In this document: positions 1 to 64,000 of the stretch, in pieces
Layout: every line of letters starts with the position of its first letter
How positions within the stretch are numbered: the stretch's first letter is position 1
Assembly: GCA_965261735.1 (NCBI GenBank)
Contig: OZ253470.1
Location: 357,728 to 421,727 of the forward strand
Source of the DNA: Alphaproteobacteria bacterium
GTDB taxonomy: Bacteria > Pseudomonadota > Alphaproteobacteria > SHVV01
DNA: 64,000 bases
Reading direction: 5' to 3'
Program-made: the position numbers and the translations under genes
Notes under the pieces: model-generated
The model's database searches: none
What the model was told of the DNA's origin: nothing
The model's input: the letters and a program-made list of their open reading frames with translations, nothing else

Positions 1-1
1 T

Positions 2-1153
2 GGTCGCAAGGCAACCAAGGCAAAGCACTACATTCTTAAGAGTTACCTCCAGGCGCTCGCATTCAAAGTCCTCACATTTCAAGTCATCACGTACGTCGAT
101 GGCTTTTCTGGTCCATGGAAGACTAAGACCGACGACTTCAGCGATTCATCTTTCATGATTGCAATCTCGGTCTTACTGGACGCCCAAAAACAGTACCTGG
201 ACCGAAGTGGTATTCGGCGACAGGTTCGTTGTTTTTTTTCGGAAAACGATCCCGACAGGTTTCAGAATCTTGAGAAGGCCGTCAAACCGTTTCACAGGCC
301 AGCGGAAGGGTTCGAAATCAAGACTTACTTCGGCGATTTCGAAGATGCTGTCAGAGAAATTCAGGCGTTTATCGGTAGTTCATTTCCGTTGATTTTTATC
401 GACCCTACAGGATGGACAGGTTATCCGTTCGACAAGATAAAGCCCCTCTTCGCGCGACCCAAGTGCGAGGTTCTTATCAATTTCATGTATGCGTTTGTTC
501 ATCGCTTTGTTCACAGCGAGGACGAAGACACTATTACTTCATTGAACCCGATTCTGGGAGGAGCCGGTTGGCGTAATCGCCTCGACCGGAGACTTGATCG
601 CGGTCACGCGGTTGAGACGCTGTTTCGTGAGACGCTTAAGGCTATCGGCGATTTCGAGTTTGTAATTTCGACGAAAATCGACAAGGCCGCAACCGAACAG
701 CCGCACTTTTTCATAGCTTACGGCACAAAGAGTTTGGAAGGGCTTAAGGCATTTCGACAAGCGGAATACGATTCGCTTCGCAAGCATGAGAAGAATCGCG
801 CGAACGCTAAGGAGCGCTTACGCGAGGAACGAACGAATATGTCGGACTTATTCGCTGGTCACCAGTCGAGCATAAAAGAAGCAACCATCGACGAAATCGT
901 CGGAGAACAGATGAAGCTGGCATCGACTACCTTGATGGTAACTCTATCGACAACCCTAACGCTTCCATTCTCCAGTGTGTTGGTTGCGTTGCTTGAACCT
1001 TATATGTTGCGCGAGACGAACGTCAAAGACATTTGCGTCGCCCTTGCGAATGCCGGAAAGATCGAAAATACTTGGGGCAGCGGAACTCAAAAATCCCAAG
1101 ATGACAGTATTATCAAATTGATGGCGCCTGTCGATAACACAATTTCTAAATAG
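2..1153 (+). CDS. three-Cys-motif partner protein (TcmP-like), 5' end outside window
   Basis: Frame 2 is open from the window edge (GRKATKAKHYILKSYLQALAF..ITYVDGFSGPW..LIFIDPTGWTGYPF..LINFMY). This layout matches TcmP-type proteins as I remember them. GC is lower than the surroundings. Confidence 0.5.
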   Translation, partial: GRKATKAKHYILKSYLQALAFKVLTFQVITYVDGFSGPWKTKTDDFSDSSFMIAISVLLDAQKQYLDRSGIRRQVRCFFSENDPDRFQNLEKAVKPFHRPAEGFEIKTYFGDFEDAVREIQAFIGSSFPLIFIDPTGWTGYPFDKIKPLFARPKCEVLINFMYAFVHRFVHSEDEDTITSLNPILGGAGWRNRLDRRLDRGHAVETLFRETLKAIGDFEFVISTKIDKAATEQPHFFIAYGTKSLEGLKAFRQAEYDSLRKHEKNRANAKERLREERTNMSDLFAGHQSSIKEATIDEIVGEQMKLASTTLMVTLSTTLTLPFSSVLVALLEPYMLRETNVKDICVALANAGKIENTWGSGTQKSQDDSIIKLMAPVDNTISK

Positions 1154-1756
1154 CCTGAACCAATGGGCCGAGGAAGTTCTGAACCGCGCCGCGGAGTGTG
1201 GCGGGCCGGCTGAAGCGGGTTCGCGATGCTTTGGCTGCACCTTATGACGGTTTTGCTGGCGCTGGGACTCGGAACGGCGAACCTCGCCCGAAGGCAGCGG
1301 GCCGGAAAACCCGAACTTCGAAAGGCCCGGCCTCTGGGGTCACGCGGTGCCTGCTTTCCGTCTTCTCTTCACGAGACCGATTCCGGACTCGGCCTCCGCG
1401 CGCGGCGTCGGTACCAGGGTTCGAAAGGATTGCTGGCACGCGGCCATGCCGGAGACTCGCATCGCAAGACGGGCCGCGCCGGGCGCAATCGGTCCCATGG
1501 TCTCCACTACCATCATCTGGTCTTCGCCCGTTCCGGGCGGAGTGGGCCAATCGATCGGGAGCAACCGTACGCCCCCTGCGCCTTGAGCACCTGGGGGGGA
1601 CCCGTGCCCCGATCGTTGGCCGCGATGGATGCCCCGGGATTCGCATCACCATCGTGTCCCGTCCCCATGCGCCGAGTATCATCGCCCTGGCAAGGCAGCG
1701 GGCGGCGCTCGGTTTCCAGGGCAGCCCCTGCGACATGACGGAGACCGCAGAACGGT

Positions 1757-2266
1757 ATGCCCCAGGCGGCGCAATCCAGAGTCTTCGTGGACGGCAACAA
1801 CGTCATGGGCTCGCGGCCCGACGGCTGGTGGCGCGATCGGGCCGAGGCCGCGCGACGGCTCGTCGCCGAGATCATTCCGCTGGCGCTCGGTCACGGTGGC
1901 GTATGGACGATTGTGTTCGATGGGAAGGAGCCGCCCCGCATGCCGCCGTCACCCGAGTGCATCATCGTGGTTCACACTGGGCATGGCCGCCGGGATGGAG
2001 CAGATGATCGAATCGTGGAACTTGTGCACGAACGCTCGGATCGGGCGGCGTCGCTGGTCTACACCTCCGACGCGAAGCTGCGCACTCGGGTGAAGGCGCT
2101 CGGCACCCAGGTCATGGGGTGCGGCACGTTGCTGAGCCAGATCGCGACGCTGCGTGCCACCATGGAGCCAATTGGCACCGGACACTCGCACGACCCCGCC
2201 GAAGACGACGGACGTGACCATCACGTAAACGGAGACCTACCGACCACCCCCACCGCCGAAGGCTGA
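1757..2266 (+). CDS. NYN/YacP-like PIN-fold ribonuclease domain protein
   Basis: The blocks FVDGNNVMG, IVFDG, ADDRIVEL, VYTSD and GTQVMGCGTLL are collinear with the YacP (DUF901/NYN) blocks LVDGYN, VVFDA, ADERIEKL, VATSD. Confidence 0.65.
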   Translation: MPQAAQSRVFVDGNNVMGSRPDGWWRDRAEAARRLVAEIIPLALGHGGVWTIVFDGKEPPRMPPSPECIIVVHTGHGRRDGADDRIVELVHERSDRAASLVYTSDAKLRTRVKALGTQVMGCGTLLSQIATLRATMEPIGTGHSHDPAEDDGRDHHVNGDLPTTPTAEG

Positions 2267-2387
2267 AATCGCGAGCGATTTTGATGAACGGGACAGAGAG
2301 GATCAAGGGCGCGTCTGTCGTGACACCATAGACCAACAATCCAGCAACGCATGTAGACCCCGATTGCGGGTCCGGGAACAGACCACA

Positions 2388-3089
2388 ATGACCAAAAAGG
2401 CGCAGGATAGTCACCCCGATACCAATGATCCCAATGCTCAATGGCGCACCGCGCGAACAGTGAATACCCCGACAGCGAGATTGTATTCTGAATGGACACT
2501 TCTGGTTCACGATCTCGAATACACTTTGAGCAGGGCACGCTTATGGAAGGAAATGGCTACGGCTGATCCACTTAGTGACCCTGCCGCCGAAGTAACCGTT
2601 AGTCTTTTCAGGGATGCAGTAATCTCGTTTGTTTCGTGCTTCGACAAACAACTATTCGTTTATCTCAATCCTGCCGTAGCACTTGGGACGCTAGATGGTG
2701 GCTTGGAGTATTTCGGCTGGTTACGAGACATGCGGAATACATGGGTGGCGCATAGAAGCGGGCCACACCGTCTTTGCGTCACCGCAATACTCATTGACGA
2801 AAAATCGGGGGACATTCAAGGTTTGGGTCACTTGTCACACTTGTACCTTGGTCCTAAGCCAGAAGCAGCAGATGACCTAATTCGTGTCATGGAGACAGCG
2901 TTGAACTATTCACGGCAAAAACAACGAGAGCATGAACTTCTTCTGCGCCACGACTTGGACAAGTTGGGTAAACAAGAGCGACTGAACTTGCCTCGTGCAA
3001 ACACCACGATTCCCGGGCCCACAGACATTCGAATGGGTCGAAAGAAGTTCGCCAACATCAAGCGTGGCCTGCCCCCGCGAAAGGGGTGA
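2388..3089 (+). CDS. hypothetical protein (no family recognised)
   Basis: 233-aa ORF from MTKKAQ within track ORF 2364..3089. Composition is protein-like and GC is lower than the window average. The start is uncertain. Confidence 0.4.
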   Translation: MTKKAQDSHPDTNDPNAQWRTARTVNTPTARLYSEWTLLVHDLEYTLSRARLWKEMATADPLSDPAAEVTVSLFRDAVISFVSCFDKQLFVYLNPAVALGTLDGGLEYFGWLRDMRNTWVAHRSGPHRLCVTAILIDEKSGDIQGLGHLSHLYLGPKPEAADDLIRVMETALNYSRQKQREHELLLRHDLDKLGKQERLNLPRANTTIPGPTDIRMGRKKFANIKRGLPPRKG

Positions 3090-3270
3090 GCGGCAATCCC
3101 GCGGCAGGCCCAGGAAGGAGCGCCCGGCCGACTCGACTTCTGCGTTCGCCGTGGTCATCGACAGGAAATTGACGGTTACGCAGGACGGCAAGTCCCGCGA
3201 GTGCACTCCTAAGTTATCATCCAGGCATGATCGCAATCACGGAATACATCGACCCTAACGCTCGCAGCCG

Positions 3271-3669
3271 CTACGCCTCCTGAAAGTCACCGCTTGAGAT
3301 GCCGCGCAGATAGAGCACCGGCAGAACCGCATCCAGCGACCGGGTGCGCCGTGCGAACGGCGGCAGGATGGCCGACGTGAAGCGGATGCGTGCGCTCGGG
3401 TCGACCGCGCCGCGATCGAGAAGCTTGGCCCGGCGCACCGGGACCGGACCGATCCCGGTCAGGATCTCGCGCTCCGGACCGTGACCATGCCGCACCAGGC
3501 GCCGCCGTCCATCTTCGGTACGAAGATGATCATGCGCGCTCAGCATGTCTGCGACTTCCGCCTCAACCGCCTGGGCCAAAAGCTGACGAGCGCCCGCGCG
3601 CAATAAATCCGTCAGCGGATCTGCAACATTCCCTGCCTGACGCAAGGCAACAACTGTATCGTCCAACAT
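3271..3669 (-). pseudogene. IS256-family (mutator-type) transposase, N-terminal fragment
   Basis: VRHGHGPEREILTGIGPVPVRRAKLLDR..FTSAILPPFARRTRSLDAVLPVLYLRGISSGDFQEA is the conserved N-terminal third of IS256-family transposases. It stops where homology should continue. Confidence 0.75.
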
Positions 3670-3870
3670 GGCGTATCACTCCTTTCCTGGAGATGTCGTG
3701 GGTTCATCACCACCACGATACGCCACCCCTTTCTCAAGCTGTCACCCACTTCCGGCCATAGCTCATGGCGTCCCAGCCTGTTGTTAGGCGCCGGCGTTTG
3801 ACCCCCCAGACCCTCGGAACGTCAATGAGTTAGCATGCCTATCGGCGTTGAACATCCACGCCGAACAACA

Positions 3871-5763
3871 CTATGGCACTGTTAGTTCAGGAGACCCCAG
3901 ATACTCTTGCGCAAATTCGCGGTGCGCCTCTTGAATTGCGTTTACGAGATCGCGCTCAAAATTCTCTCGGTTCAAAGTTTCTTCAAGTTGCAAAAGCGCT
4001 GCATCAACCGCGACACCCACAGTCAAGGCCCCCAAAACTCCGCCGACCGTTGCACCAATAGCGGTTCCAACAAAGGGGACAATTGAGCCGATGGCGGCGC
4101 CGATAGGCGCACCACCAGTTGCGCCCGCTGAAACCTTTAGCCCCAGAGAGACCAATGGTTTCATCAACGCCTTGGCGGCAAGTTTAAAAACAGATTTAGT
4201 GGCGACTTTTGTAGTGATTTTCTTCAGGATGATTTTCTTGAAAGTGGAGGCCGCAATCACACCCGAAGCGACGGAGCTGGCGCCGGCGGCGCCCCCGGCT
4301 ACTCCCGATCGATCCTCCAGTCGTATGATGTCCTTAGGAAACGTCCGCTCCAGAATATCGTCTAGTGAGACTGTAAGTGCGACCTGGGCATCGGCGGGCA
4401 TCAAATCCAGTCCATTTCGGGAAAGAATGTCTCCGGCCACCTGCCTCAATTCTGTGTGCGCCTCCTCGGTGACGGCAAGGGTTCTGCTCAGCTCTTCGTT
4501 GAAGTCCTGATACCACTTCGGCTGTTGAAACGTCTCGCTATGGCGTTCGACCATGTATCTTTCAAGATCACCAACAAGCATCTTGGCGAGGCGTAAATAT
4601 TCGGCGGGAAGACTGTAATACCAGTCAAGGTATTCATTTACAGCCTCAGTTTCGAGCCGGGTGAACATGCTGTCCGCCTCGTTGCGTAAGTATTGAAGGG
4701 TGGCCTCGAGTAAATCCGTTTTGGGGCGGGCCGCTGCGACAATCTGATCGCGTGTCCCTTCGCGGTAGACATTGCCGTCGATAACCTCAACTGTAGTTCG
4801 CTCAAACGAACCGCGAATGCTGGACAATCCCGATGACGACACTAATCCTTCCAGTTGTGCAAGTCCGGGAAGATAGATAAAGCCAATGGCGAGCGTCGAC
4901 AGCGCCGCCAACTGAAAAATCGCCTCCCCTGTACGTGGAATCATACGAGCCTGTGCAAAGCCAGCCCTTGAAATCAGAAAACAGGACCACCCAAGACAAA
5001 CGTTGTAATAGATGGCGAAATTAACGATCACCAAAATCAAAAGTGTTATTAGCGCATCGATTCGCCCAACACGACCAAGTGCATACGCCTTGAGGCCATC
5101 GAAATAGGCAGCCCATGACAGTCCCTCTTTCACCAATTCGCTTCCGGACCAGTCGTCCGCTTGGTTCTTGTACTCGCTGATAGCCGCCTGGATTGACTCG
5201 AACTCCGGCCACTCGCCCAAAGTCGCGGTTACAAGGACATACAGCAATACCATGACCACAGCGCACAACCCACGAGACCATGCCAATGCCATACTTTGAG
5301 CAATATCCTCACGGAATTCCTCCAAAATGAATTCACGAATCAGGGCAAAAGTGATCGGGAATACGAAGATCCCTACCAACAAAACTACCCATTCGACCGC
5401 TGTATAGACATGAATTTGTAAGAACAGCAAAAACGACATCACCAGGGAGAAAATCAGCCACCAAGACATTCTTAGAAAACGGCGCGACAAGAGGCTGTAT
5501 AACCATCCCTTGTGTGCAAGTGGAGCCAGTTTGTATTTCATTCGTATCGTGCTGGAATAAGTCGTGGTCGTGAAAATAGGTAGACTAAACAACAGCATGC
5601 TGACGCTAACCGCCCCGATCTCCATGGACTGCGCACGCGAGATTACGTATGCACTCAGCAACCAGAGTGGAGCGAATAGCAAAAACTTAACGTGTTCCCC
5701 ATACAACGTCTGAAGCGCTTCAGAAAAACGCCGTGGCGAAATCTTCTTTAGAGTCAGGAGCAT
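3871..5763 (-). CDS. polytopic membrane protein with C-terminal glycine-zipper segment, unknown family
   Basis: 630-aa ORF with markedly lower GC. The N-terminal ~300 aa carry many hydrophobic helices and the middle is a soluble helical region. The C-terminus carries GATGGAPIGAAIGSIVPFVGTAIGATVGGVLGALTVGVAV. Confidence 0.6.
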   Translation of the reverse strand: MLLTLKKISPRRFSEALQTLYGEHVKFLLFAPLWLLSAYVISRAQSMEIGAVSVSMLLFSLPIFTTTTYSSTIRMKYKLAPLAHKGWLYSLLSRRFLRMSWWLIFSLVMSFLLFLQIHVYTAVEWVVLLVGIFVFPITFALIREFILEEFREDIAQSMALAWSRGLCAVVMVLLYVLVTATLGEWPEFESIQAAISEYKNQADDWSGSELVKEGLSWAAYFDGLKAYALGRVGRIDALITLLILVIVNFAIYYNVCLGWSCFLISRAGFAQARMIPRTGEAIFQLAALSTLAIGFIYLPGLAQLEGLVSSSGLSSIRGSFERTTVEVIDGNVYREGTRDQIVAAARPKTDLLEATLQYLRNEADSMFTRLETEAVNEYLDWYYSLPAEYLRLAKMLVGDLERYMVERHSETFQQPKWYQDFNEELSRTLAVTEEAHTELRQVAGDILSRNGLDLMPADAQVALTVSLDDILERTFPKDIIRLEDRSGVAGGAAGASSVASGVIAASTFKKIILKKITTKVATKSVFKLAAKALMKPLVSLGLKVSAGATGGAPIGAAIGSIVPFVGTAIGATVGGVLGALTVGVAVDAALLQLEETLNRENFERDLVNAIQEAHREFAQEYLGSPELTVP

Positions 5764-5947
5764 TACAACCGATAGCTTACGAAAGGACCTGGATGTACCC
5801 AGTCAGCACTAGTTGTACAAGATCGTTGAACTGAGCAGGAGAGTGTTTTTGGCTCATCGTAGCGACGTAAGGAGCGAAGAGGAGACGAAATCACTGTTGA
5901 CCGGCGTGGAATATTGAGAGTTATGGCCGATTTTGGGTGACGACCGA

Positions 5948-6112
5948 TCAAGCGGCGGCGTTGTGGTTGATCTCGATCAACTCGATGCCATCGCGGAATT
6001 TGACTCCCTCGATGAGCTTGGGCAACTGATTTTTACCCTTCAGCACCCGCCAGCTTCGGGCCGCGGCGGTTATCAGCATAAAGACCATACCCACGGCGGT
6101 GGCATGCGAGAG
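5948..6112 (-). pseudogene. transposase C-terminal fragment (probably IS256 family)
   Basis: The minus-strand reading ..GMVFMLITAAARSWRVLKGKNQLPKLIEGVKFRDGIELIEINHNAAA* resembles the C-terminal tail of one IS256 subgroup. It is cut at the IS6 end at 6113. Confidence 0.4.
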
Positions 6113-6918
6113 GGCGTTGTCACGTTAACCACCGTGTAACCAGCTTGTGGGCGCCGACGCCGGAGATTATGCAACGGTCGTCACTTGCCGCCACTGTCTC
6201 ATCGCGTCGCCGCGGAATTGGCGGAGTGTTCGGCGGGAGACCAGATGGCGTTGGACGTTGAAGAGGTTGTAGACGGTCGCATGGACGGCGAGGAACCGCT
6301 GCGCGGACGCGGGCGATTTGAACCGCTGCATCTTTCGAACTCGTCGTCGCACCGGCTGATGTGAATTTTCTGCCCGATTGTTCTTTCGCAGGCCTTGCTC
6401 ATGCTGAGCCGAGAGGGCAAGCAAACGGATCGCGGTGCCGTAGGAGCGGAGTTTATCGGTTACAATCGTCGCCGGCGCGAAGCCCTGCTTCTTCAAGAGT
6501 TTCCGCATCAGCCGAATTGCCGCCCGAGCGTTCCTGCGGGATTGAACCAGGAAATCCAGGACTTCGCCCTCACTGTCCACGGCACGCCAGAGATAGAACT
6601 GCCTCCCTCGAATTACGACGACCATCTCGTCCAGGTGCCAGCGTTCGGTCGGTCGTGGCCGCCGACGTTGAATCCGCCGCGCATAGGCCCGACCGAATTT
6701 CAAGACCCATCTTCGAACTGTCTCATACGAGATGTCGAGACCACGCTCGGCAAGCAGGTCATCAACGTCCCGATAGCTCAGCGTGAAACGGCAATAGAGC
6801 CAGACGGCATGCTGGATGATGACCGGTGGAAAGCGGTGACGACGGTAGGATATCTTGCACATCCAGAGACGCTAAAGCACCGGCCGTGCCGAAGCCACGC
6901 TGTTAACGTGACAATGCC
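6113..6918 (-). mobile_element. IS6-family element, type 1, copy A
   Basis: Terminal inverted repeats are GGCGTTGTCACGTTAAC (6113-) and GTTAACGTGACAATGCC (-6918). It holds a single transposase gene and is near-identical to 37844..38649. Confidence 0.85.
6167..6862 (-). CDS. IS6 family transposase
   Basis: 231 aa with MCKISYRRHRFPPVIIQHAVWLYCRFTLSYRDVDDLLAERGLDISYETVRRWVLKFG, typical of IS6/IS26-like transposases. Confidence 0.9.
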   Translation of the reverse strand: MCKISYRRHRFPPVIIQHAVWLYCRFTLSYRDVDDLLAERGLDISYETVRRWVLKFGRAYARRIQRRRPRPTERWHLDEMVVVIRGRQFYLWRAVDSEGEVLDFLVQSRRNARAAIRLMRKLLKKQGFAPATIVTDKLRSYGTAIRLLALSAQHEQGLRKNNRAENSHQPVRRRVRKMQRFKSPASAQRFLAVHATVYNLFNVQRHLVSRRTLRQFRGDAMRQWRQVTTVA

Positions 6919-7069
6919 GGCGAAAGCGTTCATTCGCTGGCGCAACAAGCACAAGAGCGAAAGCTGAACATTTTACTTTCATTTTTGGACCGAATCTCCC
7001 TAAAAGGATGGCAGGCACCGAGGCAACGGTGCCTGCCCATCAACGCTCATCTCGAAAGGAACCCGAGCG

Positions 7070-7264
7070 ATGACAAAACGCGATACCTTCAAATACCAGC
7101 AGAAAATTGGCAACAAGATTGTGCATGGTGGAATCACGAACGACCTTGAGCGTCGCGAGGTTGAACACCAGCAGAAATGGCCCAAGAGCCACATCACGCA
7201 AGTTGGCCGCCGTACAACGGAAGAGGCTGCCCGCAACTGGGAAAAGAAAAAGGGCTACACCTAA
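7070..7264 (+). CDS. small GIY-YIG-like protein
   Basis: 64 aa. GGITNDLERREVEH resembles the Y-I-G-x-T-x-D-L-x-R-R-x-x-E-H core of UPF0213-type GIY-YIG proteins. The first GIY element is weak. Confidence 0.45.
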   Translation: MTKRDTFKYQQKIGNKIVHGGITNDLERREVEHQQKWPKSHITQVGRRTTEEAARNWEKKKGYT

Positions 7265-7893
7265 TCGGGGTGGTCCTGTCGGTGCAATTCACCTGAATCA
7301 TCCACTGGGCCACACTCGAAGCGCCAACCCATCAATCGCCCGCAGCACCAGCGCCAGAGATGGGCCGGCGCTGCCAAAAATTCATAGACGCGAAGCTTAA
7401 AGCTCATTTTGGCTTCTTGCGCTTGGACGTTGCACTTTTGCTTCGCGCCCGTTTGGGTCGCGGCTGTGGTGGCGTTTTCAGCAGCCTGAGCAGAAACTTG
7501 TCCCTGCCCTTCTCTGTGACTTGATCAGCCTTCGACATTCGAAAAATCCACCGCTAATACATGGTCGGGCAATAGATAAGTACATCCCTCTTCAATCAAT
7601 TCGATAAATTGCCGCGCATCGGAAAAATAGTTCTTAAATGCCTCGCGTATCGAGGATCGGATCCGTCTTACGCTCGACCGACCATGTAGAATTCCCAAGT
7701 GACTCATCGGCCTTTGCCTGAGGCATGCACAGAAATACAGCCATTAGGCATAAAGCCGCGTGCGAGCAGCGTGATTGAAAGCTCATCGTCCTTCGTCCCG
7801 GGTCAAGATCACCTTTTTCCCCCGGGTAAAGAACATCATGATGCCAAGGGCCATAGAAACACGTGAGGCTCAAAACTTCTCGTCGGTGCAGTG

Positions 7894-9591
7894 TCATCGG
7901 AGCCGATGCCAATCGGCGATGTTCCAGATCTCGCTGTCCCAGGTATTCAGCAGGACACCGCCCAGCGAGTGCGCATGGGCCGACACGCGACCGCGATGAA
8001 CCAGCGGGATCAACACGTGGTCCTGAACCAGCATGTCGTTCATTTCCTTGGCGAGGCGAGCCCTTTCACCGAGATCGCCAGTCTTCGCCATTTCCCCAAG
8101 GAGCCGGTCGTACTCCTCGCTACAGTAGCGTGGCACGTTCGCCCCCCGCCACTGCGAAGCCGGCCGGGGTTCGTTGCCGCAACGCCAGCCGCCGAGATAC
8201 GGTTCCGGGTCTGCGCCTTCGAAATTGGTCGCATACATTTCGATATCGGCGAAGAACTTCTCGTATGTGTCCGGACTGCCCGGGTCACCGCCGAAAAACA
8301 CCGAGGCGTCGATATCGCGGAGTTCCACTTCAACTCCGATCTCGGACCACCATTGCTTGATCAGAGCCTGGAAATCCTGTCGAACCGCGTTGGTTGAGGT
8401 CTGGTACAGAATCGAAAGTCGTATGCCGTCCTCCTGCCGTATCCCGTCCGGCCCCGGCCGCCAGCCGGCTTCGTCGAGCAAACGCTTTGCGCCTTCGATG
8501 TCCTGCACCAGACAATCCTCGTTCGCGGCCGACGCGTAGACCTCTGGCGCCGGAACGACATTGCAGGTCGGGCGTGCGGCCTGGCCGTAGCCGACCTCAA
8601 CGAGAAGCTCACGGTCGATAGCCATCGACAGGGCCTTGCGAACGGCGCGATCGGACAGAAACGGGTGCGGATGGGCGCGGGTGGAGCGTGCGTTGCCGAG
8701 CTCCGGAGCCGGATCGGTCAGGTTTACCAAGAGCCGCTCGACCAGAGTTCCGAAACTTGAAACCACCACCCCCTTTCCCGCAGCCTGCATACTCTGCAGC
8801 ACATCTGGAGCGAGTTGCAGGTTCCAGGCATAGTCGAATTCGCCGGTCTCGAGAACGGCGCGCGCCGCCGCCGCGGCATCGCCCCCGCCCTTGAACGCAA
8901 CGGTCGCGAAAGCCGGCTTTGCCGGATCGCGATAGTGGGGGTTGGCGTCCAAGGAGATGAAATCGTTCGGCCGGAACTCTGTCACGCGAAACGGGCCGGT
9001 GCCGATCGGGATAAAATTGGCTTCGGTACATTCCGGAGCCCGGGCGCCGGTGCAATCCGCGAATTGCGCCTTCTGCAGGATCGGCGATGTGGCACCGACG
9101 AAGGGGCCGTAGGGATAGGGTTTGGAGACGCCGAAGGTGACCTCCACGGTCAGGTCGTCGATCGCTTTGACCTCGGTCACCTCGTCAAACTTCGCCAGTT
9201 GCGAACAGCCGCCGGCGGTATCGCGGCAGTAGTCGGCGGTAAACACGACATCGGCGGCCGTCACCGGGCTTCCGTCCGACCACAGGAGGCCATCACGCAG
9301 CTTCCATGTAATGGTCTTCAAGTTAGCAGACACACCGCCATTCCCCACCGTTGGCACAGACGCGGCCAACCAGGGAGTAAGGGTTCCCGACTCGTCGAAC
9401 CGGGCAAGCGGTTCCAGGACCATCGACGCGGCCTCGCGATCCTTCGTACCGCCCGACAAATACGGATTGAGGATCGACGGGGCCTGCCAGTAAATGATGC
9501 TGACATGGCCGTCACTTCCCCGCTCGGCCGCCGCAGCGCCGGATACGAGTAGGGCGGCGGCCATCATGATCGCCAACGATGTCAGTCTCAT
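7894..9591 (-). CDS. ABC transporter substrate-binding protein, peptide/nickel (family 5) type
   Basis: Length and sequence are typical of DppA/OppA-like binding proteins. I place the start at MRLTSLAIMMAAALLVSGAAAA (signal peptide), preceded by AGGAGG, rather than at the 93-codon upstream extension in the track. Confidence 0.85.
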   Translation of the reverse strand: MRLTSLAIMMAAALLVSGAAAAERGSDGHVSIIYWQAPSILNPYLSGGTKDREAASMVLEPLARFDESGTLTPWLAASVPTVGNGGVSANLKTITWKLRDGLLWSDGSPVTAADVVFTADYCRDTAGGCSQLAKFDEVTEVKAIDDLTVEVTFGVSKPYPYGPFVGATSPILQKAQFADCTGARAPECTEANFIPIGTGPFRVTEFRPNDFISLDANPHYRDPAKPAFATVAFKGGGDAAAAARAVLETGEFDYAWNLQLAPDVLQSMQAAGKGVVVSSFGTLVERLLVNLTDPAPELGNARSTRAHPHPFLSDRAVRKALSMAIDRELLVEVGYGQAARPTCNVVPAPEVYASAANEDCLVQDIEGAKRLLDEAGWRPGPDGIRQEDGIRLSILYQTSTNAVRQDFQALIKQWWSEIGVEVELRDIDASVFFGGDPGSPDTYEKFFADIEMYATNFEGADPEPYLGGWRCGNEPRPASQWRGANVPRYCSEEYDRLLGEMAKTGDLGERARLAKEMNDMLVQDHVLIPLVHRGRVSAHAHSLGGVLLNTWDSEIWNIADWHRLR

Positions 9592-9829
9592 GCTGTCTCC
9601 TCCTGTTATGAGCAATTCAGAAAAACGCGCCGAGGAACGGATCGGAGCAACTCGATCTGTTCGCCCGGGCGGAAAGCGGCGGCCCGGGGGACACGCCGGC
9701 GTGGCGCACGCTGCCGGGCCGGACATGCCGGAAGGCGACCGAGCTGATGGTCCGGCTGATGCTGGACCACGCGCAGGATCCCCGGGAACCGGGAACGGAG
9801 GCGGCCGATCATAACGGAGGCGGCCGATC

Positions 9830-9955
9830 ATGATGTCTGACAAGATCGGGCCGCAGCATCTGCGTCGCAAGGCGATGCTCTATGTCCGGCAATCCTCGCC
9901 TCATCAGGTGAAGCACAACCGCGAGAGTGGCGCGCTTGATGGGCGTGTTTCTTAA
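9830..9955 (+). pseudogene. serine recombinase N-terminal fragment
   Basis: MMSDKIGPQHLRRKAMLYVRQSSPHQVKHNRES matches the catalytic-serine N-terminus (xYxRxSS..Q) of large serine recombinases, then terminates after 41 codons. Confidence 0.45.
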
Positions 9956-9983
9956 CGGAGGCTCTGGCTCATCCAGGTTGATG

Positions 9984-10415
9984 TTAAGCCGCTTGGTTGT
10001 GATGGGCCAAGCGGCGTTTTTTGATGGTCAGGTTTTTGATCTTTCTCCTTCTCTCGATGATGGCGTGGTCCCGGCCGAAGTAGACGTCGGCGGGGGTGAG
10101 GTTGGCGAGGCTTTCGTGGTAGCGGCGGTGGTTGTAGTGCTCGACGAAGGTGCCGACGCTGGCCTTGAAATCGCCCGGCAGATAGTAGTTCTCCAGCAGG
10201 ACACGGTTCTTCAGGGTCTGATGCCAACGCTCGATCTTGCCTTGGGTTTGGGGATGGTTCGGTGCGCCGCGGACGTGATCCATACCCTGATCCTCAAGCC
10301 AGGCTGCAAGATCGCCGGCGATGTAGGACGAGCCGTTGTCGCTGAGGAGCCGGGGTTTGTGAACAACCTCCGCGCTGCTGCAACCTGACGCTTCGAGGGT
10401 GTCAATGACACGTAA
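9984..10415 (-). pseudogene. DDE integrase-core (rve) transposase fragment, IS3/IS481-like
   Basis: LLSDNGSSYIAGDLAAWLEDQGMDHVRGAPNHPQTQGKIERWHQTLKNRV..FVEHYNHRRYHESLANLTPADVYFGR is the C-terminal catalytic core only. The N-terminal half is absent. Confidence 0.7.
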
Positions 10416-10699
10416 AGATGTCCGGATTAGGTAGCACATTAAATGTCCGCTGCTGTTGTTGGGCCTGTGGGGAAGTGAGAAGGCGCGGAGCGGCTTTCCA
10501 CTTATCCACAGGCTTGGTCGCCGAGCGGATTTAGGCGGCCCGTAAGCTTGACTTGTCGGTTTCGAGGTTGCCCTGCTGATCGTAGCGTCCGAGGCATCTG
10601 GGGCCGTGGAAGACAGCGAGCGTGCCGTCGGGATATTCATGGACGCGGACGCTGGCCTTGACGAAGTGCCGGCGGTGGGACTGTTCGGGGATCTGCAGG

Positions 10700-11085
10700 A
10701 GCAGCCTTCATGCCTTCGTTGCCGGGACCTCGGCGCCGGGCGCGCGGGTAATCACCGATGGCTGGAGCGGGTATCCTGGCCTGCCCGACCACGACCACCA
10801 GCCCAAGGTCGTCGGTGCAACGCCCGCCCATCTCGTGCTGATCTGGATCCATCGTGTGTTCTCGAACCTGAAGCGCTGGGCGCTCGGAACCTTCCATGGC
10901 CTGCGCCGCGCCCATCTGTGCCGCTATCTCGACGAGTTCGTGTTCCGCTGGAACCGCCGCCGCCACACCGCAACGGCCTTCGACACCCTGCTCGGCATCG
11001 GCACGCGCCTCCGACCCGCGGCGCTAGTGGCCGCGGCAGCCGAGCGGGGGTGGCGGTTCCCGACCTTGGACCCTTCTACAGGCAT
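10700..11085 (+). pseudogene. IS1595-family transposase C-terminal fragment
   Basis: ITDGWSGYPGL..HRVFSNLKRWALGTFHGLRRAHLCRYLDEFVFRWNRR is the conserved DDE C-terminal region of IS1595/ISXO2-like transposases. The limits are approximate. Confidence 0.6.
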
Positions 11086-11829
11086 TGTCATGTATGGACG
11101 CCCCCGGTGTTGCAAGGGGAAAACTGATTTGAATCGGCGGTAGAGCTTGCAGTCATGTATCCGGCCTTTTCGCTGCGGTACGCTGACCGCTGGCCCTGAT
11201 GGAATCCGAAAGATCGACGCCCAGTCAGACTAACGAGCTTGATGCTCGGACAATGCCTCGGGTTTGGCCGATCTCGGGTGGAACCCTGTTTCGCCATCAA
11301 ATCGTCGTCACCCTCGCAATTTGATCCCGGTTTGCCAGCTGGCTATGCCGGCGTCGGTCGGTAGATACGCTCGTACCTGAGCAGTGCCCAGGCGACACGG
11401 GCTGTCTTATTGGCCATGGCGACCAGCACCACGTTTGTCGGCCGCCGCGCCAGGAGCCGGTCGGTCCAGCCAGGCCCCGTGCCCGGCTTGGCGCGGCGCC
11501 AGCGCAGCACGGTTCGCGCACCGTGCACGAGCAAGCGCCTGATATAGCCATCCCCGCGCTTCGATATCCGTCCCAGTCTATCCTTGCCGCCACTCGAGTG
11601 CTGCCGGGGCACCAGACCGAGCCAGGCCGAAAGCTGTCGGCCCGAGCGGAACTGTGCGCCATCGCCGATCGTCGCGACCAGCGCCGTCGCGGTGATGACA
11701 CCGACGCCGGGGATCGTCGCAAGACGGCGGCTCGCCTCGTTGGAGCGGTGCCATGCCAAAAGCGTCACTTCCAGCTGCTTGATCCGGGCCTGAGCAGAGC
11801 GGAGCTGCTCAACCAGAGAGCCAAGCGCA
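11086..11829 (-). mobile_element. IS110/IS1111-like element type A, truncated copy (3' non-coding end plus C-terminal part of the transposase)
   Basis: Near-identical (a few SNPs) to 59126..59869. Identity stops after GAGCCAAGCGC at 11829. Confidence 0.8.
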
Positions 11830-11946
11830 CGTGGCCAACGCCGACCGTCAGCAGCAAGCGGCTTGCCAATCCGGAACGATTTTGGCACGCTTTCCCGCGT
11901 GGATCGGTTCCAACATGGGGAATCCCAGATAAATAGAAGGGACAGG

Positions 11947-12438
11947 TCCGGGCACTTCCTGGTCAGACTGGTCGACTATCTCGCCGACGGAGTGATTGCG
12001 GCCATGGCCGAGGCGGAAGCGTTGGTAGAGGGCTATGTCTCGCCGCTCGTGAGCCTGATACAGGCCATCCGCGACAGGATCGTGGCGAACGCCGAGGAGC
12101 GCGCTTGGGTCATTGACCGGGACCGACTCGACGACCGCCACATCGTCCGGCGCATGGTCCTCAAGCGCTGCGTCTACGGTGTCGACAAGAACCCCATGGA
12201 GGTGGAGCTGGTCAAGGTCGCGTTGTGGCTGCGCACCTTCACGGTCGGCGCGCCGCTCAGCTTCCTGGATCACCATCTTCGCTGCGGCGATAGCCTGTTT
12301 CGGCGCATGGGCACGGGACGGGGTCGACAAGGCGACCGAGTATGGCAGCCCGTTGCTTCTGCACGGCTCTGTCACCCAGGCGGGACTTGCCGCGCGGGAA
12401 ATGCAGACTATCGAGGAGTTGACCGACGCCGAGATCGC
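11947..12438 (+). pseudogene. N6-adenine DNA methyltransferase remnant (type IIG/BREX PglX-like), frameshifted and interrupted
   Basis: It reads [54 protein letters not shown], the same block order as the large methyltransferase at 27598. There is a frameshift near 12300. IS256 is inserted at 12439 and the reading resumes at 13834, stopping at 13872. Confidence 0.6.
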
Positions 12439-13833
12439 GGCTGTGTCTCGAAAGTGGTGGAAATTTGAGGATGGCGTAATCTCCGGGTGACAAGACAACC
12501 ACCCAATCGGCGGCTAGCACCGCCAAGGAGATCACGCCATGAAGAACACTACCGAGACTTCCGCGCTTTCGCTACTGGCCAATGACGCCGGCTATGATCC
12601 GATCGAGGACCGGCTGCGGGAGAACATCAGATCCACGATCGAGGCCGTTTTTGAGGAGGAACTTGCGCAGTTTCTCGGGCGCTGCCGATACGGTCGAGAG
12701 GACGCGCTTCGGCAAGGGTATCGGAACGGGCACCGGGAGCGGCAACTGACGGGGACATTCGGGACCGAGAGGGTGAGCGTGCCGCGTGCGCGGATCGTTG
12801 AGGAAGACGGTCGGGCGTCGGAATGGCGTTCGCGGGCGCTGCCGCGCTACCAGCGGCTGACCAGAAAGGCCGAGGCGCTGATCGCTTCGGTGTATCTGTC
12901 CGGAACCAACACGCGGCGGGTGAAACGCGCGCTGTTCGGGCTCTTCCGGGGTGCTGTGAGCAAGGACGTTGTGAGCCGGGCGTGGCGCAAGGTGAAGGTC
13001 GATTGGGACGCCTGGTGCAGCCGTGGCCTCGCGGATGAGGATATCGTTCGGCTGATCCTTGACGGCACTGTGATCAAGATCCGACTGGACCGCAAGGCCA
13101 CCAACATCTCGGTTCTCGCGGCTATAGGGGTGCGCCGGGATGGCCAGAAGGTCTTGCTTTCGATCGGGAATATGGGCGGAGAAAGCCAGGCGGCGTGGCG
13201 CCAGTTCCTCGACGACCTTGATGCGCGTGGACTGAAACGGCCCGGGTTTGTCATCGTCGATGGCGCGCCGGGACTGGAGGCGGCTCTGTCGGCGCTTTGG
13301 GGCGATGACCTTCCCGTTCAACGCTGCACCGTGCACAAGCACCGCAACCTTCTGGGTCATGCTCCCAAACACATGCATGACGAGCTGAGCGAAGATTACC
13401 GCGATATGATCTATGCTGACACTGCCTCCGAGGTGGAAACCCGCCGCAAGGCGTTTGTCCGCAAGTGGCGGCTGAAATGCAGGGCCGTCGCGGACAGCCT
13501 CGCAGAAGCGGGCGACAAGCTCTTTACCTTCAACGCGCCTGTCCAAGAGCCAATGGAAATCAGCCCGAACGACCAACGCCATTGAGCGTCTCAACGAGGA
13601 GTTCAAGCGCCGGATCAAAACACAGACCGTGCTGCCGTGTCCCGAAACAGTGCCGATGCTCCTCTGGGCGCTCCTCGCTTCCGGCCAAATCCAGATGCGC
13701 AAAGTCGATGGATGGGAAACCCTCGATCAGCTAATCGCCGACGAAACCCTTGACCGCGCGGCCTGACCGCCGCAAAACTCAACCCGCTCGGAGAGGCGCC
13801 AAAACCAATTTCCACCACTTTCGAGACACAACC
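12439..13833 (+). mobile_element. IS256-family element, copy A
   Basis: IRs are GGCTGTGTCTCGAAAGTGGTGGAAAT / ATTTCCACCACTTTCGAGACACAACC. It is flanked by the 8-bp direct repeat GAGATCGC (12431-12438 and 13834-13841). Confidence 0.9.
12539..13766 (+). pseudogene. IS256 family transposase, frameshifted
   Basis: Identical to the intact 408-aa copies except for an extra A near 13532 (TTCAACGCG versus TTCACGCG). This shifts the frame (..FTFNAPVQEP.. instead of ..FTFTRLSKSQW..). Confidence 0.85.
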
Positions 13834-13909
13834 GAGATCGCCGAGGCGCACCGCTCCGCCGAGACCCTCTGAGACAGGTCTGCGCTGGCCGGCCCGCCGC
13901 CGTCCGCGT

Positions 13910-14311
13910 TCAACCCCGCCGGGCCAGCCACAGCGCCGCGATCCATACCGGCAGGCTGAGCACCACCGCGGCGACAACGATCGCCAGCGGGCCGAGCAAT
14001 CCCAGCAGTAGCGACGCCGCCACCGTTACGGTCCCCAGCGCCGCGCCCACGCCCCAGGCGGCACGGCGAAATCCGAGCCACCACAACCGTCGGCACGCCA
14101 GCGCCAGTGGCAGGCCGCAAGGGGCGACGACGATCAGCGAGGGCGCTGCCATCAACACCATCGGCAACCACATTCCGGTCATCTCCGACGGTGTCCTCTC
14201 CGGCATGAAGCGGAACGCCGTCGTCGTGACGACCCCCACCGGCAGCCAGAGCAGCGCCAGCGGCCAGAATCCCCGGCGCCTGGTGGATCCCCGCTCGTTC
14301 ATGCCACGCAC
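13910..14311 (-). CDS. hypothetical membrane protein
   Basis: 133-aa ORF with three or four hydrophobic helices. No family recognised, and in this GC-rich context it could be spurious. Confidence 0.35.
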   Translation of the reverse strand: MRGMNERGSTRRRGFWPLALLWLPVGVVTTTAFRFMPERTPSEMTGMWLPMVLMAAPSLIVVAPCGLPLALACRRLWWLGFRRAAWGVGAALGTVTVAASLLLGLLGPLAIVVAAVVLSLPVWIAALWLARRG

Positions 14312-14355
14312 AACACCAAGGCGATCCGTGATGCGTTGAGAAGAGAAGTTTGCGC

Positions 14356-14649
14356 TTATTTCGCCTTTTCATTCTTGTATGCGATGAAGCCCGACGCGCC
14401 CTTGCCTTTGGCGCGGCACAGTGTGTAACCCTGATTGCCGAGATTGAATTTCGGGTCATTCTCAAGGCCTGCGAGAGCCACGACGATCTTCACCGCCACG
14501 GGATCGGGTTTGTCTTTGGCTTGTGAAGCAGATTGGCGCTCTAACCACTTTGCGAAAACTTCTTCGGCGAGGTCGTCACCGACAGATTTCCGAAGCGCGT
14601 TCAATTTTCTTACCCGACCCTTGGTGAGCCCAGTTTCATCGATAGCCAT
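14356..14649 (-). CDS. hypothetical small protein
   Basis: 97 aa with balanced, lysine-containing composition unlike GC shadow ORFs. AGGAA lies upstream of the ATG. Confidence 0.5.
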   Translation of the reverse strand: MAIDETGLTKGRVRKLNALRKSVGDDLAEEVFAKWLERQSASQAKDKPDPVAVKIVVALAGLENDPKFNLGNQGYTLCRAKGKGASGFIAYKNEKAK

Positions 14650-14980
14650 TTCCTGAACCTCTCATTTCCGGCCTCTCTCACCGCAGCGTGGCGCGGCTTC
14701 GGTACAACCAATTACCACTGTTATGCAACAGTTCACGAGCAACAGCGCATGCGATCGCCGAGGCACCCGCGTGTACCACACGACCGGCGTCAACTGCATA
14801 CGCGCGGAATGTCAACACGCTCAAGCCACCGCATTGATGGCTTTCAACGCCTGCCCACAACGAAGTCCTTTAAAACAGGGCCTTTGGAGCCGCCTGTAGT
14901 ATACACATGGGTAAAAGGGCACTATATGTAGTGGCCTTAGGAGACTGTTTCGGTTCGGGGAACAACAGAGGCCACACATC

Positions 14981-15265
14981 ATGAGCAGAGCCGCATTCGT
15001 CGAGAATGTCGCCAGGAAGGGCAACATGAGCAAGGCCGAGGCCAAGCGCACGGTCGACCTGGTCCTGGGCGAGGTCGAGGCTGGGCTGAAGAAGTCGAAG
15101 AAGGAAGGCCGCTACACCATCGGCAACTTCGGCACCTTCACCATCACCAGGCGTCCGGCGCGCAAGGGCCGCAATCCGCAAACGGGCGAAGCGATCCGGA
15201 TCAAGGCCTCCAAGGTTCTGAAGTTCCGGCCGGCCGCCGCGTTGAAGAGGGCGGCGGGCGCCTGA
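14981..15265 (+). CDS. HU/IHF family DNA-binding protein
   Basis: MSKAEAKRTVDLVLGEVEAGL..IGNFGTFTITRRPARKGRNPQTGEAIRIKASKVLKFRPAAALK is the canonical HU fold signature. Confidence 0.9.
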   Translation: MSRAAFVENVARKGNMSKAEAKRTVDLVLGEVEAGLKKSKKEGRYTIGNFGTFTITRRPARKGRNPQTGEAIRIKASKVLKFRPAAALKRAAGA

Positions 15266-15297
15266 TCTCTGGCTGACGTCTCCCGGTTTCGGCACTG

Positions 15298-17136
15298 ATG
15301 CGCACGTTGGAGGAGCAGACAGCCGCCGCACGCCAAGTGCTGAGGGGTGTATTCGGGTTCGACGGGTTCCGTCCGGGCCAGGAAGCGGCCATCGGCGCGT
15401 TGCTGTCGGGGCGCAGCGTGCTCACGGTGATGCCGACGGGATCGGGCAAGTCACTTTGTTTTCAGATTCCAGCTTTGATCACGGATGGACTCACTGTCGT
15501 GGTGTCCCCGCTGGTCGCGCTAATGCAGGACCAGGTCGCGGCGCTCAGGCTCGCCGGTGTCGCGGCCGACAGCATCAATTCCGCAAATGGGCGTGCCGAC
15601 AACATAGCCGCCTGGCGCCGGGCCGCGGCAGGCGAGACGCGGCTACTCTACATGGCCCCCGAACGTCTGATGACCGAGCCGATGCTGGCCTCACTGGCAC
15701 GATTGCCGGTGAAGCTGTTCGCCATCGACGAGGCGCATTGCATCTCGCAATGGGGACCGGCCTTCAGGCCGGAATACGAAGACCTGTGCGGATTGCGGGA
15801 TCTGTTCCCCGGGGTTCCAATCGCCGCGCTGACGGCGACCGCCGATGAAGTGACCCGCGAGGACATCGCAGAGCGGCTGTTCGGGGGCTCGGTGGAGTCC
15901 TTCGTCCTCGGCTTCGACCGTCCGAACATCAAGCTGTCGGTGGAGATGAAACGCGACTGGAAGCGCCAGCTGCGGGACTTTATTGCACGCCATGAAGGCG
16001 AGAGCGGCATCGTCTATTGCCTGTCGCGCAAGAAGACGGAGGAAACCGCCGCCCTGCTGACGGCGGACGGCGTGCGGGCGCTTCCCTATCACGCGGGCAT
16101 GGAGAAGGAGGACCGGGAGGCGCACCAGAACATTTTCATGACCGATCCGGGGGTGGTCATCGTTGCCACCATCGCCTTCGGCATGGGGATCGACAAGGCG
16201 GATGTGCGTTACGTCTTCCACACCGACCTGCCCGGCAGCATCGAGGCCTATTATCAGGAGATCGGCCGGGCGGGACGCGACGGCTCACCCGCGGAAGCCC
16301 ATATGGTCTATGGCCTGGCCGACATTCGCATGCGCCGGGTGTTCATCGAGGACGAGGATGCGGGCACCGAGCGTAAGCGCCGCGAGCATAAACGGCTTGA
16401 TGCCTTGCTCGGCTATTGCGAGGCGCCGGCCTGCCGGCGCGTTGCCCTGCTGGATTACTTCGGAGAGGAAATCGAGCCCTGCGGCAATTGCGATGCCTGT
16501 CTCGACCCGGCCGAGCGTGCCGACGGGACCGAGGATGCGCAAAAGATCCTGTCGGCGATCTACCGCTCGGGCGAACGGTTCGGTGCGGCGCATGTGATCG
16601 ATATCCTGTGCGGGGCGCAGACTGAAAAGATCACGCGGACCGGCCATCACCGGCTGCCAACCTTCGGAATCGGCGCAGCACGCGGCAAGAACGAGTGGCG
16701 CTCGCTGATCCGCCAGATGGTGGCGACCGGGTTCCTGCGGCTCGACATCGCGGGCTATGGCGGGCTTGCGATCACCGGCAAGGGCCGCGCGCTGCTGCGG
16801 GGCGAAGGCGTATTCCTCTACCGCGGGGAGACGGTGGTTGCACGGCCGTCCGCCGCGCCGCGCGAAACCCGCAAGAAACAATCGGAATATCCGCTGAACG
16901 ATAGTCAGGCGGCGCTGCTGGATGTGCTGAAGGCCCTGCGGCTGGAACTCGCCAGGGCGCGCGGCGTGCCGGCCTATATCGTGTTCCCGGACCGTTCGTT
17001 GATCGACATGGCGCGCCGGCGCCCGCGCACCGAAGAGGAGTTCGCCGAGGTCAACGGCGTCGGCGCGGCCAAGCTGAAGGCGTTTGCAACGCCGTTTCTC
17101 GCCGCCATCGACAGCGCCCTGGCCGATGCGGGATGA
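15298..17136 (+). CDS. recQ: ATP-dependent DNA helicase RecQ
   Basis: 612 aa with FGFDGFRPGQ, MPTGSGKSLCFQIPAL, DEAHCISQWG, a zinc-binding CRR..C..CGNCDAC region and a C-terminal HRDC region. Confidence 0.95.
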   Translation: MRTLEEQTAAARQVLRGVFGFDGFRPGQEAAIGALLSGRSVLTVMPTGSGKSLCFQIPALITDGLTVVVSPLVALMQDQVAALRLAGVAADSINSANGRADNIAAWRRAAAGETRLLYMAPERLMTEPMLASLARLPVKLFAIDEAHCISQWGPAFRPEYEDLCGLRDLFPGVPIAALTATADEVTREDIAERLFGGSVESFVLGFDRPNIKLSVEMKRDWKRQLRDFIARHEGESGIVYCLSRKKTEETAALLTADGVRALPYHAGMEKEDREAHQNIFMTDPGVVIVATIAFGMGIDKADVRYVFHTDLPGSIEAYYQEIGRAGRDGSPAEAHMVYGLADIRMRRVFIEDEDAGTERKRREHKRLDALLGYCEAPACRRVALLDYFGEEIEPCGNCDACLDPAERADGTEDAQKILSAIYRSGERFGAAHVIDILCGAQTEKITRTGHHRLPTFGIGAARGKNEWRSLIRQMVATGFLRLDIAGYGGLAITGKGRALLRGEGVFLYRGETVVARPSAAPRETRKKQSEYPLNDSQAALLDVLKALRLELARARGVPAYIVFPDRSLIDMARRRPRTEEEFAEVNGVGAAKLKAFATPFLAAIDSALADAG

Positions 17137-17238
17137 GCGAGGAACCTTCGGAACCGATGGGGTGGACGCCCCTCCCGACGGCATCGCGATGTGCCAGGTT
17201 GGCGGTGTTGTTAACGCCAAGCGAGGAAGGGGGCGTCC

Positions 17239-18261
17239 ATGGAACAGGTTCACATGATCGGGATCGATCTGGCGAAGAACAGCTTTCAGCTGCACGGTGC
17301 GCGGGCGGATGGGTCGGTTGCGTTCCGCAAGAAGCTGAGCCGGGCGAAGCTGTTGGACTTTGTGGCTGCGCAGCCACGCTGCACGGTGGCGATGGAGGCG
17401 TGCGGCGGCGCGCACCATTGGGGCCGGGAGATCGGCAGTCTCGGCCATGCGGTGCGACTGGTCCCACCGATCTACGTCAAAGCGTACGTCAAGCGGCAAA
17501 AGAACGACGCGTCGGATGCGGAGGCGATCTGCGAGGCGTCGTCGCGGCCGACCATGCGCTTTGTGGCTGTGAAGACGGAGGAACAGCAGGCTCGGGGCAT
17601 GCTGTTCCGGACGCGCGATCTTCTGGTGCGCCAGCGCACCCAGACGATTAATGCGCTGCGCGGCCATCTGGCGGAGTTCGGTGTCATTGCCCCGCAGGGG
17701 CCGGCTCATGTCGGCCGGCTGGCCTCGGCGCTTGAGGGACCGGCTTCGAGGTTGCCGGAAGCGGTCCGCGAGCTGGCCGGCCTTCTGCTTGAGCAGATCG
17801 CCGGCCTCGATGCGAAGATTGCGGGCCTGGAGAGGGAGGTCCACGTGAGAGCACGGCAGGATGAGGAGGCGAGGCGCCTGATGAGCGTGCCGGGGATCGG
17901 GCCGATCAGCGCGATGGCAATCCAGGCCTTCGCACCGCCGATGGAGAGTTTCCGGCGCGGCCGCGACTTCTCCGCTTGGCTCGGCCTCGTGCCGCGCCAG
18001 CACACGACCGGCGGCAAGCCGAAGCTGGGCAAGATATCGAAGATGGGCCAGCGCGATCTGAGACGGCTGCTGATCACAGGCGCGATGACTGTGGTCCGCT
18101 GGGCGGTTCGGCGCGGCGTGACGACGGACCCCTGGCTGGCCGGGATGCTGGCGCGCAAGCCGAGGATGCTCGTCGCGGTGGCGCTGGCCAACAGGATGGC
18201 GCGCATCGTCTGGGCGCTACTGACGAAGAAGGAGAGCTACCGGGCTCCCGCCACCGCCTGA
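17239..18261 (+). CDS. IS110 family transposase
   Basis: 340 aa with IGIDLAKNSF, MEACGGAHHW, KNDASDAEAI, and C-terminal SVPGIGPISAMAI..FSAWLGLVPRQHTTGGK. Confidence 0.9.
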   Translation: MEQVHMIGIDLAKNSFQLHGARADGSVAFRKKLSRAKLLDFVAAQPRCTVAMEACGGAHHWGREIGSLGHAVRLVPPIYVKAYVKRQKNDASDAEAICEASSRPTMRFVAVKTEEQQARGMLFRTRDLLVRQRTQTINALRGHLAEFGVIAPQGPAHVGRLASALEGPASRLPEAVRELAGLLLEQIAGLDAKIAGLEREVHVRARQDEEARRLMSVPGIGPISAMAIQAFAPPMESFRRGRDFSAWLGLVPRQHTTGGKPKLGKISKMGQRDLRRLLITGAMTVVRWAVRRGVTTDPWLAGMLARKPRMLVAVALANRMARIVWALLTKKESYRAPATA

Positions 18262-18527
18262 GAGAACGGCGAAGTGCGGGAAGCCGTCGGGGATGTGGGC
18301 ACGACGGAGGACAGGTAAGGGCAAAGGTCAACGAGACCGGGTTGGGAAAACCAGCATCCGAACGGAGAGCTTTCAAGCTCGCGTAACCGATTTGGACCCA
18401 ATCCGCGTATCTCCATACGGGCCCGCGGCGTGTCATCTGCCGCATAGAGAGGCCGGACACACGACAGCACCTGACCGCATGCACCGAGCCGACCAAAAAC
18501 TGCTTGCATCAACGGGGGCGTCCACAC
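18262..18527 (+). ncRNA. candidate bridge/seek RNA region of IS110-family element type B (speculative)
   Basis: Long non-coding 3' end downstream of the transposase with no credible ORF. In IS1111-group elements the guide RNA is reported at this end. I did not fold the sequence. Confidence 0.3.
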
Positions 18528-18789
18528 ACGGTTCGGTATTACCGACGATAATCGGCTTGCCGTGTCTGGATGTTCACTTTATGTTCGATCAGCTTCGCCG
18601 GCGCATGCCTTGTGACGTGCTCATCGCCGTGGGATGAAGGCGCGGCGGTGACCGGCTTGTCAGCTCTTCGGCGTGTCGTCAGGCATAGAGCCCAGGATAA
18701 GGACCTCCACGAGTGGGTCCCGTGGGTCCGGACGATCGTGTGTGACCAATTCGCGGTAGCCGACCTCGGTCATTCAGCGGGCGCGGGCA

Positions 18790-18970
18790 AGGTGGCTTTT
18801 GAGGGACTTGCGAGTGCGCTCCGGCTCACTGGCGGTGTCAATGCCGAGGATCTCTCTTCGGCGAGATGCGGGTCGCGGACATCACCTGCGCCCATGTTCG
18901 CCGCTGGTTCGACGGGTTGAGCGAGCGCCCAGGCAGCGCGCGGTCCCGCTGTCAGGCGCGCATTGCCTGA
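18790..18970 (+). pseudogene. tyrosine integrase N-terminal fragment
   Basis: One frame reads ..FGEMRVADITCAHVRRWFDGLSERPGSA.., typical of the SAM-like N-terminal domain of phage-type integrases. It terminates soon after and no catalytic domain follows. Confidence 0.4.
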
Positions 18971-19448
18971 TCGGTGATAGGGCGCGAATGCGGCCAATCG
19001 GGTTGCGGTTACAGGCGGATGCTCCAGCTCGTGGATATTGAGCGACCCTCGTGCTCTTCTTCGCCGGGCGTATCGTACTTTTTGGAGTGGCGCTCCACAT
19101 AGTCGTCGAATTCCTTTTGCGCCGCCTCGCGCTCCTCTTGAGTGGCTGTATTGTCCACAGCCGACTGAAGCCGCCGGAATTTGTGTTGTTCGGCGTGGAA
19201 TATTGGGTCTGACTCAATCTCGATGATGGTGGCTTCGGACAGCACGACGAGGCGGATTCTGAGCACATCCAGATCGGCACATCCCAAAATTCTGGCGCTG
19301 GAAGGCCCCCAGATTGTCGATCTGGCCTCCGTTCGCCGGCATCTGGCGTCCATAAACCGCTGACATCATCGAGACCGCGACAGACCCGAATATATTTGGC
19401 AGTCTCCAATCGAGACATGGATTGGCCGACCCGCGGCGTCTACTTTTT

Positions 19449-19894
19449 GGGGCTTATATACATGACTAGACACAACGTAAGAATAGGAGAAGTTGAAATA
19501 TGCGGTCAATAAAAGGATGCTTCATGCTCGTCGTAGCTTTCGTTTTGACGCTCAACAACTTCTTCTACGCCGTCAATCCCGCGGCGGCCAAGCCCATATT
19601 TGATTGGATCGACCCTTTCGCAGTCGTCGCCCTCGTACTCGTTTTCATGGAGAAAATCCTCGGTTCGATGCGCGGCGAAACCGAATGGCCTCGGCTCGTA
19701 GTAACGGTCCTGGTCGGGGCGCTGGTTCATTTATACGCCTACAATTACTTGGCGAAGATGGCAGGCAGTGGACTGGAGAGCGGAACCATGTGGCTGGTTA
19801 TGGTGCCGTTTACGGTTTCCTTGCTCATCTATGAGGGCTTTTTGCTGATCCGCGAAGCCAAATAAGGACTTGTCTAGTCATGTATATAAGCCCC
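19449..19894. mobile_element. non-autonomous TIR element carrying one passenger ORF
   Basis: Perfect 24-bp terminal inverted repeats GGGGCTTATATACATGACTAGACA (19449-19472; reverse complement at 19871-19894). They are flanked directly by the 8-bp direct repeat TACTTTTT (19441-19448 and 19895-19902). No transposase is present. Confidence 0.65.
19500..19865 (+). CDS. small membrane protein (about 4 TM helices), passenger of the TIR element
   Basis: 121 aa with AGGAGA 8 nt upstream of the ATG and four hydrophobic stretches. No family recognised. Confidence 0.55.
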   Translation: MRSIKGCFMLVVAFVLTLNNFFYAVNPAAAKPIFDWIDPFAVVALVLVFMEKILGSMRGETEWPRLVVTVLVGALVHLYAYNYLAKMAGSGLESGTMWLVMVPFTVSLLIYEGFLLIREAK

Positions 19895-20078
19895 TACTTT
19901 TTCACGGAGGCTGGAGAACGCCGATCGGACAGCAGAAAGAGCCTCCGATGCGAAGGCAGCGGAAGCGATCATACATTGCGCACCGGCAGGAACTGTCGAC
20001 GGTTGTGGCGTTGACGTCGACCAGTCAGAAGATACGATCTGCGCTTCGCATCCATCCCCGTCTCAAGTGAGGAGTGTA

Positions 20079-20768
20079 ATGAACTTGGGCAGACTCTGTA
20101 AGGCAGCCACCGTCGGCCTTGCCCTGAGCATGCTGGTGAACACTTCAGTGGATGCCGAGGCGCCGAATGCCGTCGACGAGATCCGCAAACTGTACGCGGA
20201 ATTTCAGACCTTCAAGAATGAAGATAAATTCCGCAGGGTCGGGTACGGTCGGTGCTGCAAATACTACCAGTGGATGAAGGAAGTCGAAGGCCTGCGAGGA
20301 AACGATGCTGGCGAATTTCTTCGGTCGTTCGGGATCCTCCCTGGAGAACTGATCTCCCTCGGGATGGAGTACTACCAAGGTCGCGGCAACCAGGGTGCAG
20401 CCAAAATGTGGGAGGCAAGCGTCGCGGCAATACTGAACCCGAAATCTGCCGAACGCTCGATCGATGCAGAGAACGACGAACCTGACCGGGTGATTGGACG
20501 GTGGGAGGTGCACATTAATCGGACTCTTTGGGAGAGCGTCACGATCCAGACCGTGGGCGGGAAACCCCTGTACGCCGGTGAATTCAAGGACGGATCGAGC
20601 CGAGAAATCGAACTCGTCGAGATACACGCGAAAGTAAGCGAGTTGCGAAGGTTCCGAGGCGCCGAAGGCTCGTCGTGGGATCCGAACGAGCAAGTAGCAA
20701 TTTCAAACGGTGGGAAGCTCAAGTTCTACGACGAACTCGGATACATCCGAACAGCGGAGCCACGCTGA
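20079..20768 (+). CDS. hypothetical secreted protein
   Basis: Start chosen at MNLGRLCKAATVGLALSMLVNTSVDAEA (signal-peptide-like), preceded by GAGGAG. Composition is protein-like. Confidence 0.55.
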   Translation: MNLGRLCKAATVGLALSMLVNTSVDAEAPNAVDEIRKLYAEFQTFKNEDKFRRVGYGRCCKYYQWMKEVEGLRGNDAGEFLRSFGILPGELISLGMEYYQGRGNQGAAKMWEASVAAILNPKSAERSIDAENDEPDRVIGRWEVHINRTLWESVTIQTVGGKPLYAGEFKDGSSREIELVEIHAKVSELRRFRGAEGSSWDPNEQVAISNGGKLKFYDELGYIRTAEPR

Positions 20769-20883
20769 AACGCCGTTTCGCATGGTCCGTTTGGCACCGC
20801 CGTATCAAGTGTATCCCGCGCATACTAACGAGAACTGATTCAAGAGAGTGCATTGACCAAGTCGTCGCCGGCTTGGCGATTGG

Positions 20884-21141
20884 TTAGTGGTACTCGACGC
20901 GTGGCGCACCGAAGATGCGTGTTTTGGCCGTAGCTAGATGCGCACGGCCGTAGAAGGCCTCGACTCGCGCGACCCTCACGCCGCGGTCGGTCATCCACCG
21001 ATTGAGCAACGTGAGCATGAAGTCTTCAGCGTCCGGAGTCTTAGCGCGAAGCGAGAACGCCACTTTGTGCGTGACCATGATCGTTAGCTGGTTGACCGGG
21101 GCATCGCCACCGTGGACGGATGTCGCAGCACCGCAGATCAC
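20884..21141 (-). CDS. hypothetical protein, possibly the C-terminal remnant of a gene cut by the IS21-like end at 21156
   Basis: The ORF abuts the IS21-like terminus. No family recognised. Confidence 0.3.
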   Translation of the reverse strand: MICGAATSVHGGDAPVNQLTIMVTHKVAFSLRAKTPDAEDFMLTLLNRWMTDRGVRVARVEAFYGRAHLATAKTRIFGAPRVEYH

Positions 21142-21155
21142 GTTGCGGATCGAGG

Positions 21156-21585
21156 TGGGAACGGCGGTGAGAAATTAGTCCACGGTAGCGGCGGGATTGT
21201 CTCGCTGCGGGCGGAGCAACACTCTGCCACTTGAGCCCTTTCCTGAGCCCTTTCCGGCGACGGGGAGGGCGTGGGCATGCATACCGTGGAACTTTATCGA
21301 AAGGTTCGTCTCGCTTGCCGGGACGGAATGAGCGAGCGCGCCGCGGCGCGTCATTTCGGGATTTCGCGCGAGAGCGTAAAGAAGATGCTGTGGTTTTTAG
21401 GTGCCTTCGGGCTATCGGCGGACGGCACCGGTTAGGCGCCCGAAGCTGGACGGGTTCACCGAGATCATCGACCAGTGGTTGAAGGAGGATCTGAAGCAGC
21501 TGCGCAAGCAGCGCCACACGGCTAAGCGTATCTTCGACCGGCTTCGCGCCGAGAACGGGTTCAGCGGCGGCAACGTGCCCTAAAG
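21156..21585 (+). pseudogene. IS21-family left end with frameshifted istA N-terminal fragment
   Basis: The terminus TGGGAACGGCGGTGAGAAATTAGTCC is similar to the left end of the full IS21 at 54626. MHTVELYRKVRLACRDGMSERAAARHFGISRESVKKML starts at 21277. After a frame change it continues as GYRRTAPVRRPKLDGFTEIIDQWL..HTAKRIFDRLRAENGFSGG, and the element ends abruptly. Confidence 0.7.
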
Positions 21586-21839
21586 GCCCGGATGGCGAAA
21601 CTGACCCCAACCCGACAAACCATGCCGCCCTGCGGGCAGCCGGCGGGCGCGGACCGCTTGAGCTCTGCATGGCTCGGCTGCCCGCTCCTGCCCAAAAACC
21701 CTCGCACCGCATCTCCGAATCCCAGTCTCACGCCAAGCTCAGTTCACCAGCCCAGGGGGCAGTCTTTTGGGCCGCCCTTTCGCTGAATCTTCAACCGGCG
21801 TTGACAGGCTTTGTGTGAAAATTGCCCCGCCCGCAGCCA

Positions 21840-22120
21840 TCACATCCGCCTCAAGGTCCAGAGGACCTTTCCGACGATGTGGGCGTCCTGGGCGAGGCAT
21901 GTGTAGGGTTCGTACGCGGGGTTGGCGGAGATCAGCCTGAGCCGGGGCGGCTCGGCGTTGGGCAGGACCTCGACCCGCTTGACCACGAGGCCGGTGCCGT
22001 CCCACAGCACCGCCGTCTCGCCGGTGCCGGGGGCGCGGCGGGTCACGTCGACCAGCAGCCGGTCGCCGTCGGAGACCAGGGGCTCCATCGACTCGCCCCG
22101 CGCGCGCAGGACACGGAGAT
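21840..22120 (-). pseudogene. S24 (LexA/CI-like) peptidase C-terminal domain fragment
   Basis: GESMEPLVSDGDRLLVD..LVVKRV contains the Ser and Lys catalytic motifs. The upstream reading runs into AT-rich sequence with no HTH domain. Confidence 0.6.
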
Positions 22121-22363
22121 AACTGGGTTCGTTATGTATGATTTTATACCATTGATTTAATTGATAATTTATATGTTTTCATTTCTTCCGTAAGCGGAAC
22201 GCAAGCGAATTCGATCAAACTACAGCGCTTGCGGGCGCATCTCTGACGTAGCTCCCGCTTAACAAACGGGGGGGCATTGCTGCGCCCCGCCCCTCACAGA
22301 CGTAGTAACGATTCGGTCATGCCGGGATGAGCGGGGAAGAGCGCGCCCGCCGGGCGCTGTAGG

Positions 22364-22590
22364 TCAGCGTCGTTTGACGTTGAGGGGGAGTGCGGCGAGA
22401 CCTCGGACGACAGTTGATCGCCGGTAGCGGGGCACGGCCGTAGCGAGTTCGATGGTGCCGAGCGTGCGGAGCGCCTCGGTAAAGACAGCGCTTGCTTCCA
22501 CGCGCGCAAGTTCGGCACCGATGCACTGGTGGACGCCGTGTCCGAACGATGTGTGCCGGAGGCCTCTTCCACTGCGATCAGCCGGATTGA
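22364..22590 (-). pseudogene. cytochrome P450 C-terminal fragment
   Basis: The minus-strand reading HTSFGHGVHQCIGAELARVEASAVFTEAL..LPLNVKRR* contains the FGxGxHxCxG heme-binding loop. Only about 70 residues are present. Confidence 0.7.
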
Positions 22591-22671
22591 TCCTTCCTCG
22601 CCTTTTCTCCAGCGTTGAAACGCGATAGTCTTGGCGCTAGATTTCTGACAAACTGGCTTGGAGACACGAAC

Positions 22672-23268
22672 ATGCGCGGCCTTCCCAAGCGCATCATGGA
22701 GTATGCCGAGGCCCTTCCGGAGGCCACGCCGCTGTGTCCGGCCGCCCTGCTTCATCTCGGCAACCGGGCGGCGGTCGACCAGGCTTTGTGGCGCCTTGCC
22801 CGTTCGGGCCGGCTCATGCGGATCTGCCAGGGCGTCTACATGCGCCCGGTCGAAACCCGTTTCGGCCTTCGGGCGCCCCGTGTTGGCAAGGCGCTGGCCG
22901 CGCTGTCGAAGATGTGGGGTGAAACGATCGTGCCGTGCGGTGGCTCCGCGGCCAACTGCCTGGGTCTGACCACGCAGAATCCGGTGCGCGCGGTCTATCT
23001 CACCTCCGGTCCCAACCGCCGGTTGCACTTTGGCTCGTCCATAGTCGAGCTGCGTCACGCTCCCCGCTGGCAACTGGCGGCCCCGCACCGCAAGGCGGGA
23101 GACGTCATCCGCGCTCTGGCATGGCTCGGTCCCGAAGAGGTCGAGAACAGCCTCGAAGCGGTCCTGCCGACGCTCTCCGAGGCGGACCGGGACGAGCTCG
23201 CGGCCGCGCGAGCCGTCATGCCCATCTGGATGGCGGAACCGGTGAGCACGCGCCTTTCGCATGGCTGA
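22672..23268 (+). CDS. abiEi: type IV toxin-antitoxin system AbiEi-family antitoxin-like protein
   Basis: 198 aa from MRGLPKRIMEYA (GGAGA upstream). Size, the RLARSGRLMRICQGVYMRP block and its position directly upstream of, and overlapping, an AbiEii gene fit the AbiEi/DUF6088 type. Confidence 0.7.
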   Translation: MRGLPKRIMEYAEALPEATPLCPAALLHLGNRAAVDQALWRLARSGRLMRICQGVYMRPVETRFGLRAPRVGKALAALSKMWGETIVPCGGSAANCLGLTTQNPVRAVYLTSGPNRRLHFGSSIVELRHAPRWQLAAPHRKAGDVIRALAWLGPEEVENSLEAVLPTLSEADRDELAAARAVMPIWMAEPVSTRLSHG

Positions 23269-24283
23269 GACGCGATACCAGGACCTCTCGGCCGACGACA
23301 GGCGCGACGCTCTGGAAGTGGCGGAGCGCAGCGGCAGCCATAAGGCGCATCTTCTGGAGAAGGATGTCTGGGTCGTCGCGACGCTCGGCGTCCTGTTCGA
23401 CGCGCCGTTCTCCGGTCACCTGACCTTCAAGGGCGGCACGTCGCTGTCGAAAGTATGGCGCGCGATCCGCCGATTCTCCGAAGACATCGACATCACTTAC
23501 GACATTCGCGCCTTCGCGCCAGACCTGGTTTCCGGCGCCGGCGCCGAGGCGATTCCGCCCACGCGCAGTCAGGAGAAGCGGTGGACGCGGGCAATCCGAG
23601 ACCGTCTCGCCGAATGGGTTCGCGATCGGGCCTGCCCGATCGTCGAAGAAGGGCTTGGACGTGCCGGTTTCGTGGCGCGGATCCGTGCCGAGGCGGAGCG
23701 GCTCTACATCGGATACGAGCCGCTGTTCGAGGAGACCAGATTCGTGCGTCCGGAGGTCATGGTCGAGTTCGGCGCCCAATCCACGGGCGAACCGCACAGA
23801 ATCCTGTCGGTCGTGTGCGACGCGGCAGCTTACTTGCCCGATCTGGCGTTTCCCGAGACGCGCCCGACCGTCATGCTCGCGGAACGCACCTTCTGGGAGA
23901 AGGCGACCGCCATCCACGTCTTCTGCCGCCAGGAGCGGCGCCGGGGCCAGCGCCTGTCGAGGCACTGGCACGATCTTGCGCGCCTCGACGAGGCGGGCAT
24001 TGCGGCGAGCGCGCTGGCCGACCGTGCGCTCGCGCTTTCGGTCGCCCGCCACAAGGCCATGTTCTTCGCCGAGAACGATGCCCACGTTAACCGGATCGAC
24101 TATGAGGCGGCGGTCTCGGGAGGCCTCCAACTCGTTCCCGCAGGGGCCGCGCATGCGGTACTCGCCGACGACTACGCGAGAATGCTGGCCGACGGCATGC
24201 TGCTCGACGAGAGCGAACCGTTCGATGCGCTGATGGAGCTGTGCGCCGCGATCGAGACGAGAGCAAACGGACAGAAGGAATGA
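23261..24283 (+). CDS. abiEii: nucleotidyltransferase AbiEii/AbiGii toxin family protein
   Basis: LTFKGGTSLSKVW and SEDIDITYD are NTase motifs typical of AbiEii. The start overlaps the abiEi stop (ATGGCTGA). Confidence 0.85.
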   Translation: MAETRYQDLSADDRRDALEVAERSGSHKAHLLEKDVWVVATLGVLFDAPFSGHLTFKGGTSLSKVWRAIRRFSEDIDITYDIRAFAPDLVSGAGAEAIPPTRSQEKRWTRAIRDRLAEWVRDRACPIVEEGLGRAGFVARIRAEAERLYIGYEPLFEETRFVRPEVMVEFGAQSTGEPHRILSVVCDAAAYLPDLAFPETRPTVMLAERTFWEKATAIHVFCRQERRRGQRLSRHWHDLARLDEAGIAASALADRALALSVARHKAMFFAENDAHVNRIDYEAAVSGGLQLVPAGAAHAVLADDYARMLADGMLLDESEPFDALMELCAAIETRANGQKE

Positions 24284-27200
24284 CAGCGCTCTCCCCCGAA
24301 CCCGGCCGGATTGCGCTGGTGCGACAGCGCCGATATCTCGTCGAGAACGTGACGCCGCCCCCATCGCTCGACGACGCGACGCTGGTCGATCTTTCTTGCC
24401 TCGACGACGACGCGCAGGGCGAACCTCTTTCGGTGTTGTGGGAGAATGAGCTCGACGCCCGCGTGCTTGAGGACGACGGCTGGTCTGGGGTCGCCGACAA
24501 GGGCTTCGACGATCCGATGCTGTTCGCGGCCTATCTCCGTACGCTGTCGTGGAACTGCGTGACGGCAACCGACCCGAATCTCTTTCAGGCGCCGTTCCGT
24601 GCCGGCATCCGCATCGACGCCTATCAGCTCGACCCACTGCGCAAGGCGCTCAGGCTGCCGCGCGTCAATCTGTTCATCGCCGACGACGTCGGGCTCGGCA
24701 AGACCATCGAGGCCGGACTCATTGCGCGCGAACTGCTGTTGCGCCGCCGCATCGACCGGATCGTCGTTGCGTGTCCGCCCGCGATGCTGGACCAATGGCA
24801 GGATGAGCTGGAGGCCCGATTCGGTCTCACTTTCGCCATTCTCGACCATACATATGTGACGCGAATGCGCCGCGAACGCGGCTTCTCGGTCAATCCCTGG
24901 ACCACCCACTCCCGCTTTCTGATCTCTCACCGCCTTCTCGTCGACGAGGCCTACGCATCAGGTTTGCGCGACTGGCTTGGCGAGTTCGCCCCCCGATCGC
25001 TCCTAATCCTCGACGAAGCGCACAACGCCGCCCCCGCGAGCGGCGCCCGGTACGCAATCGATTCGCAAATCACGCGCGCCGTACGCGACATCGCGCCTCG
25101 TTTCGAGCATCGTCTGTTCCTTTCGGCGACGCCGCATAACGGGCATTCGAACAGCTTTTCTGCCCTGCTTGAGATTCTCGACCCGCAACGCTTCTGCCGT
25201 GGGGTTCGCGTACTCAAGGGGCAGCTCGACGAGGTGCTGGTCCGGCGCCTCAAGTCCGATATCCGGGAGCTCGAAGGTGGTTTTCCGAAACGCTCCGTGG
25301 TCCCGGTCGAAATCGACGGGCTGCCAATGGACGCGCCTGAGCTCGTGTTGCCGAGGATGCTGGATGCCTACCGCCTTGAGCGGGAAAGACGGCTCAAGAA
25401 CGAATCGCGGTCGCAGCAGACGGCTGGCGCATTGGTGATTGGCGGGCTGCAAAAGCGTTTGTTGTCATCCATTGAGGCATTCGCGAAAACGCTCTCGGTG
25501 CATCGGAAGAGTGTGGAACGCGCGCTGGAAAGGGCGGAGGCAGCCCCAGCGATCTCGGCTGCGCTGCGGGCCGATCTCGAACGATTGACCGCCGGCGCGG
25601 ATCCCGACACCGAAATGACTGGCACGGCCGATCATGACCACGAGGCCGGCGGCGAGATCGGCGAGCCGGACGATGCCGAACGATCCGATCCGTCCGAACT
25701 GGGATTCGATGATCTGATGACGACGGCGACCGCGGCATCGACAGACAGCAGCCGGGCGGAAGCACGGACGGCGTTGATGAGCGAACTCGCTCTTGTCGAC
25801 GAGATGCTCGATGTGGCCGAGGCGAGCCGCTACGACGCCGATCCGCGCGTTCGCAAGATCATCGATTGGATCGAGGCAAATATGTGCTGGGGGCTGTCGG
25901 CGCCCGGTGCCACACCTCCGCGATGGAACGACCACCGCCTTCTCATCTTCACCGAATACGAGGACACGCGACGTTGGCTCCAACGCTGCCTGAATGAGGC
26001 GATCGCGTGTTCCGACGGAGCGTCCGAACGGATTGCCGCCTTCACGGGGATGACCTCCCGCCACAGGCGAGAAGACATCAAGCACGCCTTCAACACTGAG
26101 CCCGGCGACCACCCGCTGCGCATTCTCATCGCAACCGACGCCGCACGTGAGGGGCTCAATCTACAACGCCATTGCCATGACCTTTTTCACTTCGATCTGC
26201 CCTGGAACCCGAGCCGTCTCGATCAACGCAACGGCCGTATCGACCGCAAGCTGCAGCCGGCCGACGAAGTGTTCTGCCGTTACTTCGTCTATTCCCAGCG
26301 GCCCGAGGACCACGTTCTACAAGTATTGGTAAACAAGATGGAACGCATCCGGCAAGAACTCGGTAGCGTCGCGAAGGTCCTCGAGGGGCGCATTGCACGG
26401 ACCATCGGTGCACAAGGCATGCAACGCGACGGGCTCGACAAACTTGCGGCCTTCATCGAGGATCTGTCGCCCGGAGAGCAACAGCGAGCCGTCGACGACG
26501 AACTCGAGGATGCGCGTCTTCGCCAGGACAGGCTGCGCGAAGAAGTCGACGGCCTCCGCACCCGACTGGAACGTTCGCGCACCCATATCGGTCTCACCGC
26601 TCCACAGTTTCGCCAGACCCTGTCAATGAGCCTGAGGCTCGCCGGCGCTCCCGGAATCGCGGAGGCGGATCGGGACGGGGAGCAAGAACCCGACACCCCG
26701 CGCCGTTTCATCTTTCCAGCCGACGATCACGCGCTCGCGAGCGACTCCGGCTGGACCGCGGCGCTAGATGCCTTGCGTGCGCGCAGGCAGAGAAGGGAGA
26801 ACTTCGGCGAGTGGCGACGGCGGGCCGCCATTCGGCCAGTTACTTTCGAGGACACTGGCCGGCTCGGCGAGAACGCCGTGCAACTCCATCTCGAGCACCG
26901 CGTGACCCGGCGCCTGCTGGCCCGGTTCACCGCACAAGGCCTGATCCACCACGATCTGTCCAAGGCCTGTCTGACCTTGGCTCCCGATGCGATCCCGCGG
27001 GTCGTGCTGCTCGGTCGACTCGCTGTTTACGGACCGCGCGCTTCGCGCCTCCACGAGGAGATGGTGCCGGTGACGGCACGTTGGATCGATCCCGAACGGC
27101 GGCAGGACGCGCTCGCGCCCTACGGCCGGGCCGGCGAGCAAACGACAATGGCTTCCCTACAGACGGCGCTCGACGAAGCCGGGCAAGACAGAGTTCCGGA

Positions 27201-27594
27201 CCAAGTCCGGAAACGTCTCGCCGTGTCGGCGCAAGCCGATATCGCGGATCTCCTCCCGCATCTGGAACGTCGCGCAGCCGACTTCGCCGAGCAGGCGAAG
27301 AGACGCCTTGCCGAACGGTCGGATGCCGAAAAGCGCAGTATGATCGAATTGCTACAGCGCCAGCGGAAGAGGATTGCCGAGACCGCCGGCAAGGACGACC
27401 GACAACAGATGTTCGACTTCGATGAAGCGGAACGGCGTCAGCGCGAAGCCGACCGTCGCGCCTGGGCCCGGCGCCTTGAAGCCATCGAGACCGAACTCAA
27501 GACCGAGCCGCGCCGGATCGCCGACACGTACAGGGTAAGCGCCATCCGCGTCGATCCGATCGGCCTCATCTATCTCTGGCCGCGGACGGGATAG
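24280..27594 (+). CDS. SNF2-family helicase, DISARM DrmD-like
   Basis: It carries the motifs ADDVGLGKTIEAG (I), LILDEAHNA (II), LFLSATPHNG (III), ILIATDAAREGLNLQ (V) and WNPSRLDQRNGRIDR (VI). The N-terminus PGRIALVRQRRYLVENV and the position directly upstream of a giant N6-MTase match DrmD as I recall it. The start is taken at MTALSPE, where the ATG overlaps the abiEii stop (ATGA). Confidence 0.8.
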   Translation: MTALSPEPGRIALVRQRRYLVENVTPPPSLDDATLVDLSCLDDDAQGEPLSVLWENELDARVLEDDGWSGVADKGFDDPMLFAAYLRTLSWNCVTATDPNLFQAPFRAGIRIDAYQLDPLRKALRLPRVNLFIADDVGLGKTIEAGLIARELLLRRRIDRIVVACPPAMLDQWQDELEARFGLTFAILDHTYVTRMRRERGFSVNPWTTHSRFLISHRLLVDEAYASGLRDWLGEFAPRSLLILDEAHNAAPASGARYAIDSQITRAVRDIAPRFEHRLFLSATPHNGHSNSFSALLEILDPQRFCRGVRVLKGQLDEVLVRRLKSDIRELEGGFPKRSVVPVEIDGLPMDAPELVLPRMLDAYRLERERRLKNESRSQQTAGALVIGGLQKRLLSSIEAFAKTLSVHRKSVERALERAEAAPAISAALRADLERLTAGADPDTEMTGTADHDHEAGGEIGEPDDAERSDPSELGFDDLMTTATAASTDSSRAEARTALMSELALVDEMLDVAEASRYDADPRVRKIIDWIEANMCWGLSAPGATPPRWNDHRLLIFTEYEDTRRWLQRCLNEAIACSDGASERIAAFTGMTSRHRREDIKHAFNTEPGDHPLRILIATDAAREGLNLQRHCHDLFHFDLPWNPSRLDQRNGRIDRKLQPADEVFCRYFVYSQRPEDHVLQVLVNKMERIRQELGSVAKVLEGRIARTIGAQGMQRDGLDKLAAFIEDLSPGEQQRAVDDELEDARLRQDRLREEVDGLRTRLERSRTHIGLTAPQFRQTLSMSLRLAGAPGIAEADRDGEQEPDTPRRFIFPADDHALASDSGWTAALDALRARRQRRENFGEWRRRAAIRPVTFEDTGRLGENAVQLHLEHRVTRRLLARFTAQGLIHHDLSKACLTLAPDAIPRVVLLGRLAVYGPRASRLHEEMVPVTARWIDPERRQDALAPYGRAGEQTTMASLQTALDEAGQDRVPDQVRKRLAVSAQADIADLLPHLERRAADFAEQAKRRLAERSDAEKRSMIELLQRQRKRIAETAGKDDRQQMFDFDEAERRQREADRRAWARRLEAIETELKTEPRRIADTYRVSAIRVDPIGLIYLWPRTG

Positions 27595-27597
27595 ATC

Positions 27598-30500
27598 ATG
27601 GCGGATCGCGCACGTCGCAACCTGATCTTCGCCCACCAGGAATGGCTTGGCTTCGTCCAGCCCGTGGGCCTCCTATTGTCGCCAATCATCATGGTCGACG
27701 CCCAGGTCGTGCCCGACCGCAACATCTCGTGGCGCCAGCGCGAGTTTCGCGACCTGCTCGAAGAGGACGGAAGCGGTGCCACGGCCCGCTGGATTGCGCC
27801 CAACCTCCGCCGAGTGTTTCTCGGCTATCTGGGCTGGGAAGAAGGCGACCTTTTGGACGCGCTCGACCATCGGGACGCGCTGGAAATTGCCCTTCCCGAG
27901 TTGCAGGTCGTGCTCTCGCCCACCTGGGCCGTGCCGGCTGAAGAAGACCCGGACGCTGCATGGACGATGCTCGTTCGCGTCGAGGACGGCGGCGTCGACC
28001 TCGATAAACCCACCGGCGACGGCGCAGGGTGGAACGCCACTCGGCACGCCCGATTCGAACGGCTGTTGCGAGAGACCGACGTGCCGATCGGGTTGCTTTG
28101 CACCGATGAGGGTGTTCGTCTGATCCACGCGCCCAGGGGCGAGTCGTCGGGGTATGTAACCTTCGAGTTCTCGCAGATGGCGCTGCCGGCAGGCCGGCCC
28201 ATCCTGGCCGCATTCGACATGCTGTTGTCGGCGGACGCACTCTTCGGTGGTTACCCCGAGGCTCGGCTGCCGGCGCTTCTGGCCAAGAGCCGCGATGCGC
28301 AGGCCGAAGTCTCCACGAGACTTTCTCGTCAGGTACTCGCGGCGCTGCATGAATTGCTTCGGGGCTTTGTCTCGGCAGACGCGCGCGGCGGCGGAACCGT
28401 GACCGACATCGCGCGGCGCGATCCCGATCACCTTTACGGCGGACTGATCACGACGCTGATGCGGCTCGTCTTCGTGCTTTACGCCGAAGACCGGGGCCTG
28501 ATGCCTGGTCATCCCGTGTACCAGCAGCACTATTCCCTAGGCGGCCTTTTCGCCCGCTTGCGCGCCGATGCGGCGACTTGGCCCGATACCATGGACCAGC
28601 GTTTCGGCGCCTGGGCGCAGCTGCTTTCGTTATTCCGGCTAATCCACGGCGGCGGCGGACACGCCGGCCTCTCGTTTGTCGCACGCAAGGGTACGCTGTT
28701 CGATCCACACCGTTTCCCGTTCCTCGAAGGACGCGGGCCAGAGCAGAAGCCGGCAATTCCGATGGTCCCGGACGCTAGCGTCTGGAAGGTGTTGCAGTCG
28801 TTGATGGTGCTAGACGGCGAGCGGCTGTCTTACCGCACACTCGATGTCGAGCAGATCGGTTCTGTGTACGAGGCCATCATGGGCTTTCGCGTCGAGCTGA
28901 CCCCCGGGCGGTCGATCGCCGTGGCGTCGCCGAAACGGACCGGCGCCGCGGTTGTCGTCGACCTCGACCGTTTGCTCGAACTGGAAGGTGGCAAGCGTGC
29001 GAAGGCTTCCACGATTGTAGATGTTGTGGCGGCGCTTGACCGAGCGGTCGACCGCGACGCGACTCCGGACGTTGTTCCCGCTGGAACTCCTGTCCTTCAG
29101 CCGACGGACGAGCGGCGGCGGTCCGGCAGCCACTATACGCCGCGCTCTTTGACTGAACCGATCGTTTCCGAAGCTCTGCGTCCGATACTCGAACGTCTGG
29201 GACGGAATGCGCGGCCCGAAGACATTCTCGACCTCAAGGTTCTCGACCCAGCAACCGGTTCGGGTGCCTTCCTGGTCGAGGCCTGCCGTCAACTGTCGGC
29301 GCGACTGGTCGAGGCCTGGAGCGTTCATGGCGGACCGCCTGACCTGCCCGCCGACGAAGACGAGTTGCTTCACGCCCGGCGACTTGTCGCCCAGCGATGC
29401 ATCTATGGCGTCGACAAGAATTCGATGGCTATCGATCTGGCGCGGCTTTCGCTGTGGCTGGTTACCCTCGCGCGGGATCATGAATTCACCTTCATAGATC
29501 ACGCCCTGCGCCACGGTGATTCGCTGGTTGGTCTCACGCGCAACCAGATCGAAGGATTCCATTGGGATGCCGAGGCACCGAGTTTTCAGCTCGGAATGGA
29601 GACAATGGAGGTGCAAAAGCACGTGGCCCGGGTCTCCGAGATGCGCCAACTGATCCGCGAACTTGGTGACGAGGCCCCTGAGCACGAACTGCGGGAGCTT
29701 CTGGACGAGTCCGAGCGTGAACTCAGGAACGTTCGCCGGGTCGCTGACCTGGTGTTGACGGCGTTCTTCGATGGAGGAAAGCCGAAGGAACGTGAGAGCA
29801 AGCGGGTCATGTACGGGAGTCTGCTTCTCGGAAGGGACCAAGCCGTGACCGCTTCGCCTGCGGCAGCAAAGTTGCCGGTCGCTCCCCTCCATTGGGAGTT
29901 AGAGTTTCCGGAGGTGTTCGAGCGCGAGAATCCGGGCTTCGATGCGGCAGTCGGTAATCCGCCATTCCTTGGCGGGAAACGAATCAGCACCGTACTTGGA
30001 AACCGGTTTCGAGACTGGCTGATAGCTCTGCATCCCGAAGCGAACAGCAATGCAGACTTGGTCGCGCATTTCTTTCGTAGAGTCTTTGAGTTGCTGCGCA
30101 AAGGAGGTGGTCTTGGTCTAGTCTCCACGAACACCATAAGCCAAGGCGACACAAGAGCCACGGGGTTGCGTTGGATCTGCAAGAACGGTGGTGTGATCCA
30201 CCGCGCCCGACGACGGCTCAAGTGGCCCGGCGAGGCGGCCGTAGTAGTAAGTGTAGTTCATATTGCAAAGGGGGCTTATGCGGGTTCCAGGACGCTCGAC
30301 GATCACCGGGCATCTGTGATCACCGCTTTTCTGTTTCATAGTGGTGGTAACGATGACCCGGTTCGTCTGAAAGCGAATTCTGAAAAAAGCTACGTGGGCA
30401 TGTACTTGCGGGGCATGGGCTTCACTTTCGACGATACTGACACCAAGAACGTCGCCACATCGCTTGCAACAATGAATCGTCTGATCGAAGCGAACACTCG

Positions 30501-31719
30501 CAATAGGGACGTGATCTTTCCCTACATCGGCGGAGAGGAGGTCAACACCAGCCCGGCCCATGCCCACCACCGCTACGTCATCAACTTCCGCGACTGGCCG
30601 CTGCGCCGCGCAGATATGGGTGCAACGTGGCTGGACGCAGACGAAGGCACGAGGCGCGACTGGCAGCGCGACGGGATCGTACCGCTTGACTATCCGGAGC
30701 AAGTGGCTGCGGACTATCCGGAGCTATTGTCAATTGTGGAAGAGCATGTTCGACCCACTCGACTAAGACTCGGAGAATCAGCGATTGACAGAGTCCACAA
30801 GCGTCGTTGGTGGTTGTATGCAAATGATCGCCCTCAGCTCCAACAGGCAGTCAGTAGCCTCGATCGCGTGCTTGTAATTTCCGAGATTGGCCAACATGGG
30901 GCGTTCGCATTTTTGCCAAGTCGCATGATCTTTTCCCATACGCTAAAGGTCTTCTCTCTCGATACTTACGCCGCCTTATGCGCCCTCCAGTCCCGCCCCC
31001 ACGAAATCTGGGCCCGTTTCTTCGGATCGTCGCTGGAAGATCGGCTTCGCTACACACCCTCCGACTGTTTCGAGACTTTCCCATTCCCCGAGAACTGGGA
31101 ATCGTGCCCCGCACTCGAAGCGGCGGGTGAGGCGTACTATGATTTGCGTGCGGCGTTGATGGCCGAGAACAACGAGGGACTTACAAAAACCTACAACCGT
31201 TTTCACGATCCGGACGAGCGCGATTCCCGGATCGACCGGCTCCGTCAGCTTCACGCCGCAATGGACCGCGTCGTTCTGGAAGCCTATGGCTGGACCGACA
31301 TTCCTACCGATTGCGAGTTCTTGTTGGATTACGAGATCGACGAAGAGACCTGGGGCAAGAAGAAGAAACCCTGGCGCTACCGCTGGCCCGATGAAGTCCG
31401 CGACGAAGTGCTCGCGCGCCTGTTGGCCCTCAACACCCAGCGCGCGGCCGAGGAGCGTATGGCCGGAAGTGGTGTGCGTCTTCCGGCGTTAGCCACCAGC
31501 ACCTACAAGCCTACCTCAACGAGTTCACCTTCCGCTTCAACAGGCGGTTCTACCCGTTCAACGCCTTCCGCTCATTGCTCGGCATCGCGGGCGACACCTC
31601 TGCTCCAACCTATGCCGAGCTTTACTCGGGAGAAGAGCCAAGCTTTGAGACCTGCAGATTCGCGATCTGGCGAGGCAAGCCGAACCCGACAGCAGCGCGG
31701 ACGGCGGCGCAATCGGTGA
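27598..31719 (+). CDS. large gamma-class N6-adenine DNA methyltransferase (Eco57I/type IIG-like, DrmMI-like), 3' end chimeric
   Basis: VLDPATGSGAFLVEA (motif I), YGVDKNSMAIDLARLSLWL, HALRHGDSLVG and AAVGNPPFLGG (motif IV) are present. From about 31470 the ORF reads an IS1595 remnant out of frame, so the last ~80 codons are not native. Confidence 0.8.
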   Translation: MADRARRNLIFAHQEWLGFVQPVGLLLSPIIMVDAQVVPDRNISWRQREFRDLLEEDGSGATARWIAPNLRRVFLGYLGWEEGDLLDALDHRDALEIALPELQVVLSPTWAVPAEEDPDAAWTMLVRVEDGGVDLDKPTGDGAGWNATRHARFERLLRETDVPIGLLCTDEGVRLIHAPRGESSGYVTFEFSQMALPAGRPILAAFDMLLSADALFGGYPEARLPALLAKSRDAQAEVSTRLSRQVLAALHELLRGFVSADARGGGTVTDIARRDPDHLYGGLITTLMRLVFVLYAEDRGLMPGHPVYQQHYSLGGLFARLRADAATWPDTMDQRFGAWAQLLSLFRLIHGGGGHAGLSFVARKGTLFDPHRFPFLEGRGPEQKPAIPMVPDASVWKVLQSLMVLDGERLSYRTLDVEQIGSVYEAIMGFRVELTPGRSIAVASPKRTGAAVVVDLDRLLELEGGKRAKASTIVDVVAALDRAVDRDATPDVVPAGTPVLQPTDERRRSGSHYTPRSLTEPIVSEALRPILERLGRNARPEDILDLKVLDPATGSGAFLVEACRQLSARLVEAWSVHGGPPDLPADEDELLHARRLVAQRCIYGVDKNSMAIDLARLSLWLVTLARDHEFTFIDHALRHGDSLVGLTRNQIEGFHWDAEAPSFQLGMETMEVQKHVARVSEMRQLIRELGDEAPEHELRELLDESERELRNVRRVADLVLTAFFDGGKPKERESKRVMYGSLLLGRDQAVTASPAAAKLPVAPLHWELEFPEVFERENPGFDAAVGNPPFLGGKRISTVLGNRFRDWLIALHPEANSNADLVAHFFRRVFELLRKGGGLGLVSTNTISQGDTRATGLRWICKNGGVIHRARRRLKWPGEAAVVVSVVHIAKGAYAGSRTLDDHRASVITAFLFHSGGNDDPVRLKANSEKSYVGMYLRGMGFTFDDTDTKNVATSLATMNRLIEANTRNRDVIFPYIGGEEVNTSPAHAHHRYVINFRDWPLRRADMGATWLDADEGTRRDWQRDGIVPLDYPEQVAADYPELLSIVEEHVRPTRLRLGESAIDRVHKRRWWLYANDRPQLQQAVSSLDRVLVISEIGQHGAFAFLPSRMIFSHTLKVFSLDTYAALCALQSRPHEIWARFFGSSLEDRLRYTPSDCFETFPFPENWESCPALEAAGEAYYDLRAALMAENNEGLTKTYNRFHDPDERDSRIDRLRQLHAAMDRVVLEAYGWTDIPTDCEFLLDYEIDEETWGKKKKPWRYRWPDEVRDEVLARLLALNTQRAAEERMAGSGVRLPALATSTYKPTSTSSPSASTGGSTRSTPSAHCSASRATPLLQPMPSFTREKSQALRPADSRSGEASRTRQQRGRRRNR

Positions 31720-31754
31720 GGTTCGACCATCCGGCGATCGGCGGACGGAGATAC
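31475..31754 (+). pseudogene. IS1595-family transposase C-terminal remnant
   Basis: The alternative frame reads GVSHQHLQAYLNEFTFRFNRRFYPFNAFRSLLGIAG.., the extreme C-terminus of IS1595-type transposases. It is interrupted by IS256 copy B at 31755. Confidence 0.6.
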
Positions 31755-33148
31755 GGTTGTGTCTCGAAAGTGGTGGAAATTGGTTTTGGCGCCTCTCCGA
31801 GCGGGTTGAGTTTTGCGGCGGTCAGGCTGCGCGGTCAAGGGTTTCGTCGGCGATTAGCTGATCGAGGGTTTCCCATCCATCGACTTTGCGCATCTGGATT
31901 TGGCCGGAAGCGAGGAGTGCCCAGAGGAGCATCGGCACTGTTTCGGGACACGGCAGCACGGTCTGTGTTTTGATCCGGCGCTTGAACTCCTCGTTGAGAC
32001 GCTCAATGGCGTTGGTCGTTCGGGCTGATTTCCATTGGCTCTTGGACAGGCGCGTGAAGGTAAAGAGCTTGTCGCCCGCTTCTGCGAGGCTGTCCGCGAC
32101 GGCCCTGCATTTCAGCCGCCACTTGCGGACAAACGCCTTGCGGCGGGTTTCCACCTCGGAGGCAGTGTCGGCATAGATCATATCGCGGTAATCTTCGCTC
32201 AGCTCGTCATGCATGTGTTTGGGAGCATGACCCAGAAGGTTGCGGTGCTTGTGCACGGTGCAGCGTTGAACGGGAAGGTCATCGCCCCAAAGCGCCGACA
32301 GAGCCGCCTCCAGTCCCGGCGCGCCATCGACGATGACAAACCCGGGCCGTTTCAGTCCACGCGCATCAAGGTCGTCGAGGAACTGGCGCCACGCCGCCTG
32401 GCTTTCTCCGCCCATATTCCCGATCGAAAGCAAGACCTTCTGGCCATCCCGGCGCACCCCTATAGCCGCGAGAACCGAGATGTTGGTGGCCTTGCGGTCC
32501 AGTCGGGTCTTGATCACAGTGCCGTCAAGGATCAGCCGAACGATATCCTCATCCGCGAGGCCACGGCTGCACCAGGCGTCCCAATCGACCTTCACCTTGC
32601 GCCACGCCCGGCTCACAACGTCCTTGCTCACAGCACCCCGGAAGAGCCCGAACAGCGCGCGTTTCACCCGCCGCGTGTTGGTTCCGGACAGATACACCGA
32701 AGCGATCAGCGCCTCGGCCTTTCTGGTCAGCCGCTGGTAGCGCGGCAGCGCCCGCGAACGCCATTCCGACGCCCGACCGTCTTCCTCAACGATCCGCGCA
32801 CGCGGCACGCTCACCCTCTCGGTCCCGAATGTCCCCGTCAGTTGCCGCTCCCGGTGCCCGTTCCGATACCCTTGCCGAAGCGCGTCCTCTCGACCGTATC
32901 GGCAGCGCCCGAGAAACTGCGCAAGTTCCTCCTCAAAAACGGCCTCGATCGTGGATCTGATGTTCTCCCGCAGCCGGTCCTCGAGCGGATCATAGCCGGC
33001 GTCATTGGCCAGTAGCGAAAGCGCGGAAGTCTCGGTAGTGTTCTTCATGGCGTGATCTCCTTGGCGGTGCTAGCCGCCGATTGGGTGGTTGTCTTGTCAC
33101 CCGGAGATTACGCCATCCTCAAATTTCCACCACTTTCGAGACACAGCC
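31755..33148 (-). mobile_element. IS256-family element, copy B (intact)
   Basis: Same IRs as copy A, with a perfect 8-bp target duplication GGAGATAC (31747-31754 and 33149-33156). Confidence 0.9.
31822..33048 (-). CDS. IS256 family transposase
   Basis: Intact 408-aa mutator-type transposase (..GYRNGHRERQLTGTFGTERVSVPRAR..LILDGTVIK..VIVDGAPGLEAAL..RCTVHKHRN..). Confidence 0.9.
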   Translation of the reverse strand: MKNTTETSALSLLANDAGYDPLEDRLRENIRSTIEAVFEEELAQFLGRCRYGREDALRQGYRNGHRERQLTGTFGTERVSVPRARIVEEDGRASEWRSRALPRYQRLTRKAEALIASVYLSGTNTRRVKRALFGLFRGAVSKDVVSRAWRKVKVDWDAWCSRGLADEDIVRLILDGTVIKTRLDRKATNISVLAAIGVRRDGQKVLLSIGNMGGESQAAWRQFLDDLDARGLKRPGFVIVDGAPGLEAALSALWGDDLPVQRCTVHKHRNLLGHAPKHMHDELSEDYRDMIYADTASEVETRRKAFVRKWRLKCRAVADSLAEAGDKLFTFTRLSKSQWKSARTTNAIERLNEEFKRRIKTQTVLPCPETVPMLLWALLASGQIQMRKVDGWETLDQLIADETLDRAA

Positions 33149-33247
33149 GGAGATACCGTGAATACGCTCACCCGTTCTGATGGTTGGTCGCCGTTTGCTC
33201 GCTTGCATGGAACAGGGACGTTTATGCTGGCCAAAAACATAGTGACC

Positions 33248-33718
33248 TCAATCCCCCGCGAACGCGATCAATCGCCCATAGACGAGTGCTCCCAGCCAGC
33301 AAACCGTTGAGAGGATGGCATGACCGGCCAAGCGGGCGCGCGGGGCGTCCTTAAGCAGGAACCCGTGGGCCCGGCACAGAGCGAGCGTAGACAGGACCCC
33401 GACAGCGATGAGGATTAGCTTGAGCTGCAGGAATCCGACGCCACTGTATTCTCGCGCCCGGACCGAGAACAGCAGCGGTCCCGTGAACAGGGCAAGGGTC
33501 AGCCCGCTCGCCGCAACGGGCGCGAGCACCCGCACTACCGCTTCGCGAGAGATACCGCGCCACACGCCAAGAAGCCGCAGATTGAGTGGGACGACGGACC
33601 CGATCAGCAAGGCGATTGCGAAGATATGCGCGGTGTTGACGGCGGCATAGACCCAGCGGGAACCCCGCAGAGCCTGCGCCAGGGCTGTCCCCTCGAGCGC
33701 CACGAACAGGGCCTCCAA
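33248..33718 (-). CDS. membrane protein (4-5 TM), unknown family
   Basis: Hydrophobic helices run throughout. I prefer a TTG/GTG start just after the upstream gene's stop over the overlapping ATG at 33802. Confidence 0.5.
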   Translation of the reverse strand: MEALFVALEGTALAQALRGSRWVYAAVNTAHIFAIALLIGSVVPLNLRLLGVWRGISREAVVRVLAPVAASGLTLALFTGPLLFSVRAREYSGVGFLQLKLILIAVGVLSTLALCRAHGFLLKDAPRARLAGHAILSTVCWLGALVYGRLIAFAGD

Positions 33719-33722
33719 GGTC

Positions 33723-34088
33723 TCAGTCGCGCCGGGGGTAAAGGATGTACTCGCGTTTGCCCAGGAATAGCCGTTCCACCTTAATCCGTTTTTCCGACAC
33801 ATCGTCGGCCGGCTCGCCGATCAACCGGATTTCGACCCCTTCGGCCAGATCGCCGTCCTGGAGGCCAGCGCGTTCGTTGCGCCAGGGCTGACCGACCTCG
33901 GCCGTCCACTCGTCGCCCTCCACGTCGATCTTCAGAATGCCGTGGGGATTGCCCAGGCGGACGGTCTTAATGATGCCGGTCATATCGATATTGCCGCCGG
34001 TCGTCCACGACCAGCCATGATGGGCCAGAGTCCCGACCGACGGAGCCGTGAGTCCCAAGGCCAGGATCGTGATGAACAAGAGCCTCAT
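33723..34088 (-). CDS. DUF6152-like periplasmic protein
   Basis: Start at MRLLFITILALG (GGAGGA upstream). A signal peptide is followed by AHHGWSW..GIIKTVRLGNPHGILKIDV, similar to the HH-start OB-like DUF6152 proteins as I remember them. Confidence 0.55.
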   Translation of the reverse strand: MRLLFITILALGLTAPSVGTLAHHGWSWTTGGNIDMTGIIKTVRLGNPHGILKIDVEGDEWTAEVGQPWRNERAGLQDGDLAEGVEIRLIGEPADDVSEKRIKVERLFLGKREYILYPRRD

Positions 34089-34189
34089 CGTAGTGCTCCT
34101 CCGATGCCTCAAGCGTTATCGGGAAGGTGGCGTCACACGACCGGACGTTCAAGCTGACATTTCCCAGACAACCATCAAGTCCTTGGCGA

Positions 34190-34498
34190 TCATACCCTTG
34201 AAGAATAGATGACCGTACGGTTAAGCGAGGCATTGTTCCTGGCCTTTCCAGCCACCAAAACTCCTGAATGGTGAAAATCGCCGTAGGCGCGGACCGGCTG
34301 GCCGGTTTCGATCATAGCCATGGCGGCCATACACCGGGCACGGCGGGCTTTCTTGAGCCGAACCTCGTTGCGCGCTAGGTCGAAGAAGTGGTCGGTGCCA
34401 TGCGAACGGTCATAGATTGAGCACCATCTTCTCCAGTCCGGGTTCTGATCGAAAACCAGTCGTCTTTCGGGCGGGAGGAGGAGCAATTCAATCAGCAT
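34190..34498 (-). CDS. hypothetical protein
   Basis: 102-aa ORF. Its ATG overlaps (ATGCTGA) the stop of the restored upstream reading frame. No family recognised. Confidence 0.35.
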   Translation of the reverse strand: MLIELLLLPPERRLVFDQNPDWRRWCSIYDRSHGTDHFFDLARNEVRLKKARRARCMAAMAMIETGQPVRAYGDFHHSGVLVAGKARNNASLNRTVIYSSRV

Positions 34499-35254
34499 GC
34501 CCGAGACATGAACCGCTTAAATGACGCGATGTGATCGTCGCTCGGTAAATAATCGTCCGCGACAAGCAAACGGATTTCATCAGCAATATCGCGGCGATTG
34601 ATTGTGAATATACTTCCGCCGCCGTTATCGATCATATAATCGAGTGCACCGCACCAAGCATTAATGTATCCATGGCCCCCCCGGTATTAACGAAACCGAA
34701 TTTTCTTTCCCCTTCATTTCATGCTTGGCTAGTGAAATCCGGATGGCTTCAAGGCGAGGAAAAAGCAAATTCGTGCGCATAAGGTCTCTGTTTATTGCGC
34801 TCACTTTGTTTGAATCAGCAAGGATAACTCTAATCTGATCGGCGCGGATCTGCCGCCCGAAATGCTGGTAGTCATCTTCCTTCTCTAGAGCCGCGAGTTT
34901 CTGCTCAAGACCACCGGATTCGGCCCATTTAATCATGTCTTTTGCACGCTGGCGCCAAGTTCGCATGAGTTCATAGGCTGCAAAAATCCACATCTGCGAT
35001 TGCGCTGACAGAAAAGCGGCTTCCTGGATTAGCGTTCGTTCTTCAGCTATGTGCTTTTGATGGAGTTGTGATTCGAGATCCATTAGGAATTGATCGACAA
35101 GGGAAAGATTAAAGGTTTGCATGCTCAAGAATGGGTCATCTCCCAGTAGCTTGAGTTTGCAGAGCGCCTGACGGAGTGCAGATGAGTCGACCTCGAATAC
35201 ATCCTGATAGGGCGGCTGGTCGCTGAATTCTTCTCTGTGCTTTTCGTCCGTCAT
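34492..35254 (-). pseudogene. hypothetical protein split by a frameshift at a G7 (plus-strand C7) homopolymer
   Basis: The 197-aa ORF 34661..35254 ends 5 codons after the C7 run at 34676-34682. Removing one base extends it by 60 codons (..HGYINAWCGALDYMIDNGGGSIF..FKRFMSRAC*) to a stop that overlaps the next ORF's start. Confidence 0.5.
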
Positions 35255-35399
35255 GTCAGTCTGTCACCAAGGATTAGTGAGGGTGGGATACAGTCCGAGC
35301 CACAAAAACAGACGTTTTTCGAGCGGTCATTCACGGTGAGCCTCCGTAGCCGCCATTGGGGGATCGCGGTCGTGGCGCGGGACCACGATGGCGCTTAAT

Positions 35400-35790
35400 G
35401 ACCGCGTCGTTTCCCAGGCTTTGCCCACCGCTGTCCCGATCCTGGACCTGGGTACCGTAGACTACCGGGTGCGATGCGCAAACGTGATCTCCAGCCTACG
35501 TCGATCGCAAAAAACGTCCGTATCTGCGCCAACGGCCTGCCATGTGGCCAATCCGAGCGACAGCGATGAGAACCCTCGTCGGAGATCGACGCTTTCGTCG
35601 CGCGACAATTCTGGCCGGTCGAGGCGCAAATGGTCACGCAGGACGGCGAGCGAGGCGACCATGGCCAGTGACATCAAGACCGTCTGGTTGACTCCGGCCA
35701 TGATGGTTCGTGCGGCGAGCGGCAGCTCGACCTTCCAGGGCAGGGGACGAGATCCTCCGCCTCCTCCGAGGGAACGGCTTCTCCATTGAT
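35400..35790 (-). pseudogene. ABC transporter permease fragment (ProW/OpuAB-like), degraded
   Basis: VELPLAARTIMAGVNQTVLMSLAMVA resembles the conserved EAA-loop-proximal block of glycine betaine permeases. The rest is not coherent. Confidence 0.3.
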
Positions 35791-35944
35791 AACAGGACCA
35801 GCAAAGCATAAATTAAGAGAATCGGCGCGAGTGCCAGTACGCTGAACGGGGGACGAGACCGCATGCGAAGTCTCACAGACGGCGTACGACAACAGGCGCG
35901 AAGCCGTCCGGACATCGCCTGCCAAACTCCCAGGGTTTCATGAC

Positions 35945-36117
35945 GTGTTTGTGAAGGGTACACGTACGCGTGCGATCGTGGGGTCGTTTGTCTTCTTCTG
36001 GGTCGCTCCCGCTGTCGTTGCCGGCGTCGTCCCGTTCGCACTGGTCGGTTGGACGATGCAGCCACCGCTGCTCGGGCTACCGGGCGAGCGGGTAGTGGGT
36101 GTCGCGGCAGTCGCGGC
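35945..36117 (+). pseudogene. isoprenylcysteine carboxyl methyltransferase-like N-terminal fragment
   Basis: RAIVGSFVFFWVAPAVVAGVVPFALVGW resembles the first TM segments of ICMT-family proteins. It is cut by the IS6 end at 36118. Confidence 0.35.
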
Positions 36118-36920
36118 GGCATTGACACGTTAACTGCCGCGTTCGGCACAATTGGATCGTGATCTGGATCAGGCAGCACACCAGCCTTGATTCCAGACAG
36201 CGAACGTCTCGGCTCGAAACGCCTTGAAAATGCGGCGGGGTAAAAGATGGCGCTGGACGTAGAAAGCGTTGTAGACGGCGGCGTGGATTGAAAGGAACCG
36301 TTGGGCGGATCCCGGTGAATTGAACCGCTGTTGTTTTCGTTCGCGTCGACGTACCGGCTGGTGTGAATTCTCGGCTCGATTGTTCGCCCGCAATCCCTGA
36401 TCGTGAATAGCGGTAAGTCGCTCTTTGCGGATCGCAACAGCGTAGGATTTGAGCTTGTCCGTGGTAATGCGCTTCGGCGCAAAGCCCTGCTTCTTCAGCA
36501 GCTTCCGCAGCAACCTCTGCGCCGATCGGGCGCAGCGTCGTGGCTGGACCAGGAAGTCGAGAACTTCACCTTCGTCGTCGACCGCCCGCCACAGCCAATG
36601 TCTTCGGCCGCGGATCCTGATGATCATTTCGTCAAGGTGCCAACGAGCACTGGCACGTGGACGGCTGCGGCGAAGATTGCCTGAGATCAGGCGCCCGAAT
36701 TTCAGAAACCAGCGTCGCACCGTCTCGTTCGAGACATCGATACCGCGCTCGGCCAGCAGGTCCTCGACATCGCGAAATGACAGCGTGAACCGAGCATAGA
36801 GCCAGACCGCATGCTGGATGATCTCTGGCGAAAAACGATGTCGCTTGAAAGAAATTGGCGTCATACGCCGACGGTAGCGGCCCCTGCCCGATCCGGCCAC
36901 CGACTTAACGTGTCAATGCC
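36118..36920 (-). mobile_element. IS6-family element, type 2, copy 1
   Basis: IRs are GGCATTGACACGTTAA / TTAACGTGTCAATGCC. Near-identical to 41598..42399 and 44207..45009. Confidence 0.9.
36169..36864 (-). CDS. IS6 family transposase
   Basis: MTPISFKRHRFSPEIIQHAVWLYARFTLSFRDVEDLLAERGIDVSNETVRRWFLKFG. 231 aa, as in the plus-strand copy. Confidence 0.9.
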   Translation of the reverse strand: MTPISFKRHRFSPEIIQHAVWLYARFTLSFRDVEDLLAERGIDVSNETVRRWFLKFGRLISGNLRRSRPRASARWHLDEMIIRIRGRRHWLWRAVDDEGEVLDFLVQPRRCARSAQRLLRKLLKKQGFAPKRITTDKLKSYAVAIRKERLTAIHDQGLRANNRAENSHQPVRRRERKQQRFNSPGSAQRFLSIHAAVYNAFYVQRHLLPRRIFKAFRAETFAVWNQGWCAA

Positions 36921-37212
36921 GTCTGAATAGCTTTCGCGAAGTGCTCAGCGGGTTGCGGCACTCAGGGTAATCGAGTGGGCGAACACTGTGGCCCGCCCAG
37001 GAACGCCGACAGCGCGTGGGCATGGAATACCCAAGCTTCCGGGACAGCATCTTCCCGAAAGTGGCTTTGCCCTTGAGCGTCCCTGACCCGTGAAGTTCAA
37101 ATTTGGACACTACTGACGGTTTGGACTCCTTGACATCCCAGTCTCCAGAGATACGCCTTGCTAGATTTGGAAACGTCTGTGACCCTGCGTGGACCTTCGC
37201 GAGAAGGGTAAG

Positions 37213-37843
37213 TGTCAACGGCGGAGCAAAATTAGTCCACCCGGGCGGAGCAAAACTAGTCCACTTAACGTTATGCGGTACGCGGTGTTGGGGGGTTGTC
37301 CCGGTAGTCCATAGGAGGGACCCGCGCTGCTTCGAGTAGCGCTTGCGTTACGCGGAGCGAAGCAGCGTGGGAGGTTCCTGTGGACCCACCGGGTCAACCA
37401 TTGCACTGGCGGTTAAGCAGGTATTTTGGGGATTTTCGCCGTTTTTGGCTTTGGTTGAGACGATAGCTCTCGCCGTTCATTTCCAGGATATGGACATGGT
37501 GGGTGAGGCGGTCCAGCAAAGCCCCGGTCAGGCGTTCCGAGCCGAATATCTCCGTCCACTCATCGAACGGCAAGTTGGAGGTCACCAGGATCGAGCCCCG
37601 CTCGTAGCGCTGGCTGAAGACTTCGAACAGCAGCTCGGCGCCGGTCTTCGAGAGCGGCACGAAGCCGAGTTCGTCGATGATCAGAAGGTGATACTTTGCC
37701 AGTTGCTTCTGCAGGCGCAACAGGCGTTTTTCATCCCTGGCCTCCATCCGTTCATGAACCAGGGCAGCGGCCGTGAGGAAGCCGACGGAGAGCCCCTTTT
37801 GGCAGGCCGCCAGACCGAGACCGAGGGCGATATGGGTCTTGCC
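37213..37843 (-). mobile_element. IS21-family right-end fragment with the C-terminal 150 codons of istB
   Basis: Collinear with 52045..52677 of the full copy, including the terminal repeats CGGCGGAGCAAAATTAGTCCAC / GGGCGGAGCAAAACTAGTCCAC. It is cut inside the IstB Walker A region by IS6 at 37844. Confidence 0.85.
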
Positions 37844-38649
37844 GGCATTGTCACGTTAACAGCGTGGCTTCGGCACGGCCGGTGCTTTAGCGTCTCTGGA
37901 TGTGCAAGATATCCTACCGTCGTCACCGCTTTCCACCGGTCATCATCCAGCATGCCGTCTGGCTCTATTGCCGTTTCACGCTGAGCTATCGGGACGTTGA
38001 TGACCTGCTTGCCGAGCGTGGTCTCGACATCTCGTATGAGACAGTTCGAAGATGGGTCTTGAAATTCGGTCGGGCCTATGCGCGGCGGATTCAACGTCGG
38101 CGGCCACGACCGACCGAACGCTGGCACCTGGACGAGATGGTCGTCGTAATTCGAGGGAGGCAGTTCTATCTCTGGCGTGCCGTGGACAGTGAGGGCGAAG
38201 TCCTGGATTTCCTGGTTCAATCCCGCAGGAACGCTCGGGCGGCAATTCGGCTGATGCGGAAACTCTTGAAGAAGCAGGGCTTCGCGCCGGCGACGATTGT
38301 AACCGATAAACTCCGCTCCTACGGCACCGCGATCCGTTTGCTTGCCCTCTCGGCTCAGCATGAGCAAGGCCTGCGAAAGAACAATCGGGCAGAAAATTCA
38401 CATCAGCCGGTGCGACGACGAGAGCGAAAGATGCAGCGGTTCAAATCGCCCGCGTCCGCGCAGCGGTTCCTCGCCGTCCATGCGACCGTCTACAACCTCT
38501 TCAACGTCCAACGCCATCTGGTCTCCCGCCGAACACTCCGCCAATTCCGCGGCGACGCGATGAGACAGTGGCGGCAAGTGACGACCGTTGCATAATCTCC
38601 GGCGTCGGCGCCCACAAGCTGGCCAAATGGCGGTTAACGTGACAACGTC
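37844..38649 (+). mobile_element. IS6-family element, type 1, copy B
   Basis: GGCATTGTCACGTTAAC at the left and GTTAACGTGACAACGTC at the right. The transposase differs by one residue from copy A. Confidence 0.85.
37900..38595 (+). CDS. IS6 family transposase
   Basis: 231 aa, near-identical to 6167..6862. Confidence 0.9.
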   Translation: MCKISYRRHRFPPVIIQHAVWLYCRFTLSYRDVDDLLAERGLDISYETVRRWVLKFGRAYARRIQRRRPRPTERWHLDEMVVVIRGRQFYLWRAVDSEGEVLDFLVQSRRNARAAIRLMRKLLKKQGFAPATIVTDKLRSYGTAIRLLALSAQHEQGLRKNNRAENSHQPVRRRERKMQRFKSPASAQRFLAVHATVYNLFNVQRHLVSRRTLRQFRGDAMRQWRQVTTVA

Positions 38650-38794
38650 GGTCCTGCTGTTCCCGGCGTGGCTGCCGCATTCGGTGGACGCCAACCGCGG
38701 CGATCGAGACCGGATCAGCGTGAGCTTCAACGTCATGCTGTCCGGCTACGCGGCGGAGCTGAGCAAGCCGCTATGGCAGGGCGAGCACCACTGA
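38650..38794 (+). pseudogene. C-terminal fragment of a TIGR02466-like putative 2OG-Fe(II) oxygenase
   Basis: SVLLFPAWLPHSVDANRGDRDRISVSFNVML matches the LFPSWLxHxVxxN...RISISFN tail of that family. It begins at the IS6 junction. Confidence 0.5.
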
Positions 38795-38804
38795 CGTGTG
38801 GATC

Positions 38805-40325
38805 ATGAGGGCCTTGGACTACCACGAGTCCACCAAGCATTCGTGGGAGCGCATTCGCGCCAATCCCCACTCCCTCGACTTTGCGAACATGCCGCACCCC
38901 TTCAAGATCTATATCGACTTGGCGCGCCAGCCGCTCTCGACCGATTTGCCGGACTCGGCGGTTCCGGCGCTGGCCGCGCTGGCAGAACCGGGAGTAGACG
39001 CCGGCGGCGACCGGGTCGCGGGCCGGAATGAGCTGGCGCACCTGCTGTCGGCTGTCGGCATCACCAAGCGGCGGCGCTATCCGGGCGGCGAGATGCTGTT
39101 CCGCGGTGCGCCTTGCACCGGCGCGCTCTACCACATCGAGGTCTACGTGATCTGCACCGACCTGAAAGACCTGCCGGCCGGCGTCTATCAGTTCCAGCCG
39201 AAGGATTCCTCAGTGTGCCTGCTACGGCCGGGCGATTGCCGGCAGGTCCTCATCGACGCGAGCGGCGCGCACGCCGCCGTGGCCGACGCGCCGGTGGTGC
39301 TGGTCCTGACGAGCACGTGGTGGCGCAACGCCTGGAAGTATCAGGCGCGTGCCTATCGCCACGCTTGGTGGGATTCGGGCTGCATGGCGGCCAACCTCCT
39401 GGCGCAGGCGGCGGCCCTGGAGCTCCCGGCCGCCTTGGTGGCCGGTTATGCCGACGACCCCGTCAACCGGCTGCTCGACGTCGATCCTGAGAAGGAGGCG
39501 TCCCTGATGCTGATGCCGATCGGGCGCGGCGGTCCGGCTCACGCGGCGCATCCGCCCCGGCTTGCCCCGCTCGGACTGTCGACGGAGCCGCTCTCGCATC
39601 ACGAGGTGGCGTACCCGAACATTCCAGCGGTCCACGCCGCTTCCTGCCTGAACACTGGAGCCGAGGCGGCCGCGTGGCGCGGGGCCATGGACGAAGGCAC
39701 CGAAGCCTCTCCAGACCGGCTCGTCCCCCTGCAACCAGCGGCGGACGATGCGGTTCCGGCCGAACCGCTGGAGGCCGTGATCCGGCGTCGCGGATCGAGC
39801 CGCCGGTTTACCGGCAAAAGCATCTCCTTCACCGCGCTCTCGACGATCCTGGACCGGACCGACCGCGCCATTGCCGCGGACTTTCTGGCCCCCTCCGGAG
39901 CGTCCCTCTGCGACCTCTATCTGATCGTCAACGCCGTCGACGGGCTCCCCGCAGGAACCTACGCATACAGGCCCGCGCACGGCGGGCTGGAGCCGCTCCG
40001 CGAGGGAACGTTTCGGGAGGAAGCGACGGCCTTGGCGCTGGGGCAGGACCTGGCGGGCGAGGCCAGCGTCAACCTCTACTTCCTCGCCAACCTGCAACGC
40101 GTGACGGCGCGCTTCGGCGATCGCGGCTATCGCGCGGCCGAGCTCGAAGGGGGGATACGGGGCGGCAGGGTCTATCTCGCCGCCTATGCGCTGGGACTGG
40201 AGGCCACGGGGCTGACCTTCCTCGATGACGACGTGACCGCATTCTTCTCGCCCCACGCGGCCGACAAATCGGTCATGTTCCTCGCGGCCGTGGGCCGGCC
40301 GGGCCGGCCTTACGCCGTTTCCTGA
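38805..40325 (+). CDS. SagB/ThcOx-type dehydrogenase (nitroreductase superfamily)
   Basis: The MRALDYHESTKHS start is typical of SagB-type dehydrogenase domain proteins, and there are two nitroreductase-like halves. Confidence 0.8.
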   Translation: MRALDYHESTKHSWERIRANPHSLDFANMPHPFKIYIDLARQPLSTDLPDSAVPALAALAEPGVDAGGDRVAGRNELAHLLSAVGITKRRRYPGGEMLFRGAPCTGALYHIEVYVICTDLKDLPAGVYQFQPKDSSVCLLRPGDCRQVLIDASGAHAAVADAPVVLVLTSTWWRNAWKYQARAYRHAWWDSGCMAANLLAQAAALELPAALVAGYADDPVNRLLDVDPEKEASLMLMPIGRGGPAHAAHPPRLAPLGLSTEPLSHHEVAYPNIPAVHAASCLNTGAEAAAWRGAMDEGTEASPDRLVPLQPAADDAVPAEPLEAVIRRRGSSRRFTGKSISFTALSTILDRTDRAIAADFLAPSGASLCDLYLIVNAVDGLPAGTYAYRPAHGGLEPLREGTFREEATALALGQDLAGEASVNLYFLANLQRVTARFGDRGYRAAELEGGIRGGRVYLAAYALGLEATGLTFLDDDVTAFFSPHAADKSVMFLAAVGRPGRPYAVS

Positions 40326-40348
40326 GCGGGGTATCTGGTGTCGAGCCG

Positions 40349-41269
40349 ATGGCGTCCAAATTAGTGACGGTTTTCGGGGGATCGGGATTCCTCGGCCACC
40401 GGATCGTGGAACACCTGGCCGCAGCGGGGCACGACGTGCGTGTGGGCGTGCGCCATCCCGACCGCGCCGCCTTCCTGCGGCGGCTCGACGCGGACGGCCG
40501 GATCGAGCTGGTGCACGCAGATGTATGGGACGAGGCGACGGTCACACGGGCGGTGAACGGCGCGACTTCGGTCATCAACACCGTCGGCCACTATGTCGAG
40601 AAAGGAGGCACGACATTCGATAGGATCCACGGCGAAGGAGCCCTGCACGTCGCCAGGCAGACGAAGCAGGCGGGGGTCCTGCGACTGATCCATATCTCAG
40701 GCCTGGGCGCCGATCCCGGGTCGGACTCGCCTTACGTCCGTGCCCGGGGGACCGGAGAAAGCCTCGTCAAGGAGGCCTTCGATGGCGTCACGATCCTGCG
40801 CCCCGGCGTGATATTCGGTCCGGATGATTCCTTCCTGAACAGACTTGCCATGTTGGCACGGCAAAGCCCGGTGCTGCCGCTGTTCGGAATTGGAGGCACG
40901 AGACTGCAACCCGTGTTCGTGGAAAACGTCGCGGAAGCCTGCGTGAGGGTTCTAGCCAATCCCTCCACTCGATGCCGCGTCTACGAACTCGGTGGGCCGC
41001 GGGTATACGCCTACAAGGAACTCGTACAGTTGGTGCTCGAAGGGATCGGCAGGCGTACGGTCATGATCCCGGTCCCCTTCCTCGTGTGGGACATCCTCGC
41101 GGCCGTGACGGCATTTCACCCCGATCCGCCGCTGACCCGCGATCAGGTGAAATTGATGTCACGGCACAATGTCGTCGGGCGGCAGGCGTTGACCCTGGAA
41201 GACCTGGGCATTCGCCCTACTCCGGTGGAAGAGGTTTTGTCCGCCTGCATTGGCGTGACCCCCTCCTGA
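40349..41269 (+). CDS. NAD(P)H-binding NDUFA9-like/NmrA-like epimerase-family protein
   Basis: KLVTVFGGSGFLGHRIVEHLAAAGHDVRVGVRHP is a Rossmann motif. The size is typical of alphaproteobacterial complex I NDUFA9-family homologues. Confidence 0.8.
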   Translation: MASKLVTVFGGSGFLGHRIVEHLAAAGHDVRVGVRHPDRAAFLRRLDADGRIELVHADVWDEATVTRAVNGATSVINTVGHYVEKGGTTFDRIHGEGALHVARQTKQAGVLRLIHISGLGADPGSDSPYVRARGTGESLVKEAFDGVTILRPGVIFGPDDSFLNRLAMLARQSPVLPLFGIGGTRLQPVFVENVAEACVRVLANPSTRCRVYELGGPRVYAYKELVQLVLEGIGRRTVMIPVPFLVWDILAAVTAFHPDPPLTRDQVKLMSRHNVVGRQALTLEDLGIRPTPVEEVLSACIGVTPS

Positions 41270-41395
41270 TAGCTGCGGGGCGGCGCGCAGGTTCGACGCC
41301 GATCGGCACGCCAAGCAATTGATCTGATTGGAATCCAAGGAATCGAGTTTGCGCGCCGGACAATGGCCTCGGGTGTGCGGCCGCATCCCGTCCCC

Positions 41396-41597
41396 CTACC
41401 AGCGCATCTCGCCGCGCAGCATCAGGCCGTGCTCGGGCACCTCGTCGTTGACGGAATCGCGACGGGTCGCTTCGAGATTCAGATCGAGGACGTTCCCCAG
41501 GCGGTAGCCGTAGCCCGCGCGCAGGAAGCGGGCGTCTGCGCCGAACTCGCTTTCGAGGTTCCACTCCGTGAACCCCAGCCGCAGGAGATGGCCGAGC
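41396..41597 (-). pseudogene. outer-membrane beta-barrel protein C-terminal fragment
   Basis: An alternating beta-strand pattern ends in ..GLMLRGEMRW*. It is cut by the IS6 end at 41598. Confidence 0.35.
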
Positions 41598-42399
41598 GGC
41601 ATTGACACGTTAAGTCGGTGGCCGGATCGGGCAGGGCCGCTACCGTCGGCGTATGACGCCAATTTCTTTCAAGCGACATCGTTTTTCGCCAGAGATCATC
41701 CAGCATGCGGTCTGGCTCTATGCTCGGTTCACGCTGTCATTTCGCGATGTCGAGGACCTGCTGGCCGAGCGCGGTATCGATGTCTCGAACGAGACGGTGC
41801 GACGCTGGTTTCTGAAATTCGGGCGCCTGATCTCAGGCAATCTTCGCCGCAGCCGTCCACGTGCCAGTGCTCGTTGGCACCTTGACGAAATGATCATCAG
41901 GATCCGCGGCCGAAGACATTGGCTGTGGCGGGCGGTCGACGACGAAGGTGAAGTTCTCGACTTCCTGGTCCAGCCACGACGCTGCGCCCGATCGGCGCAG
42001 AGGTTGCTGCGGAAGCTGCTGAAGAAGCAGGGCTTTGCGCCGAAGCGCATTACCACGGACAAGCTCAAATCCTACGCTGTTGCGATCCGCAAAGAGCGAC
42101 TTACCGCTATTCACGATCAGGGATTGCGGGCGAACAATCGAGCCGAGAATTCACACCAGCCGGTACGTCGACGCGAACGAAAACAACAGCGGTTCAATTC
42201 ACCGGGATCCGCCCAACGGTTCCTTTCAATCCACGCCGCCGTCTACAACGCTTTCTACGTCCAGCGCCATCTTTTACCCCGCCGCATTTTCAAGGCGTTT
42301 CGAGCCGAGACGTTCGCTGTCTGGAATCAAGGCTGGTGTGCTGCCTGATCCAGATCACGATCCAATTGTGCCGAACGCGGCAGTTAACGTGTCAATGCC
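41598..42399 (+). mobile_element. IS6-family element, type 2, copy 2
   Basis: Same IRs as copy 1. It has one G fewer in the 5' leader than copies 1 and 3. Confidence 0.9.
41653..42348 (+). CDS. IS6 family transposase
   Basis: 231 aa, identical in translation to the other type 2 copies. Confidence 0.9.
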   Translation: MTPISFKRHRFSPEIIQHAVWLYARFTLSFRDVEDLLAERGIDVSNETVRRWFLKFGRLISGNLRRSRPRASARWHLDEMIIRIRGRRHWLWRAVDDEGEVLDFLVQPRRCARSAQRLLRKLLKKQGFAPKRITTDKLKSYAVAIRKERLTAIHDQGLRANNRAENSHQPVRRRERKQQRFNSPGSAQRFLSIHAAVYNAFYVQRHLLPRRIFKAFRAETFAVWNQGWCAA

Positions 42400-42469
42400 C
42401 TCCTTAGGCAGGCCCGCGCGGAAGCACCTTGATCGCCCAGCCGGAAGCGCCTTGTTCGAGTGCGGGGCG

Positions 42470-43798
42470 CTAGGCCGCGCGCTTATCGAAACGCCGGGTC
42501 CGCCTGCGGCGCTTGCGGGGGCTCGGTGCCGGTCGAGGCGCCGCGCCCTTGCCGTTATTGCCCGACGCGGCCACAGTCTCGTCCGGCGCCTCGCCGACAA
42601 CCCGCAATGACTCTTTGATCAACCGCTCGATCGCGCGCAGTTGCGGCCGCTCGCTGGCATCGCAGAACGAGATCGCGATGCCCGCGGCGCCCGCGCGCGC
42701 GGTGCGGCCGATCCGGTGAACGTAGCATTCGGGCTCGTTCGGCAGCTCGTAATTGATGACGTGGGTGACGTCGTCGACGTCAAGCCCGCGCGCGGCGACA
42801 TCGGTGGCCACCAGCACCCGCACTTCTCCGGTGCGGAAGTTTTCGAGCGCCCGTTGGCGCGCATTTTGGGACTTATTGCCATGCAGCGCATCGGCACTGA
42901 CCCCGCCAAGGGCGAGCCGTTTGACCACCTGGTTGGCGCCGCGTTTGGTGCGCGTAAATACCAGCACCTTTTTGAGATCGGGTGCGGCAAGAAGCTTGGC
43001 CAGAAGATCGCGTTTCGAGGCCGTGGCGAGGTGATGGACGTGTTGCTCGACGCGCTCCACCGCCACCCTCTTGGCCGCGATTTCGACCCGTTCGGGCTCG
43101 AACAGGACCTCGCCGGCGAGCTTCGCAACCTCGGCCGGCATGGTCGCCGAAAAGAGCTGTGTCTGCCGCTCATCAGGCAGCATCGCCACGATCTTACGCA
43201 CGTCGCGGATGAAGCCCATGTCGAACATGCGGTCGGCCTCGTCGATGATGAGGTATTCGCACTGGCTCAAATCGGCGCGGCGCTGCTGCGCGAGATCGAG
43301 AAGCCGGCCCGGCGTGGCAACCAGAATGTCGACGCCGCGGCGCAGCGCCTCGATCTGGGGCCGCTCGGGGACGCCGCCCATGACGACCGCCTGGCGGAAT
43401 TGCAGGTGCCGCCCATAGGTCTTGATGCTGCTGGAGATCTGTAGCGCGAGTTCGCGCGTGGGCGCGAGAATTAGCGCTCGCGTCGTCCACGGCGAAGCCT
43501 TGACGCCGTCTTCGACGAGGTTCTGCAGAAGCGGCAGCGTGAACGCCGCTGTCTTGCCGGTGCCCGTCTGGGCGATACCGAGCAGATCCATGCCGTCCAG
43601 CAGGTACGGAATGGCGCGACGTTGAATGGGGGTGGGGGTGTCGTACTGCGCGTCTTCAAGCGCGCGTAAAAGCCGCTCGGAGAGCCCGAGTTCGGCGAAA
43701 GCTGAAACTGTCAAAGATACAAATTCTTTGTTACGGAGACCCGGCGCGCGCGGAGGCGAGCGATCAGGGCTAACCGTGTCCTTCTTTTCCACGCGCAC
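42470..43798 (-). CDS. DEAD-box ATP-dependent RNA helicase (RhlE-like)
   Basis: It has a Q motif (TPTPIQ), AQTGTGKT, DEAD (IIDEADRM), SAT and HRIGRTARAG motifs, plus a basic C-terminal tail. The true start may be internal, near SLTVSAFAELGL. Confidence 0.9.
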   Translation of the reverse strand: MRVEKKDTVSPDRSPPRAPGLRNKEFVSLTVSAFAELGLSERLLRALEDAQYDTPTPIQRRAIPYLLDGMDLLGIAQTGTGKTAAFTLPLLQNLVEDGVKASPWTTRALILAPTRELALQISSSIKTYGRHLQFRQAVVMGGVPERPQIEALRRGVDILVATPGRLLDLAQQRRADLSQCEYLIIDEADRMFDMGFIRDVRKIVAMLPDERQTQLFSATMPAEVAKLAGEVLFEPERVEIAAKRVAVERVEQHVHHLATASKRDLLAKLLAAPDLKKVLVFTRTKRGANQVVKRLALGGVSADALHGNKSQNARQRALENFRTGEVRVLVATDVAARGLDVDDVTHVINYELPNEPECYVHRIGRTARAGAAGIAISFCDASERPQLRAIERLIKESLRVVGEAPDETVAASGNNGKGAAPRPAPSPRKRRRRTRRFDKRAA

Positions 43799-43940
43799 TT
43801 AGATCAGACGGGAATTGGATGAAATATCCTCGCGGTAATAAGCCCGTTTCGACGGGCAGATCGCGCGACCGCGAGGAACGCTGCCTTTCAAATGAGCCCT
43901 CCCGCCTCGAAAGTCAAGGTGTGGGCCGAAAATCGGATCG

Positions 43941-44206
43941 TCAAACGTCGAGCACCAGATCGGTCGTAAGGGTCGCGCAACAAATCAGCACTTGACCTCG
44001 GTCTGGCGCGTCTAGGGGCTCGTCGCGGTATTCGACGGCGCCTTCGGTGAGCTCGCACATGCACGTGTGGCAAATGCCCGAGCGGCAGCTATTCGGAATA
44101 TCGATGAGAAGGCCTTGGGCCCGCTCCTGAGACCAAGATACGCCACGGAGGCCGCCGGACAGCGCCCGGGCGGTCGCCATCGCTGTGAGAGGGGAATGGT
44201 GTAATG
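43941..44206 (-). pseudogene. 2Fe-2S ferredoxin domain fragment of a PDR/VanB-type oxidoreductase
   Basis: CRSGICHTCMCELTEGAVEYRDEPL..VLICCA..LVLDV* is a plant-type 2Fe-2S C-terminal domain. It is cut by the IS6 end at 44207. Confidence 0.6.
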
Positions 44207-45009
44207 GGCATTGACACGTTAACTGCCGCGTTCGGCACAATTGGATCGTGATCTGGATCAGGCAGCACACCAGCCTTGATTCCAGACAGCGAACGTCTCG
44301 GCTCGAAACGCCTTGAAAATGCGGCGGGGTAAAAGGTGGCGCTGGACGTAGAAAGCGTTGTAGACGGCGGCGTGGATTGAAAGGAACCGTTGGGCGGATC
44401 CCGGTGAATTGAACCGCTGTTGTTTTCGTTCGCGTCGACGTACCGGCTGGTGTGAATTCTCGGCTCGATTGTTCGCCCGCAATCCCTGATCGTGAATAGC
44501 GGTAAGTCGCTCTTTGCGGATCGCAACAGCGTAGGATTTGAGCTTGTCCGTGGTAATGCGCTTCGGCGCAAAGCCCTGCTTCTTCAGCAGCTTCCGCAGC
44601 AACCTCTGCGCCGATCGGGCGCAGCGTCGTGGCTGGACCAGGAAGTCGAGAACTTCACCTTCGTCGTCGACCGCCCGCCACAGCCAATGTCTTCGGCCGC
44701 GGATCCTGATGATCATTTCGTCAAGGTGCCAACGAGCACTGGCACGTGGACGGCTGCGGCGAAGATTGCCTGAGATCAGGCGCCCGAATTTCAGAAACCA
44801 GCGTCGCACCGTCTCGTTCGAGACATCGATACCGCGCTCGGCCAGCAGGTCCTCGACATCGCGAAATGACAGCGTGAACCGAGCATAGAGCCAGACCGCA
44901 TGCTGGATGATCTCTGGCGAAAAACGATGTCGCTTGAAAGAAATTGGCGTCATACGCCGACGGTAGCGGCCCCTGCCCGATCCGGCCACCGACTTAACGT
45001 GTCAATGCC
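44207..45009 (-). mobile_element. IS6-family element, type 2, copy 3
   Basis: Same IRs. One SNP relative to copy 1. Confidence 0.9.
44258..44953 (-). CDS. IS6 family transposase
   Basis: 231 aa from MTPISFKRHRF. Confidence 0.9.
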   Translation of the reverse strand: MTPISFKRHRFSPEIIQHAVWLYARFTLSFRDVEDLLAERGIDVSNETVRRWFLKFGRLISGNLRRSRPRASARWHLDEMIIRIRGRRHWLWRAVDDEGEVLDFLVQPRRCARSAQRLLRKLLKKQGFAPKRITTDKLKSYAVAIRKERLTAIHDQGLRANNRAENSHQPVRRRERKQQRFNSPGSAQRFLSIHAAVYNAFYVQRHLLPRRIFKAFRAETFAVWNQGWCAA

Positions 45010-45479
45010 TCCCAAACACATGCATGACGAGCTGAGCGAAGATTACCGCGATATGATCTATGCCGACACTGCCTCCGAGGTGGAAACCCGCCGCAAGGCG
45101 TTTGTCCGCAAGTGGCGGCTGAAATGCAGGGCCGTCGCGGACAGCCTCGCAGAAGCGGGCGACAAGCTCTTTACCTTCACGCGCCTGTCCAAGAGCCAAT
45201 GGAAATCAGCCCGAACGACCAACGCCATTGAGCGTCTCAACGAGGAGTTCAAGCGCCGGATCAAAACACAGACCGTGCTGCCGTGTCCCGAAACAGTGCC
45301 GATGCTCCTCTGGGCGCTCCTCGCTTCCGGCCAAATCCAGATGCGCAAAGTCGATGGATGGGAAACCCTCGATCAGCTAATCGCCGACGAAACCCTTGAC
45401 CGCGCGGCCTGACCGCCGCAAAACTCAACCCGCTCGGAGAGGCGCCAAAACCAATTTCCACCACTTTCGAGACACAACC
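45010..45479 (+). mobile_element. IS256-family element, copy C, 3' third only
   Basis: Identical to the last ~134 codons (PKHMHDELSEDYRD..LDRAA*) plus the right IR ending ..CGAGACACAACC. It is truncated by IS6 copy 3. Confidence 0.85.
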
Positions 45480-45590
45480 CGAGCCCGACAGCGTCTGGCA
45501 ATCGGTGCAGTGGCAGATCATCACCTTTTCCGGGTCGACCTCCGCCTCGTAGGTGATGGCGCCGCAGTGGCAACTTCCGTCGACCCTCAT
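45480..45590 (-). pseudogene. GFA-family (CENP-V/glutathione-dependent formaldehyde-activating) protein N-terminal fragment
   Basis: MRVDGSCHCGAITYEAEVDPEKVMICHCTDCQTLSGS carries the CxC...CxC..C zinc motif. It is cut by the IS256 end. Confidence 0.55.
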
Positions 45591-45789
45591 AATGAGGCTC
45601 CGTTCGCAGGGCACACACGCTGTGGTCGGATCGTCCCCAATCCGGGCCGGATTGGGGACGAGCGTTTTCGCAACCGGGCTTGGAGGCGCCTGATGGTAGC
45701 ATGCGACGGCCTTGCCTCGCTTGTGCCCTGACCCAGTTCAGGGGACAAGTGCGTTTATCGGCCCTTGTCGCTAATCGAAGGCGGAAATT

Positions 45790-46497
45790 ATGACACGGTC
45801 AGAAACGGACTACGCGACGGCGCTAAAGAAGATCAACGCCATCAACGCGGCCAAACACCGCCGCGATCATCCTCTGTGGATCTCGCTCCTGAAGGGCGAG
45901 CTAAGCCGGCCGCAGGTCGCGGAGTTCTTGCGCCAGTTCAGCGCCGTCGCGCTTTACAACCATTTCTTTCACGGACCGCTTTACGTGAACTGTCCCAGCC
46001 CGAAGTGGCGCGCCCGGATGGCCGAAGTCGTGTGGGAGGAGGGCACGGGCAATCTCTACTCGAACGGCGTGCCGCACTGGCAGCTTTTCCTTCGGCTGGG
46101 CGAGGCGTTCGGCATCAGCGCCGACGAGATGTACGCGGCCGAGTACGGCCCCGGCGCGCTGGCGGTTCGTTCGTTCCTGACCGCGACCTGCGCCCGCAGC
46201 TTCCTCGAAGGGGTCGCTGCTACGTCACTGGCCGGCGAAGCCCAAGTGCCGGGCATCGCTGCGAAGGTTTCGCAGGTTTTCATCGAACACTATGGACTGA
46301 CACCTGAACAAGCCATGTTCTACACCGTTCATGAAGAAGCGGACCGCGATCACGCCGACGCCGGGCTCGAGTTTCTGCGCGAGTTCGCAAAAACCGACAT
46401 GGACCTCGACCTCGTGGTGCGTACGGTGCGCGACGCCGTGGAAGTGAATTGGTGGATGTTCGACGACATTCACCGGCGCCTCGATGGCATCCGATAG
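45790..46497 (+). CDS. heme-oxygenase-like fold protein (PqqC/TenA-like iron-containing redox enzyme family)
   Basis: 235 aa, all-helical. HPLWISLLKGELSRPQVAEFLRQFS and the later ..HEEADRDHA.. blocks resemble PqqC/TenA-like proteins. Confidence 0.55.
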   Translation: MTRSETDYATALKKINAINAAKHRRDHPLWISLLKGELSRPQVAEFLRQFSAVALYNHFFHGPLYVNCPSPKWRARMAEVVWEEGTGNLYSNGVPHWQLFLRLGEAFGISADEMYAAEYGPGALAVRSFLTATCARSFLEGVAATSLAGEAQVPGIAAKVSQVFIEHYGLTPEQAMFYTVHEEADRDHADAGLEFLREFAKTDMDLDLVVRTVRDAVEVNWWMFDDIHRRLDGIR

Positions 46498-46544
46498 ACT
46501 GGTCACGATTCTCTGGACGGGCGGATTGGCTTTGAGAGGGTGAA

Positions 46545-47684
46545 ATGAACAGGCAGCTCATTATTTCCGGCGATTCGCACGTGCTCGAGCCCGACGATCT
46601 TTTCGCCAGGACGCTCGCCGCCAAATACGGCGATGCGGTGCCGCGCTACGTCGATGAGCACCTGGGCGTCAAGGGCCGGCACTACTTCACCGGCATCGAG
46701 TACGTCCGCGTCGACGAGATCGTCGAAGGCGGCGAGGGAAGCGAGGAAGCGGAGGCGTTGCAACAAAAGCTGATCGCGGCGTCGATGGACCCGGCCGCGC
46801 GCCTGGGCTGCCTCGACGAGGACGGAGTCTACGCCGAGATCCTCAACTCGACCTGGATGCTCTACACCATGCGCGCGCGCAATGACGACATGGTGCGCGA
46901 CTGCTGCGGCGTCTACAACGACTGGATGCGCGACATGGTCAGCCACGACCCCAAGCGGCTGTTCGGCACCGCCATGATCCACATGGAGGACGTGGATTGG
47001 GCGGTCAAGGAGCTCGAGCGGTGCAAGAAAATGGGTCTATGCGGGGTGCTCATCAACTGCGACACGCGCCCCGAATGGCCGCGCTACCAGGACCCCGTCT
47101 ACGACCCCTTCTGGGCCCGCGCGCAGGAACTCAACGTTCCGGTGACGCTACATATCATCACCGGCAACGTCCGCGATCCCTTCACCCTGTTCGGCGAGGA
47201 GCGCAAGGACCTCGCCCGTATCACGATGTGGATCCTGTTCGAGGCGCCGCCCGTTCTCGCCAACGAGTTCATCTTCGGCGGCGTCATGGACCGCTTCCCC
47301 GAACTCAAGATCGTCCTGTCGGAGTACGAGGTCTCGTGGCTGCCCTACTTCATGTTCCGCGCCAGGCAGATCCAGGAGGTCTTCAACCCCGCCATGGGGC
47401 GCCCGGCGATCAAGCTTCCCGTGAGCGACTACATGCGCCGCGTTTACCACGGCTTTGTCGATGACACCTACGTCGAAAAGGCGGTCGACGTCGTCGATCC
47501 CAAGACCCTGTTCTGGGGCTCGGACTTCCCGCACGCGCGCTGTACTTATCCCAACAGCCTCAAGGTGGTTGACGACACGCTGGCCAAGCTCGGCGAGCAG
47601 AACATGGCCGACATGAGCTACTACAACACCGCCCGGCTCTACGACATCCCACTGCCGGAAAGCCGCGCTATCGCCGCCGAGTAA
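46545..47684 (+). CDS. amidohydrolase family protein (ACMSD-like, amidohydrolase_2)
   Basis: ISGDSHVLEP near the N-terminus and WGSDFPHARCTYP near the C-terminus are typical metal-ligand blocks of amidohydrolase 2 enzymes. Confidence 0.8.
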   Translation: MNRQLIISGDSHVLEPDDLFARTLAAKYGDAVPRYVDEHLGVKGRHYFTGIEYVRVDEIVEGGEGSEEAEALQQKLIAASMDPAARLGCLDEDGVYAEILNSTWMLYTMRARNDDMVRDCCGVYNDWMRDMVSHDPKRLFGTAMIHMEDVDWAVKELERCKKMGLCGVLINCDTRPEWPRYQDPVYDPFWARAQELNVPVTLHIITGNVRDPFTLFGEERKDLARITMWILFEAPPVLANEFIFGGVMDRFPELKIVLSEYEVSWLPYFMFRARQIQEVFNPAMGRPAIKLPVSDYMRRVYHGFVDDTYVEKAVDVVDPKTLFWGSDFPHARCTYPNSLKVVDDTLAKLGEQNMADMSYYNTARLYDIPLPESRAIAAE

Positions 47685-47731
47685 GCGGCACGGGCACTCC
47701 GAGGGTGGAGACCTACGGCGCCGGGCTGGGC

Positions 47732-48772
47732 CTACGAGAGACCCACGTGAATGCGGATCTCTCCGAGCGCGCCGACCTCGAACCGGTCGCTTGGGCCGAT
47801 CAGCGTCGTCGAGCTGTACTCCTCGACGATCGCGGGACCTTTCGAAGCAAAACCGACGGGTAGGCGTGATCGTTGGAAAACGGCCGTAGGCAAGACGGCA
47901 TCCGCCTCCTTGAAGAACACCGGCCGTGGCGCCGCCATCGCGTCGGCCACCGGAGTTCCCTCGGTATTTGCGATCATCTCCAGGTTGGGTCGCGGGGTCG
48001 CGGCTCGGGCCGTTATCTGCAGGCTGACGAACTCGACCGGCACCTCGGAGTCGGCATGCCCGTAGCGCGCGCGGTAGACATCCTCGTACACCTGCCCGAT
48101 GTCGGCCGCCGTTTGTCCGGCAAGAACAGGCGTCTTCACCGAGTGCGCTTGTCCGCGATATCGCATTTCGGCGTCGCGCTCGAAAACGATGGGGCTATCG
48201 CCGATCTCGCGGGCGAGCCGTTCGGCGATCGTGGATTCGAGGTCCGTATACAGCGCCTCCATGTCGGAGATTGCCTGCTCGCCGAGCGGCCGCAGGAAGG
48301 TCTCGGCATCGTCGAGGCGTATGTCCGCCAGGAGCATGCCGATCGCCGAGAAGTTGCCGGGTTGGGGCGGCACGACGACGAGAGGAATATGCAGTTCGCG
48401 CGCGAGCGCCGAGGCGTGGAGCGGTCCACCGCCACCGTACGCGAACAACGCGAACTCCCGCGGGTCGATGCCTCGCTCGACCGTTATCTTCTTGATCGAC
48501 GCGGCCATGGTAACGATGGCGATCGCGACGATTCCCTCGCCGACCGTCAGCAAGCCCTGCTCATCAGAGCACCCGAGGGGTTGGGCCACGCGCTCGAGAA
48601 TCGCGCGCCGTGCACCGTCCGCGTCGAGGCTTAGGTCGCCGCCGAGAAACGCCTGCGGGTCGAGCCGTCCGAGGACGACGTTGGCATCGGTCACGGTCGG
48701 CTCGGTTCCGCCCAGATCATAGGCAACGGGCCCTGGTTCGGAGCCGGCAGATCGCGGCCCGACATGGAGCCG
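47732..48772 (-). pseudogene. hydantoinase/oxoprolinase A-type protein, C-terminal part only
   Basis: TDANVVLGRLDP..FLGG..LD, GIDPREFALFAYGGGGPLHA and the C-terminal domain are present. The N-terminal ~350 aa are missing and the frame runs into the IS6 type 3 end at 48773. Confidence 0.75.
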
Positions 48773-49664
48773 GGCTCTGTTGCAAAGTCCGGCTATTTGG
48801 TGACGTGTCTGCGTGATCTGCCGAGAGGGGTTGAGGCATGAGCGACTTCAAGGGACGTCACTTCCGGGGGGAGATCGTGCTCTGGGCCGTACGCTGGTAC
48901 TGCCGGTATCCGATCAGCTACCGCGACCTCGAAGCGATGATGACCGAGCGCGGCGTCGCGGTCGACCACTCCACGATCTATCGTTGGGTGCAGCGTTTCG
49001 CGCCGGAGATGGAGAAACGTCTGCGCTGGCAGTGGCGCCGGCCGCAGTCGCGGAGTTGGCGCGTCGACGAGACCTACATCAAGGTCCGCGGCAAGTGGGC
49101 GTATCTGTACCGGGCGGTGGACAAGCTCGGGAACACGATCGATTTCTACCTCTCGGCGACCCGCAACACCAAGGCAGCGAAGCGATTTCTCGGCAAGGCG
49201 CTGAGAGGATTGAAAGAGTGGGAGCAGCCCGAGGTGCTCAACACCGACAAGGCGCCGGCCTATGCCGCTGCCATCGCGGAGCTGAAGGCCGAGGGCAAGT
49301 GCCCGAAGGACACGAGGCACAGGCAGGTGAAATACCTCAACAACGTCATCGAGGCCGACCACGGCAAGCTCAAGCTGCTGATCCGGCCCGTGCGCGGGTT
49401 CAAGACGCTGAAGACGGCCTACGCCACGATCAAGGGCTTCGAGGTGATGCGCGCGCTGCGCAAGGGCCAGGCCGGGATGTTCGCCCTCCAGGGCGGCATT
49501 GTCGGCGAGGCCCGGATCGTCGAGCGCGCCTTCGATCTCGGACGGTGCGCTCTGACCGAGGCGGTGGCGTTGCTACAGGACCGTCTGGCCAACGCAGAAA
49601 CATGACGAAAGCACGGTTGTCGTCCTGATCTGACTCACCCCTACGTCAGGTTTGCAACAGAGCC
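48773..49664 (+). mobile_element. IS6-family element, type 3 (IS26-like ends)
   Basis: Perfect 14-bp IRs GGCTCTGTTGCAAA / TTTGCAACAGAGCC, compared with IS26 GGCACTGTTGCAAA. Confidence 0.85.
48838..49605 (+). CDS. IS6 family transposase
   Basis: MSDFKGRHFRGEIVLWAVRWYCRYPISYRDLEAMMTERGVAVDHSTIYRWVQRFAPE..VDETYIKVRGKW, 255 aa. Confidence 0.9.
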   Translation: MSDFKGRHFRGEIVLWAVRWYCRYPISYRDLEAMMTERGVAVDHSTIYRWVQRFAPEMEKRLRWQWRRPQSRSWRVDETYIKVRGKWAYLYRAVDKLGNTIDFYLSATRNTKAAKRFLGKALRGLKEWEQPEVLNTDKAPAYAAAIAELKAEGKCPKDTRHRQVKYLNNVIEADHGKLKLLIRPVRGFKTLKTAYATIKGFEVMRALRKGQAGMFALQGGIVGEARIVERAFDLGRCALTEAVALLQDRLANAET

Positions 49665-50095
49665 ATTCGATCCGCTCTGAGCGCCACCTGATGGAGCAGC
49701 TGGAGTTCAACCTTCTGTTCCGCTGGTTCGTGGGTCTCGGGGTTGACGAGCGGGTGTGGGACGCGATGGTGTTCACCAAGAACCGGGAGCGTCTTCTGGC
49801 TGGCGAGGTGGCGTCGCGCTTTCTGGCACGGCTGATTGGGCTTCCGGCGGTGAGGCGGCTTCTGTCGCGGGAGCACTTCTCGGTGGACGGGACGCTGATC
49901 GAGGCGTGGGCGTCGATCAAGAGCTTCCGGCCGATTGATGAGGAGCCGCCAGACGCGGACAGCCGGCTCTACCGCAAGGGCCGGGGCAAGGAAGCCAAGC
50001 TCAGCTATATGGGCCATGCGCTGATGGAGAACCGGGATGGCTTGGTCGTGGACGGTCTGGCGAGCCGGGCGACGGGCGCGGCCGAATGCCTGGCG
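49665..50095 (+). pseudogene. IS5-family transposase internal fragment
   Basis: SIRSERHLMEQLEFNLLFRWFVGLGVDERVWDAMVFTKNRERLL..EHFSVDGTLIEAWASIKSFRP..RLYRKGRGKEAKLSYMGHALMENRDGLVVD. It begins exactly at the IS6 end, seems to carry an internal deletion, and loses homology near 50095. Confidence 0.7.
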
Positions 50096-50500
50096 GGCGA
50101 GGTGACCGTGTATCGCGCGCCCACTCGTCGGGCGATTGAGCTCTGCCGACCGGGCGGATTCGCGCTCCAGTCGGCATGGGCGACGAACTCAGGTAAGCGC
50201 ATGCTTCGGTTTCCAACGAATGCCGCCGGTATAGCGATCCCGGAGGGTCTCGCAGCCTCCGTTGATGTGATCCACCCAGCGGCCGATGGCCGGAGCGCTG
50301 CCTCGGGGCGGAACCTCAAATCCGGGTACTGGGGCGGGAGCCGATGGAGCCTGCCGCGTGGCCGTCTCTTGCACAAACGGCGCCCAGCGGATTGGTCCAC
50401 AATCCCGGGTAGCCGCGACAGTTTGTCTCGATTACATCGGTGACGCGGTAATGGCGGTGGTATCCTCTCTGCTGCCGGCACATGGCCCACACTTGTTCTG

Positions 50501-51523
50501 ATGATTGACGCTCCCCTCTCGGTTCTTGACCTATCTCCGATTGTCGAGGGCAACGACGCCCGCCAAGCGTTGCTCAATACCATGGACTTGGCGCGCCACG
50601 CCGAAGTATGGGGCTACACGCGCTACTGGCTGGCCGAGCATCACAACATGCCCGGCATCGCCAGTGCGGCGACAGCGGTGGTGATAGGCCAAGTCGCGCA
50701 GGCAACAGCAACAATCCGTGTCGGCGCCGGCGGTGTCATGCTGCCCAACCATGCCCCGCTCGTCATCGCCGAACAGTTCGGCACCCTTGCGGCCCTTTTT
50801 CCGGGCCGGATCGATCTGGGTCTGGGTCGCGCACCCGGCACCGATCAACACACCTCCCGTGCGCTACGCCGCACCCTGGCCGGTAACCCTGATGCCTTCC
50901 CGCAAGACGTTATGGAACTACAGCAATACTTCAAGGAACCGGCACCGGACCAATTCGTGCGCGCCGTGCCGGGTGCCGGCCTGAATGTGCCGATTTGGAT
51001 CTTGGGCTCCAGCCTCTACGGCGCTCAGCTGGCTGCTGCCCTTGGGCTCCCTTATGCCTTTGCCTCCCATTTTGCGCCCGCGGCCTTGATGCAAGCCATT
51101 GCCATCTACCGCGAACGCTTCGAACCGTCGGCGCAACTCAATGAGCCCTATGTCATGTTGGGTATGAACGTCTTCGCCGCCGATACCGAAGAGGAAGCCC
51201 ATTTTCTTAGAACCGCGGTCCTGCAGTCCTTTGTCAATTTGCGCCGCGGCATACCGGGCAAACTGCCGCTGCCAGTGGCCGATTACACGGATTGGGTGAC
51301 GCCGGACGAACGTGCGATGCTGGAAGCGGCTCTGTCCTGCTCCGCCGTCGGCACGCCCGACACGGTCGAACGCGAGATCGCCTCCTTCGTTGAGCGAACC
51401 GGTGCCGACGAAATCATGATCACCTCGAACATCCACGACCACGGCAAGCGGCTGCGGTCCTTCAAACTGGTGGCTGAGATGATGGCCGCCGCCTCGCAGC
51501 TTCAGGGAAGCACCACGCCCTAG
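50501..51523 (+). CDS. LLM-class flavin-dependent oxidoreductase (MsnO8/YhbW-like)
   Basis: [71 protein letters not shown]. Confidence 0.85.
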
Positions 51524-51620
51524 TGGATCGAATCTTACGTTTGGTATCTGCGTTTGACGGTGAGGATGATTTTGCCCGGATTTGCGGTCCAACGAAATAG
51601 TTTGGCCTCGCTGGCCTTAT

Positions 51621-52044
51621 CAGCCCGTTGATTAAGTGGCTTTTTCCGGCTCTCACTCCCAGATGAGGAATGCGGCGGCGAAAGCCGTCTGGCCGCTTTG
51701 CGAGCCCCCCCCGTGCCACCAGCATGGCCCCGGTGGGCGTGAGCAGAACGAAAATACCGCCATATCCGCCCGCCACGGCCTCCCGCGGGGTGCCGGCGCC
51801 GATGAGCTGGCGCATCAGTAACGATAGATTGTGGCCGGCGACGTGGAGCAGGTATCGCTTGTGCACATTCTCTCGCCCGCGCAGCCAGGTTCGTCGCATG
51901 CCGCCACGATCGAGGTTGTGGGCAAAGCAGCGCTCGACGATCTCGGCGCGCAGCTTGAAGGCCTCGCGGGCGACCCCGGACTTGAGCCGCGCACGGTTGT
52001 TGGTGACCGCGCGCCGCGCCGCCTCATCACCGTGCCAGCGCGAA
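51621..52044 (-). pseudogene. IS1182/IS5-like transposase C-terminal fragment with element end
   Basis: ..SRWHGDEAARRAVTNNRARLKSGVAREAFKLRAEIVERCFAHNLDRGGMRRTWLRGRENVHKRYLLHVAGHNLSLLMRQL.. matches 56190.. on the plus strand. It is cut by the IS21 end at 52045. Confidence 0.65.
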
Positions 52045-52245
52045 TGTCAACGGCGGAGCAAAATTAGTCCACCCGGGCGGAGCAAAACTAGTCCACTTAA
52101 ATGTTATGCGGTACGCGGTGTTGGGGGGTTGTCCCGGTAGTCCATAGGAGGGACCCGCGCTGCTTCGTGTAGCGCTTGCGTTACGCGGAGCGAAGCAGCG
52201 TGGGAGGTTCCTGTGGGCCCACCGGGTCAACCATTGCACCGGCGG

Positions 52246-53016
52246 TTAAGCAGGTATTTTTGGGGATTTCCGCCGTTTTTGGCTTTGGTTGAGACGATAG
52301 CTCTCGCCGTTCATTTCCAGGATATGGACATGGTGGGTGAGGCGGTCCAGCAAAGCCCCGGTCAGGCGTTCCGAGCCGAATATCTCCGTCCACTCATCGA
52401 ACGGCAAGTTGGAGGTCACCAGGATCGAGCCCCGCTCGTAGCGCTGGCTGAAGACTTCGAACAGCAGCTCGGCACCGGTCTTCGAGAGCGGCACGAAGCC
52501 GAGTTCGTCGATGATCAGAAGGTGATACTTTGCCAGTTGCTTCTGCAGGCGCAACAGGCGTTTTTCATCCCTGGCCTCCATCAGTTCATGAACCAGGGCA
52601 GCGGCCGTGAGGAAGCCGACGGAGAGCCCCTTTTGGCAGGCCGCCAGACCGAGACCGAGGGTGATATGGGTCTTGCCGGTTCCGCTGTTGCCGAGCGCGA
52701 TGATATTCTCACGACGCTCGACGTATTCGCATCGCGCCAACTCCAGAACCAGCATCTTGTTGAGCGATGCGATGGCCTTGAAGTCGAAGCTGTCGAGGCT
52801 TTTGACGGCGGGGAACCTGGCCTGTCTGATCCGCCGCTCGACCATGCGGCGCTCACGGTCGATCAGTTCCAACTCGGTCAGACGGACAAGATACCGCACA
52901 TGGTCGGCGCCCTCGGTGGCGCATTGGCGGGCCAGCTTGTCGTATTCGCGCAGGAACGTCGGCAGTTTCAGGGTCTTGAGGTGATGGGCCAGCAACACTT
53001 GCGGCGTATCGGTCAT
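52246..53016 (-). CDS. istB: IS21 helper ATPase IstB
   Basis: Start at MTDTPQVLLAHHLKTLKL (its ATG overlaps the istA-frame stop, ATGA). Walker A GNSGTGKTH and LLIIDELGF are present. Confidence 0.9.
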   Translation of the reverse strand: MTDTPQVLLAHHLKTLKLPTFLREYDKLARQCATEGADHVRYLVRLTELELIDRERRMVERRIRQARFPAVKSLDSFDFKAIASLNKMLVLELARCEYVERRENIIALGNSGTGKTHITLGLGLAACQKGLSVGFLTAAALVHELMEARDEKRLLRLQKQLAKYHLLIIDELGFVPLSKTGAELLFEVFSQRYERGSILVTSNLPFDEWTEIFGSERLTGALLDRLTHHVHILEMNGESYRLNQSQKRRKSPKIPA

Positions 53017-54512
53017 GACGCGCCTCCACCCAACAAGCTCATATAACTGGCGGCGGCCGTGGTCGCCACGTTGGCCCGAGGCAGGTAGGGATAGATATCC
53101 AGGTCGAGTTTGGGCGGGCGTCGCTCGATACGGCACAGCACAAGGTGTTTGACGGCGTCGTAGCCGATCGCACCCAGGCGCAGGGCGTCCTTCACCGCGC
53201 CGTGAAGCACCTCGAGATCGAAGGTCTCCAGAAGCCGAAGGACCTGGACCTATTCCCGCTTGCCGGCCTTGCCCATGCGCGCCTCCAGGAGACGGCGCAG
53301 GGTTGGGAAGGCATCAGGCAGTTCCCATCCGGCTAGCGGCGCGGCCTGATCCAGGGCGCCGATCTTGTGCTCCAGCAAAGGCAGGTAGTGGATCGGATCG
53401 AAGACCATATCTTCCCGGTCGTAGGAACGGGGGTGTCGGGCAATGATCCCGGCGCCGCAACCGATAACCACCTCGTGGACATAGCCACGGATCCAGACTT
53501 CCTGATGGCCGTAGGCGACGGGCACGGAATAGTCATTCGTCCGGTAGCGCACCAGGGACAGCGAGTTGACCCGCGTGCCCTGCTTGTCGCACGCGTCGAA
53601 CGGTGCCGGCAGTGGCCTCTTCAACGCTTCGCGGTCACGCACAAACCGTTCGCCGATGCTCTCGCGGTGGCCGCGCAGGACGTTGCCTTGCCGGTTGCGG
53701 CATTGCTCTTCCAGGTGGCCATTGAAGGCGTCCCAGCTCGCGAACCGGGGAAGCGGCGTCATGAAGTTCCGCCGGGCATAGCCGACCACCCCCTCCACAT
53801 TGCCTTTGTCGTTACCCTTGCCGGGACGGCCGTAGCGGTCCTCGAAGAGGTAATGGGACTGCAGCCCGCTGAACGCCCGCGTTCGTTGCCGCGTGCCATC
53901 TGACAAGATGCGCGACACCAGACACTTGTCGTTGTCGTAAAGAATCGATTGGGGAACGCCGCCGAAAAAAACAAAGGCTCTGTTGTGCCCGTCCAGCCAG
54001 GCCTCCGTCGTCGCCGCCGGGTAGGCCGCAACGAAGCAGGCATCGCTGTGGGGAAGTGTCATGACGAAAAAATGCGCCCGATACTTGACGCCGGCGATGA
54101 TCGCATCCGCCTCGCCAAAGTCCGCTTGAGCATGGCCCGGAGGATGTGACAACGGCACAAACATCTCACGCCGACGAAGGCGCCGTTCCCGAACGTAATC
54201 CTTCACGATGGTCTCTTTGCCCGTGAAGCCATGTTCGTCGCGAAGGCGCTCGAATATACGCTTCGCCGTGTGGTGCTGCTTACGGTGAACCGTTCGGTCC
54301 TCCTCCAGAATACGGTCGATGATATCCGTGAAGGGGGCCAGTTTCGGGCGTTTCGGTGGCTGGCGTCGCCGATATCCCGGCGGTTCCGAATGCCGCAGCA
54401 TCTTCCTCACCGTCTCGCGCGCAATGCCAAACCGACTTGCCGCCTCTCGCTGGCTCAGACCATCAACATGGCAGGCCAGCCGAACGCGCAGATATAGGTC
54501 CACGGTGTACAT
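53013..54512 (-). pseudogene. istA: IS21 transposase IstA with in-frame amber stop
   Basis: MYTVDLYLRVRLACHVDGLSQREAASRFGI.. runs to ..ARMGKAGKRE, then TAG (53250-53252). The same frame continues as VQVLRLLETFDLEVLHGAVKDALRLGAIGYDAVKHL.. to the stop overlapping istB. Confidence 0.8.
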
Positions 54513-54719
54513 CCTCCCGCCTTCCATCTCAAAAAAGATCGAAGGCTACAGGTGGCAGAGTTTTACTCCGCCCGCGGCTGGGAAATCCCGCCGCTTCCGT
54601 GGACTAATTTGTCACCGCCGTTCTCATCCGGTGGTGATGAAAAATTCCAAGGTTTCTGCGATAGATGGAATAAATGAGAGGGACAGGGACAGGCGTCATC
54701 CCAGCTAGTCCACCGCCGA

Positions 54720-55208
54720 TCAGCTTCCCTTGAAGGTCAGGCTGGCGGGCAAGATCAAGACGCCAAACGTCTCACACCAGATTACGACGCTGGCATAGTC
54801 GCGGGGATTAACGCCCTCGGGGATCGGATAGTTCTGGCTGCCGCGAAATGCGCGAAGTCGTCCAAGGTCCTTGAATTCGGCATCCTTGACGTCGCTCGAA
54901 TTCTTGACGTCCTTCTTCTTGACCAGATAGACGTGGTATTTCGGACCAGGGCCGACCTCGAGCCCATTTTCAATTCGCACGAGATCGCGAAATACGGTCA
55001 CCGGCCCTTTGCCATAATGAACCGGATCCGACGGATTTGCGTGGATGAAAGTGCCATCCGCCACGGCCTGGCGATTGGACGCATCCAACGTTTCGTTAGC
55101 GACGACGTCAGCTAGAAATATATAAGGATAAACGAATATGCCACCGGCGAAACCGATGCCGGCGCCGATGACACCGCCAATGATCAGGATGACCAATATT
55201 CTCAGCAT
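54720..55208 (-). CDS. DM13 domain-containing membrane-anchored protein
   Basis: Start at MLRILVILIIGGVIGAGIG (N-terminal TM). GKGPVTVF..VGPGPKYHVYLV..LGRLRAFRGSQNYPIP..YASVVIWCETFGVLI fits the DM13 layout. Confidence 0.65.
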   Translation of the reverse strand: MLRILVILIIGGVIGAGIGFAGGIFVYPYIFLADVVANETLDASNRQAVADGTFIHANPSDPVHYGKGPVTVFRDLVRIENGLEVGPGPKYHVYLVKKKDVKNSSDVKDAEFKDLGRLRAFRGSQNYPIPEGVNPRDYASVVIWCETFGVLILPASLTFKGS

Positions 55209-55219
55209 GTGACCGAACC

Positions 55220-55850
55220 TCACCCGACGCGATACTCTGTGTCTATCGAAATTGCACCGTCGGCCGTTGCCCGGCCTTCCTCGACAAGTTTGACGAGATG
55301 CGAAAACACCGACCGTCCGGCGGCCGGAATTAACCTGGGATCGAGGCCGACATAAATTTCCGGCACCACCTTTTCGATCCGGCTGACGCCGCGCGCCAAA
55401 CATTCGAGAATTTGCCCCTCGCGCTCTTCACGGTGGGCGATCAGGGCCTGCAGGTACGTCTTGGGGTCGGTGATCGCCGGCCCGTGGGTCGGCCAGTAGA
55501 TTTCGTCGTCGCGATCCAACAGGCGCCGCAGATTCGCCATGTAATCGGCCATGTCGCCATCCGGCGGCGACACCACCGTTGTCGACCAGCCCATCACGTG
55601 ATCCCCGGGGAACAGCGCTTTCTCCTCGCGAAGCTGATAGCAGATGTGATTGGTCGTGTGTCCGGGCGTGTAAACGCATTCGACCGACCAGCCATCGCCC
55701 TCGATGACATCGCCGTCGCGGACCTCAACGTCGGGGACGAAATCCCTGTCGCCGCCCTCCTCCACCGCAATTCCTTGCTCGTATTTGCCGGCACCGTGGG
55801 GGCGGTAGGCGTAGGTCGGTGCACCGGTCGCCTGTTTGAGACCCTTGAAA
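55220..55850 (-). pseudogene. MBL-fold metallo-hydrolase, N-terminally truncated
   Basis: TPGHTTNHICY, FPGDHVMGWST and a C-terminal winged-helix-like tail are present. The HxHxDH region is missing and there is an in-frame stop near 55855 at the junction with IS1182-like sequence. Confidence 0.65.
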
Positions 55851-56523
55851 AATAGGGCTCAGACGGATTGGGTTTCGAAGAGCGACCCCGAGGCCAAGAT
55901 CGCCAAGATGAAGGACGGCACGACGCATCTGGCCTACAAGCCCGAGCACGCGGTGGATCTGGACACCGGCGCGGTGGTGGCGGCCGAGCTGCACCCGGCC
56001 GATGAGGGCGACACCACGACGCTTTCCAAGACCCTGGCGAAGGCCGAGGCAAACCTCGAGGCGGTGGATGCGGCACCGACGTCGGAGGACCCGGCCGAAT
56101 GCGTCGCCGACAAAGGTTATCACTCACGGGCGGTCTTGAGAGCTCTGAACGACAGTCCCTGGAAGACCCGGATCGCGGCGCCCAAGCAGACCGGCTTTTC
56201 GCGCTGGCACGGTGATGAGGCGGCGCGGCGCGCGGTCACCAACAACCGTGCACGGCTCAAGTCCGGGGTCGCCCGCGAGGCCTTCAAGCTGCGCGCCGAG
56301 ATCGTCGAGCGCTGCTTTGCCCACAACCTCGATCGTGGCGGCATGCGACGAACCTGGCTGCGCGGGCGAGAGAATGTGCACAAGCGATACCTGCTCCACG
56401 TCGCCGGCCACAATCTATCGTTACTGATGCGCCAGCTCATCGGCGCCGGCACCCCGCAGGAGGCCGTGGCGGGCGGATATGGCGGCATTTTCGTTCTGCT
56501 CACGCCCACCGGAGCCATGCTGG
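55851..56523 (+). pseudogene. IS1182/IS5-like transposase fragment (continues at 57918..58032 after the IS256 insertion)
   Basis: SDPEAKIAKMKDGTTHLAYKPEHAVDLDTGAVV..CVADKGYHS..RCFAHNLDRGGMRRTWLRG. The 5' half is absent and it is interrupted by IS256 copy D. The shared terminus ..CAACGGGCTG lies at 58032. Confidence 0.65.
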
Positions 56524-57917
56524 GGTTGTGTCTCGAAAGTGGTGGAAATTGGTTTTGGCGCCTCTCCGAGCGGGTTGAGTTTTGCGGCGGTCAGGCTGCG
56601 CGGTCAAGGGTTTCGTCGGCGATTAGCTGATCGAGGGTTTCCCATCCATCGACTTTGCGCATCTGGATTTGGCCGGAAGCGAGGAGTGCCCAGAGGAGCA
56701 TCGGCACTGTTTCGGGACACGGCAGCACGGTCTGTGTTTTGATCCGGCGCTTGAACTCCTCGTTGAGACGCTCAATGGTGTTGGTCGTTCGGGCTGATTT
56801 CCATTGGCTCTTGGACAGGCGCGTGAAGGTAAAGAGCTTGTCGCCCGCTTCTGCGAGGCTGTCCGCGACGGCCCTGCATTTCAGCCGCCACTTGCGGACA
56901 AACGCCTTGCGGCGGGTTTCCACCTCGGAGGCAGTGTCGGCATAGATCATATCGCGGTAATCTTCGCTCAGCTCGTCATGCATGTGTTTGGGAGCATGAC
57001 CCAGAAGGTTGCGGTGCTTGTGCACGGTGCAGCGTTGAACGGGAAGGTCATCGCCCCAAAGCGCCGACAGAGCCGCCTCCAGTCCCGGCGCGCCATCGAC
57101 GATGACAAACCCGGGCCGTTTCAGTCCACGCGCATCAAGGTCGTCGAGGAACTGGCGCCACGCCGCCTGGCTTTCTCCGCCCATATTCCCGATCGAAAGC
57201 AAGACCTTCTGGCCATCCCGGCGCACCCCTATAGCCGCGAGAACCGAGATGTTGGTGGCCTTGCGGTCCAGTCGGGTCTTGATCACAGTGCCGTCAAGGA
57301 TCAGCCGAACGATATCCTCATCCGCGAGGCCACGGCTGCACCAGGCGTCCCAATCGACCTTCACCTTGCGCCACGCCCGGCTCACAACGTCCTTGCTCAC
57401 AGCACCCCGGAAGAGCCCGAACAGCGCGCGTTTCACCCGCCGCGTGTTGGTTCCGGACAGATACACCGAAGCGATCAGCGCCTCGGCCTTTCTGGTCAGC
57501 CGCTGGTAGCGCGGCAGCGCCCGCGAACGCCATTCCGACGCCCGACCGTCTTCCTCAACGATCCGCGCACGCGGCACGCTCACCCTCTCGATCCCGAATG
57601 TCCCCGTCAGTTGCCGCTCCCGGTGCCCGTTCCGATACCCTTGCCGAAGCGCGTCCTCTCGACCGTATCGGCAGCGCCCGAGAAACTGCGCAAGTTCCTC
57701 CTCAAAAACGGCCTCGATCGTGGATCTGATGTTCTCCCGCAGCCGGTCCTCGAGCGGATCATAGCCGGCGTCATTGGCCAGTAGCGAAAGCGCGGAAGTC
57801 TCGGTAGTGTTCTTCATGGCGTGATCTCCTTGGCGGTGCTAGCCGCCGATTGGGTGGTTGTCTTGTCACCCGGAGATTACGCCATCCTCAAATTTCCACC
57901 ACTTTCGAGACACAGCC
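56524..57917 (-). mobile_element. IS256-family element, copy D (intact)
   Basis: Same IRs, with an 8-bp target duplication CATGCTGG (56516-56523 and 57918-57925) inside the IS1182-like element. Confidence 0.9.
56591..57817 (-). CDS. IS256 family transposase
   Basis: 408 aa, two substitutions relative to copy B. Confidence 0.9.
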   Translation of the reverse strand: MKNTTETSALSLLANDAGYDPLEDRLRENIRSTIEAVFEEELAQFLGRCRYGREDALRQGYRNGHRERQLTGTFGIERVSVPRARIVEEDGRASEWRSRALPRYQRLTRKAEALIASVYLSGTNTRRVKRALFGLFRGAVSKDVVSRAWRKVKVDWDAWCSRGLADEDIVRLILDGTVIKTRLDRKATNISVLAAIGVRRDGQKVLLSIGNMGGESQAAWRQFLDDLDARGLKRPGFVIVDGAPGLEAALSALWGDDLPVQRCTVHKHRNLLGHAPKHMHDELSEDYRDMIYADTASEVETRRKAFVRKWRLKCRAVADSLAEAGDKLFTFTRLSKSQWKSARTTNTIERLNEEFKRRIKTQTVLPCPETVPMLLWALLASGQIQMRKVDGWETLDQLIADETLDRAA

Positions 57918-58092
57918 CATGCTGGTGGCACGGGGGGTCTCGCAAAGCGGCCAGACGGCTTTCGCCGCCGCATTCCTCATCTGGGAGTGAGAGCCGGAAA
58001 AAGCCACTTAATCAACGGGCTGTTAGCACATTCTCGAAAGCCACCATGCGCATCGGGGTGTCGGGGTCGTCATCGGTCATCGGCGTTCTCCG

Positions 58093-59013
58093 TCATCCCT
58101 TGAAACAATGCTCGTTGTGCCAAGTCAGGGCGGCGGTATCCGGGCGCTGGCCGATATCCGAAGGCGCATCGATTTTGCGACCGTGAAGCGCGTAGTAGTG
58201 CTTGCCGTTGTCAAACTCCTCCCGGATCCGTCGGCTTACATCGAAGCGCAGATCGGGAGTCACCGTCACATAGCCGGCGTCGAACAGGCTGTGAATGTCC
58301 CGCCGCAGCAAAAGACCGTTCTGCGCCTCGTGTGCACCGCCATCGCCGTAGGGGCGTATATGCGCCGCCTCCAAAGCCGGCAGTGTCCGCTCTTGAGTGA
58401 CCGCGCATCGCCGCCAATAGATATCCGTGACCAGCACGCGGAACGCGCCTTGCCCGAGGCGAGGACGAATGAGATGCGGCTCGCCAAATCGCGCCTGCTC
58501 CCCTGCCATGCCCGCCATCTGTGGCCGGCTGAGTCGATCGTTCACGGCTTCCCACAAAGCCAGTCCTTCGGCACTGTCTGTGTTGTAGGTCTTGAAAGCT
58601 ACAATTCTCTGCGAGAAACTCGCCGGCGGGGGAATCCAGTCGCGTTCCGCGAAGAAGAAGGGCTGGGTCAAAATGCGGCACCCAATCTCGAAGTCGCTGC
58701 TATCGCCTGGATCCGCGTGGCGGAGACGGGCGATGCCAGCACGCATTTCCCGCCCTGAGTGGGCACCGTTCGCTTCCTTGAATGCCTCCCAGGCGAGCGA
58801 GCACGGCAGCGCGTTCGCGTAGGCAAAGATACCGCCACCGACAATCAAGTTGCGCGGCGCGCGCAGCTTGAACAGAAACATTTCGCCCGGCTCGAGTGCA
58901 CGGAATTTCGTGGCCGACGGCGCCCAGAAGTTCACCTCGTCGAGGTTCGGCTGCTGACGCAGCATCTCGAACCAGTCTCCGTCCGTGACCGCAATGACGA
59001 GGTTGATGCCCAT
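58093..59013 (-). CDS. HNH endonuclease (HNH_2-type) with an uncharacterised N-terminal domain, candidate modification-dependent (type IV-like) restriction enzyme
   Basis: The C-terminal RLGQGAFRVLVTDIYWRRCAVTQERTLPALEAAHIRPYGDGGAHEAQNGLLLRRDIHSLFDAGYVTV is the HNH_2 pattern. The N-terminal ~170 aa (WFEML..VNFWAPS..LEPGEMFLFKL) look PUA/EVE-like to me. That part is inference. Confidence 0.75.
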   Translation of the reverse strand: MGINLVIAVTDGDWFEMLRQQPNLDEVNFWAPSATKFRALEPGEMFLFKLRAPRNLIVGGGIFAYANALPCSLAWEAFKEANGAHSGREMRAGIARLRHADPGDSSDFEIGCRILTQPFFFAERDWIPPPASFSQRIVAFKTYNTDSAEGLALWEAVNDRLSRPQMAGMAGEQARFGEPHLIRPRLGQGAFRVLVTDIYWRRCAVTQERTLPALEAAHIRPYGDGGAHEAQNGLLLRRDIHSLFDAGYVTVTPDLRFDVSRRIREEFDNGKHYYALHGRKIDAPSDIGQRPDTAALTWHNEHCFKG

Positions 59014-59125
59014 TCTATTCCGCCGCCTTCATCTCTCGGGCTTGTGCCGGTGCGGGAACCCTCGTCGACGAACGAACCCGAGCGGTCTGTCCGTCGTCAG
59101 ATGATTTGCGACAGGGTTGTGCCGA

Positions 59126-59385
59126 CATTGTCATGTATGGACGCCCCCGGTGTTGCAAGGGGAAAACTGATTTGAATCGGCGGTAGAGCTTGCAGTCATG
59201 TATCCGGCCTTTTCGCTGCGGTACGCTGACCGCTGGCCCTGATGGAATCCGAAAGATCGACGCCCAGTCAGACTAACGAGCTTGATGCTCGGACAATGCC
59301 TCGGGTTTGGCCGATCTCGGGTGGAACCCTGTTTCGCCATCAAATCGTCGTCACCCTCGCAATTTGATCCCGGTTTGCCAGCTGG
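59126..59385 (-). ncRNA. candidate bridge/seek RNA region of IS110-family element type A (speculative)
   Basis: A ~260-nt non-coding end 3' of the transposase. It is conserved in the truncated copy at 11086..11342. There is no credible ORF and I did not fold it. Confidence 0.3.
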
Positions 59386-60405
59386 CTATGCCGGCGTCGG
59401 TCGGTAGATACGCTCGTACCTGAGCAGTGCCCAGGCGACACGGGCTGCCTTATTGGCCATGGCGACCAGCACCACGTTTGTCGGCCGCCGCGCCAGGAGC
59501 CGGTCGGTCCAGCCAGGCCCCGTGCCCGGCTTGGCGCGGCGCCAGCGCAGCACGGTTCGCGCACCATGCACGAGCAAGCGCCTGATATAGCCATCCCCGC
59601 GCTTCGATATCCGTCCCAGTCTATCCTTGCCGCCACTCGAGTGCTGCCGGGGCACCAGACCGAGCCAGGCCGAAAGCTGTCGGCCCGAGCGGAACTGTGC
59701 GCCATCGCCGATCGTCGCGACCAGCGCCGTCGCGGTGATGACACCGACGCCGGGGATCGTCGCAAGACGGCGGCTCGCCTCGTTGGAGCGGTGCCATGCC
59801 AAAAGCGTCACTTCCAGCTGCTTGATCCGGGCCTGAGCAGAACGGAGCTGCTCAACCAGAGAGCCAAGCGCCTCGCGTGCCAGAGGCGGCAGTCGCACAT
59901 CGCCGGGATCTTCGATAATGGCAACCAGTTCCTCCACCTTCGACGCCCCCTGAGCGACGATCAGTCCGAACTCCGCACAGTGGCCGCGCAGCGCATTGAT
60001 CACCATCGTGCGTTGACGGACCAACAGCTCTCGGGCCCGGTGCAGCATCAGAACCGACTGCTGCTCGGCGCTTTTCGCCGGTGCAAAGCGCATCGTCGGA
60101 CGCGTCACTGCCTCACAGATCGTTTCCGCATCCGCTGCGTCGTTCTTATTCGTTTTGACGAAGGGACGAACGTATTGAGGCGGAATCAGCTGAACTTTGT
60201 GCCCGTGTGCTTGCAGTTCCCGAGCCCAATAGTGCGCAGAGGCACAGGCTTCCATACCGACAAGACAGGATGGCAATCCGGCGAAGAACGCCAGCACCTT
60301 CCCGCGGCGCAGCTTCCGCCGTAGTACCGGTCGTCCCTCACCATCAGCACCGTGAACCTGGAACACCGTCTTTGCCAGATCGAACCCAATTGTCGTAATA
60401 TCCAT
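59386..60405 (-). CDS. IS110 family transposase
   Basis: 339 aa with IGFDLAKTVF, MEACASAHYW, KNDAADAETI, and C-terminal TIPGVGVITATAL..LSAWLGLVPRQHSSGGK. Confidence 0.9.
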   Translation of the reverse strand: MDITTIGFDLAKTVFQVHGADGEGRPVLRRKLRRGKVLAFFAGLPSCLVGMEACASAHYWARELQAHGHKVQLIPPQYVRPFVKTNKNDAADAETICEAVTRPTMRFAPAKSAEQQSVLMLHRARELLVRQRTMVINALRGHCAEFGLIVAQGASKVEELVAIIEDPGDVRLPPLAREALGSLVEQLRSAQARIKQLEVTLLAWHRSNEASRRLATIPGVGVITATALVATIGDGAQFRSGRQLSAWLGLVPRQHSSGGKDRLGRISKRGDGYIRRLLVHGARTVLRWRRAKPGTGPGWTDRLLARRPTNVVLVAMANKAARVAWALLRYERIYRPTPA

Positions 60406-60557
60406 CGTGGACGCTCCCTCTGTCTGGGTTGTTCAACACACTCCAGTATGGCTCATCGTGAAGCCGTAGGGGGCGTCCATACCATCAGACCAACTGGGTC
60501 GGACCTGCAAGACCTACAACCAAGCGGCCTCAGGCTCCCGCCAACTCATGAACCACA

Positions 60558-60583
60558 TTGGCCCGGCGCCGGCGCCGGGCCAA
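60558..60583. other. perfect 26-bp GC-rich palindrome
   Basis: TTGGCCCGGCGCCGGCGCCGGGCCAA equals its own reverse complement. It could be a terminator-like hairpin or a protein site. Confidence 0.5.
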
Positions 60584-60613
60584 TCATGTTTCGGCTGCCG
60601 CCGTGGACCAGTA

Positions 60614-60676
60614 GAATTCCCTGTTCTCCCGAACAAAATCCCTGTTCGCTCGAATGAATTCCCTGTTACATAGTTT
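60614..60676 (+). repeat. three tandem 21-bp units each containing AAT(T/C)CCCTGTT
   Basis: The units are GAATTCCCTGTTCTCCCGAAC / AAAATCCCTGTTCGCTCGAAT / GAATTCCCTGTTACATAGTTT. The CCCTGTT cores sit at 60619, 60640 and 60661, exactly 21 bp apart. Confidence 0.85.
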
Positions 60677-61164
60677 AGGGAATTGGACCGAAAACACTAG
60701 CGTTTCTGCCATGTTTCAAACACAGGAAAGCTTCTGAATCCCTGCAAAAGAGAAAATTTTCCTGTAATTTCCCTGTTAAACAGGGAATTGGCCTCAGAGA
60801 CGAGTTCGCGGGAGACTGCCTGCACAGCCAGCCACCCCGGCGAAGCAGTCTCTTCATCGCATAGCTCGGCCAAGCCGCGGGAAACAGGGCCCGTTTCGCG
60901 GTCAAACGGAATTCTGAGCTCCTGAACCCGGGAGCATTTCCGGCCATTGCCGGGGTTCCCGGCGTGCGGTCTCCGCGAGCGCGATGCAAGGGTGAGTTTG
61001 GTGGCAACAGGGAATTTTTGCGATTACGGCCTCAAAACAGGGAGATTGTAGCGAACTGCCGACCAAAATGAAGAAATTATCTTTTTTTATCAATGACTTC
61101 TGAACTTTCCTGTTTTTCTGCAGAAGGGCAGTCGATATCAGGGAAGCAAATGAAGGGAACAGGA
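60614..61164. repeat. dispersed array of CCCTGTT / AACAGGG boxes in non-coding DNA
   Basis: Forward boxes lie at 60619, 60640, 60661 and 60771, with variants at 60741, 60760 and 61108. Reverse boxes lie at 60779, 60883, 61006, 61036 and 61158, plus a half-site AGGGAATT at 60677. A palindrome CCCTGTT-A-AACAGGG sits at 60771-60785. Confidence 0.8.
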
Positions 61165-61218
61165 AATAATCCGGCCCGTCTTGCCGTAGTCGAGTGAGCG
61201 GGATGTGGGTGCCAATCC

Positions 61219-62808
61219 CTATTCCGGCGATGTTGCAATTCCGATTTGGACGGCTTGTTGCGACCAGGCGAGCGGTATTGGGCCCTTGAGGAGCTGTGTC
61301 AGTGTTACCCCTGCGGATTGGCGACCTTCAACAATCGCTCTTTGGATCTCCGGTGCCAGAAAGGCCAGGCGAACGAGCTGGCGGCGATAGGGCGTATCCG
61401 GTGCTGTGACGAGCACGGGCAATCCGCCATCATCGTGGTGCAGCATGGCGTGTGCGGAGCGGAGCGCCTTGACCAGAACAGGGTCCGGCATGTGTCCCGC
61501 ACTTGGGCCCTTGAGAACCCAGGTCTCGCCACGACGCCGGACAAGGGGCAGATGCAGTCTGGCGAGACGCGCATCCACAGGATCCGGCTCGAGGCGTTCG
61601 TGCGGCTCGAGGCGCTGGCGCATCGCGACGATCCGGTCGATCGGCAGCAAGCAGTGCAGCGACTGATCGTGGAGCTCGGCGCGGACAACAAGCGTGATGG
61701 GATCGTCCGGACATCCCGCGATCACGCGACGCAGCACGGTCGCGAGGGCGACTTCGAGCGGTGGGGCGGATATGCGCCGGATGGCTGTGTCGGATGGATC
61801 GCGCCTTGCCCCTTGCTGCAGCGGTGCCGAGACATAGTAGCGATAGAGCCTGCCACCCCGCCCATAAGAGAAGGTCGGCGACATCGGCCGACCATCCGCG
61901 TCGAAGAGGCGCCCGGCCAGAGGGGCATTCGCCTTTTGCTCGCGATTCGATGCCCGGCGGCGGGTGTTCGCGTCGAGCCGCGCCTGGACGGCCGCGAAGA
62001 GATCGCCATCGATGATGGCCTGGTGCCGGCCGGGATGCGCCCTCCCCTTGTGGACGATCATGCCGCGATAGACTCTGTTGCGCAGCAGTTGAAAGAGCGC
62101 GCCACGACTGAACGGCCGGCCGCCGGATAGTCGACCCGCCCGCGTCACGCGCCGCTTCGAACGGATGCCCCGGTCCTCAAGCCATCGCTGCAGCGCGTGC
62201 ACGGAGCCGAGATCGATATAGGCCCCGAAGATGGTGCGCACGATCTCGGCCTCCTCCTGGTTGACCGCCAGGGCGCGCGTGCCATCCCCAGGCGGGTCGT
62301 AGCCAAGCGGCACAGTGCCGCCCATCCACATGCCCTTGGCCTTGGAGGCCGCGATCTTGTCGCGTATGCGCTCGCCCGTCACCTCGCGCTCGAACTGCGC
62401 GAAGGACAAGAGCACGTTCAGTGTCAGGCGGCCCATGCTGGTCGTGGTGTTGAAGGCCTGGGTGACGCTGACGAAGCTGGCCCGGCGGCGATCGAAGATC
62501 TCGATCATGCGTGCGAAGTCGGGCAAGGACCGGGTCAGGCGGTCAATCTTGTAGACGACGATGACGTCGACCTTGCCGGCTTCGATGTCGCAGAGAAGCC
62601 GCTTGAGCGCCGGGCGCTCCATGGACGCGCCGGAGAAGCCGCCATCGTCGTAGCGGGCCCGGACTGCTCTCCAACCTTCGCCGGCCTGGCTCTTCACATA
62701 CGCCGCGCAGGCTTCGCGCTGCGCATCGAGGGAGTTGAACGCCTGCTCAAGGCCTTCCTCGCTGCTCTTCCTCGTATAGAGGGCGCAGTGGAGACGGGGC
62801 CGGCTCAT
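61219..62808 (-). CDS. large serine recombinase
   Basis: Start at MSRPRLHCALYTRKSSEEGLEQAFNSLDAQREAC (catalytic Ser region). VVYKIDRLTRS, a recombinase domain and a long C-terminal region follow. Confidence 0.9.
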   Translation of the reverse strand: MSRPRLHCALYTRKSSEEGLEQAFNSLDAQREACAAYVKSQAGEGWRAVRARYDDGGFSGASMERPALKRLLCDIEAGKVDVIVVYKIDRLTRSLPDFARMIEIFDRRRASFVSVTQAFNTTTSMGRLTLNVLLSFAQFEREVTGERIRDKIAASKAKGMWMGGTVPLGYDPPGDGTRALAVNQEEAEIVRTIFGAYIDLGSVHALQRWLEDRGIRSKRRVTRAGRLSGGRPFSRGALFQLLRNRVYRGMIVHKGRAHPGRHQAIIDGDLFAAVQARLDANTRRRASNREQKANAPLAGRLFDADGRPMSPTFSYGRGGRLYRYYVSAPLQQGARRDPSDTAIRRISAPPLEVALATVLRRVIAGCPDDPITLVVRAELHDQSLHCLLPIDRIVAMRQRLEPHERLEPDPVDARLARLHLPLVRRRGETWVLKGPSAGHMPDPVLVKALRSAHAMLHHDDGGLPVLVTAPDTPYRRQLVRLAFLAPEIQRAIVEGRQSAGVTLTQLLKGPIPLAWSQQAVQIGIATSPE

Positions 62809-63218
62809 TTGGCGGATCGGAGGCCGAAGAAGCGCGGGCCATTCCAACGCGTGCCCGCGATCGCGGTCGCGGCCGCGGAGAGGCTCTTGAAGAGTTGACC
62901 CCCGTGGCGAAACCCCTCTTCTTCGACCGTGACCTGGACGATCCGCCCCCGCCATTCACGCCGCAGCGTGGTCCCGATCCCGAGCTCAAGACCTTCTGCC
63001 TGGACCCGCTGGCGGCGCTTGAGCTGGCGCCGTGTGTCACGATCGAGACCGCCGAGAGCCTCTGCCTGCAACCGCCAGGCCAGACAATAACGCAACAGCG
63101 CGGCCGAGCGCAGCTTCGGCGGGACACCGTAGCGGTTGCGCCAAACCTCTCGAAGCCCTTCGAGACCAAGGGGCGTGAGCGCCTCGATCTCGTCCGCAAG
63201 CGGCGCCTCGCCGGTCAT
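62805..63218 (-). CDS. DUF2924 domain protein
   Basis: LEGLREVWRNRYGVPPKLRSAALLRYCLAWRLQA..GTRWNGPRFFGL is the DUF2924 pattern. Its stop overlaps the recombinase start (ATGA). Confidence 0.8.
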   Translation of the reverse strand: MTGEAPLADEIEALTPLGLEGLREVWRNRYGVPPKLRSAALLRYCLAWRLQAEALGGLDRDTRRQLKRRQRVQAEGLELGIGTTLRREWRGRIVQVTVEEEGFRHGGQLFKSLSAAATAIAGTRWNGPRFFGLRSAK

Positions 63219-63511
63219 GTCACCGGTTGCTCGATGCGGTAGCGCCGCAGGCCCCCTTCTTTCTCGGACCGGATGACGTGGCCCTTGCGTCGCAGCGCAC
63301 CGGCGAGCCCGCCTCGAACCGAATGGGGCTGCCAGCCCGTTGCCTTACAGAGTTCGGCGATGGTCGCGCCGCCCGGGGCACTGAGATGGGCGACGAGAAG
63401 AGCGAGCTTCGTGGTCCCCGGCGGCTTCAGAGCTGTCGCCTTTGAGTTCTTGCGGTTGGTCGCCTTCGCAGCGCGCGATCCCGACTTTTTCCTTAACGGC
63501 TTGTTGGTCAT
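63215..63511 (-). CDS. DUF3489 domain protein
   Basis: Start at MTNKPLRK (GGAGGA upstream). TKLALLVAHLSAPGGATIAELCKATGWQPHSVRGGLAGALRRK is the DUF3489 pattern. Its stop overlaps the DUF2924 start (ATGA). Confidence 0.8.
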   Translation of the reverse strand: MTNKPLRKKSGSRAAKATNRKNSKATALKPPGTTKLALLVAHLSAPGGATIAELCKATGWQPHSVRGGLAGALRRKGHVIRSEKEGGLRRYRIEQPVT

Positions 63512-63770
63512 GGTGTTCTCCTCCGGTATTGCGGCGCAGATCGGCGCCGCTACCGGGGCAAGCCCGGGGTGGCCGGGCGTGGTCGCACTGACGCTCCTTT
63601 GCGCCGGCAAGTCCAGTGCTCTTGCACGACTCGGCGACTGCAACAGCCCGGCCTTACAGCGTCGAGCTCCGCATTCAGGACACGTTCCGACAGCCCTTTC
63701 TTCGAGGCGTCGTCGCGGCCAACCATGCGCTTTGTAGCTGTGAAGACGGAGGAACAGCAGGCTCGGGGCA

Positions 63771-64000
63771 GGGAGTATGAGAAGCTGGCTCGGCAATGTG
63801 CGGCGGAGAATGCCGATCATGTCCGGTACCTGGCGCGCTTGATCGAGTTGGAGCTGATAGACCGCGAAGCCCGCATGGTCGAGCGACGCATCAAGGCGGC
63901 GAGGTTCCCTTCGATCAAGAGCCTGGAGAGTTTCGGCTTCGATGCGATCCCCACACTCAACAAGAAACTGGTTGTGGATCTGGCCCGCTCGGATTTTGTC
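63771..64000 (+). pseudogene. IS21 IstB N-terminal fragment (different IS21 type), runs off the window
   Basis: REYEKLARQCAAENADHVRYLARLIELELIDREARMVERRIKAARFPSIKSLESFGFDAIP. It is preceded at 63724-63769 by a 46-bp scrap matching the IS110 type B transposase (TMRFVAVKTEEQQARG). Confidence 0.7.

Follow-up and report, generated by a model that had tools for sequence, protein, structure and literature searches.

How does a unit of only 446 bp, bracketed by two perfect inverted repeats and holding a single small gene, come to lie between two copies of the same octamer, and what does it carry? We addressed this question for positions 19449-19894 of a 64,000-nucleotide stretch of alphaproteobacterial DNA, referred to here as the window. 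We found that this unit, hereafter the cassette, is the product of a transposition event. Furthermore, we consider it likely that the cassette is a non-autonomous transposon of the mobile insertion cassette (MIC) type that is moved in trans, with a cargo captured from a Nitrospinota-like bacterium and a history of horizontal spread.

The locus reads ...GGCGTC TACTTTTT (GGGGCTTATATACATGACTAGACA ... TGTCTAGTCATGTATATAAGCCCC) TACTTTTT CACGGAGG..., where the parentheses enclose the 446-bp element between a terminal inverted repeat (TIR) on either side, and TACTTTTT is the target-site duplication (TSD). Its features are the following:

19441-19448, no strand: left TSD copy TACTTTTT, found by repeat search and present as a single copy in the empty-site contigs.
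19449-19472, plus strand: left TIR GGGGCTTATATACATGACTAGACA; homology to the copies in other genomes ends precisely at its outer base.
19473-19499, plus strand: 5' leader of the cargo gene, conserved between copies (7 of 27 sites variable).
19485-19490, plus strand: Shine-Dalgarno sequence AGGAGA, 9 nt upstream of the ATG.
19500-19865, plus strand: cargo gene with an ATG start, encoding 121 aa, a predicted four-helix inner-membrane protein of an unnamed family.
19871-19894, minus strand: right TIR TGTCTAGTCATGTATATAAGCCCC, a perfect reverse complement of the left TIR and a homology boundary.
19895-19902, no strand: right TSD copy TACTTTTT, found by repeat search; the empty-site joint from 19439 to 19894 skips 454 bases.

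The repeat search gives two TIR arms of 24 nt that are 100% complementary and spaced by 398 nt, and a direct repeat, (C)TACTTTTT, at 19440-19448 and 19894-19902. The C that makes up the ninth base of this match belongs to the right TIR, as its final base, and the other copies described below show that the TSD is 8 bp long and not 9. The perfect 24-bp TIRs, the 8-bp TSD and the open reading frame (ORF) with its Shine-Dalgarno sequence are thus present as first annotated. The TIR 24-mer has only these two sites in the window, even with up to 3 mismatches allowed, and 0 are expected (100 shuffles). The 121-aa ORF is the sole substantial reading frame within the element, takes up 82% of it and has no match to a transposase family. 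The G+C content of the element is about 0.49-0.55, against 0.6-0.7 in regions 1 kb off, and no sigma-70 consensus promoter was found inside the element on the coding strand.

If both TIRs were co-transcribed end to end, they would pair as a 24-bp stem, which would suit a reading of the locus as a hairpin, invertible or regulatory, that surrounds a resident gene, or as a chance inverted repeat, with no mobility in either case. We searched for an empty site by aligning Logan contigs, from the 4 runs in which the flanks are best represented, to 18900-20800. In three of these runs (X8, X29 and X32), one contig each joins 19439 directly to 19894, so that the 454 skipped bases correspond to 446 plus 8, and nine letters (CTACTTTTT) fit either side of the joint. 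The depth of the empty-site contigs is 5-6, equal to that of the single-copy right flank. This is exactly the uninterrupted site, ...GGCGTC TACTTTTT CACGGAGG..., that the initial annotation had predicted.

A degenerate TIR pattern, searched against one genome per prokaryotic species, returned 44 stretches in MAGs of several phyla. Their labels include Gammaproteobacteria, Rhodospirillaceae, other Alphaproteobacteria, Rhodobacterales/Paracoccaceae, Candidatus Marinacidobacterales (Acidobacteriota), Granulosicoccaceae and Gemmatimonadetes. Adding contigs retrieved via the protein brings the set to 33 complete copies, spread over 28 flank pairs. Perfect 8-bp TSDs are found at 22 other distinct sites, all of them different in sequence and 84% A+T. 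The TIR arms are conserved across the 33 copies, and DNA homology between copies starts and stops at the TIR tips. One Gammaproteobacteria MAG has eight identical copies, and a Rhodospirillaceae MAG has 11 copies. On one contig, two copies have swapped flanks (TAAATAAA/TTTTTTTT), indicating an inversion through recombination between the copies.

Covariation of the TIR arms, as a sign of selection for pairing, was considered and rejected, given that an A>C substitution is mirrored on both arms of one copy (L014) and is found on one arm only in other members of its clade. This inconsistency of mirrored substitutions over the clade, together with the empty site in three runs, the 22 other sites with differing perfect TSDs and the zero chance matches expected for the TIR, leaves the hairpin or chance-repeat reading with a negligible probability. 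Collectively, the empty site, the other copies with TSDs of their own and the sharp homology boundaries demonstrate that the 446-bp unit is a transposition product and, as first claimed, not an invertible switch. Furthermore, the cassette has moved horizontally among distant sponge-associated bacteria and multiplied in some genomes to about a dozen copies. The runs in which it occurs include sponge metagenomes as well as several coded host organisms.

We then asked whether the ORF is a genuine gene. The cargo protein has 72 homologues, and its cluster numbers more than 140 members. Between copies of the proteobacterial and acidobacterial clades, pairwise Nei-Gojobori estimates of dN/dS are 0.09-0.25 at dS up to 0.28, and they are 0.22-0.35 at dS 0.26-0.87 in comparisons with relatives that have no intact TIRs. 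The 121-codon frame is open in 29 of the 33 copies, with ORF indels in a few copies, and two old insertions (L012 and L064) have decayed TIRs around a still intact ORF. Contigs from sponge-associated metatranscriptomes span 19479-19864 with summed depths of 16-175; this coverage by RNA-library contigs is consistent with transcription of the cargo, for multi-copy DNA from which carry-over is possible. Two sponge metatranscriptomes (X21 and X22) gave no usable information.

An AlphaFold2 model built on a 27-sequence alignment has four helices (residues 2-25, 27-57, 63-87 and 97-120), with a pLDDT of 86 and a pTM of 0.80, in agreement with the four-helix membrane protein that had been proposed from the sequence. 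The K+R distribution speaks for an N-in/C-in topology. Conservation is highest in loop 3 (residues 85-96), within YNYLAKMAGSGLESG, at a mean of 0.96, and this loop would face outward if the protein is N-in/C-in.

Because of the low dN/dS, the frame kept open in the copies, the coverage by RNA-library contigs and the confident model, we judge from these comparisons that the ORF is a real gene under purifying selection, and the view of the unit as a transposase-less mini-cargo with a genuine gene is borne out. The opposite view treats the ORF as a neutral hitch-hiker or an incidental frame, kept intact by a very recent burst of copying and not by function. Within a genome, many copies indeed differ little or not at all, with eight identical in one MAG, and searches of families, folds and defence libraries returned no function for the protein. 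The dN/dS values in both sets of comparisons largely refute this view, which is also opposed by the ORFs that persist in L012 and L064 after decay of the TIRs and by syntenic chromosomal homologues down to 54% identity, and we regard it as very improbable.

We also looked for a name or a fold for the product of the ORF. No cargo family name was above threshold in Pfam (single sequence and 27 members), NCBIfam or PADLOC, and no fold match at E <= 0.001 was found with Foldseek in the PDB or in the viral folds of BFVD. A profile search of 1.84 billion representatives gave 27 matches, all unnamed, with cluster names and source annotations likewise uninformative. There is no partner gene within the element. 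Given that neither a family nor a fold was matched, the holin, toxin or immunity role that the initial annotation had suggested has no support from these searches. As a working guess, the cargo protein could give a host-level benefit at the periplasmic face of the membrane, for example protection or immunity.

Where does such a gene come from? One homologue (P0023) has 76% amino acid identity with the cargo protein and two others (P0052 and P0046) have 54-55%, with relatives annotated as Nitrospinae/Nitrospinota. All three lie in a shared block, RnpA-YidC-FliG_C-like-methyltransferase-[gene]-SDR-SDR-...-PGA_cap, in which the homologue is at most 13 bp away from the downstream SDR gene and bears no trace of a TIR. 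A maximum-likelihood tree groups the cassette copies with their nearest relatives in a single clade (89/99), and the distant outgroup joins among the syntenic groups. Deeper members of the cassette clade are found in mobile settings, namely a 40.6-kb circular contig with RepA/ParA and a site beside HigBA and MuB. In these members, the intact ORF is surrounded by no more than decayed, GC-ameliorated TIR remnants.

Since these TIR-less homologues belong to a conserved Nitrospinota chromosomal block, we hypothesize that the cargo was probably captured once from a chromosomal gene of Nitrospinota-like bacteria and then spread horizontally with occasional fixation, a direction of capture that depends on a tree of a short protein with long outgroup branches.

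The same TIRs also enclose other cargos. A 1,420-bp unit in an Alphaproteobacteria MAG (L048, 1730-3149) has the TSD TATGCGAA and encodes TnpB only (PF07282 at 5e-20, PF01385 at 2e-11). TnpB-only cassettes with perfect 8-bp TSDs are found in L048, L059 and L053, the solo-TnpB siblings of the TIR family include L048, L059, L017 and L041, and further TnpB copies of this family are present in Rhodobacterales and Paracoccaceae MAGs. Decayed derivatives, 1,218, 766 and 470 bp long, have perfect 8-bp TSDs of their own. In addition, there are derivatives in the MITE size range (172-220 bp), and a relative of 422 bp has the ends GGGACTTATAAC....

A DDE transposase is encoded in none of these TnpB or MITE siblings. 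Among annotated proteins, the sibling TnpB has its closest relatives (42% amino acid identity) on Bosea plasmids, where these too form solo cassettes with 8-bp TSDs. The ends of the Bosea cassettes have CTATCCGG in common with the IS1595 element ISAcr1, and no other copy of these ends was found in plasmids. That the ends are common to TnpB-only cassettes suggests that one transposase serves several single-gene cargos.

These siblings also bear on whether the 121-aa protein could itself be a novel, tiny transposition or transfer factor that makes the unit autonomous. It is the sole gene of a recently active element whose partner transposase was not found, as such a factor would be. The protein is, however, a four-helix membrane protein that lacks a nuclease or recombinase motif, the same ends move TnpB cassettes and MITEs of 172-470 bp that do not have the cargo gene, and its homologues are stable outside TIRs in the syntenic operon-like block, making an autonomous unit extremely improbable.

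Mobilisation in trans raises the question of which enzyme recognises the ends. We found no transposase gene between GGGGCTTATAT... ends in the 44 genome loci, in plasmids, in viral contigs or in JGI metagenomes. Likewise, no IS1595 transposase motif of the PF12762 type was found in about 350 kb around copies in copy-rich MAGs. Plasmid blastn with the element and with the TIR by itself yielded nothing beyond one irrelevant hit, and scans of viral sequences and JGI metagenomes with a consensus built from the three end variants returned only a conserved phage sequence and the known 172-bp MITE. Of the further copies and the autonomous partner with the same ends that were to be looked for, the former are therefore plentiful (33 complete) and none of the latter was found. 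With no transposase found between these ends, both the mobilisation in trans and the assignment to IS1595 that we discuss here are proposals.

The IS1595 family is known for passenger genes, and two of its annotated elements, ISAcr1 (1,080 bp) and a Tardibacter IS (1,150 bp), both with perfect 8-bp TSDs, served as references. Their inverted repeats are CTTGCCTATCCGGTTGAC and CGTGCCTATCCGCTTGAC, respectively. The cassette TIR has the blocks GCYTAT (4-9) and TGAC (15-18) in register with these repeats and 9 of 18 positions identical overall. Given the 8-bp duplication and the shared end motifs, we propose an IS1595-family transposase as the most likely mobilising enzyme, a candidate for which the balance is about even.

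The initial annotation had linked the cassette to this family in part through IS1595 debris in the window, which is indeed present as fragments matching PF12762 at 10586-11143 (2.5e-17) and at 31395-31973 (0.0017); no relation of these fragments to the cassette is demonstrable. The link itself is plausible, since the TSD length and the end motifs fit verified elements, and short of proof, as our searches turned up neither an IS1595 element nor any other transposase bounded by the same ends.

Alternatively, the cassette may be mobilised by a DDE transposase from another family with 8-bp TSDs, such as an IS6-like, ISL3, IS256/Mutator-like or undescribed one. The searches above, with no IS1595 element bearing these ends and no IS1595 transposase motif in about 350 kb around the copies, speak for this alternative, as does the match of only 9/18 to verified IS1595 repeats. 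In addition, TnpB rides several DDE families and has solo copies in matching ends (PMC10691335). On the other side, the ends of the IS256 element in the window (GGTTGTGTCTCGAAAGTGG) are unrelated to those of the cassette, the GCYTAT and TGAC blocks are in register with IS1595 repeats, and the 8-bp TSD fits that family. The end consensus of the ISNwi1 group, which we take to be ggnnatTAT, also fits GGGGCTTAT. Overall, we consider a family other than IS1595 possible and rather unlikely, and retain IS1595 as the leading candidate.

Two partner candidates were tried and rejected. The first is GGGGCGTCCATACATGAC, at 11087-11104 beside a PF12762 fragment and again at 59130-59147, as a cognate IS1595 inverted repeat. 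Boundary mapping placed this sequence subterminally, in the first stretch of a 746-bp repeat that belongs to an IS110/IS1111-type element, duplicated at 11083-11828 and 59126-59871 and with an inverted GGGGCGTCCATAC past its transposase gene. A 16/22 match is expected about 0.5 times per window. The second is an ISNCY transposase found together with TnpB between TIR-like ends in L017, which proved to be a nested IS5-like insertion into the AT-rich TIR of the cassette there; intact relatives of this ISNCY element have TAGTGTCAGCC... ends and 4-bp YTAR duplications in ten contexts.

Taken together, these results suggest the following scenario. A DDE-type transposase, which we infer to be encoded elsewhere, would bind both ends of the cassette, cut the target with an 8-bp stagger and insert the cassette, with a preference for A+T-rich octamers; in the window, the target would have been the intergenic TACTTTTT. 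The passenger would be a small inner-membrane protein of four helices, predicted to be N-in/C-in with the conserved outward loop YNYLAKMAGSGLESG, captured from a Nitrospinota-like chromosomal operon-like block and kept thereafter by purifying selection. The cassette would then spread horizontally among sponge-associated bacteria and amplify in some genomes.

A bolder version, which we put forward as speculative and improbable, is that the cassette is a minimal "beneficial-gene shuttle" of the sponge holobiont, in which one hidden DDE enzyme distributes a Nitrospinota-derived protein that acts at the periplasmic face. If true, the protein would be an orphan immunity or protection factor against a membrane-targeting agent or phage found community-wide, and selection in every recipient would explain the cross-phylum spread, the purifying selection and the retention of the gene after decay of the ends. 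Under this hypothesis, the same transposase also carries TnpB, giving a small ecosystem of single-gene cassettes.

With 446 bp, 82% of them coding, the cassette provides a clean natural case of a gene-carrying transposon at its smallest possible size. An empty site, independent insertions at many places, purifying selection on the cargo and a chromosomal gene as its likely source complete the chain of evidence. The cassette documents recent horizontal exchange in sponge microbiomes between Proteobacteria, Acidobacteriota and probably Nitrospinota, and flags an unnamed, conserved family of four-helix membrane proteins as worth testing. The ends that it has in common with TnpB-only cassettes bear on how TnpB and other small genes spread.

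The cassette brings to light no mechanism of a new kind. A unit bracketed by inverted repeats that lacks a transposase and has a TSD and a passenger gene is already described as a MIC, with MIC231, which is mobilised in trans by IS231A, and the mics of qnrD and qnrS2 as known cases (PMC3913671, PMC3129680). In a 2024 review, prokaryotic MITEs are reported to often hold ORFs of unknown function (PMC10969869). The initial annotation had presented a gene in a MITE-sized element as unusual, and with MICs established and MITE ORFs common (PMC3913671, PMC3129680, PMC10969869), this rarity was overstated. The cassette has inverted repeats, a coding sequence unrelated to transposition, a TSD and no transposase, and for these reasons belongs to the mobile insertion cassettes; the cargo is new and the class is known.

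Like the cassette, MIC231 and the qnrS2 and qnrD mics consist of two inverted repeats around one or more non-transposition genes, without a transposase, with a TSD and with a cognate IS presumed to act in trans. They differ in length, being about 1.5-2 kb against 446 bp, and in cargo, which is an enzyme or a resistance gene against the unnamed membrane protein of the cassette. The cassette ends are unrelated to those of IS231 (IS4 family). Furthermore, the cassette, unlike these mics, is high-copy, cross-phylum and found in uncultured sponge symbionts.

The IS1595 family and its passenger-carrying relatives are the subject of Siguier, Gagnevin and Chandler (2009), as cited in PMC3129680. The cassette resembles this family in the 8-bp TSD and in the GCYTAT (4-9) and TGAC (15-18) blocks of the inverted repeat, whereas the remaining TIR differs (9/18 identity) and a DDE_Tnp_IS1595 gene is absent.

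TnpB has been described between the inverted repeats of DDE transposons, including solo TnpBs in matching ends, for which movement in trans is presumed (Altae-Tran et al. 2023, PMC10691335). The siblings L048, L059, L017 and L041 and the Bosea relatives match these solo cassettes and have 8-bp TSDs, whereas the cassette of the window has the membrane-protein gene in place of TnpB/omegaRNA and only the ends of about 24 bp in common with its TnpB siblings. Finally, ORF-containing MITEs such as ERIC, BOX, QMITE1 and RPE (PMC10969869) are similar to the cassette in size, in being non-autonomous and multi-copy, and in having TIRs and a TSD. In contrast to these, the cassette carries a complete gene that has its own ribosome-binding site, is under purifying selection by the dN/dS estimates, has homologues outside the element and makes up 82% of the unit.

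We found that the terminal inverted repeat (TIR) family GGGGCTTATATCSATGACTTGACA of the 446-bp cassette also bounds TnpB-only cassettes and deletion derivatives of these, in the following loci fetched from other genomes:

TnpB-only cassettes and deletion derivatives with cassette-type TIRs
L048, 1730-3149
L059, 4084-5301
L053, 893-1362
L020, 3878-4643
L017, 1150-4385
L041, from 6366

Each TnpB-type unit has a perfect 8-bp target site duplication (TSD) of its own (TATGCGAA, TTTCACAA, AACGTTTA, CAAGTTTA). The TIR lying immediately beyond the 3′ end of TnpB is the better conserved of the two and occupies the place expected for an omegaRNA.

Furthermore, related termini were observed on three small non-coding elements:

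Small non-coding elements
L036, 155-576: 422-bp unit, Acidobacteriota, perfect 20-nt TIR GGGACTTATAACGATTGATT, TSD TTTGAAAT
L043, 5537-5708 (= L072, 548-739): 172-bp MITE, Gemmatimonadetes, TSD CTTGAATT
L033, 894-1113: 220-bp unit, termini related to those of the cassette

Taken together, these three elements suggest a broader end family, ‘GGGRCTTATA’.

Two identical copies of the cassette itself are found on one contig of a Gammaproteobacteria MAG (L025, 1972-2417 and L035, 283-728). Because their flanks are reciprocally exchanged (TAAATAAA/TTTTTTTT and TTTTTTTT/TAAATAAA), this indicates that the DNA between them was inverted via homologous recombination of the copies. A homologue of the cargo protein (75% identical; L063, 3001-3378) is encoded on a 40.6-kb circular contig, a small replicon that also carries RepA_C and ParA-type genes and is a possible vehicle for cell-to-cell transfer.

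Next we examined the left flank of the cassette. Across four metagenome runs, the summed contig depth at 18964-19411 was 100-1000, compared with 4-7 for the right flank, and the left flank is therefore itself high-copy in the sampled communities. No second copy of 18964-19411 was found in the rest of the 64-kb window or among the fetched loci.

Features of the left flank
19205-19228 and 19364-19387: imperfect 24-nt inverted repeat
within 18964-19411, minus strand: unnamed 114-aa ORF

The window is a region dense in insertion sequences (IS).

Other IS of the window
11083-11828 and 59126-59871: two occurrences of an IS110/IS1111-type element
59386-60405, minus strand: its transposase gene
12439-13833, 31755-33148 and 56524-57917: three IS256-family copies, about 1,394 bp each

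The IS110/IS1111-type element has subterminal inverted repeats GGGGCGTCCATAC (59130-59147 and about 60468), and one copy cuts off an IS1595 transposase fragment (10586-11143); its end was rejected as a relative of the cassette TIR, the likeness being no better than chance level. The IS256-family copies share the TIR GGYTGTGTCTCGAAAGTGGT and have perfect 8-bp TSDs (GAGATCGC, GGAGATAC, CATGCTGG).

A 1.8-kb ISNCY-family IS lies at about 1052-2854 of every locus from L082 to L091 and at about 2547-4373 of L017; it matches NF033593 but has no match in Pfam. It has IS5-like ends TAGTGTCAGCCAGAAAACC and 4-bp YTAR duplications, and one metagenome contains at least 10 copies, some in tandem, that are >99.7% identical; its protein family has >1,600 relatives in a large database.

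Finally, two Bosea plasmids (L074, 2336-3694; L075, 2325-3696), one of them from the sponge Callyspongia, carry cassettes of about 1.36 kb that contain genes annotated as ‘RNA-guided endonuclease TnpB’. These cassettes have TIRs of about 24 bp (GGCTATCCGGCATCCGAGGTTGAT) and perfect 8-bp TSDs (CTTACAGC, CTTTGTTA), and their ends have CTATCCGG in common with the IS1595-family element ISAcr1.

Follow-up and report, generated by a model that had tools for sequence, protein, structure and literature searches.

An AbiE-led class 1 DISARM operon that has very probably lost its drmA, drmB and drmC genes by deletion

Four genes of one direction, abiEi, abiEii, the SNF2 helicase gene drmD and the large N6-adenine methyltransferase gene drmMI, are tightly packed in the window (the whole 64-kb stretch of DNA that was analyzed). 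They are very probably what is left at the front of a class 1 DISARM operon led by AbiE after deletion of its effector genes drmA, drmB and drmC. Since the homology of the window to related loci stops inside drmMI and no trace of drmA, drmB or drmC is present in the 64 kb, the locus is a beheaded class 1 DISARM rather than a new four-gene system. The sequence-only reading had proposed either a DISARM locus without its effector half or a distinct four-gene system. The first proposal is borne out by relatives that carry drmABC after drmMI and by the break in homology at an IS1595 fragment; the second finds no support, as none of the related loci comes to a clean end after drmMI, an outcome that the sequence-only reading itself had named as refuting it. 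DrmA and DrmB come after DrmMI in nearly all uninterrupted loci.

Class 1 DISARM, a known anti-phage system with the gene order drmD-drmMI-drmA-drmB-drmC, was reportedly first described by Ofir et al. in 2018. It has been characterized in Serratia sp. SCBI; the chief effectors of the class are DrmA and DrmB, and DrmC is dispensable (bioRxiv 10.1101/2021.12.28.474362). The features of the locus are presented in Table 1.

Table 1. Features of the AbiE-DISARM locus and its 3' flank, in window coordinates.
Feature	Position	Strand	Description
Leader	22602-22671	+	Only sigma-70-like promoter of the region and GGAGA ribosome-binding site; left edge of homology to relatives
abiEi	22672-23268	+	AbiE antitoxin of 198 aa, also a winged-helix regulator
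abiEii	23261-24283	+	DUF1814 nucleotidyltransferase toxin of 340 aa; 8-nt overlap with abiEi, 4-nt overlap with drmD
drmD	24280-27594	+	Full-length SNF2 helicase (RapA-like, 1104 aa) of class 1 DISARM
drmMI, native part	27598-31483	+	Residues 1-1295 of about 1303; N6-adenine methyltransferase, MmeI-like domain order
Non-native tail of the methyltransferase ORF	31484-31719	+	78 codons; out-of-frame read-through of the IS1595 remnant
Putative IS1595-family element, 3'-terminal remnant	31484-31746	+	Transposase C-terminus HLQAYLNEFTFRFNRRFYPF... from 31500 in another frame
IS256-family element, copy B	31755-33148	-	Transposase 31822-33048; 8-bp target duplication GGAGATAC at 31747-31754 and 33149-33156

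Identity and packing of the four genes

AbiEi matches the PADLOC profile AbiEi PDLC02226 over its full length (E 1.2e-54, residues 5-192) and Pfam DUF6088 (E 3.5e-20), with AbiEi_3_N and AbiEi_4 both below the Pfam cutoff; its identity across 14 related loci is 81-90%. AbiEii matches Pfam AbiEii PF08843 (E 6e-32) and PADLOC PDLC02289 (E 3.7e-92), and its nucleotidyltransferase motif, KGGTS...EDIDI, is intact at residues 57-78. The antitoxin is encoded first and the DUF1814 nucleotidyltransferase overlaps it, in keeping with the AbiE pair, a bicistronic overlap of a two-domain antitoxin followed by a DUF1814 nucleotidyltransferase with a GG...DxD motif (PMC3985639). Close homologs of the pair (50-71% identity) are ordinary free-standing pairs. 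Unlike these, the toxin gene in the window ends over the start of a 1104-aa helicase gene with no terminator-like or promoter-like site in between. AbiEi is known as an autoregulator and AbiEii as a nucleotidyltransferase toxin (PMC3985639, PMC7319586, bioRxiv 10.64898/2026.01.19.700257), and AbiE has lately been reclassified as type VII (bioRxiv 10.64898/2026.01.19.700257). Both AbiE genes are under purifying selection, with a dN/dS of 0.17 for abiEi and 0.17 for abiEii versus 0.13 for DrmD.

The helicase followed by a giant methyltransferase had been recognized as the DrmD-DrmMI arrangement of class 1 DISARM, and the profile matches agree. DrmD scores 1036 bits against the NCBIfam equivalog NF038317 DISARM_DrmD (cutoff 610) over residues 6-1103 and 1016 bits against PADLOC DrmD; its best solved relative is RapA. 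The SNF2 motifs are present as GLGKT (138), DEAH (245), SAT (282) and QRNGRIDR (649), with motifs I, II, III and VI all intact. DrmMI, which begins beside drmD, scores 1261 bits against PADLOC DrmMI PDLC02643, matches the Pfam families MmeI_Mtase, Eco57I, N6_Mtase and MmeI_TRD, and bears the motifs DPATGSG (550) and NPPF (787). Neither gene has a frameshift or stop, and pairwise dN/dS values of 0.125 and 0.148 show no visible relaxation. Selection may therefore still maintain the remnant for some function; alternatively, the truncation could be of recent date.

An ordinary type I or IIG restriction-modification pair was considered and rejected; for the methyltransferase the best profiles are DrmMI and not type IIG. 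DrmMI does have its methyltransferase domain, its target-recognition domain and the general order of its domains in common with MmeI-type (type IIL/IIG) enzymes, and some homologs are labelled 'type IIL restriction-modification enzyme MmeI' at NCBI. In contrast to these enzymes, its N-terminal domain is sub-threshold to Pfam MmeI_N (E 0.08) and no D...(D/E)xK signature is conserved in this domain across 53 homologs. In a structural comparison aimed at this domain, the AlphaFold model (pLDDT 86.8) had no PDB match at E<=1e-3; the top fold match, a putative restriction-endonuclease domain, was non-significant.

All coordinates of the sequence-only reading were reproduced, from the abiEi ATG at 22672 to the methyltransferase stop at 31719. 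The abiEi stop lies over the abiEii start in ATGGCTGA at 23261-23268, the abiEii stop over the drmD start in ATGA at 24280-24283, and the drmD stop (TAG, 27592-27594) is separated from the ATG of drmMI by ATC. The packing is more than chance since the sequences of the first two junctions, ATG[G/C]CTGA and GAAGGnATGA, recur in 10 other loci. A scan of 22300-31800 produced a single promoter-like site, TTGAAA-17 nt-TAGATT at 22615-22643, with no second site in the 9.5 kb. No terminator-like site was found at any gene junction; three weak matches, fewer than in shuffles, all lie inside drmD. The DNA homology to relatives begins at 22602-22640, and the leader block is conserved in 14 of the 14 related loci that retain abiEi. 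From this arrangement of sites, the four genes would be co-transcribed from the abiEi promoter, and their expression is probably set by AbiEi.

The 3' end of drmMI and the insertion sequences

The 1373-aa methyltransferase of the sequence-only reading is real as an open reading frame; as a single native protein it does not stand, being a chimera that is native DrmMI to about residue 1295 (nt 31483). Its long C-terminal region is likewise present and in part a deletion artefact, with the last 78 codons contributed by non-native read-through that has no counterpart in any relative. Related proteins end in ...AEERMAGSDVRLRAGNFRAAS*, and the window diverges after ...AEERMAGSGVRL, the native C-terminus having been replaced after ...MAGSGVRL with the loss of its last 8 residues. 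At the DNA level, homology to related loci ends at nt 31487, 8 codons short of the native stop.

The putative IS1595 remnant is joined to drmMI by its interior and not by an IS end. Its peptide matches the last 19 positions of Pfam DDE_Tnp_IS1595 (135-153 of 153; E 6e-4, below the Pfam cutoff) and contains YLNEFTFRFNRR, a motif typical of the IS1595 family. Positions 31484-31594 are 86.6% identical to sphingomonad plasmid DNA, and the IS1595 segment may continue beyond the IS256 insertion. It had been stated that an IS1595 remnant and an IS256 element occupy the place of drmABC. The IS256 element is indeed directly downstream; the remnant does not follow the methyltransferase frame and instead forms its 3' end.

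The transposase of IS256 copy B matches Pfam Transposase_mut (E 1.8e-71). Identical copies at 12438-13834 and 56524-57917 bring the number in the window to three, each with its own short flanking direct repeat, which for copy B is exactly GGAGATAC. As the 8-bp target duplication of copy B is intact, this element is a simple later insertion and was rejected as the cause of the loss of drmABC.

The DrmA helicase, DrmB (DUF1998) and DrmC, a PLD nuclease-like protein, are absent from the window, as had been noted before: the proteins of close relatives gave no DrmA or DrmB match in the 64 kb at E<=1, and for DrmC no significant one. The three genes could be elsewhere in the genome. With one sequence at hand, the drmMI/IS1595 junction might conceivably stem from an assembly join rather than a deletion.

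Related loci and the link between AbiE and DISARM

The comparison set comprised 36 loci with DrmD from MAGs of several phyla. The intact order is (abiEi-abiEii)-drmD-drmMI-[optional nested defense genes]-drmA-drmB-drmC, and relatives with a DrmD 70-86% identical to that of the window carry drmA, drmB and drmC directly after drmMI. In these relatives, DrmB is followed by a PLD protein of ~265 aa (Pfam PLDc_2), and in one locus, L024, all three proteins pass the curated cutoffs (DrmA NF038325, 1128 vs 950; DrmB NF038324, 549 vs 240; DrmC NF038319, 154 vs 133). No related locus stops after drmMI except at a contig end or an IS. The small defense modules nested within operons of the relatives include PDC-M50 with a ThsB-like TIR protein and an NsnB/AriA-like ATPase.

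The check on homologs that the sequence-only reading had proposed gave a mixed picture: AbiE is conserved directly before drmD in 10 other loci and lost in others. In the 10 loci both AbiE genes are complete, with lengths (198 and 340 aa), junctions and promoter all identical. MAGs that carry the layout are labelled Alphaproteobacteria, Gammaproteobacteria, Acidobacteriota (Terriglobia, Vicinamibacterales, Bryobacterales) and Binatia, and the loci that bear AbiE or a remnant of it form one crown clade in the DrmD tree. Other loci have kept DISARM while abiEii is deleted, decayed or absent (L003, L008, L011-L015, L025, L026, L036), and in L037, L038 and L040 an intact AbiE lies beside a truncated DrmD. 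Of 80 metagenome loci with an AbiE pair at 71% identity or below, 79 have it free-standing. Because loss goes both ways and the close AbiE relatives are free-standing, the link between AbiE and DISARM is facultative. The ancestor of this DISARM clade would have captured AbiE a single time, and the pair would have been passed down with DISARM ever since, as a separable module rather than an obligatory component.

The AbiE-led clade resembles class 1 DISARM in the canonical order of DrmD and DrmMI, and differs in having an AbiE pair ahead of drmD, with translational coupling between the two; the window differs further in having no drmA, drmB or drmC and a drmMI without its last 8 codons. A small module at the front fits the modular habit of nested defense systems and defense islands, although AbiE is placed at the 5' end with the only recognizable promoter and not between DISARM genes. 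A layout in which an AbiE pair would supply the promoter and be coupled to drmD was found in no description in the searchable literature.

Origin of the locus and competing readings

In the preferred reading, a single promoter upstream of abiEi would have served a full operon from abiEi to drmC, with the first three junctions overlapping or nearly abutting. A deletion would have cut drmMI 8 codons short of its stop and fused it to an internal part of an IS1595-type transposase gene, and an IS256 copy would have inserted later, 263 bp further on. Counting against this reading are the position of the junction, which is not at an IS end, and the lack of frameshifts, stops and relaxed selection in drmD and drmMI. 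The locus may be considered in terms of three remaining parts: an apparently intact AbiE toxin-antitoxin or abortive-infection pair, in which AbiEi would act as autorepressor and neutralizer and AbiEii as the DUF1814 nucleotidyltransferase toxin; a full-length DrmD SNF2 translocase; and the adenine methyltransferase DrmMI, whose C-terminal tail is altered. Since interference depends chiefly on DrmA-DrmB, DISARM interference would be lost, and the locus would provide at most AbiE-type growth arrest and orphan m6A methylation. Some residual activity of DrmD-DrmMI is conceivable, because deletion of drmABC in Serratia left some protection (bioRxiv 10.1101/2021.12.28.474362).

A self-sufficient system in which the AbiEii nucleotidyltransferase works with the helicase-methylase pair and DrmABC is unneeded is very improbable. 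All four frames are open with intact catalytic motifs, selection on DrmD and DrmMI is not visibly relaxed, and the MmeI-like domain order, the weak MmeI_N-like N-terminus and its top, non-significant fold match could accommodate such a system; however, the window ends inside drmMI coding sequence and continues into IS debris, related loci end there only at a contig end or IS, AbiE is dispensable in the relatives, and the N-terminal domain has neither the conserved nuclease signature nor a significant structural match. That an AbiE pair merely landed beside a DISARM fragment is hardly credible. The region is dense in insertion sequences and AbiE pairs of this family are common, most of them free-standing, but the recurrence of gene lengths, overlaps and promoter at 10 further loci, whose MAGs carry the labels of different phyla, together with decayed AbiE remnants at the same position in further loci, led to the rejection of a chance juxtaposition.

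A functional integration of AbiE into this DISARM lineage is unlikely on balance. AbiEi would repress the whole operon, DISARM would be induced when AbiEi is titrated or degraded, AbiEii would be an abortive fail-safe, and the remnant in the window would still be a regulated unit. Consistent with this, the one conserved promoter of the 9.5 kb lies upstream of abiEi, AbiEi proteins are known autorepressors (PMC7319586), and 11 loci share, without variation, the 4-nt abiEii/drmD overlap and its RBS-like GAAGG inside abiEii. Full-length abiEi is under purifying selection (dN/dS 0.16-0.21) in four loci with abiEii deleted or gutted, though ordinary toxin-antitoxin decay also predicts that the antitoxin is kept after toxin loss. 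L011 and L025 retain the 3' end of abiEii that bears the drmD initiation region. Against the integration, many loci within the clade or close to it have DISARM without any AbiE and with unrelated DNA upstream, AbiE survives beside the destroyed DISARM genes of L037, L038 and L040, and the linkage is a single acquisition whose conservation may reflect descent only. In unrelated plasmids, a Phd antitoxin (Methylocystis) and an RHH + PIN pair with a 4-nt overlap (Acidibrevibacterium) abut drmD; nevertheless, among 20 class 1 DISARM loci of plasmids a toxin-antitoxin gene lies directly upstream in only 3, and in none is it AbiE. A broader, more speculative and rather unlikely idea is that class 1 DISARM operons have repeatedly taken up toxin-antitoxin modules as 5' leader cassettes (AbiE here, Phd or RHH-PIN in the plasmids), where the antitoxin or repressor would set transcription of the operon and the toxin would serve either as abortive back-up or for addiction, so that a costly operon stays in place. 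If true, this would be an undescribed regulatory layer for DISARM.

For this genome, the locus is best annotated as a degraded DISARM with an intact AbiE pair, and neither as a working DISARM nor as a new system. With natural 'deletion mutants' of either module among its members, the AbiE-led clade may serve as a testable case of how a large and possibly costly defense operon is regulated, and of how it is kept or lost piece by piece.

Gene identities and the broken end of the operon

The four co-directional genes of the window are tightly coupled, and a re-reading of the sequence returned all of the coordinates and junctions that the sequence-only reading had listed. The motifs named there were also found, both in the helicase (GLGKT, DEAH, SAT and QRNGRIDR) and in the methyltransferase (DPATGSG and NPPF); AbiEii presents the motif KGGTS...EDIDI. 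PADLOC and NCBIfam profile searches matched class 1 DISARM models, and thus the pair is DrmD-DrmMI, as had been proposed. Since the best profiles are DrmD and DrmMI, with PADLOC type IIG profiles far below the latter, an ordinary type I or IIG restriction-modification pair is ruled out. The helicase spans the 1021-position DrmD equivalog from end to end and therefore contains no extra domain; its nearest solved relatives are RapA proteins. An exact-sequence look-up of the window DrmMI and AbiEii in public assemblies returned no match.

Positions of features in the window and in comparison loci, with profile matches
Locus	Feature	Position	Strand	Remarks
Window	abiEi	22672-23268	+	start preceded by GGAGA; PADLOC E 1.2e-54
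Window	abiEi/abiEii coupling	23261-23268	+	ATGGCTGA
Window	abiEii	23261-24283	+	PADLOC E 3.7e-92; Pfam PF08843 E 6e-32
Window	abiEii/helicase coupling	24280-24283	+	ATGA
Window	helicase (drmD)	24280-27594	+	PADLOC 1016 bits; NCBIfam equivalog NF038317 1036 bits (cutoff 610)
Window	helicase stop TAG	27592-27594	+	3-nt gap to methyltransferase ATG at 27598
Window	methyltransferase (drmMI) ORF	27598-31719	+	PADLOC 1261 bits; MmeI-type methyltransferase and target-recognition domains
Window	IS256, full identical copies	12438-13834, 31755-33148, 56524-57917		own short direct repeat per copy
Window	IS256, partial copy	45009-45484		476 bp
Window	IS110-type transposases	17239-18261, 59386-60405
Window	Mu-like transposase	53250-54527
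Window	large serine recombinase	61219-62955
Window	~0.8-kb repeats	6115-6921, 37841-38647, 36118-36883, 41634-42399, 44206-44972		~230-aa ORF in each
Window	~500-bp direct repeat	37213-37723, 52045-52557		94-100% identical, 14.8 kb apart
L001 (Methylocystis)	lone Phd antitoxin	13055-13252		abuts drmD
L120 (Acidibrevibacterium)	RHH + PIN toxin	2827-3510		4-nt overlap with drmD
L121 (Nostoc)	VapC + YbaK	2188-3062		directly upstream of drmD

At the DNA level, the window matches its relatives from 22602 up to 31487, where the homology breaks off. DrmMI ends in ...AEERMAGSDVRLRAGNFRAAS* in the relatives and reads ...AEERMAGSGVRL in the window, followed by 78 unrelated residues. Another frame, from 31500, encodes HLQAYLNEFTFRFNRRFYPF... 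and aligns with the final 19 positions of the IS1595 transposase profile; the tail is therefore an IS1595 remnant read through out of frame. The ORF does have the 1373-aa length first reported, but the last 78 residues of its long C-terminal region are not native, and native DrmMI is complete except for approximately 8 residues. As the sequence-only reading had noted, DrmA, DrmB and DrmC are missing: no signal was obtained in the whole 64-kb window even at E<=1. The homology break and the absence of these genes support the suggestion that DISARM has been beheaded here, and what stands at this locus is a known system in degraded form. There is no support for the other option, a self-contained four-gene system, since the relatives end after drmMI only at a contig end or an insertion sequence.

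Since drmMI is joined to the interior of the IS1595 transposase gene, and not to an IS end, the mechanism of the deletion is not explained. An IS256-mediated deletion, or recombination among the three full copies, was rejected as the cause because each copy bears its own flanking repeat, which for the copy nearest drmMI is exactly GGAGATAC on both sides. The IS256 copies are simple, later insertions.

Insertion sequences are unusually dense in this region. The five ~0.8-kb repeats form two groups (99-100% identity within a group, ~76% between) and are probably small IS elements. Insertion sequences often interrupt class 1 DISARM in other loci too, with IS5, IS4, IS1380 and ISAs1 found within or adjoining drmMI on four plasmids (Acidibrevibacterium, Nostoc, Bradyrhizobium and Thiodictyon; L120, L121, L123 and L002). 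Among L035-L038, which are loci from metagenome-assembled genomes (MAGs), drmD is truncated in L035, L037 and L038, and the contig of L036 simply ends within drmD.

A nuclease fold at the C-terminus of the methyltransferase, raised earlier as something to look for, was not found; the region consists of a target-recognition domain of the MmeI type and, behind it, the foreign tail. The N-terminal 520 residues (27598-29157) were modeled with 53 homologues (pLDDT = 86.8, pTM = 0.75), giving a confident α/β domain and a long helical spacer. A Foldseek search of this model against the PDB identified no match at E<=1e-3, the top non-significant matches being putative restriction-endonuclease-like domains, and a PDB profile search with the N-terminal alignment identified methyltransferase regions only. 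The Pfam MmeI_N family matched weakly (E = 0.08 for the window, 2e-7 for one homologue), and no D...(D/E)xK signature is conserved across the 53 homologues. The N-terminal third of DrmMI bears only a faint similarity to the MmeI endonuclease domain and has no conserved catalytic triad; it may be an inactivated nuclease-like domain. Thus, with neither a nuclease match nor a conserved signature, there is no evidence that the DISARM remnant can cut DNA.

Conservation and loss of AbiE in front of drmD

A DrmD scan with one genome per species recovered 36 loci at 55-92% identity, all from MAGs labeled as Alphaproteobacteria, Gammaproteobacteria, Acidobacteriota, Binatia, Rhodothermales, Bacteroidota and Planctomycetota. 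In nearly all uninterrupted loci, drmMI is followed by drmA and drmB and then by a PLD protein of ~265 aa, which answers the question of whether drmABC lie downstream in relatives. Checked against curated DISARM models, locus L024 scored 1128 bits for DrmA (cutoff 950), 549 bits for DrmB (cutoff 240) and 154 bits for DrmC (cutoff 133). L024 and L032 are closely related, complete class 1 operons on one alphaproteobacterial MAG chromosome (OZ219747.1, 1.71 Mb and 2.10 Mb).

The sequence-only reading had allowed that AbiE might stand beside these genes by chance and in this genome only. Both AbiE genes are complete in 10 other loci (L004, L005, L006, L007, L009, L010, L016, L028, L037 and L038), all of which share the lengths of 198 and 340 aa and the junctions ATG[G/C]CTGA and GAAGGnATGA. 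The AbiE-complete loci also share a ~65-nt leader with TTGAAA-17-TAGATT, which is the sole σ70-like site in 22300-31800. No terminator-like site was found at any gene junction; three weak matches lie inside drmD, fewer than in shuffled sequences. In the DrmD tree, AbiE-bearing and AbiE-remnant loci form one crown clade and the earlier branches are without AbiE, which shows that the linkage stems from one acquisition. Together with dN/dS values of 0.17 for abiEi, 0.17 for abiEii and 0.13 for drmD, the shared lengths, junctions, leader and clade rule out a chance juxtaposition in this genome.

The linkage is nevertheless facultative. DISARM is kept in L008 and L026, where residues 132-301 of AbiEii are deleted in frame; in L011 and L025, where abiEii is precisely deleted with a full-length abiEi and the drmD initiation region retained; and in L003, L014, L015 and L036, where only abiEii remnants are left. 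In L012 and L013, which also belong to the clade, abiEii is missing altogether. Short ORFs ending at the drmD ATGA in AbiE-less loci were considered as small antitoxins and rejected; they are 3' remnants of abiEii (L003, L014 and L015) or unrelated, non-conserved ORFs. Conversely, DISARM was lost with AbiE retained in L037, L038, the sponge-metagenome contig L040 and the window itself. An AbiEii-centered scan of metagenome contigs gave 80 AbiE pairs, of which only the closest (L040, 79% identity) has a DrmD stub behind it; pairs at <=71% identity are free-standing. In L040 (2070-7662 of MKWU01006818.1, Aplysina aerophoba sponge metagenome; PMC5649159), drmD breaks off after its first 62 codons behind a complete AbiE pair, and a different gene pair comes next, encoding a HATPase_c_3 protein and a DruA-domain protein. 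It seems that another defence module took the place of the DISARM part, with AbiE left where it was.

Mobility, nested genes and other toxin-antitoxin genes

A tRNA-His gene lies ~120 nt upstream of abiEi in L008 (8707-8782) and L011 (9188-9263); in L026, it is 4.7 kb away (4071-4146) and its 3' end is partly duplicated beside abiEi. This placement fits AbiE-DISARM moving as a tRNA-integrated island. Among L003-L038, DrmD proteins with 70-86% identity to that of the window are found in MAGs labeled as at least six phyla, several from sponge microbiome studies, which suggests that the operon has spread horizontally, and recently, within a single type of community.

In some loci, additional defence genes occur between drmMI and drmA. 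L006 (17322-18322), L009, L015 and L016 carry PADLOC PDC-M50, a two-gene candidate defence system of a 153-aa protein and a ThsB-like TIR protein. An AAA_21 ATPase is present in L025 (17435-19289), where it matches PADLOC NsnB/AriA models and is joined by a 205-aa ORF with no family match, and a related one in L030 (15398-16762) also bears DUF3696 by Pfam scan only. In L013, the gene between them runs on the opposite strand and encodes a 909-aa GNAT protein.

AbiE is absent from 20 plasmid class 1 DISARM loci; in three of these, all unrelated loci (L001, L120 and L121), drmD is immediately preceded by a toxin-antitoxin gene of another kind. This is suggestive of recurrent recruitment ahead of drmD; with only 3/20, the sample is too thin and no general rule is claimed. 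On the Thiodictyon plasmid (L002), MqsA and SecB sit just before drmA.

Proposed working and residual function

AbiEi proteins act as repressors at their own promoter, and the AbiEii toxins are nucleotidyltransferases of the DUF1814 family (PMC3985639, PMC7319586). The Streptococcus agalactiae AbiEii is reported to be neutralised through antitoxin-induced auto-phosphorylation (bioRxiv 10.64898/2026.01.19.700257), and MenT toxins, which are homologous to AbiEii, inactivate tRNA acceptor stems (PMC7450476). Intact relatives would produce a single transcript from the abiEi promoter, and DISARM expression would therefore probably be set by AbiEi. The corresponding transcript of the window would now stop within IS debris, and the locus may keep the growth arrest and addiction of AbiE, along with an orphan methyltransferase and translocase, without DISARM interference. 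Neither DrmD nor DrmMI of the window contains a frameshift, and selection on them is not visibly relaxed (dN/dS = 0.125 and 0.148); thus, either the loss is recent or the two genes are still of some use.

No report of an AbiE-led layout came up in full-text searches that combined DISARM with AbiE, AbiEii or DrmD, and a recent survey of DISARM-related systems does not include one. The layout thus appears to be undescribed, in keeping with the sequence-only reading, which knew of no AbiE translationally fused into such an operon. Defence islands are already known to hold toxin-antitoxin genes, and nested modules are familiar too, so a DISARM operon led by AbiE is interesting rather than surprising.
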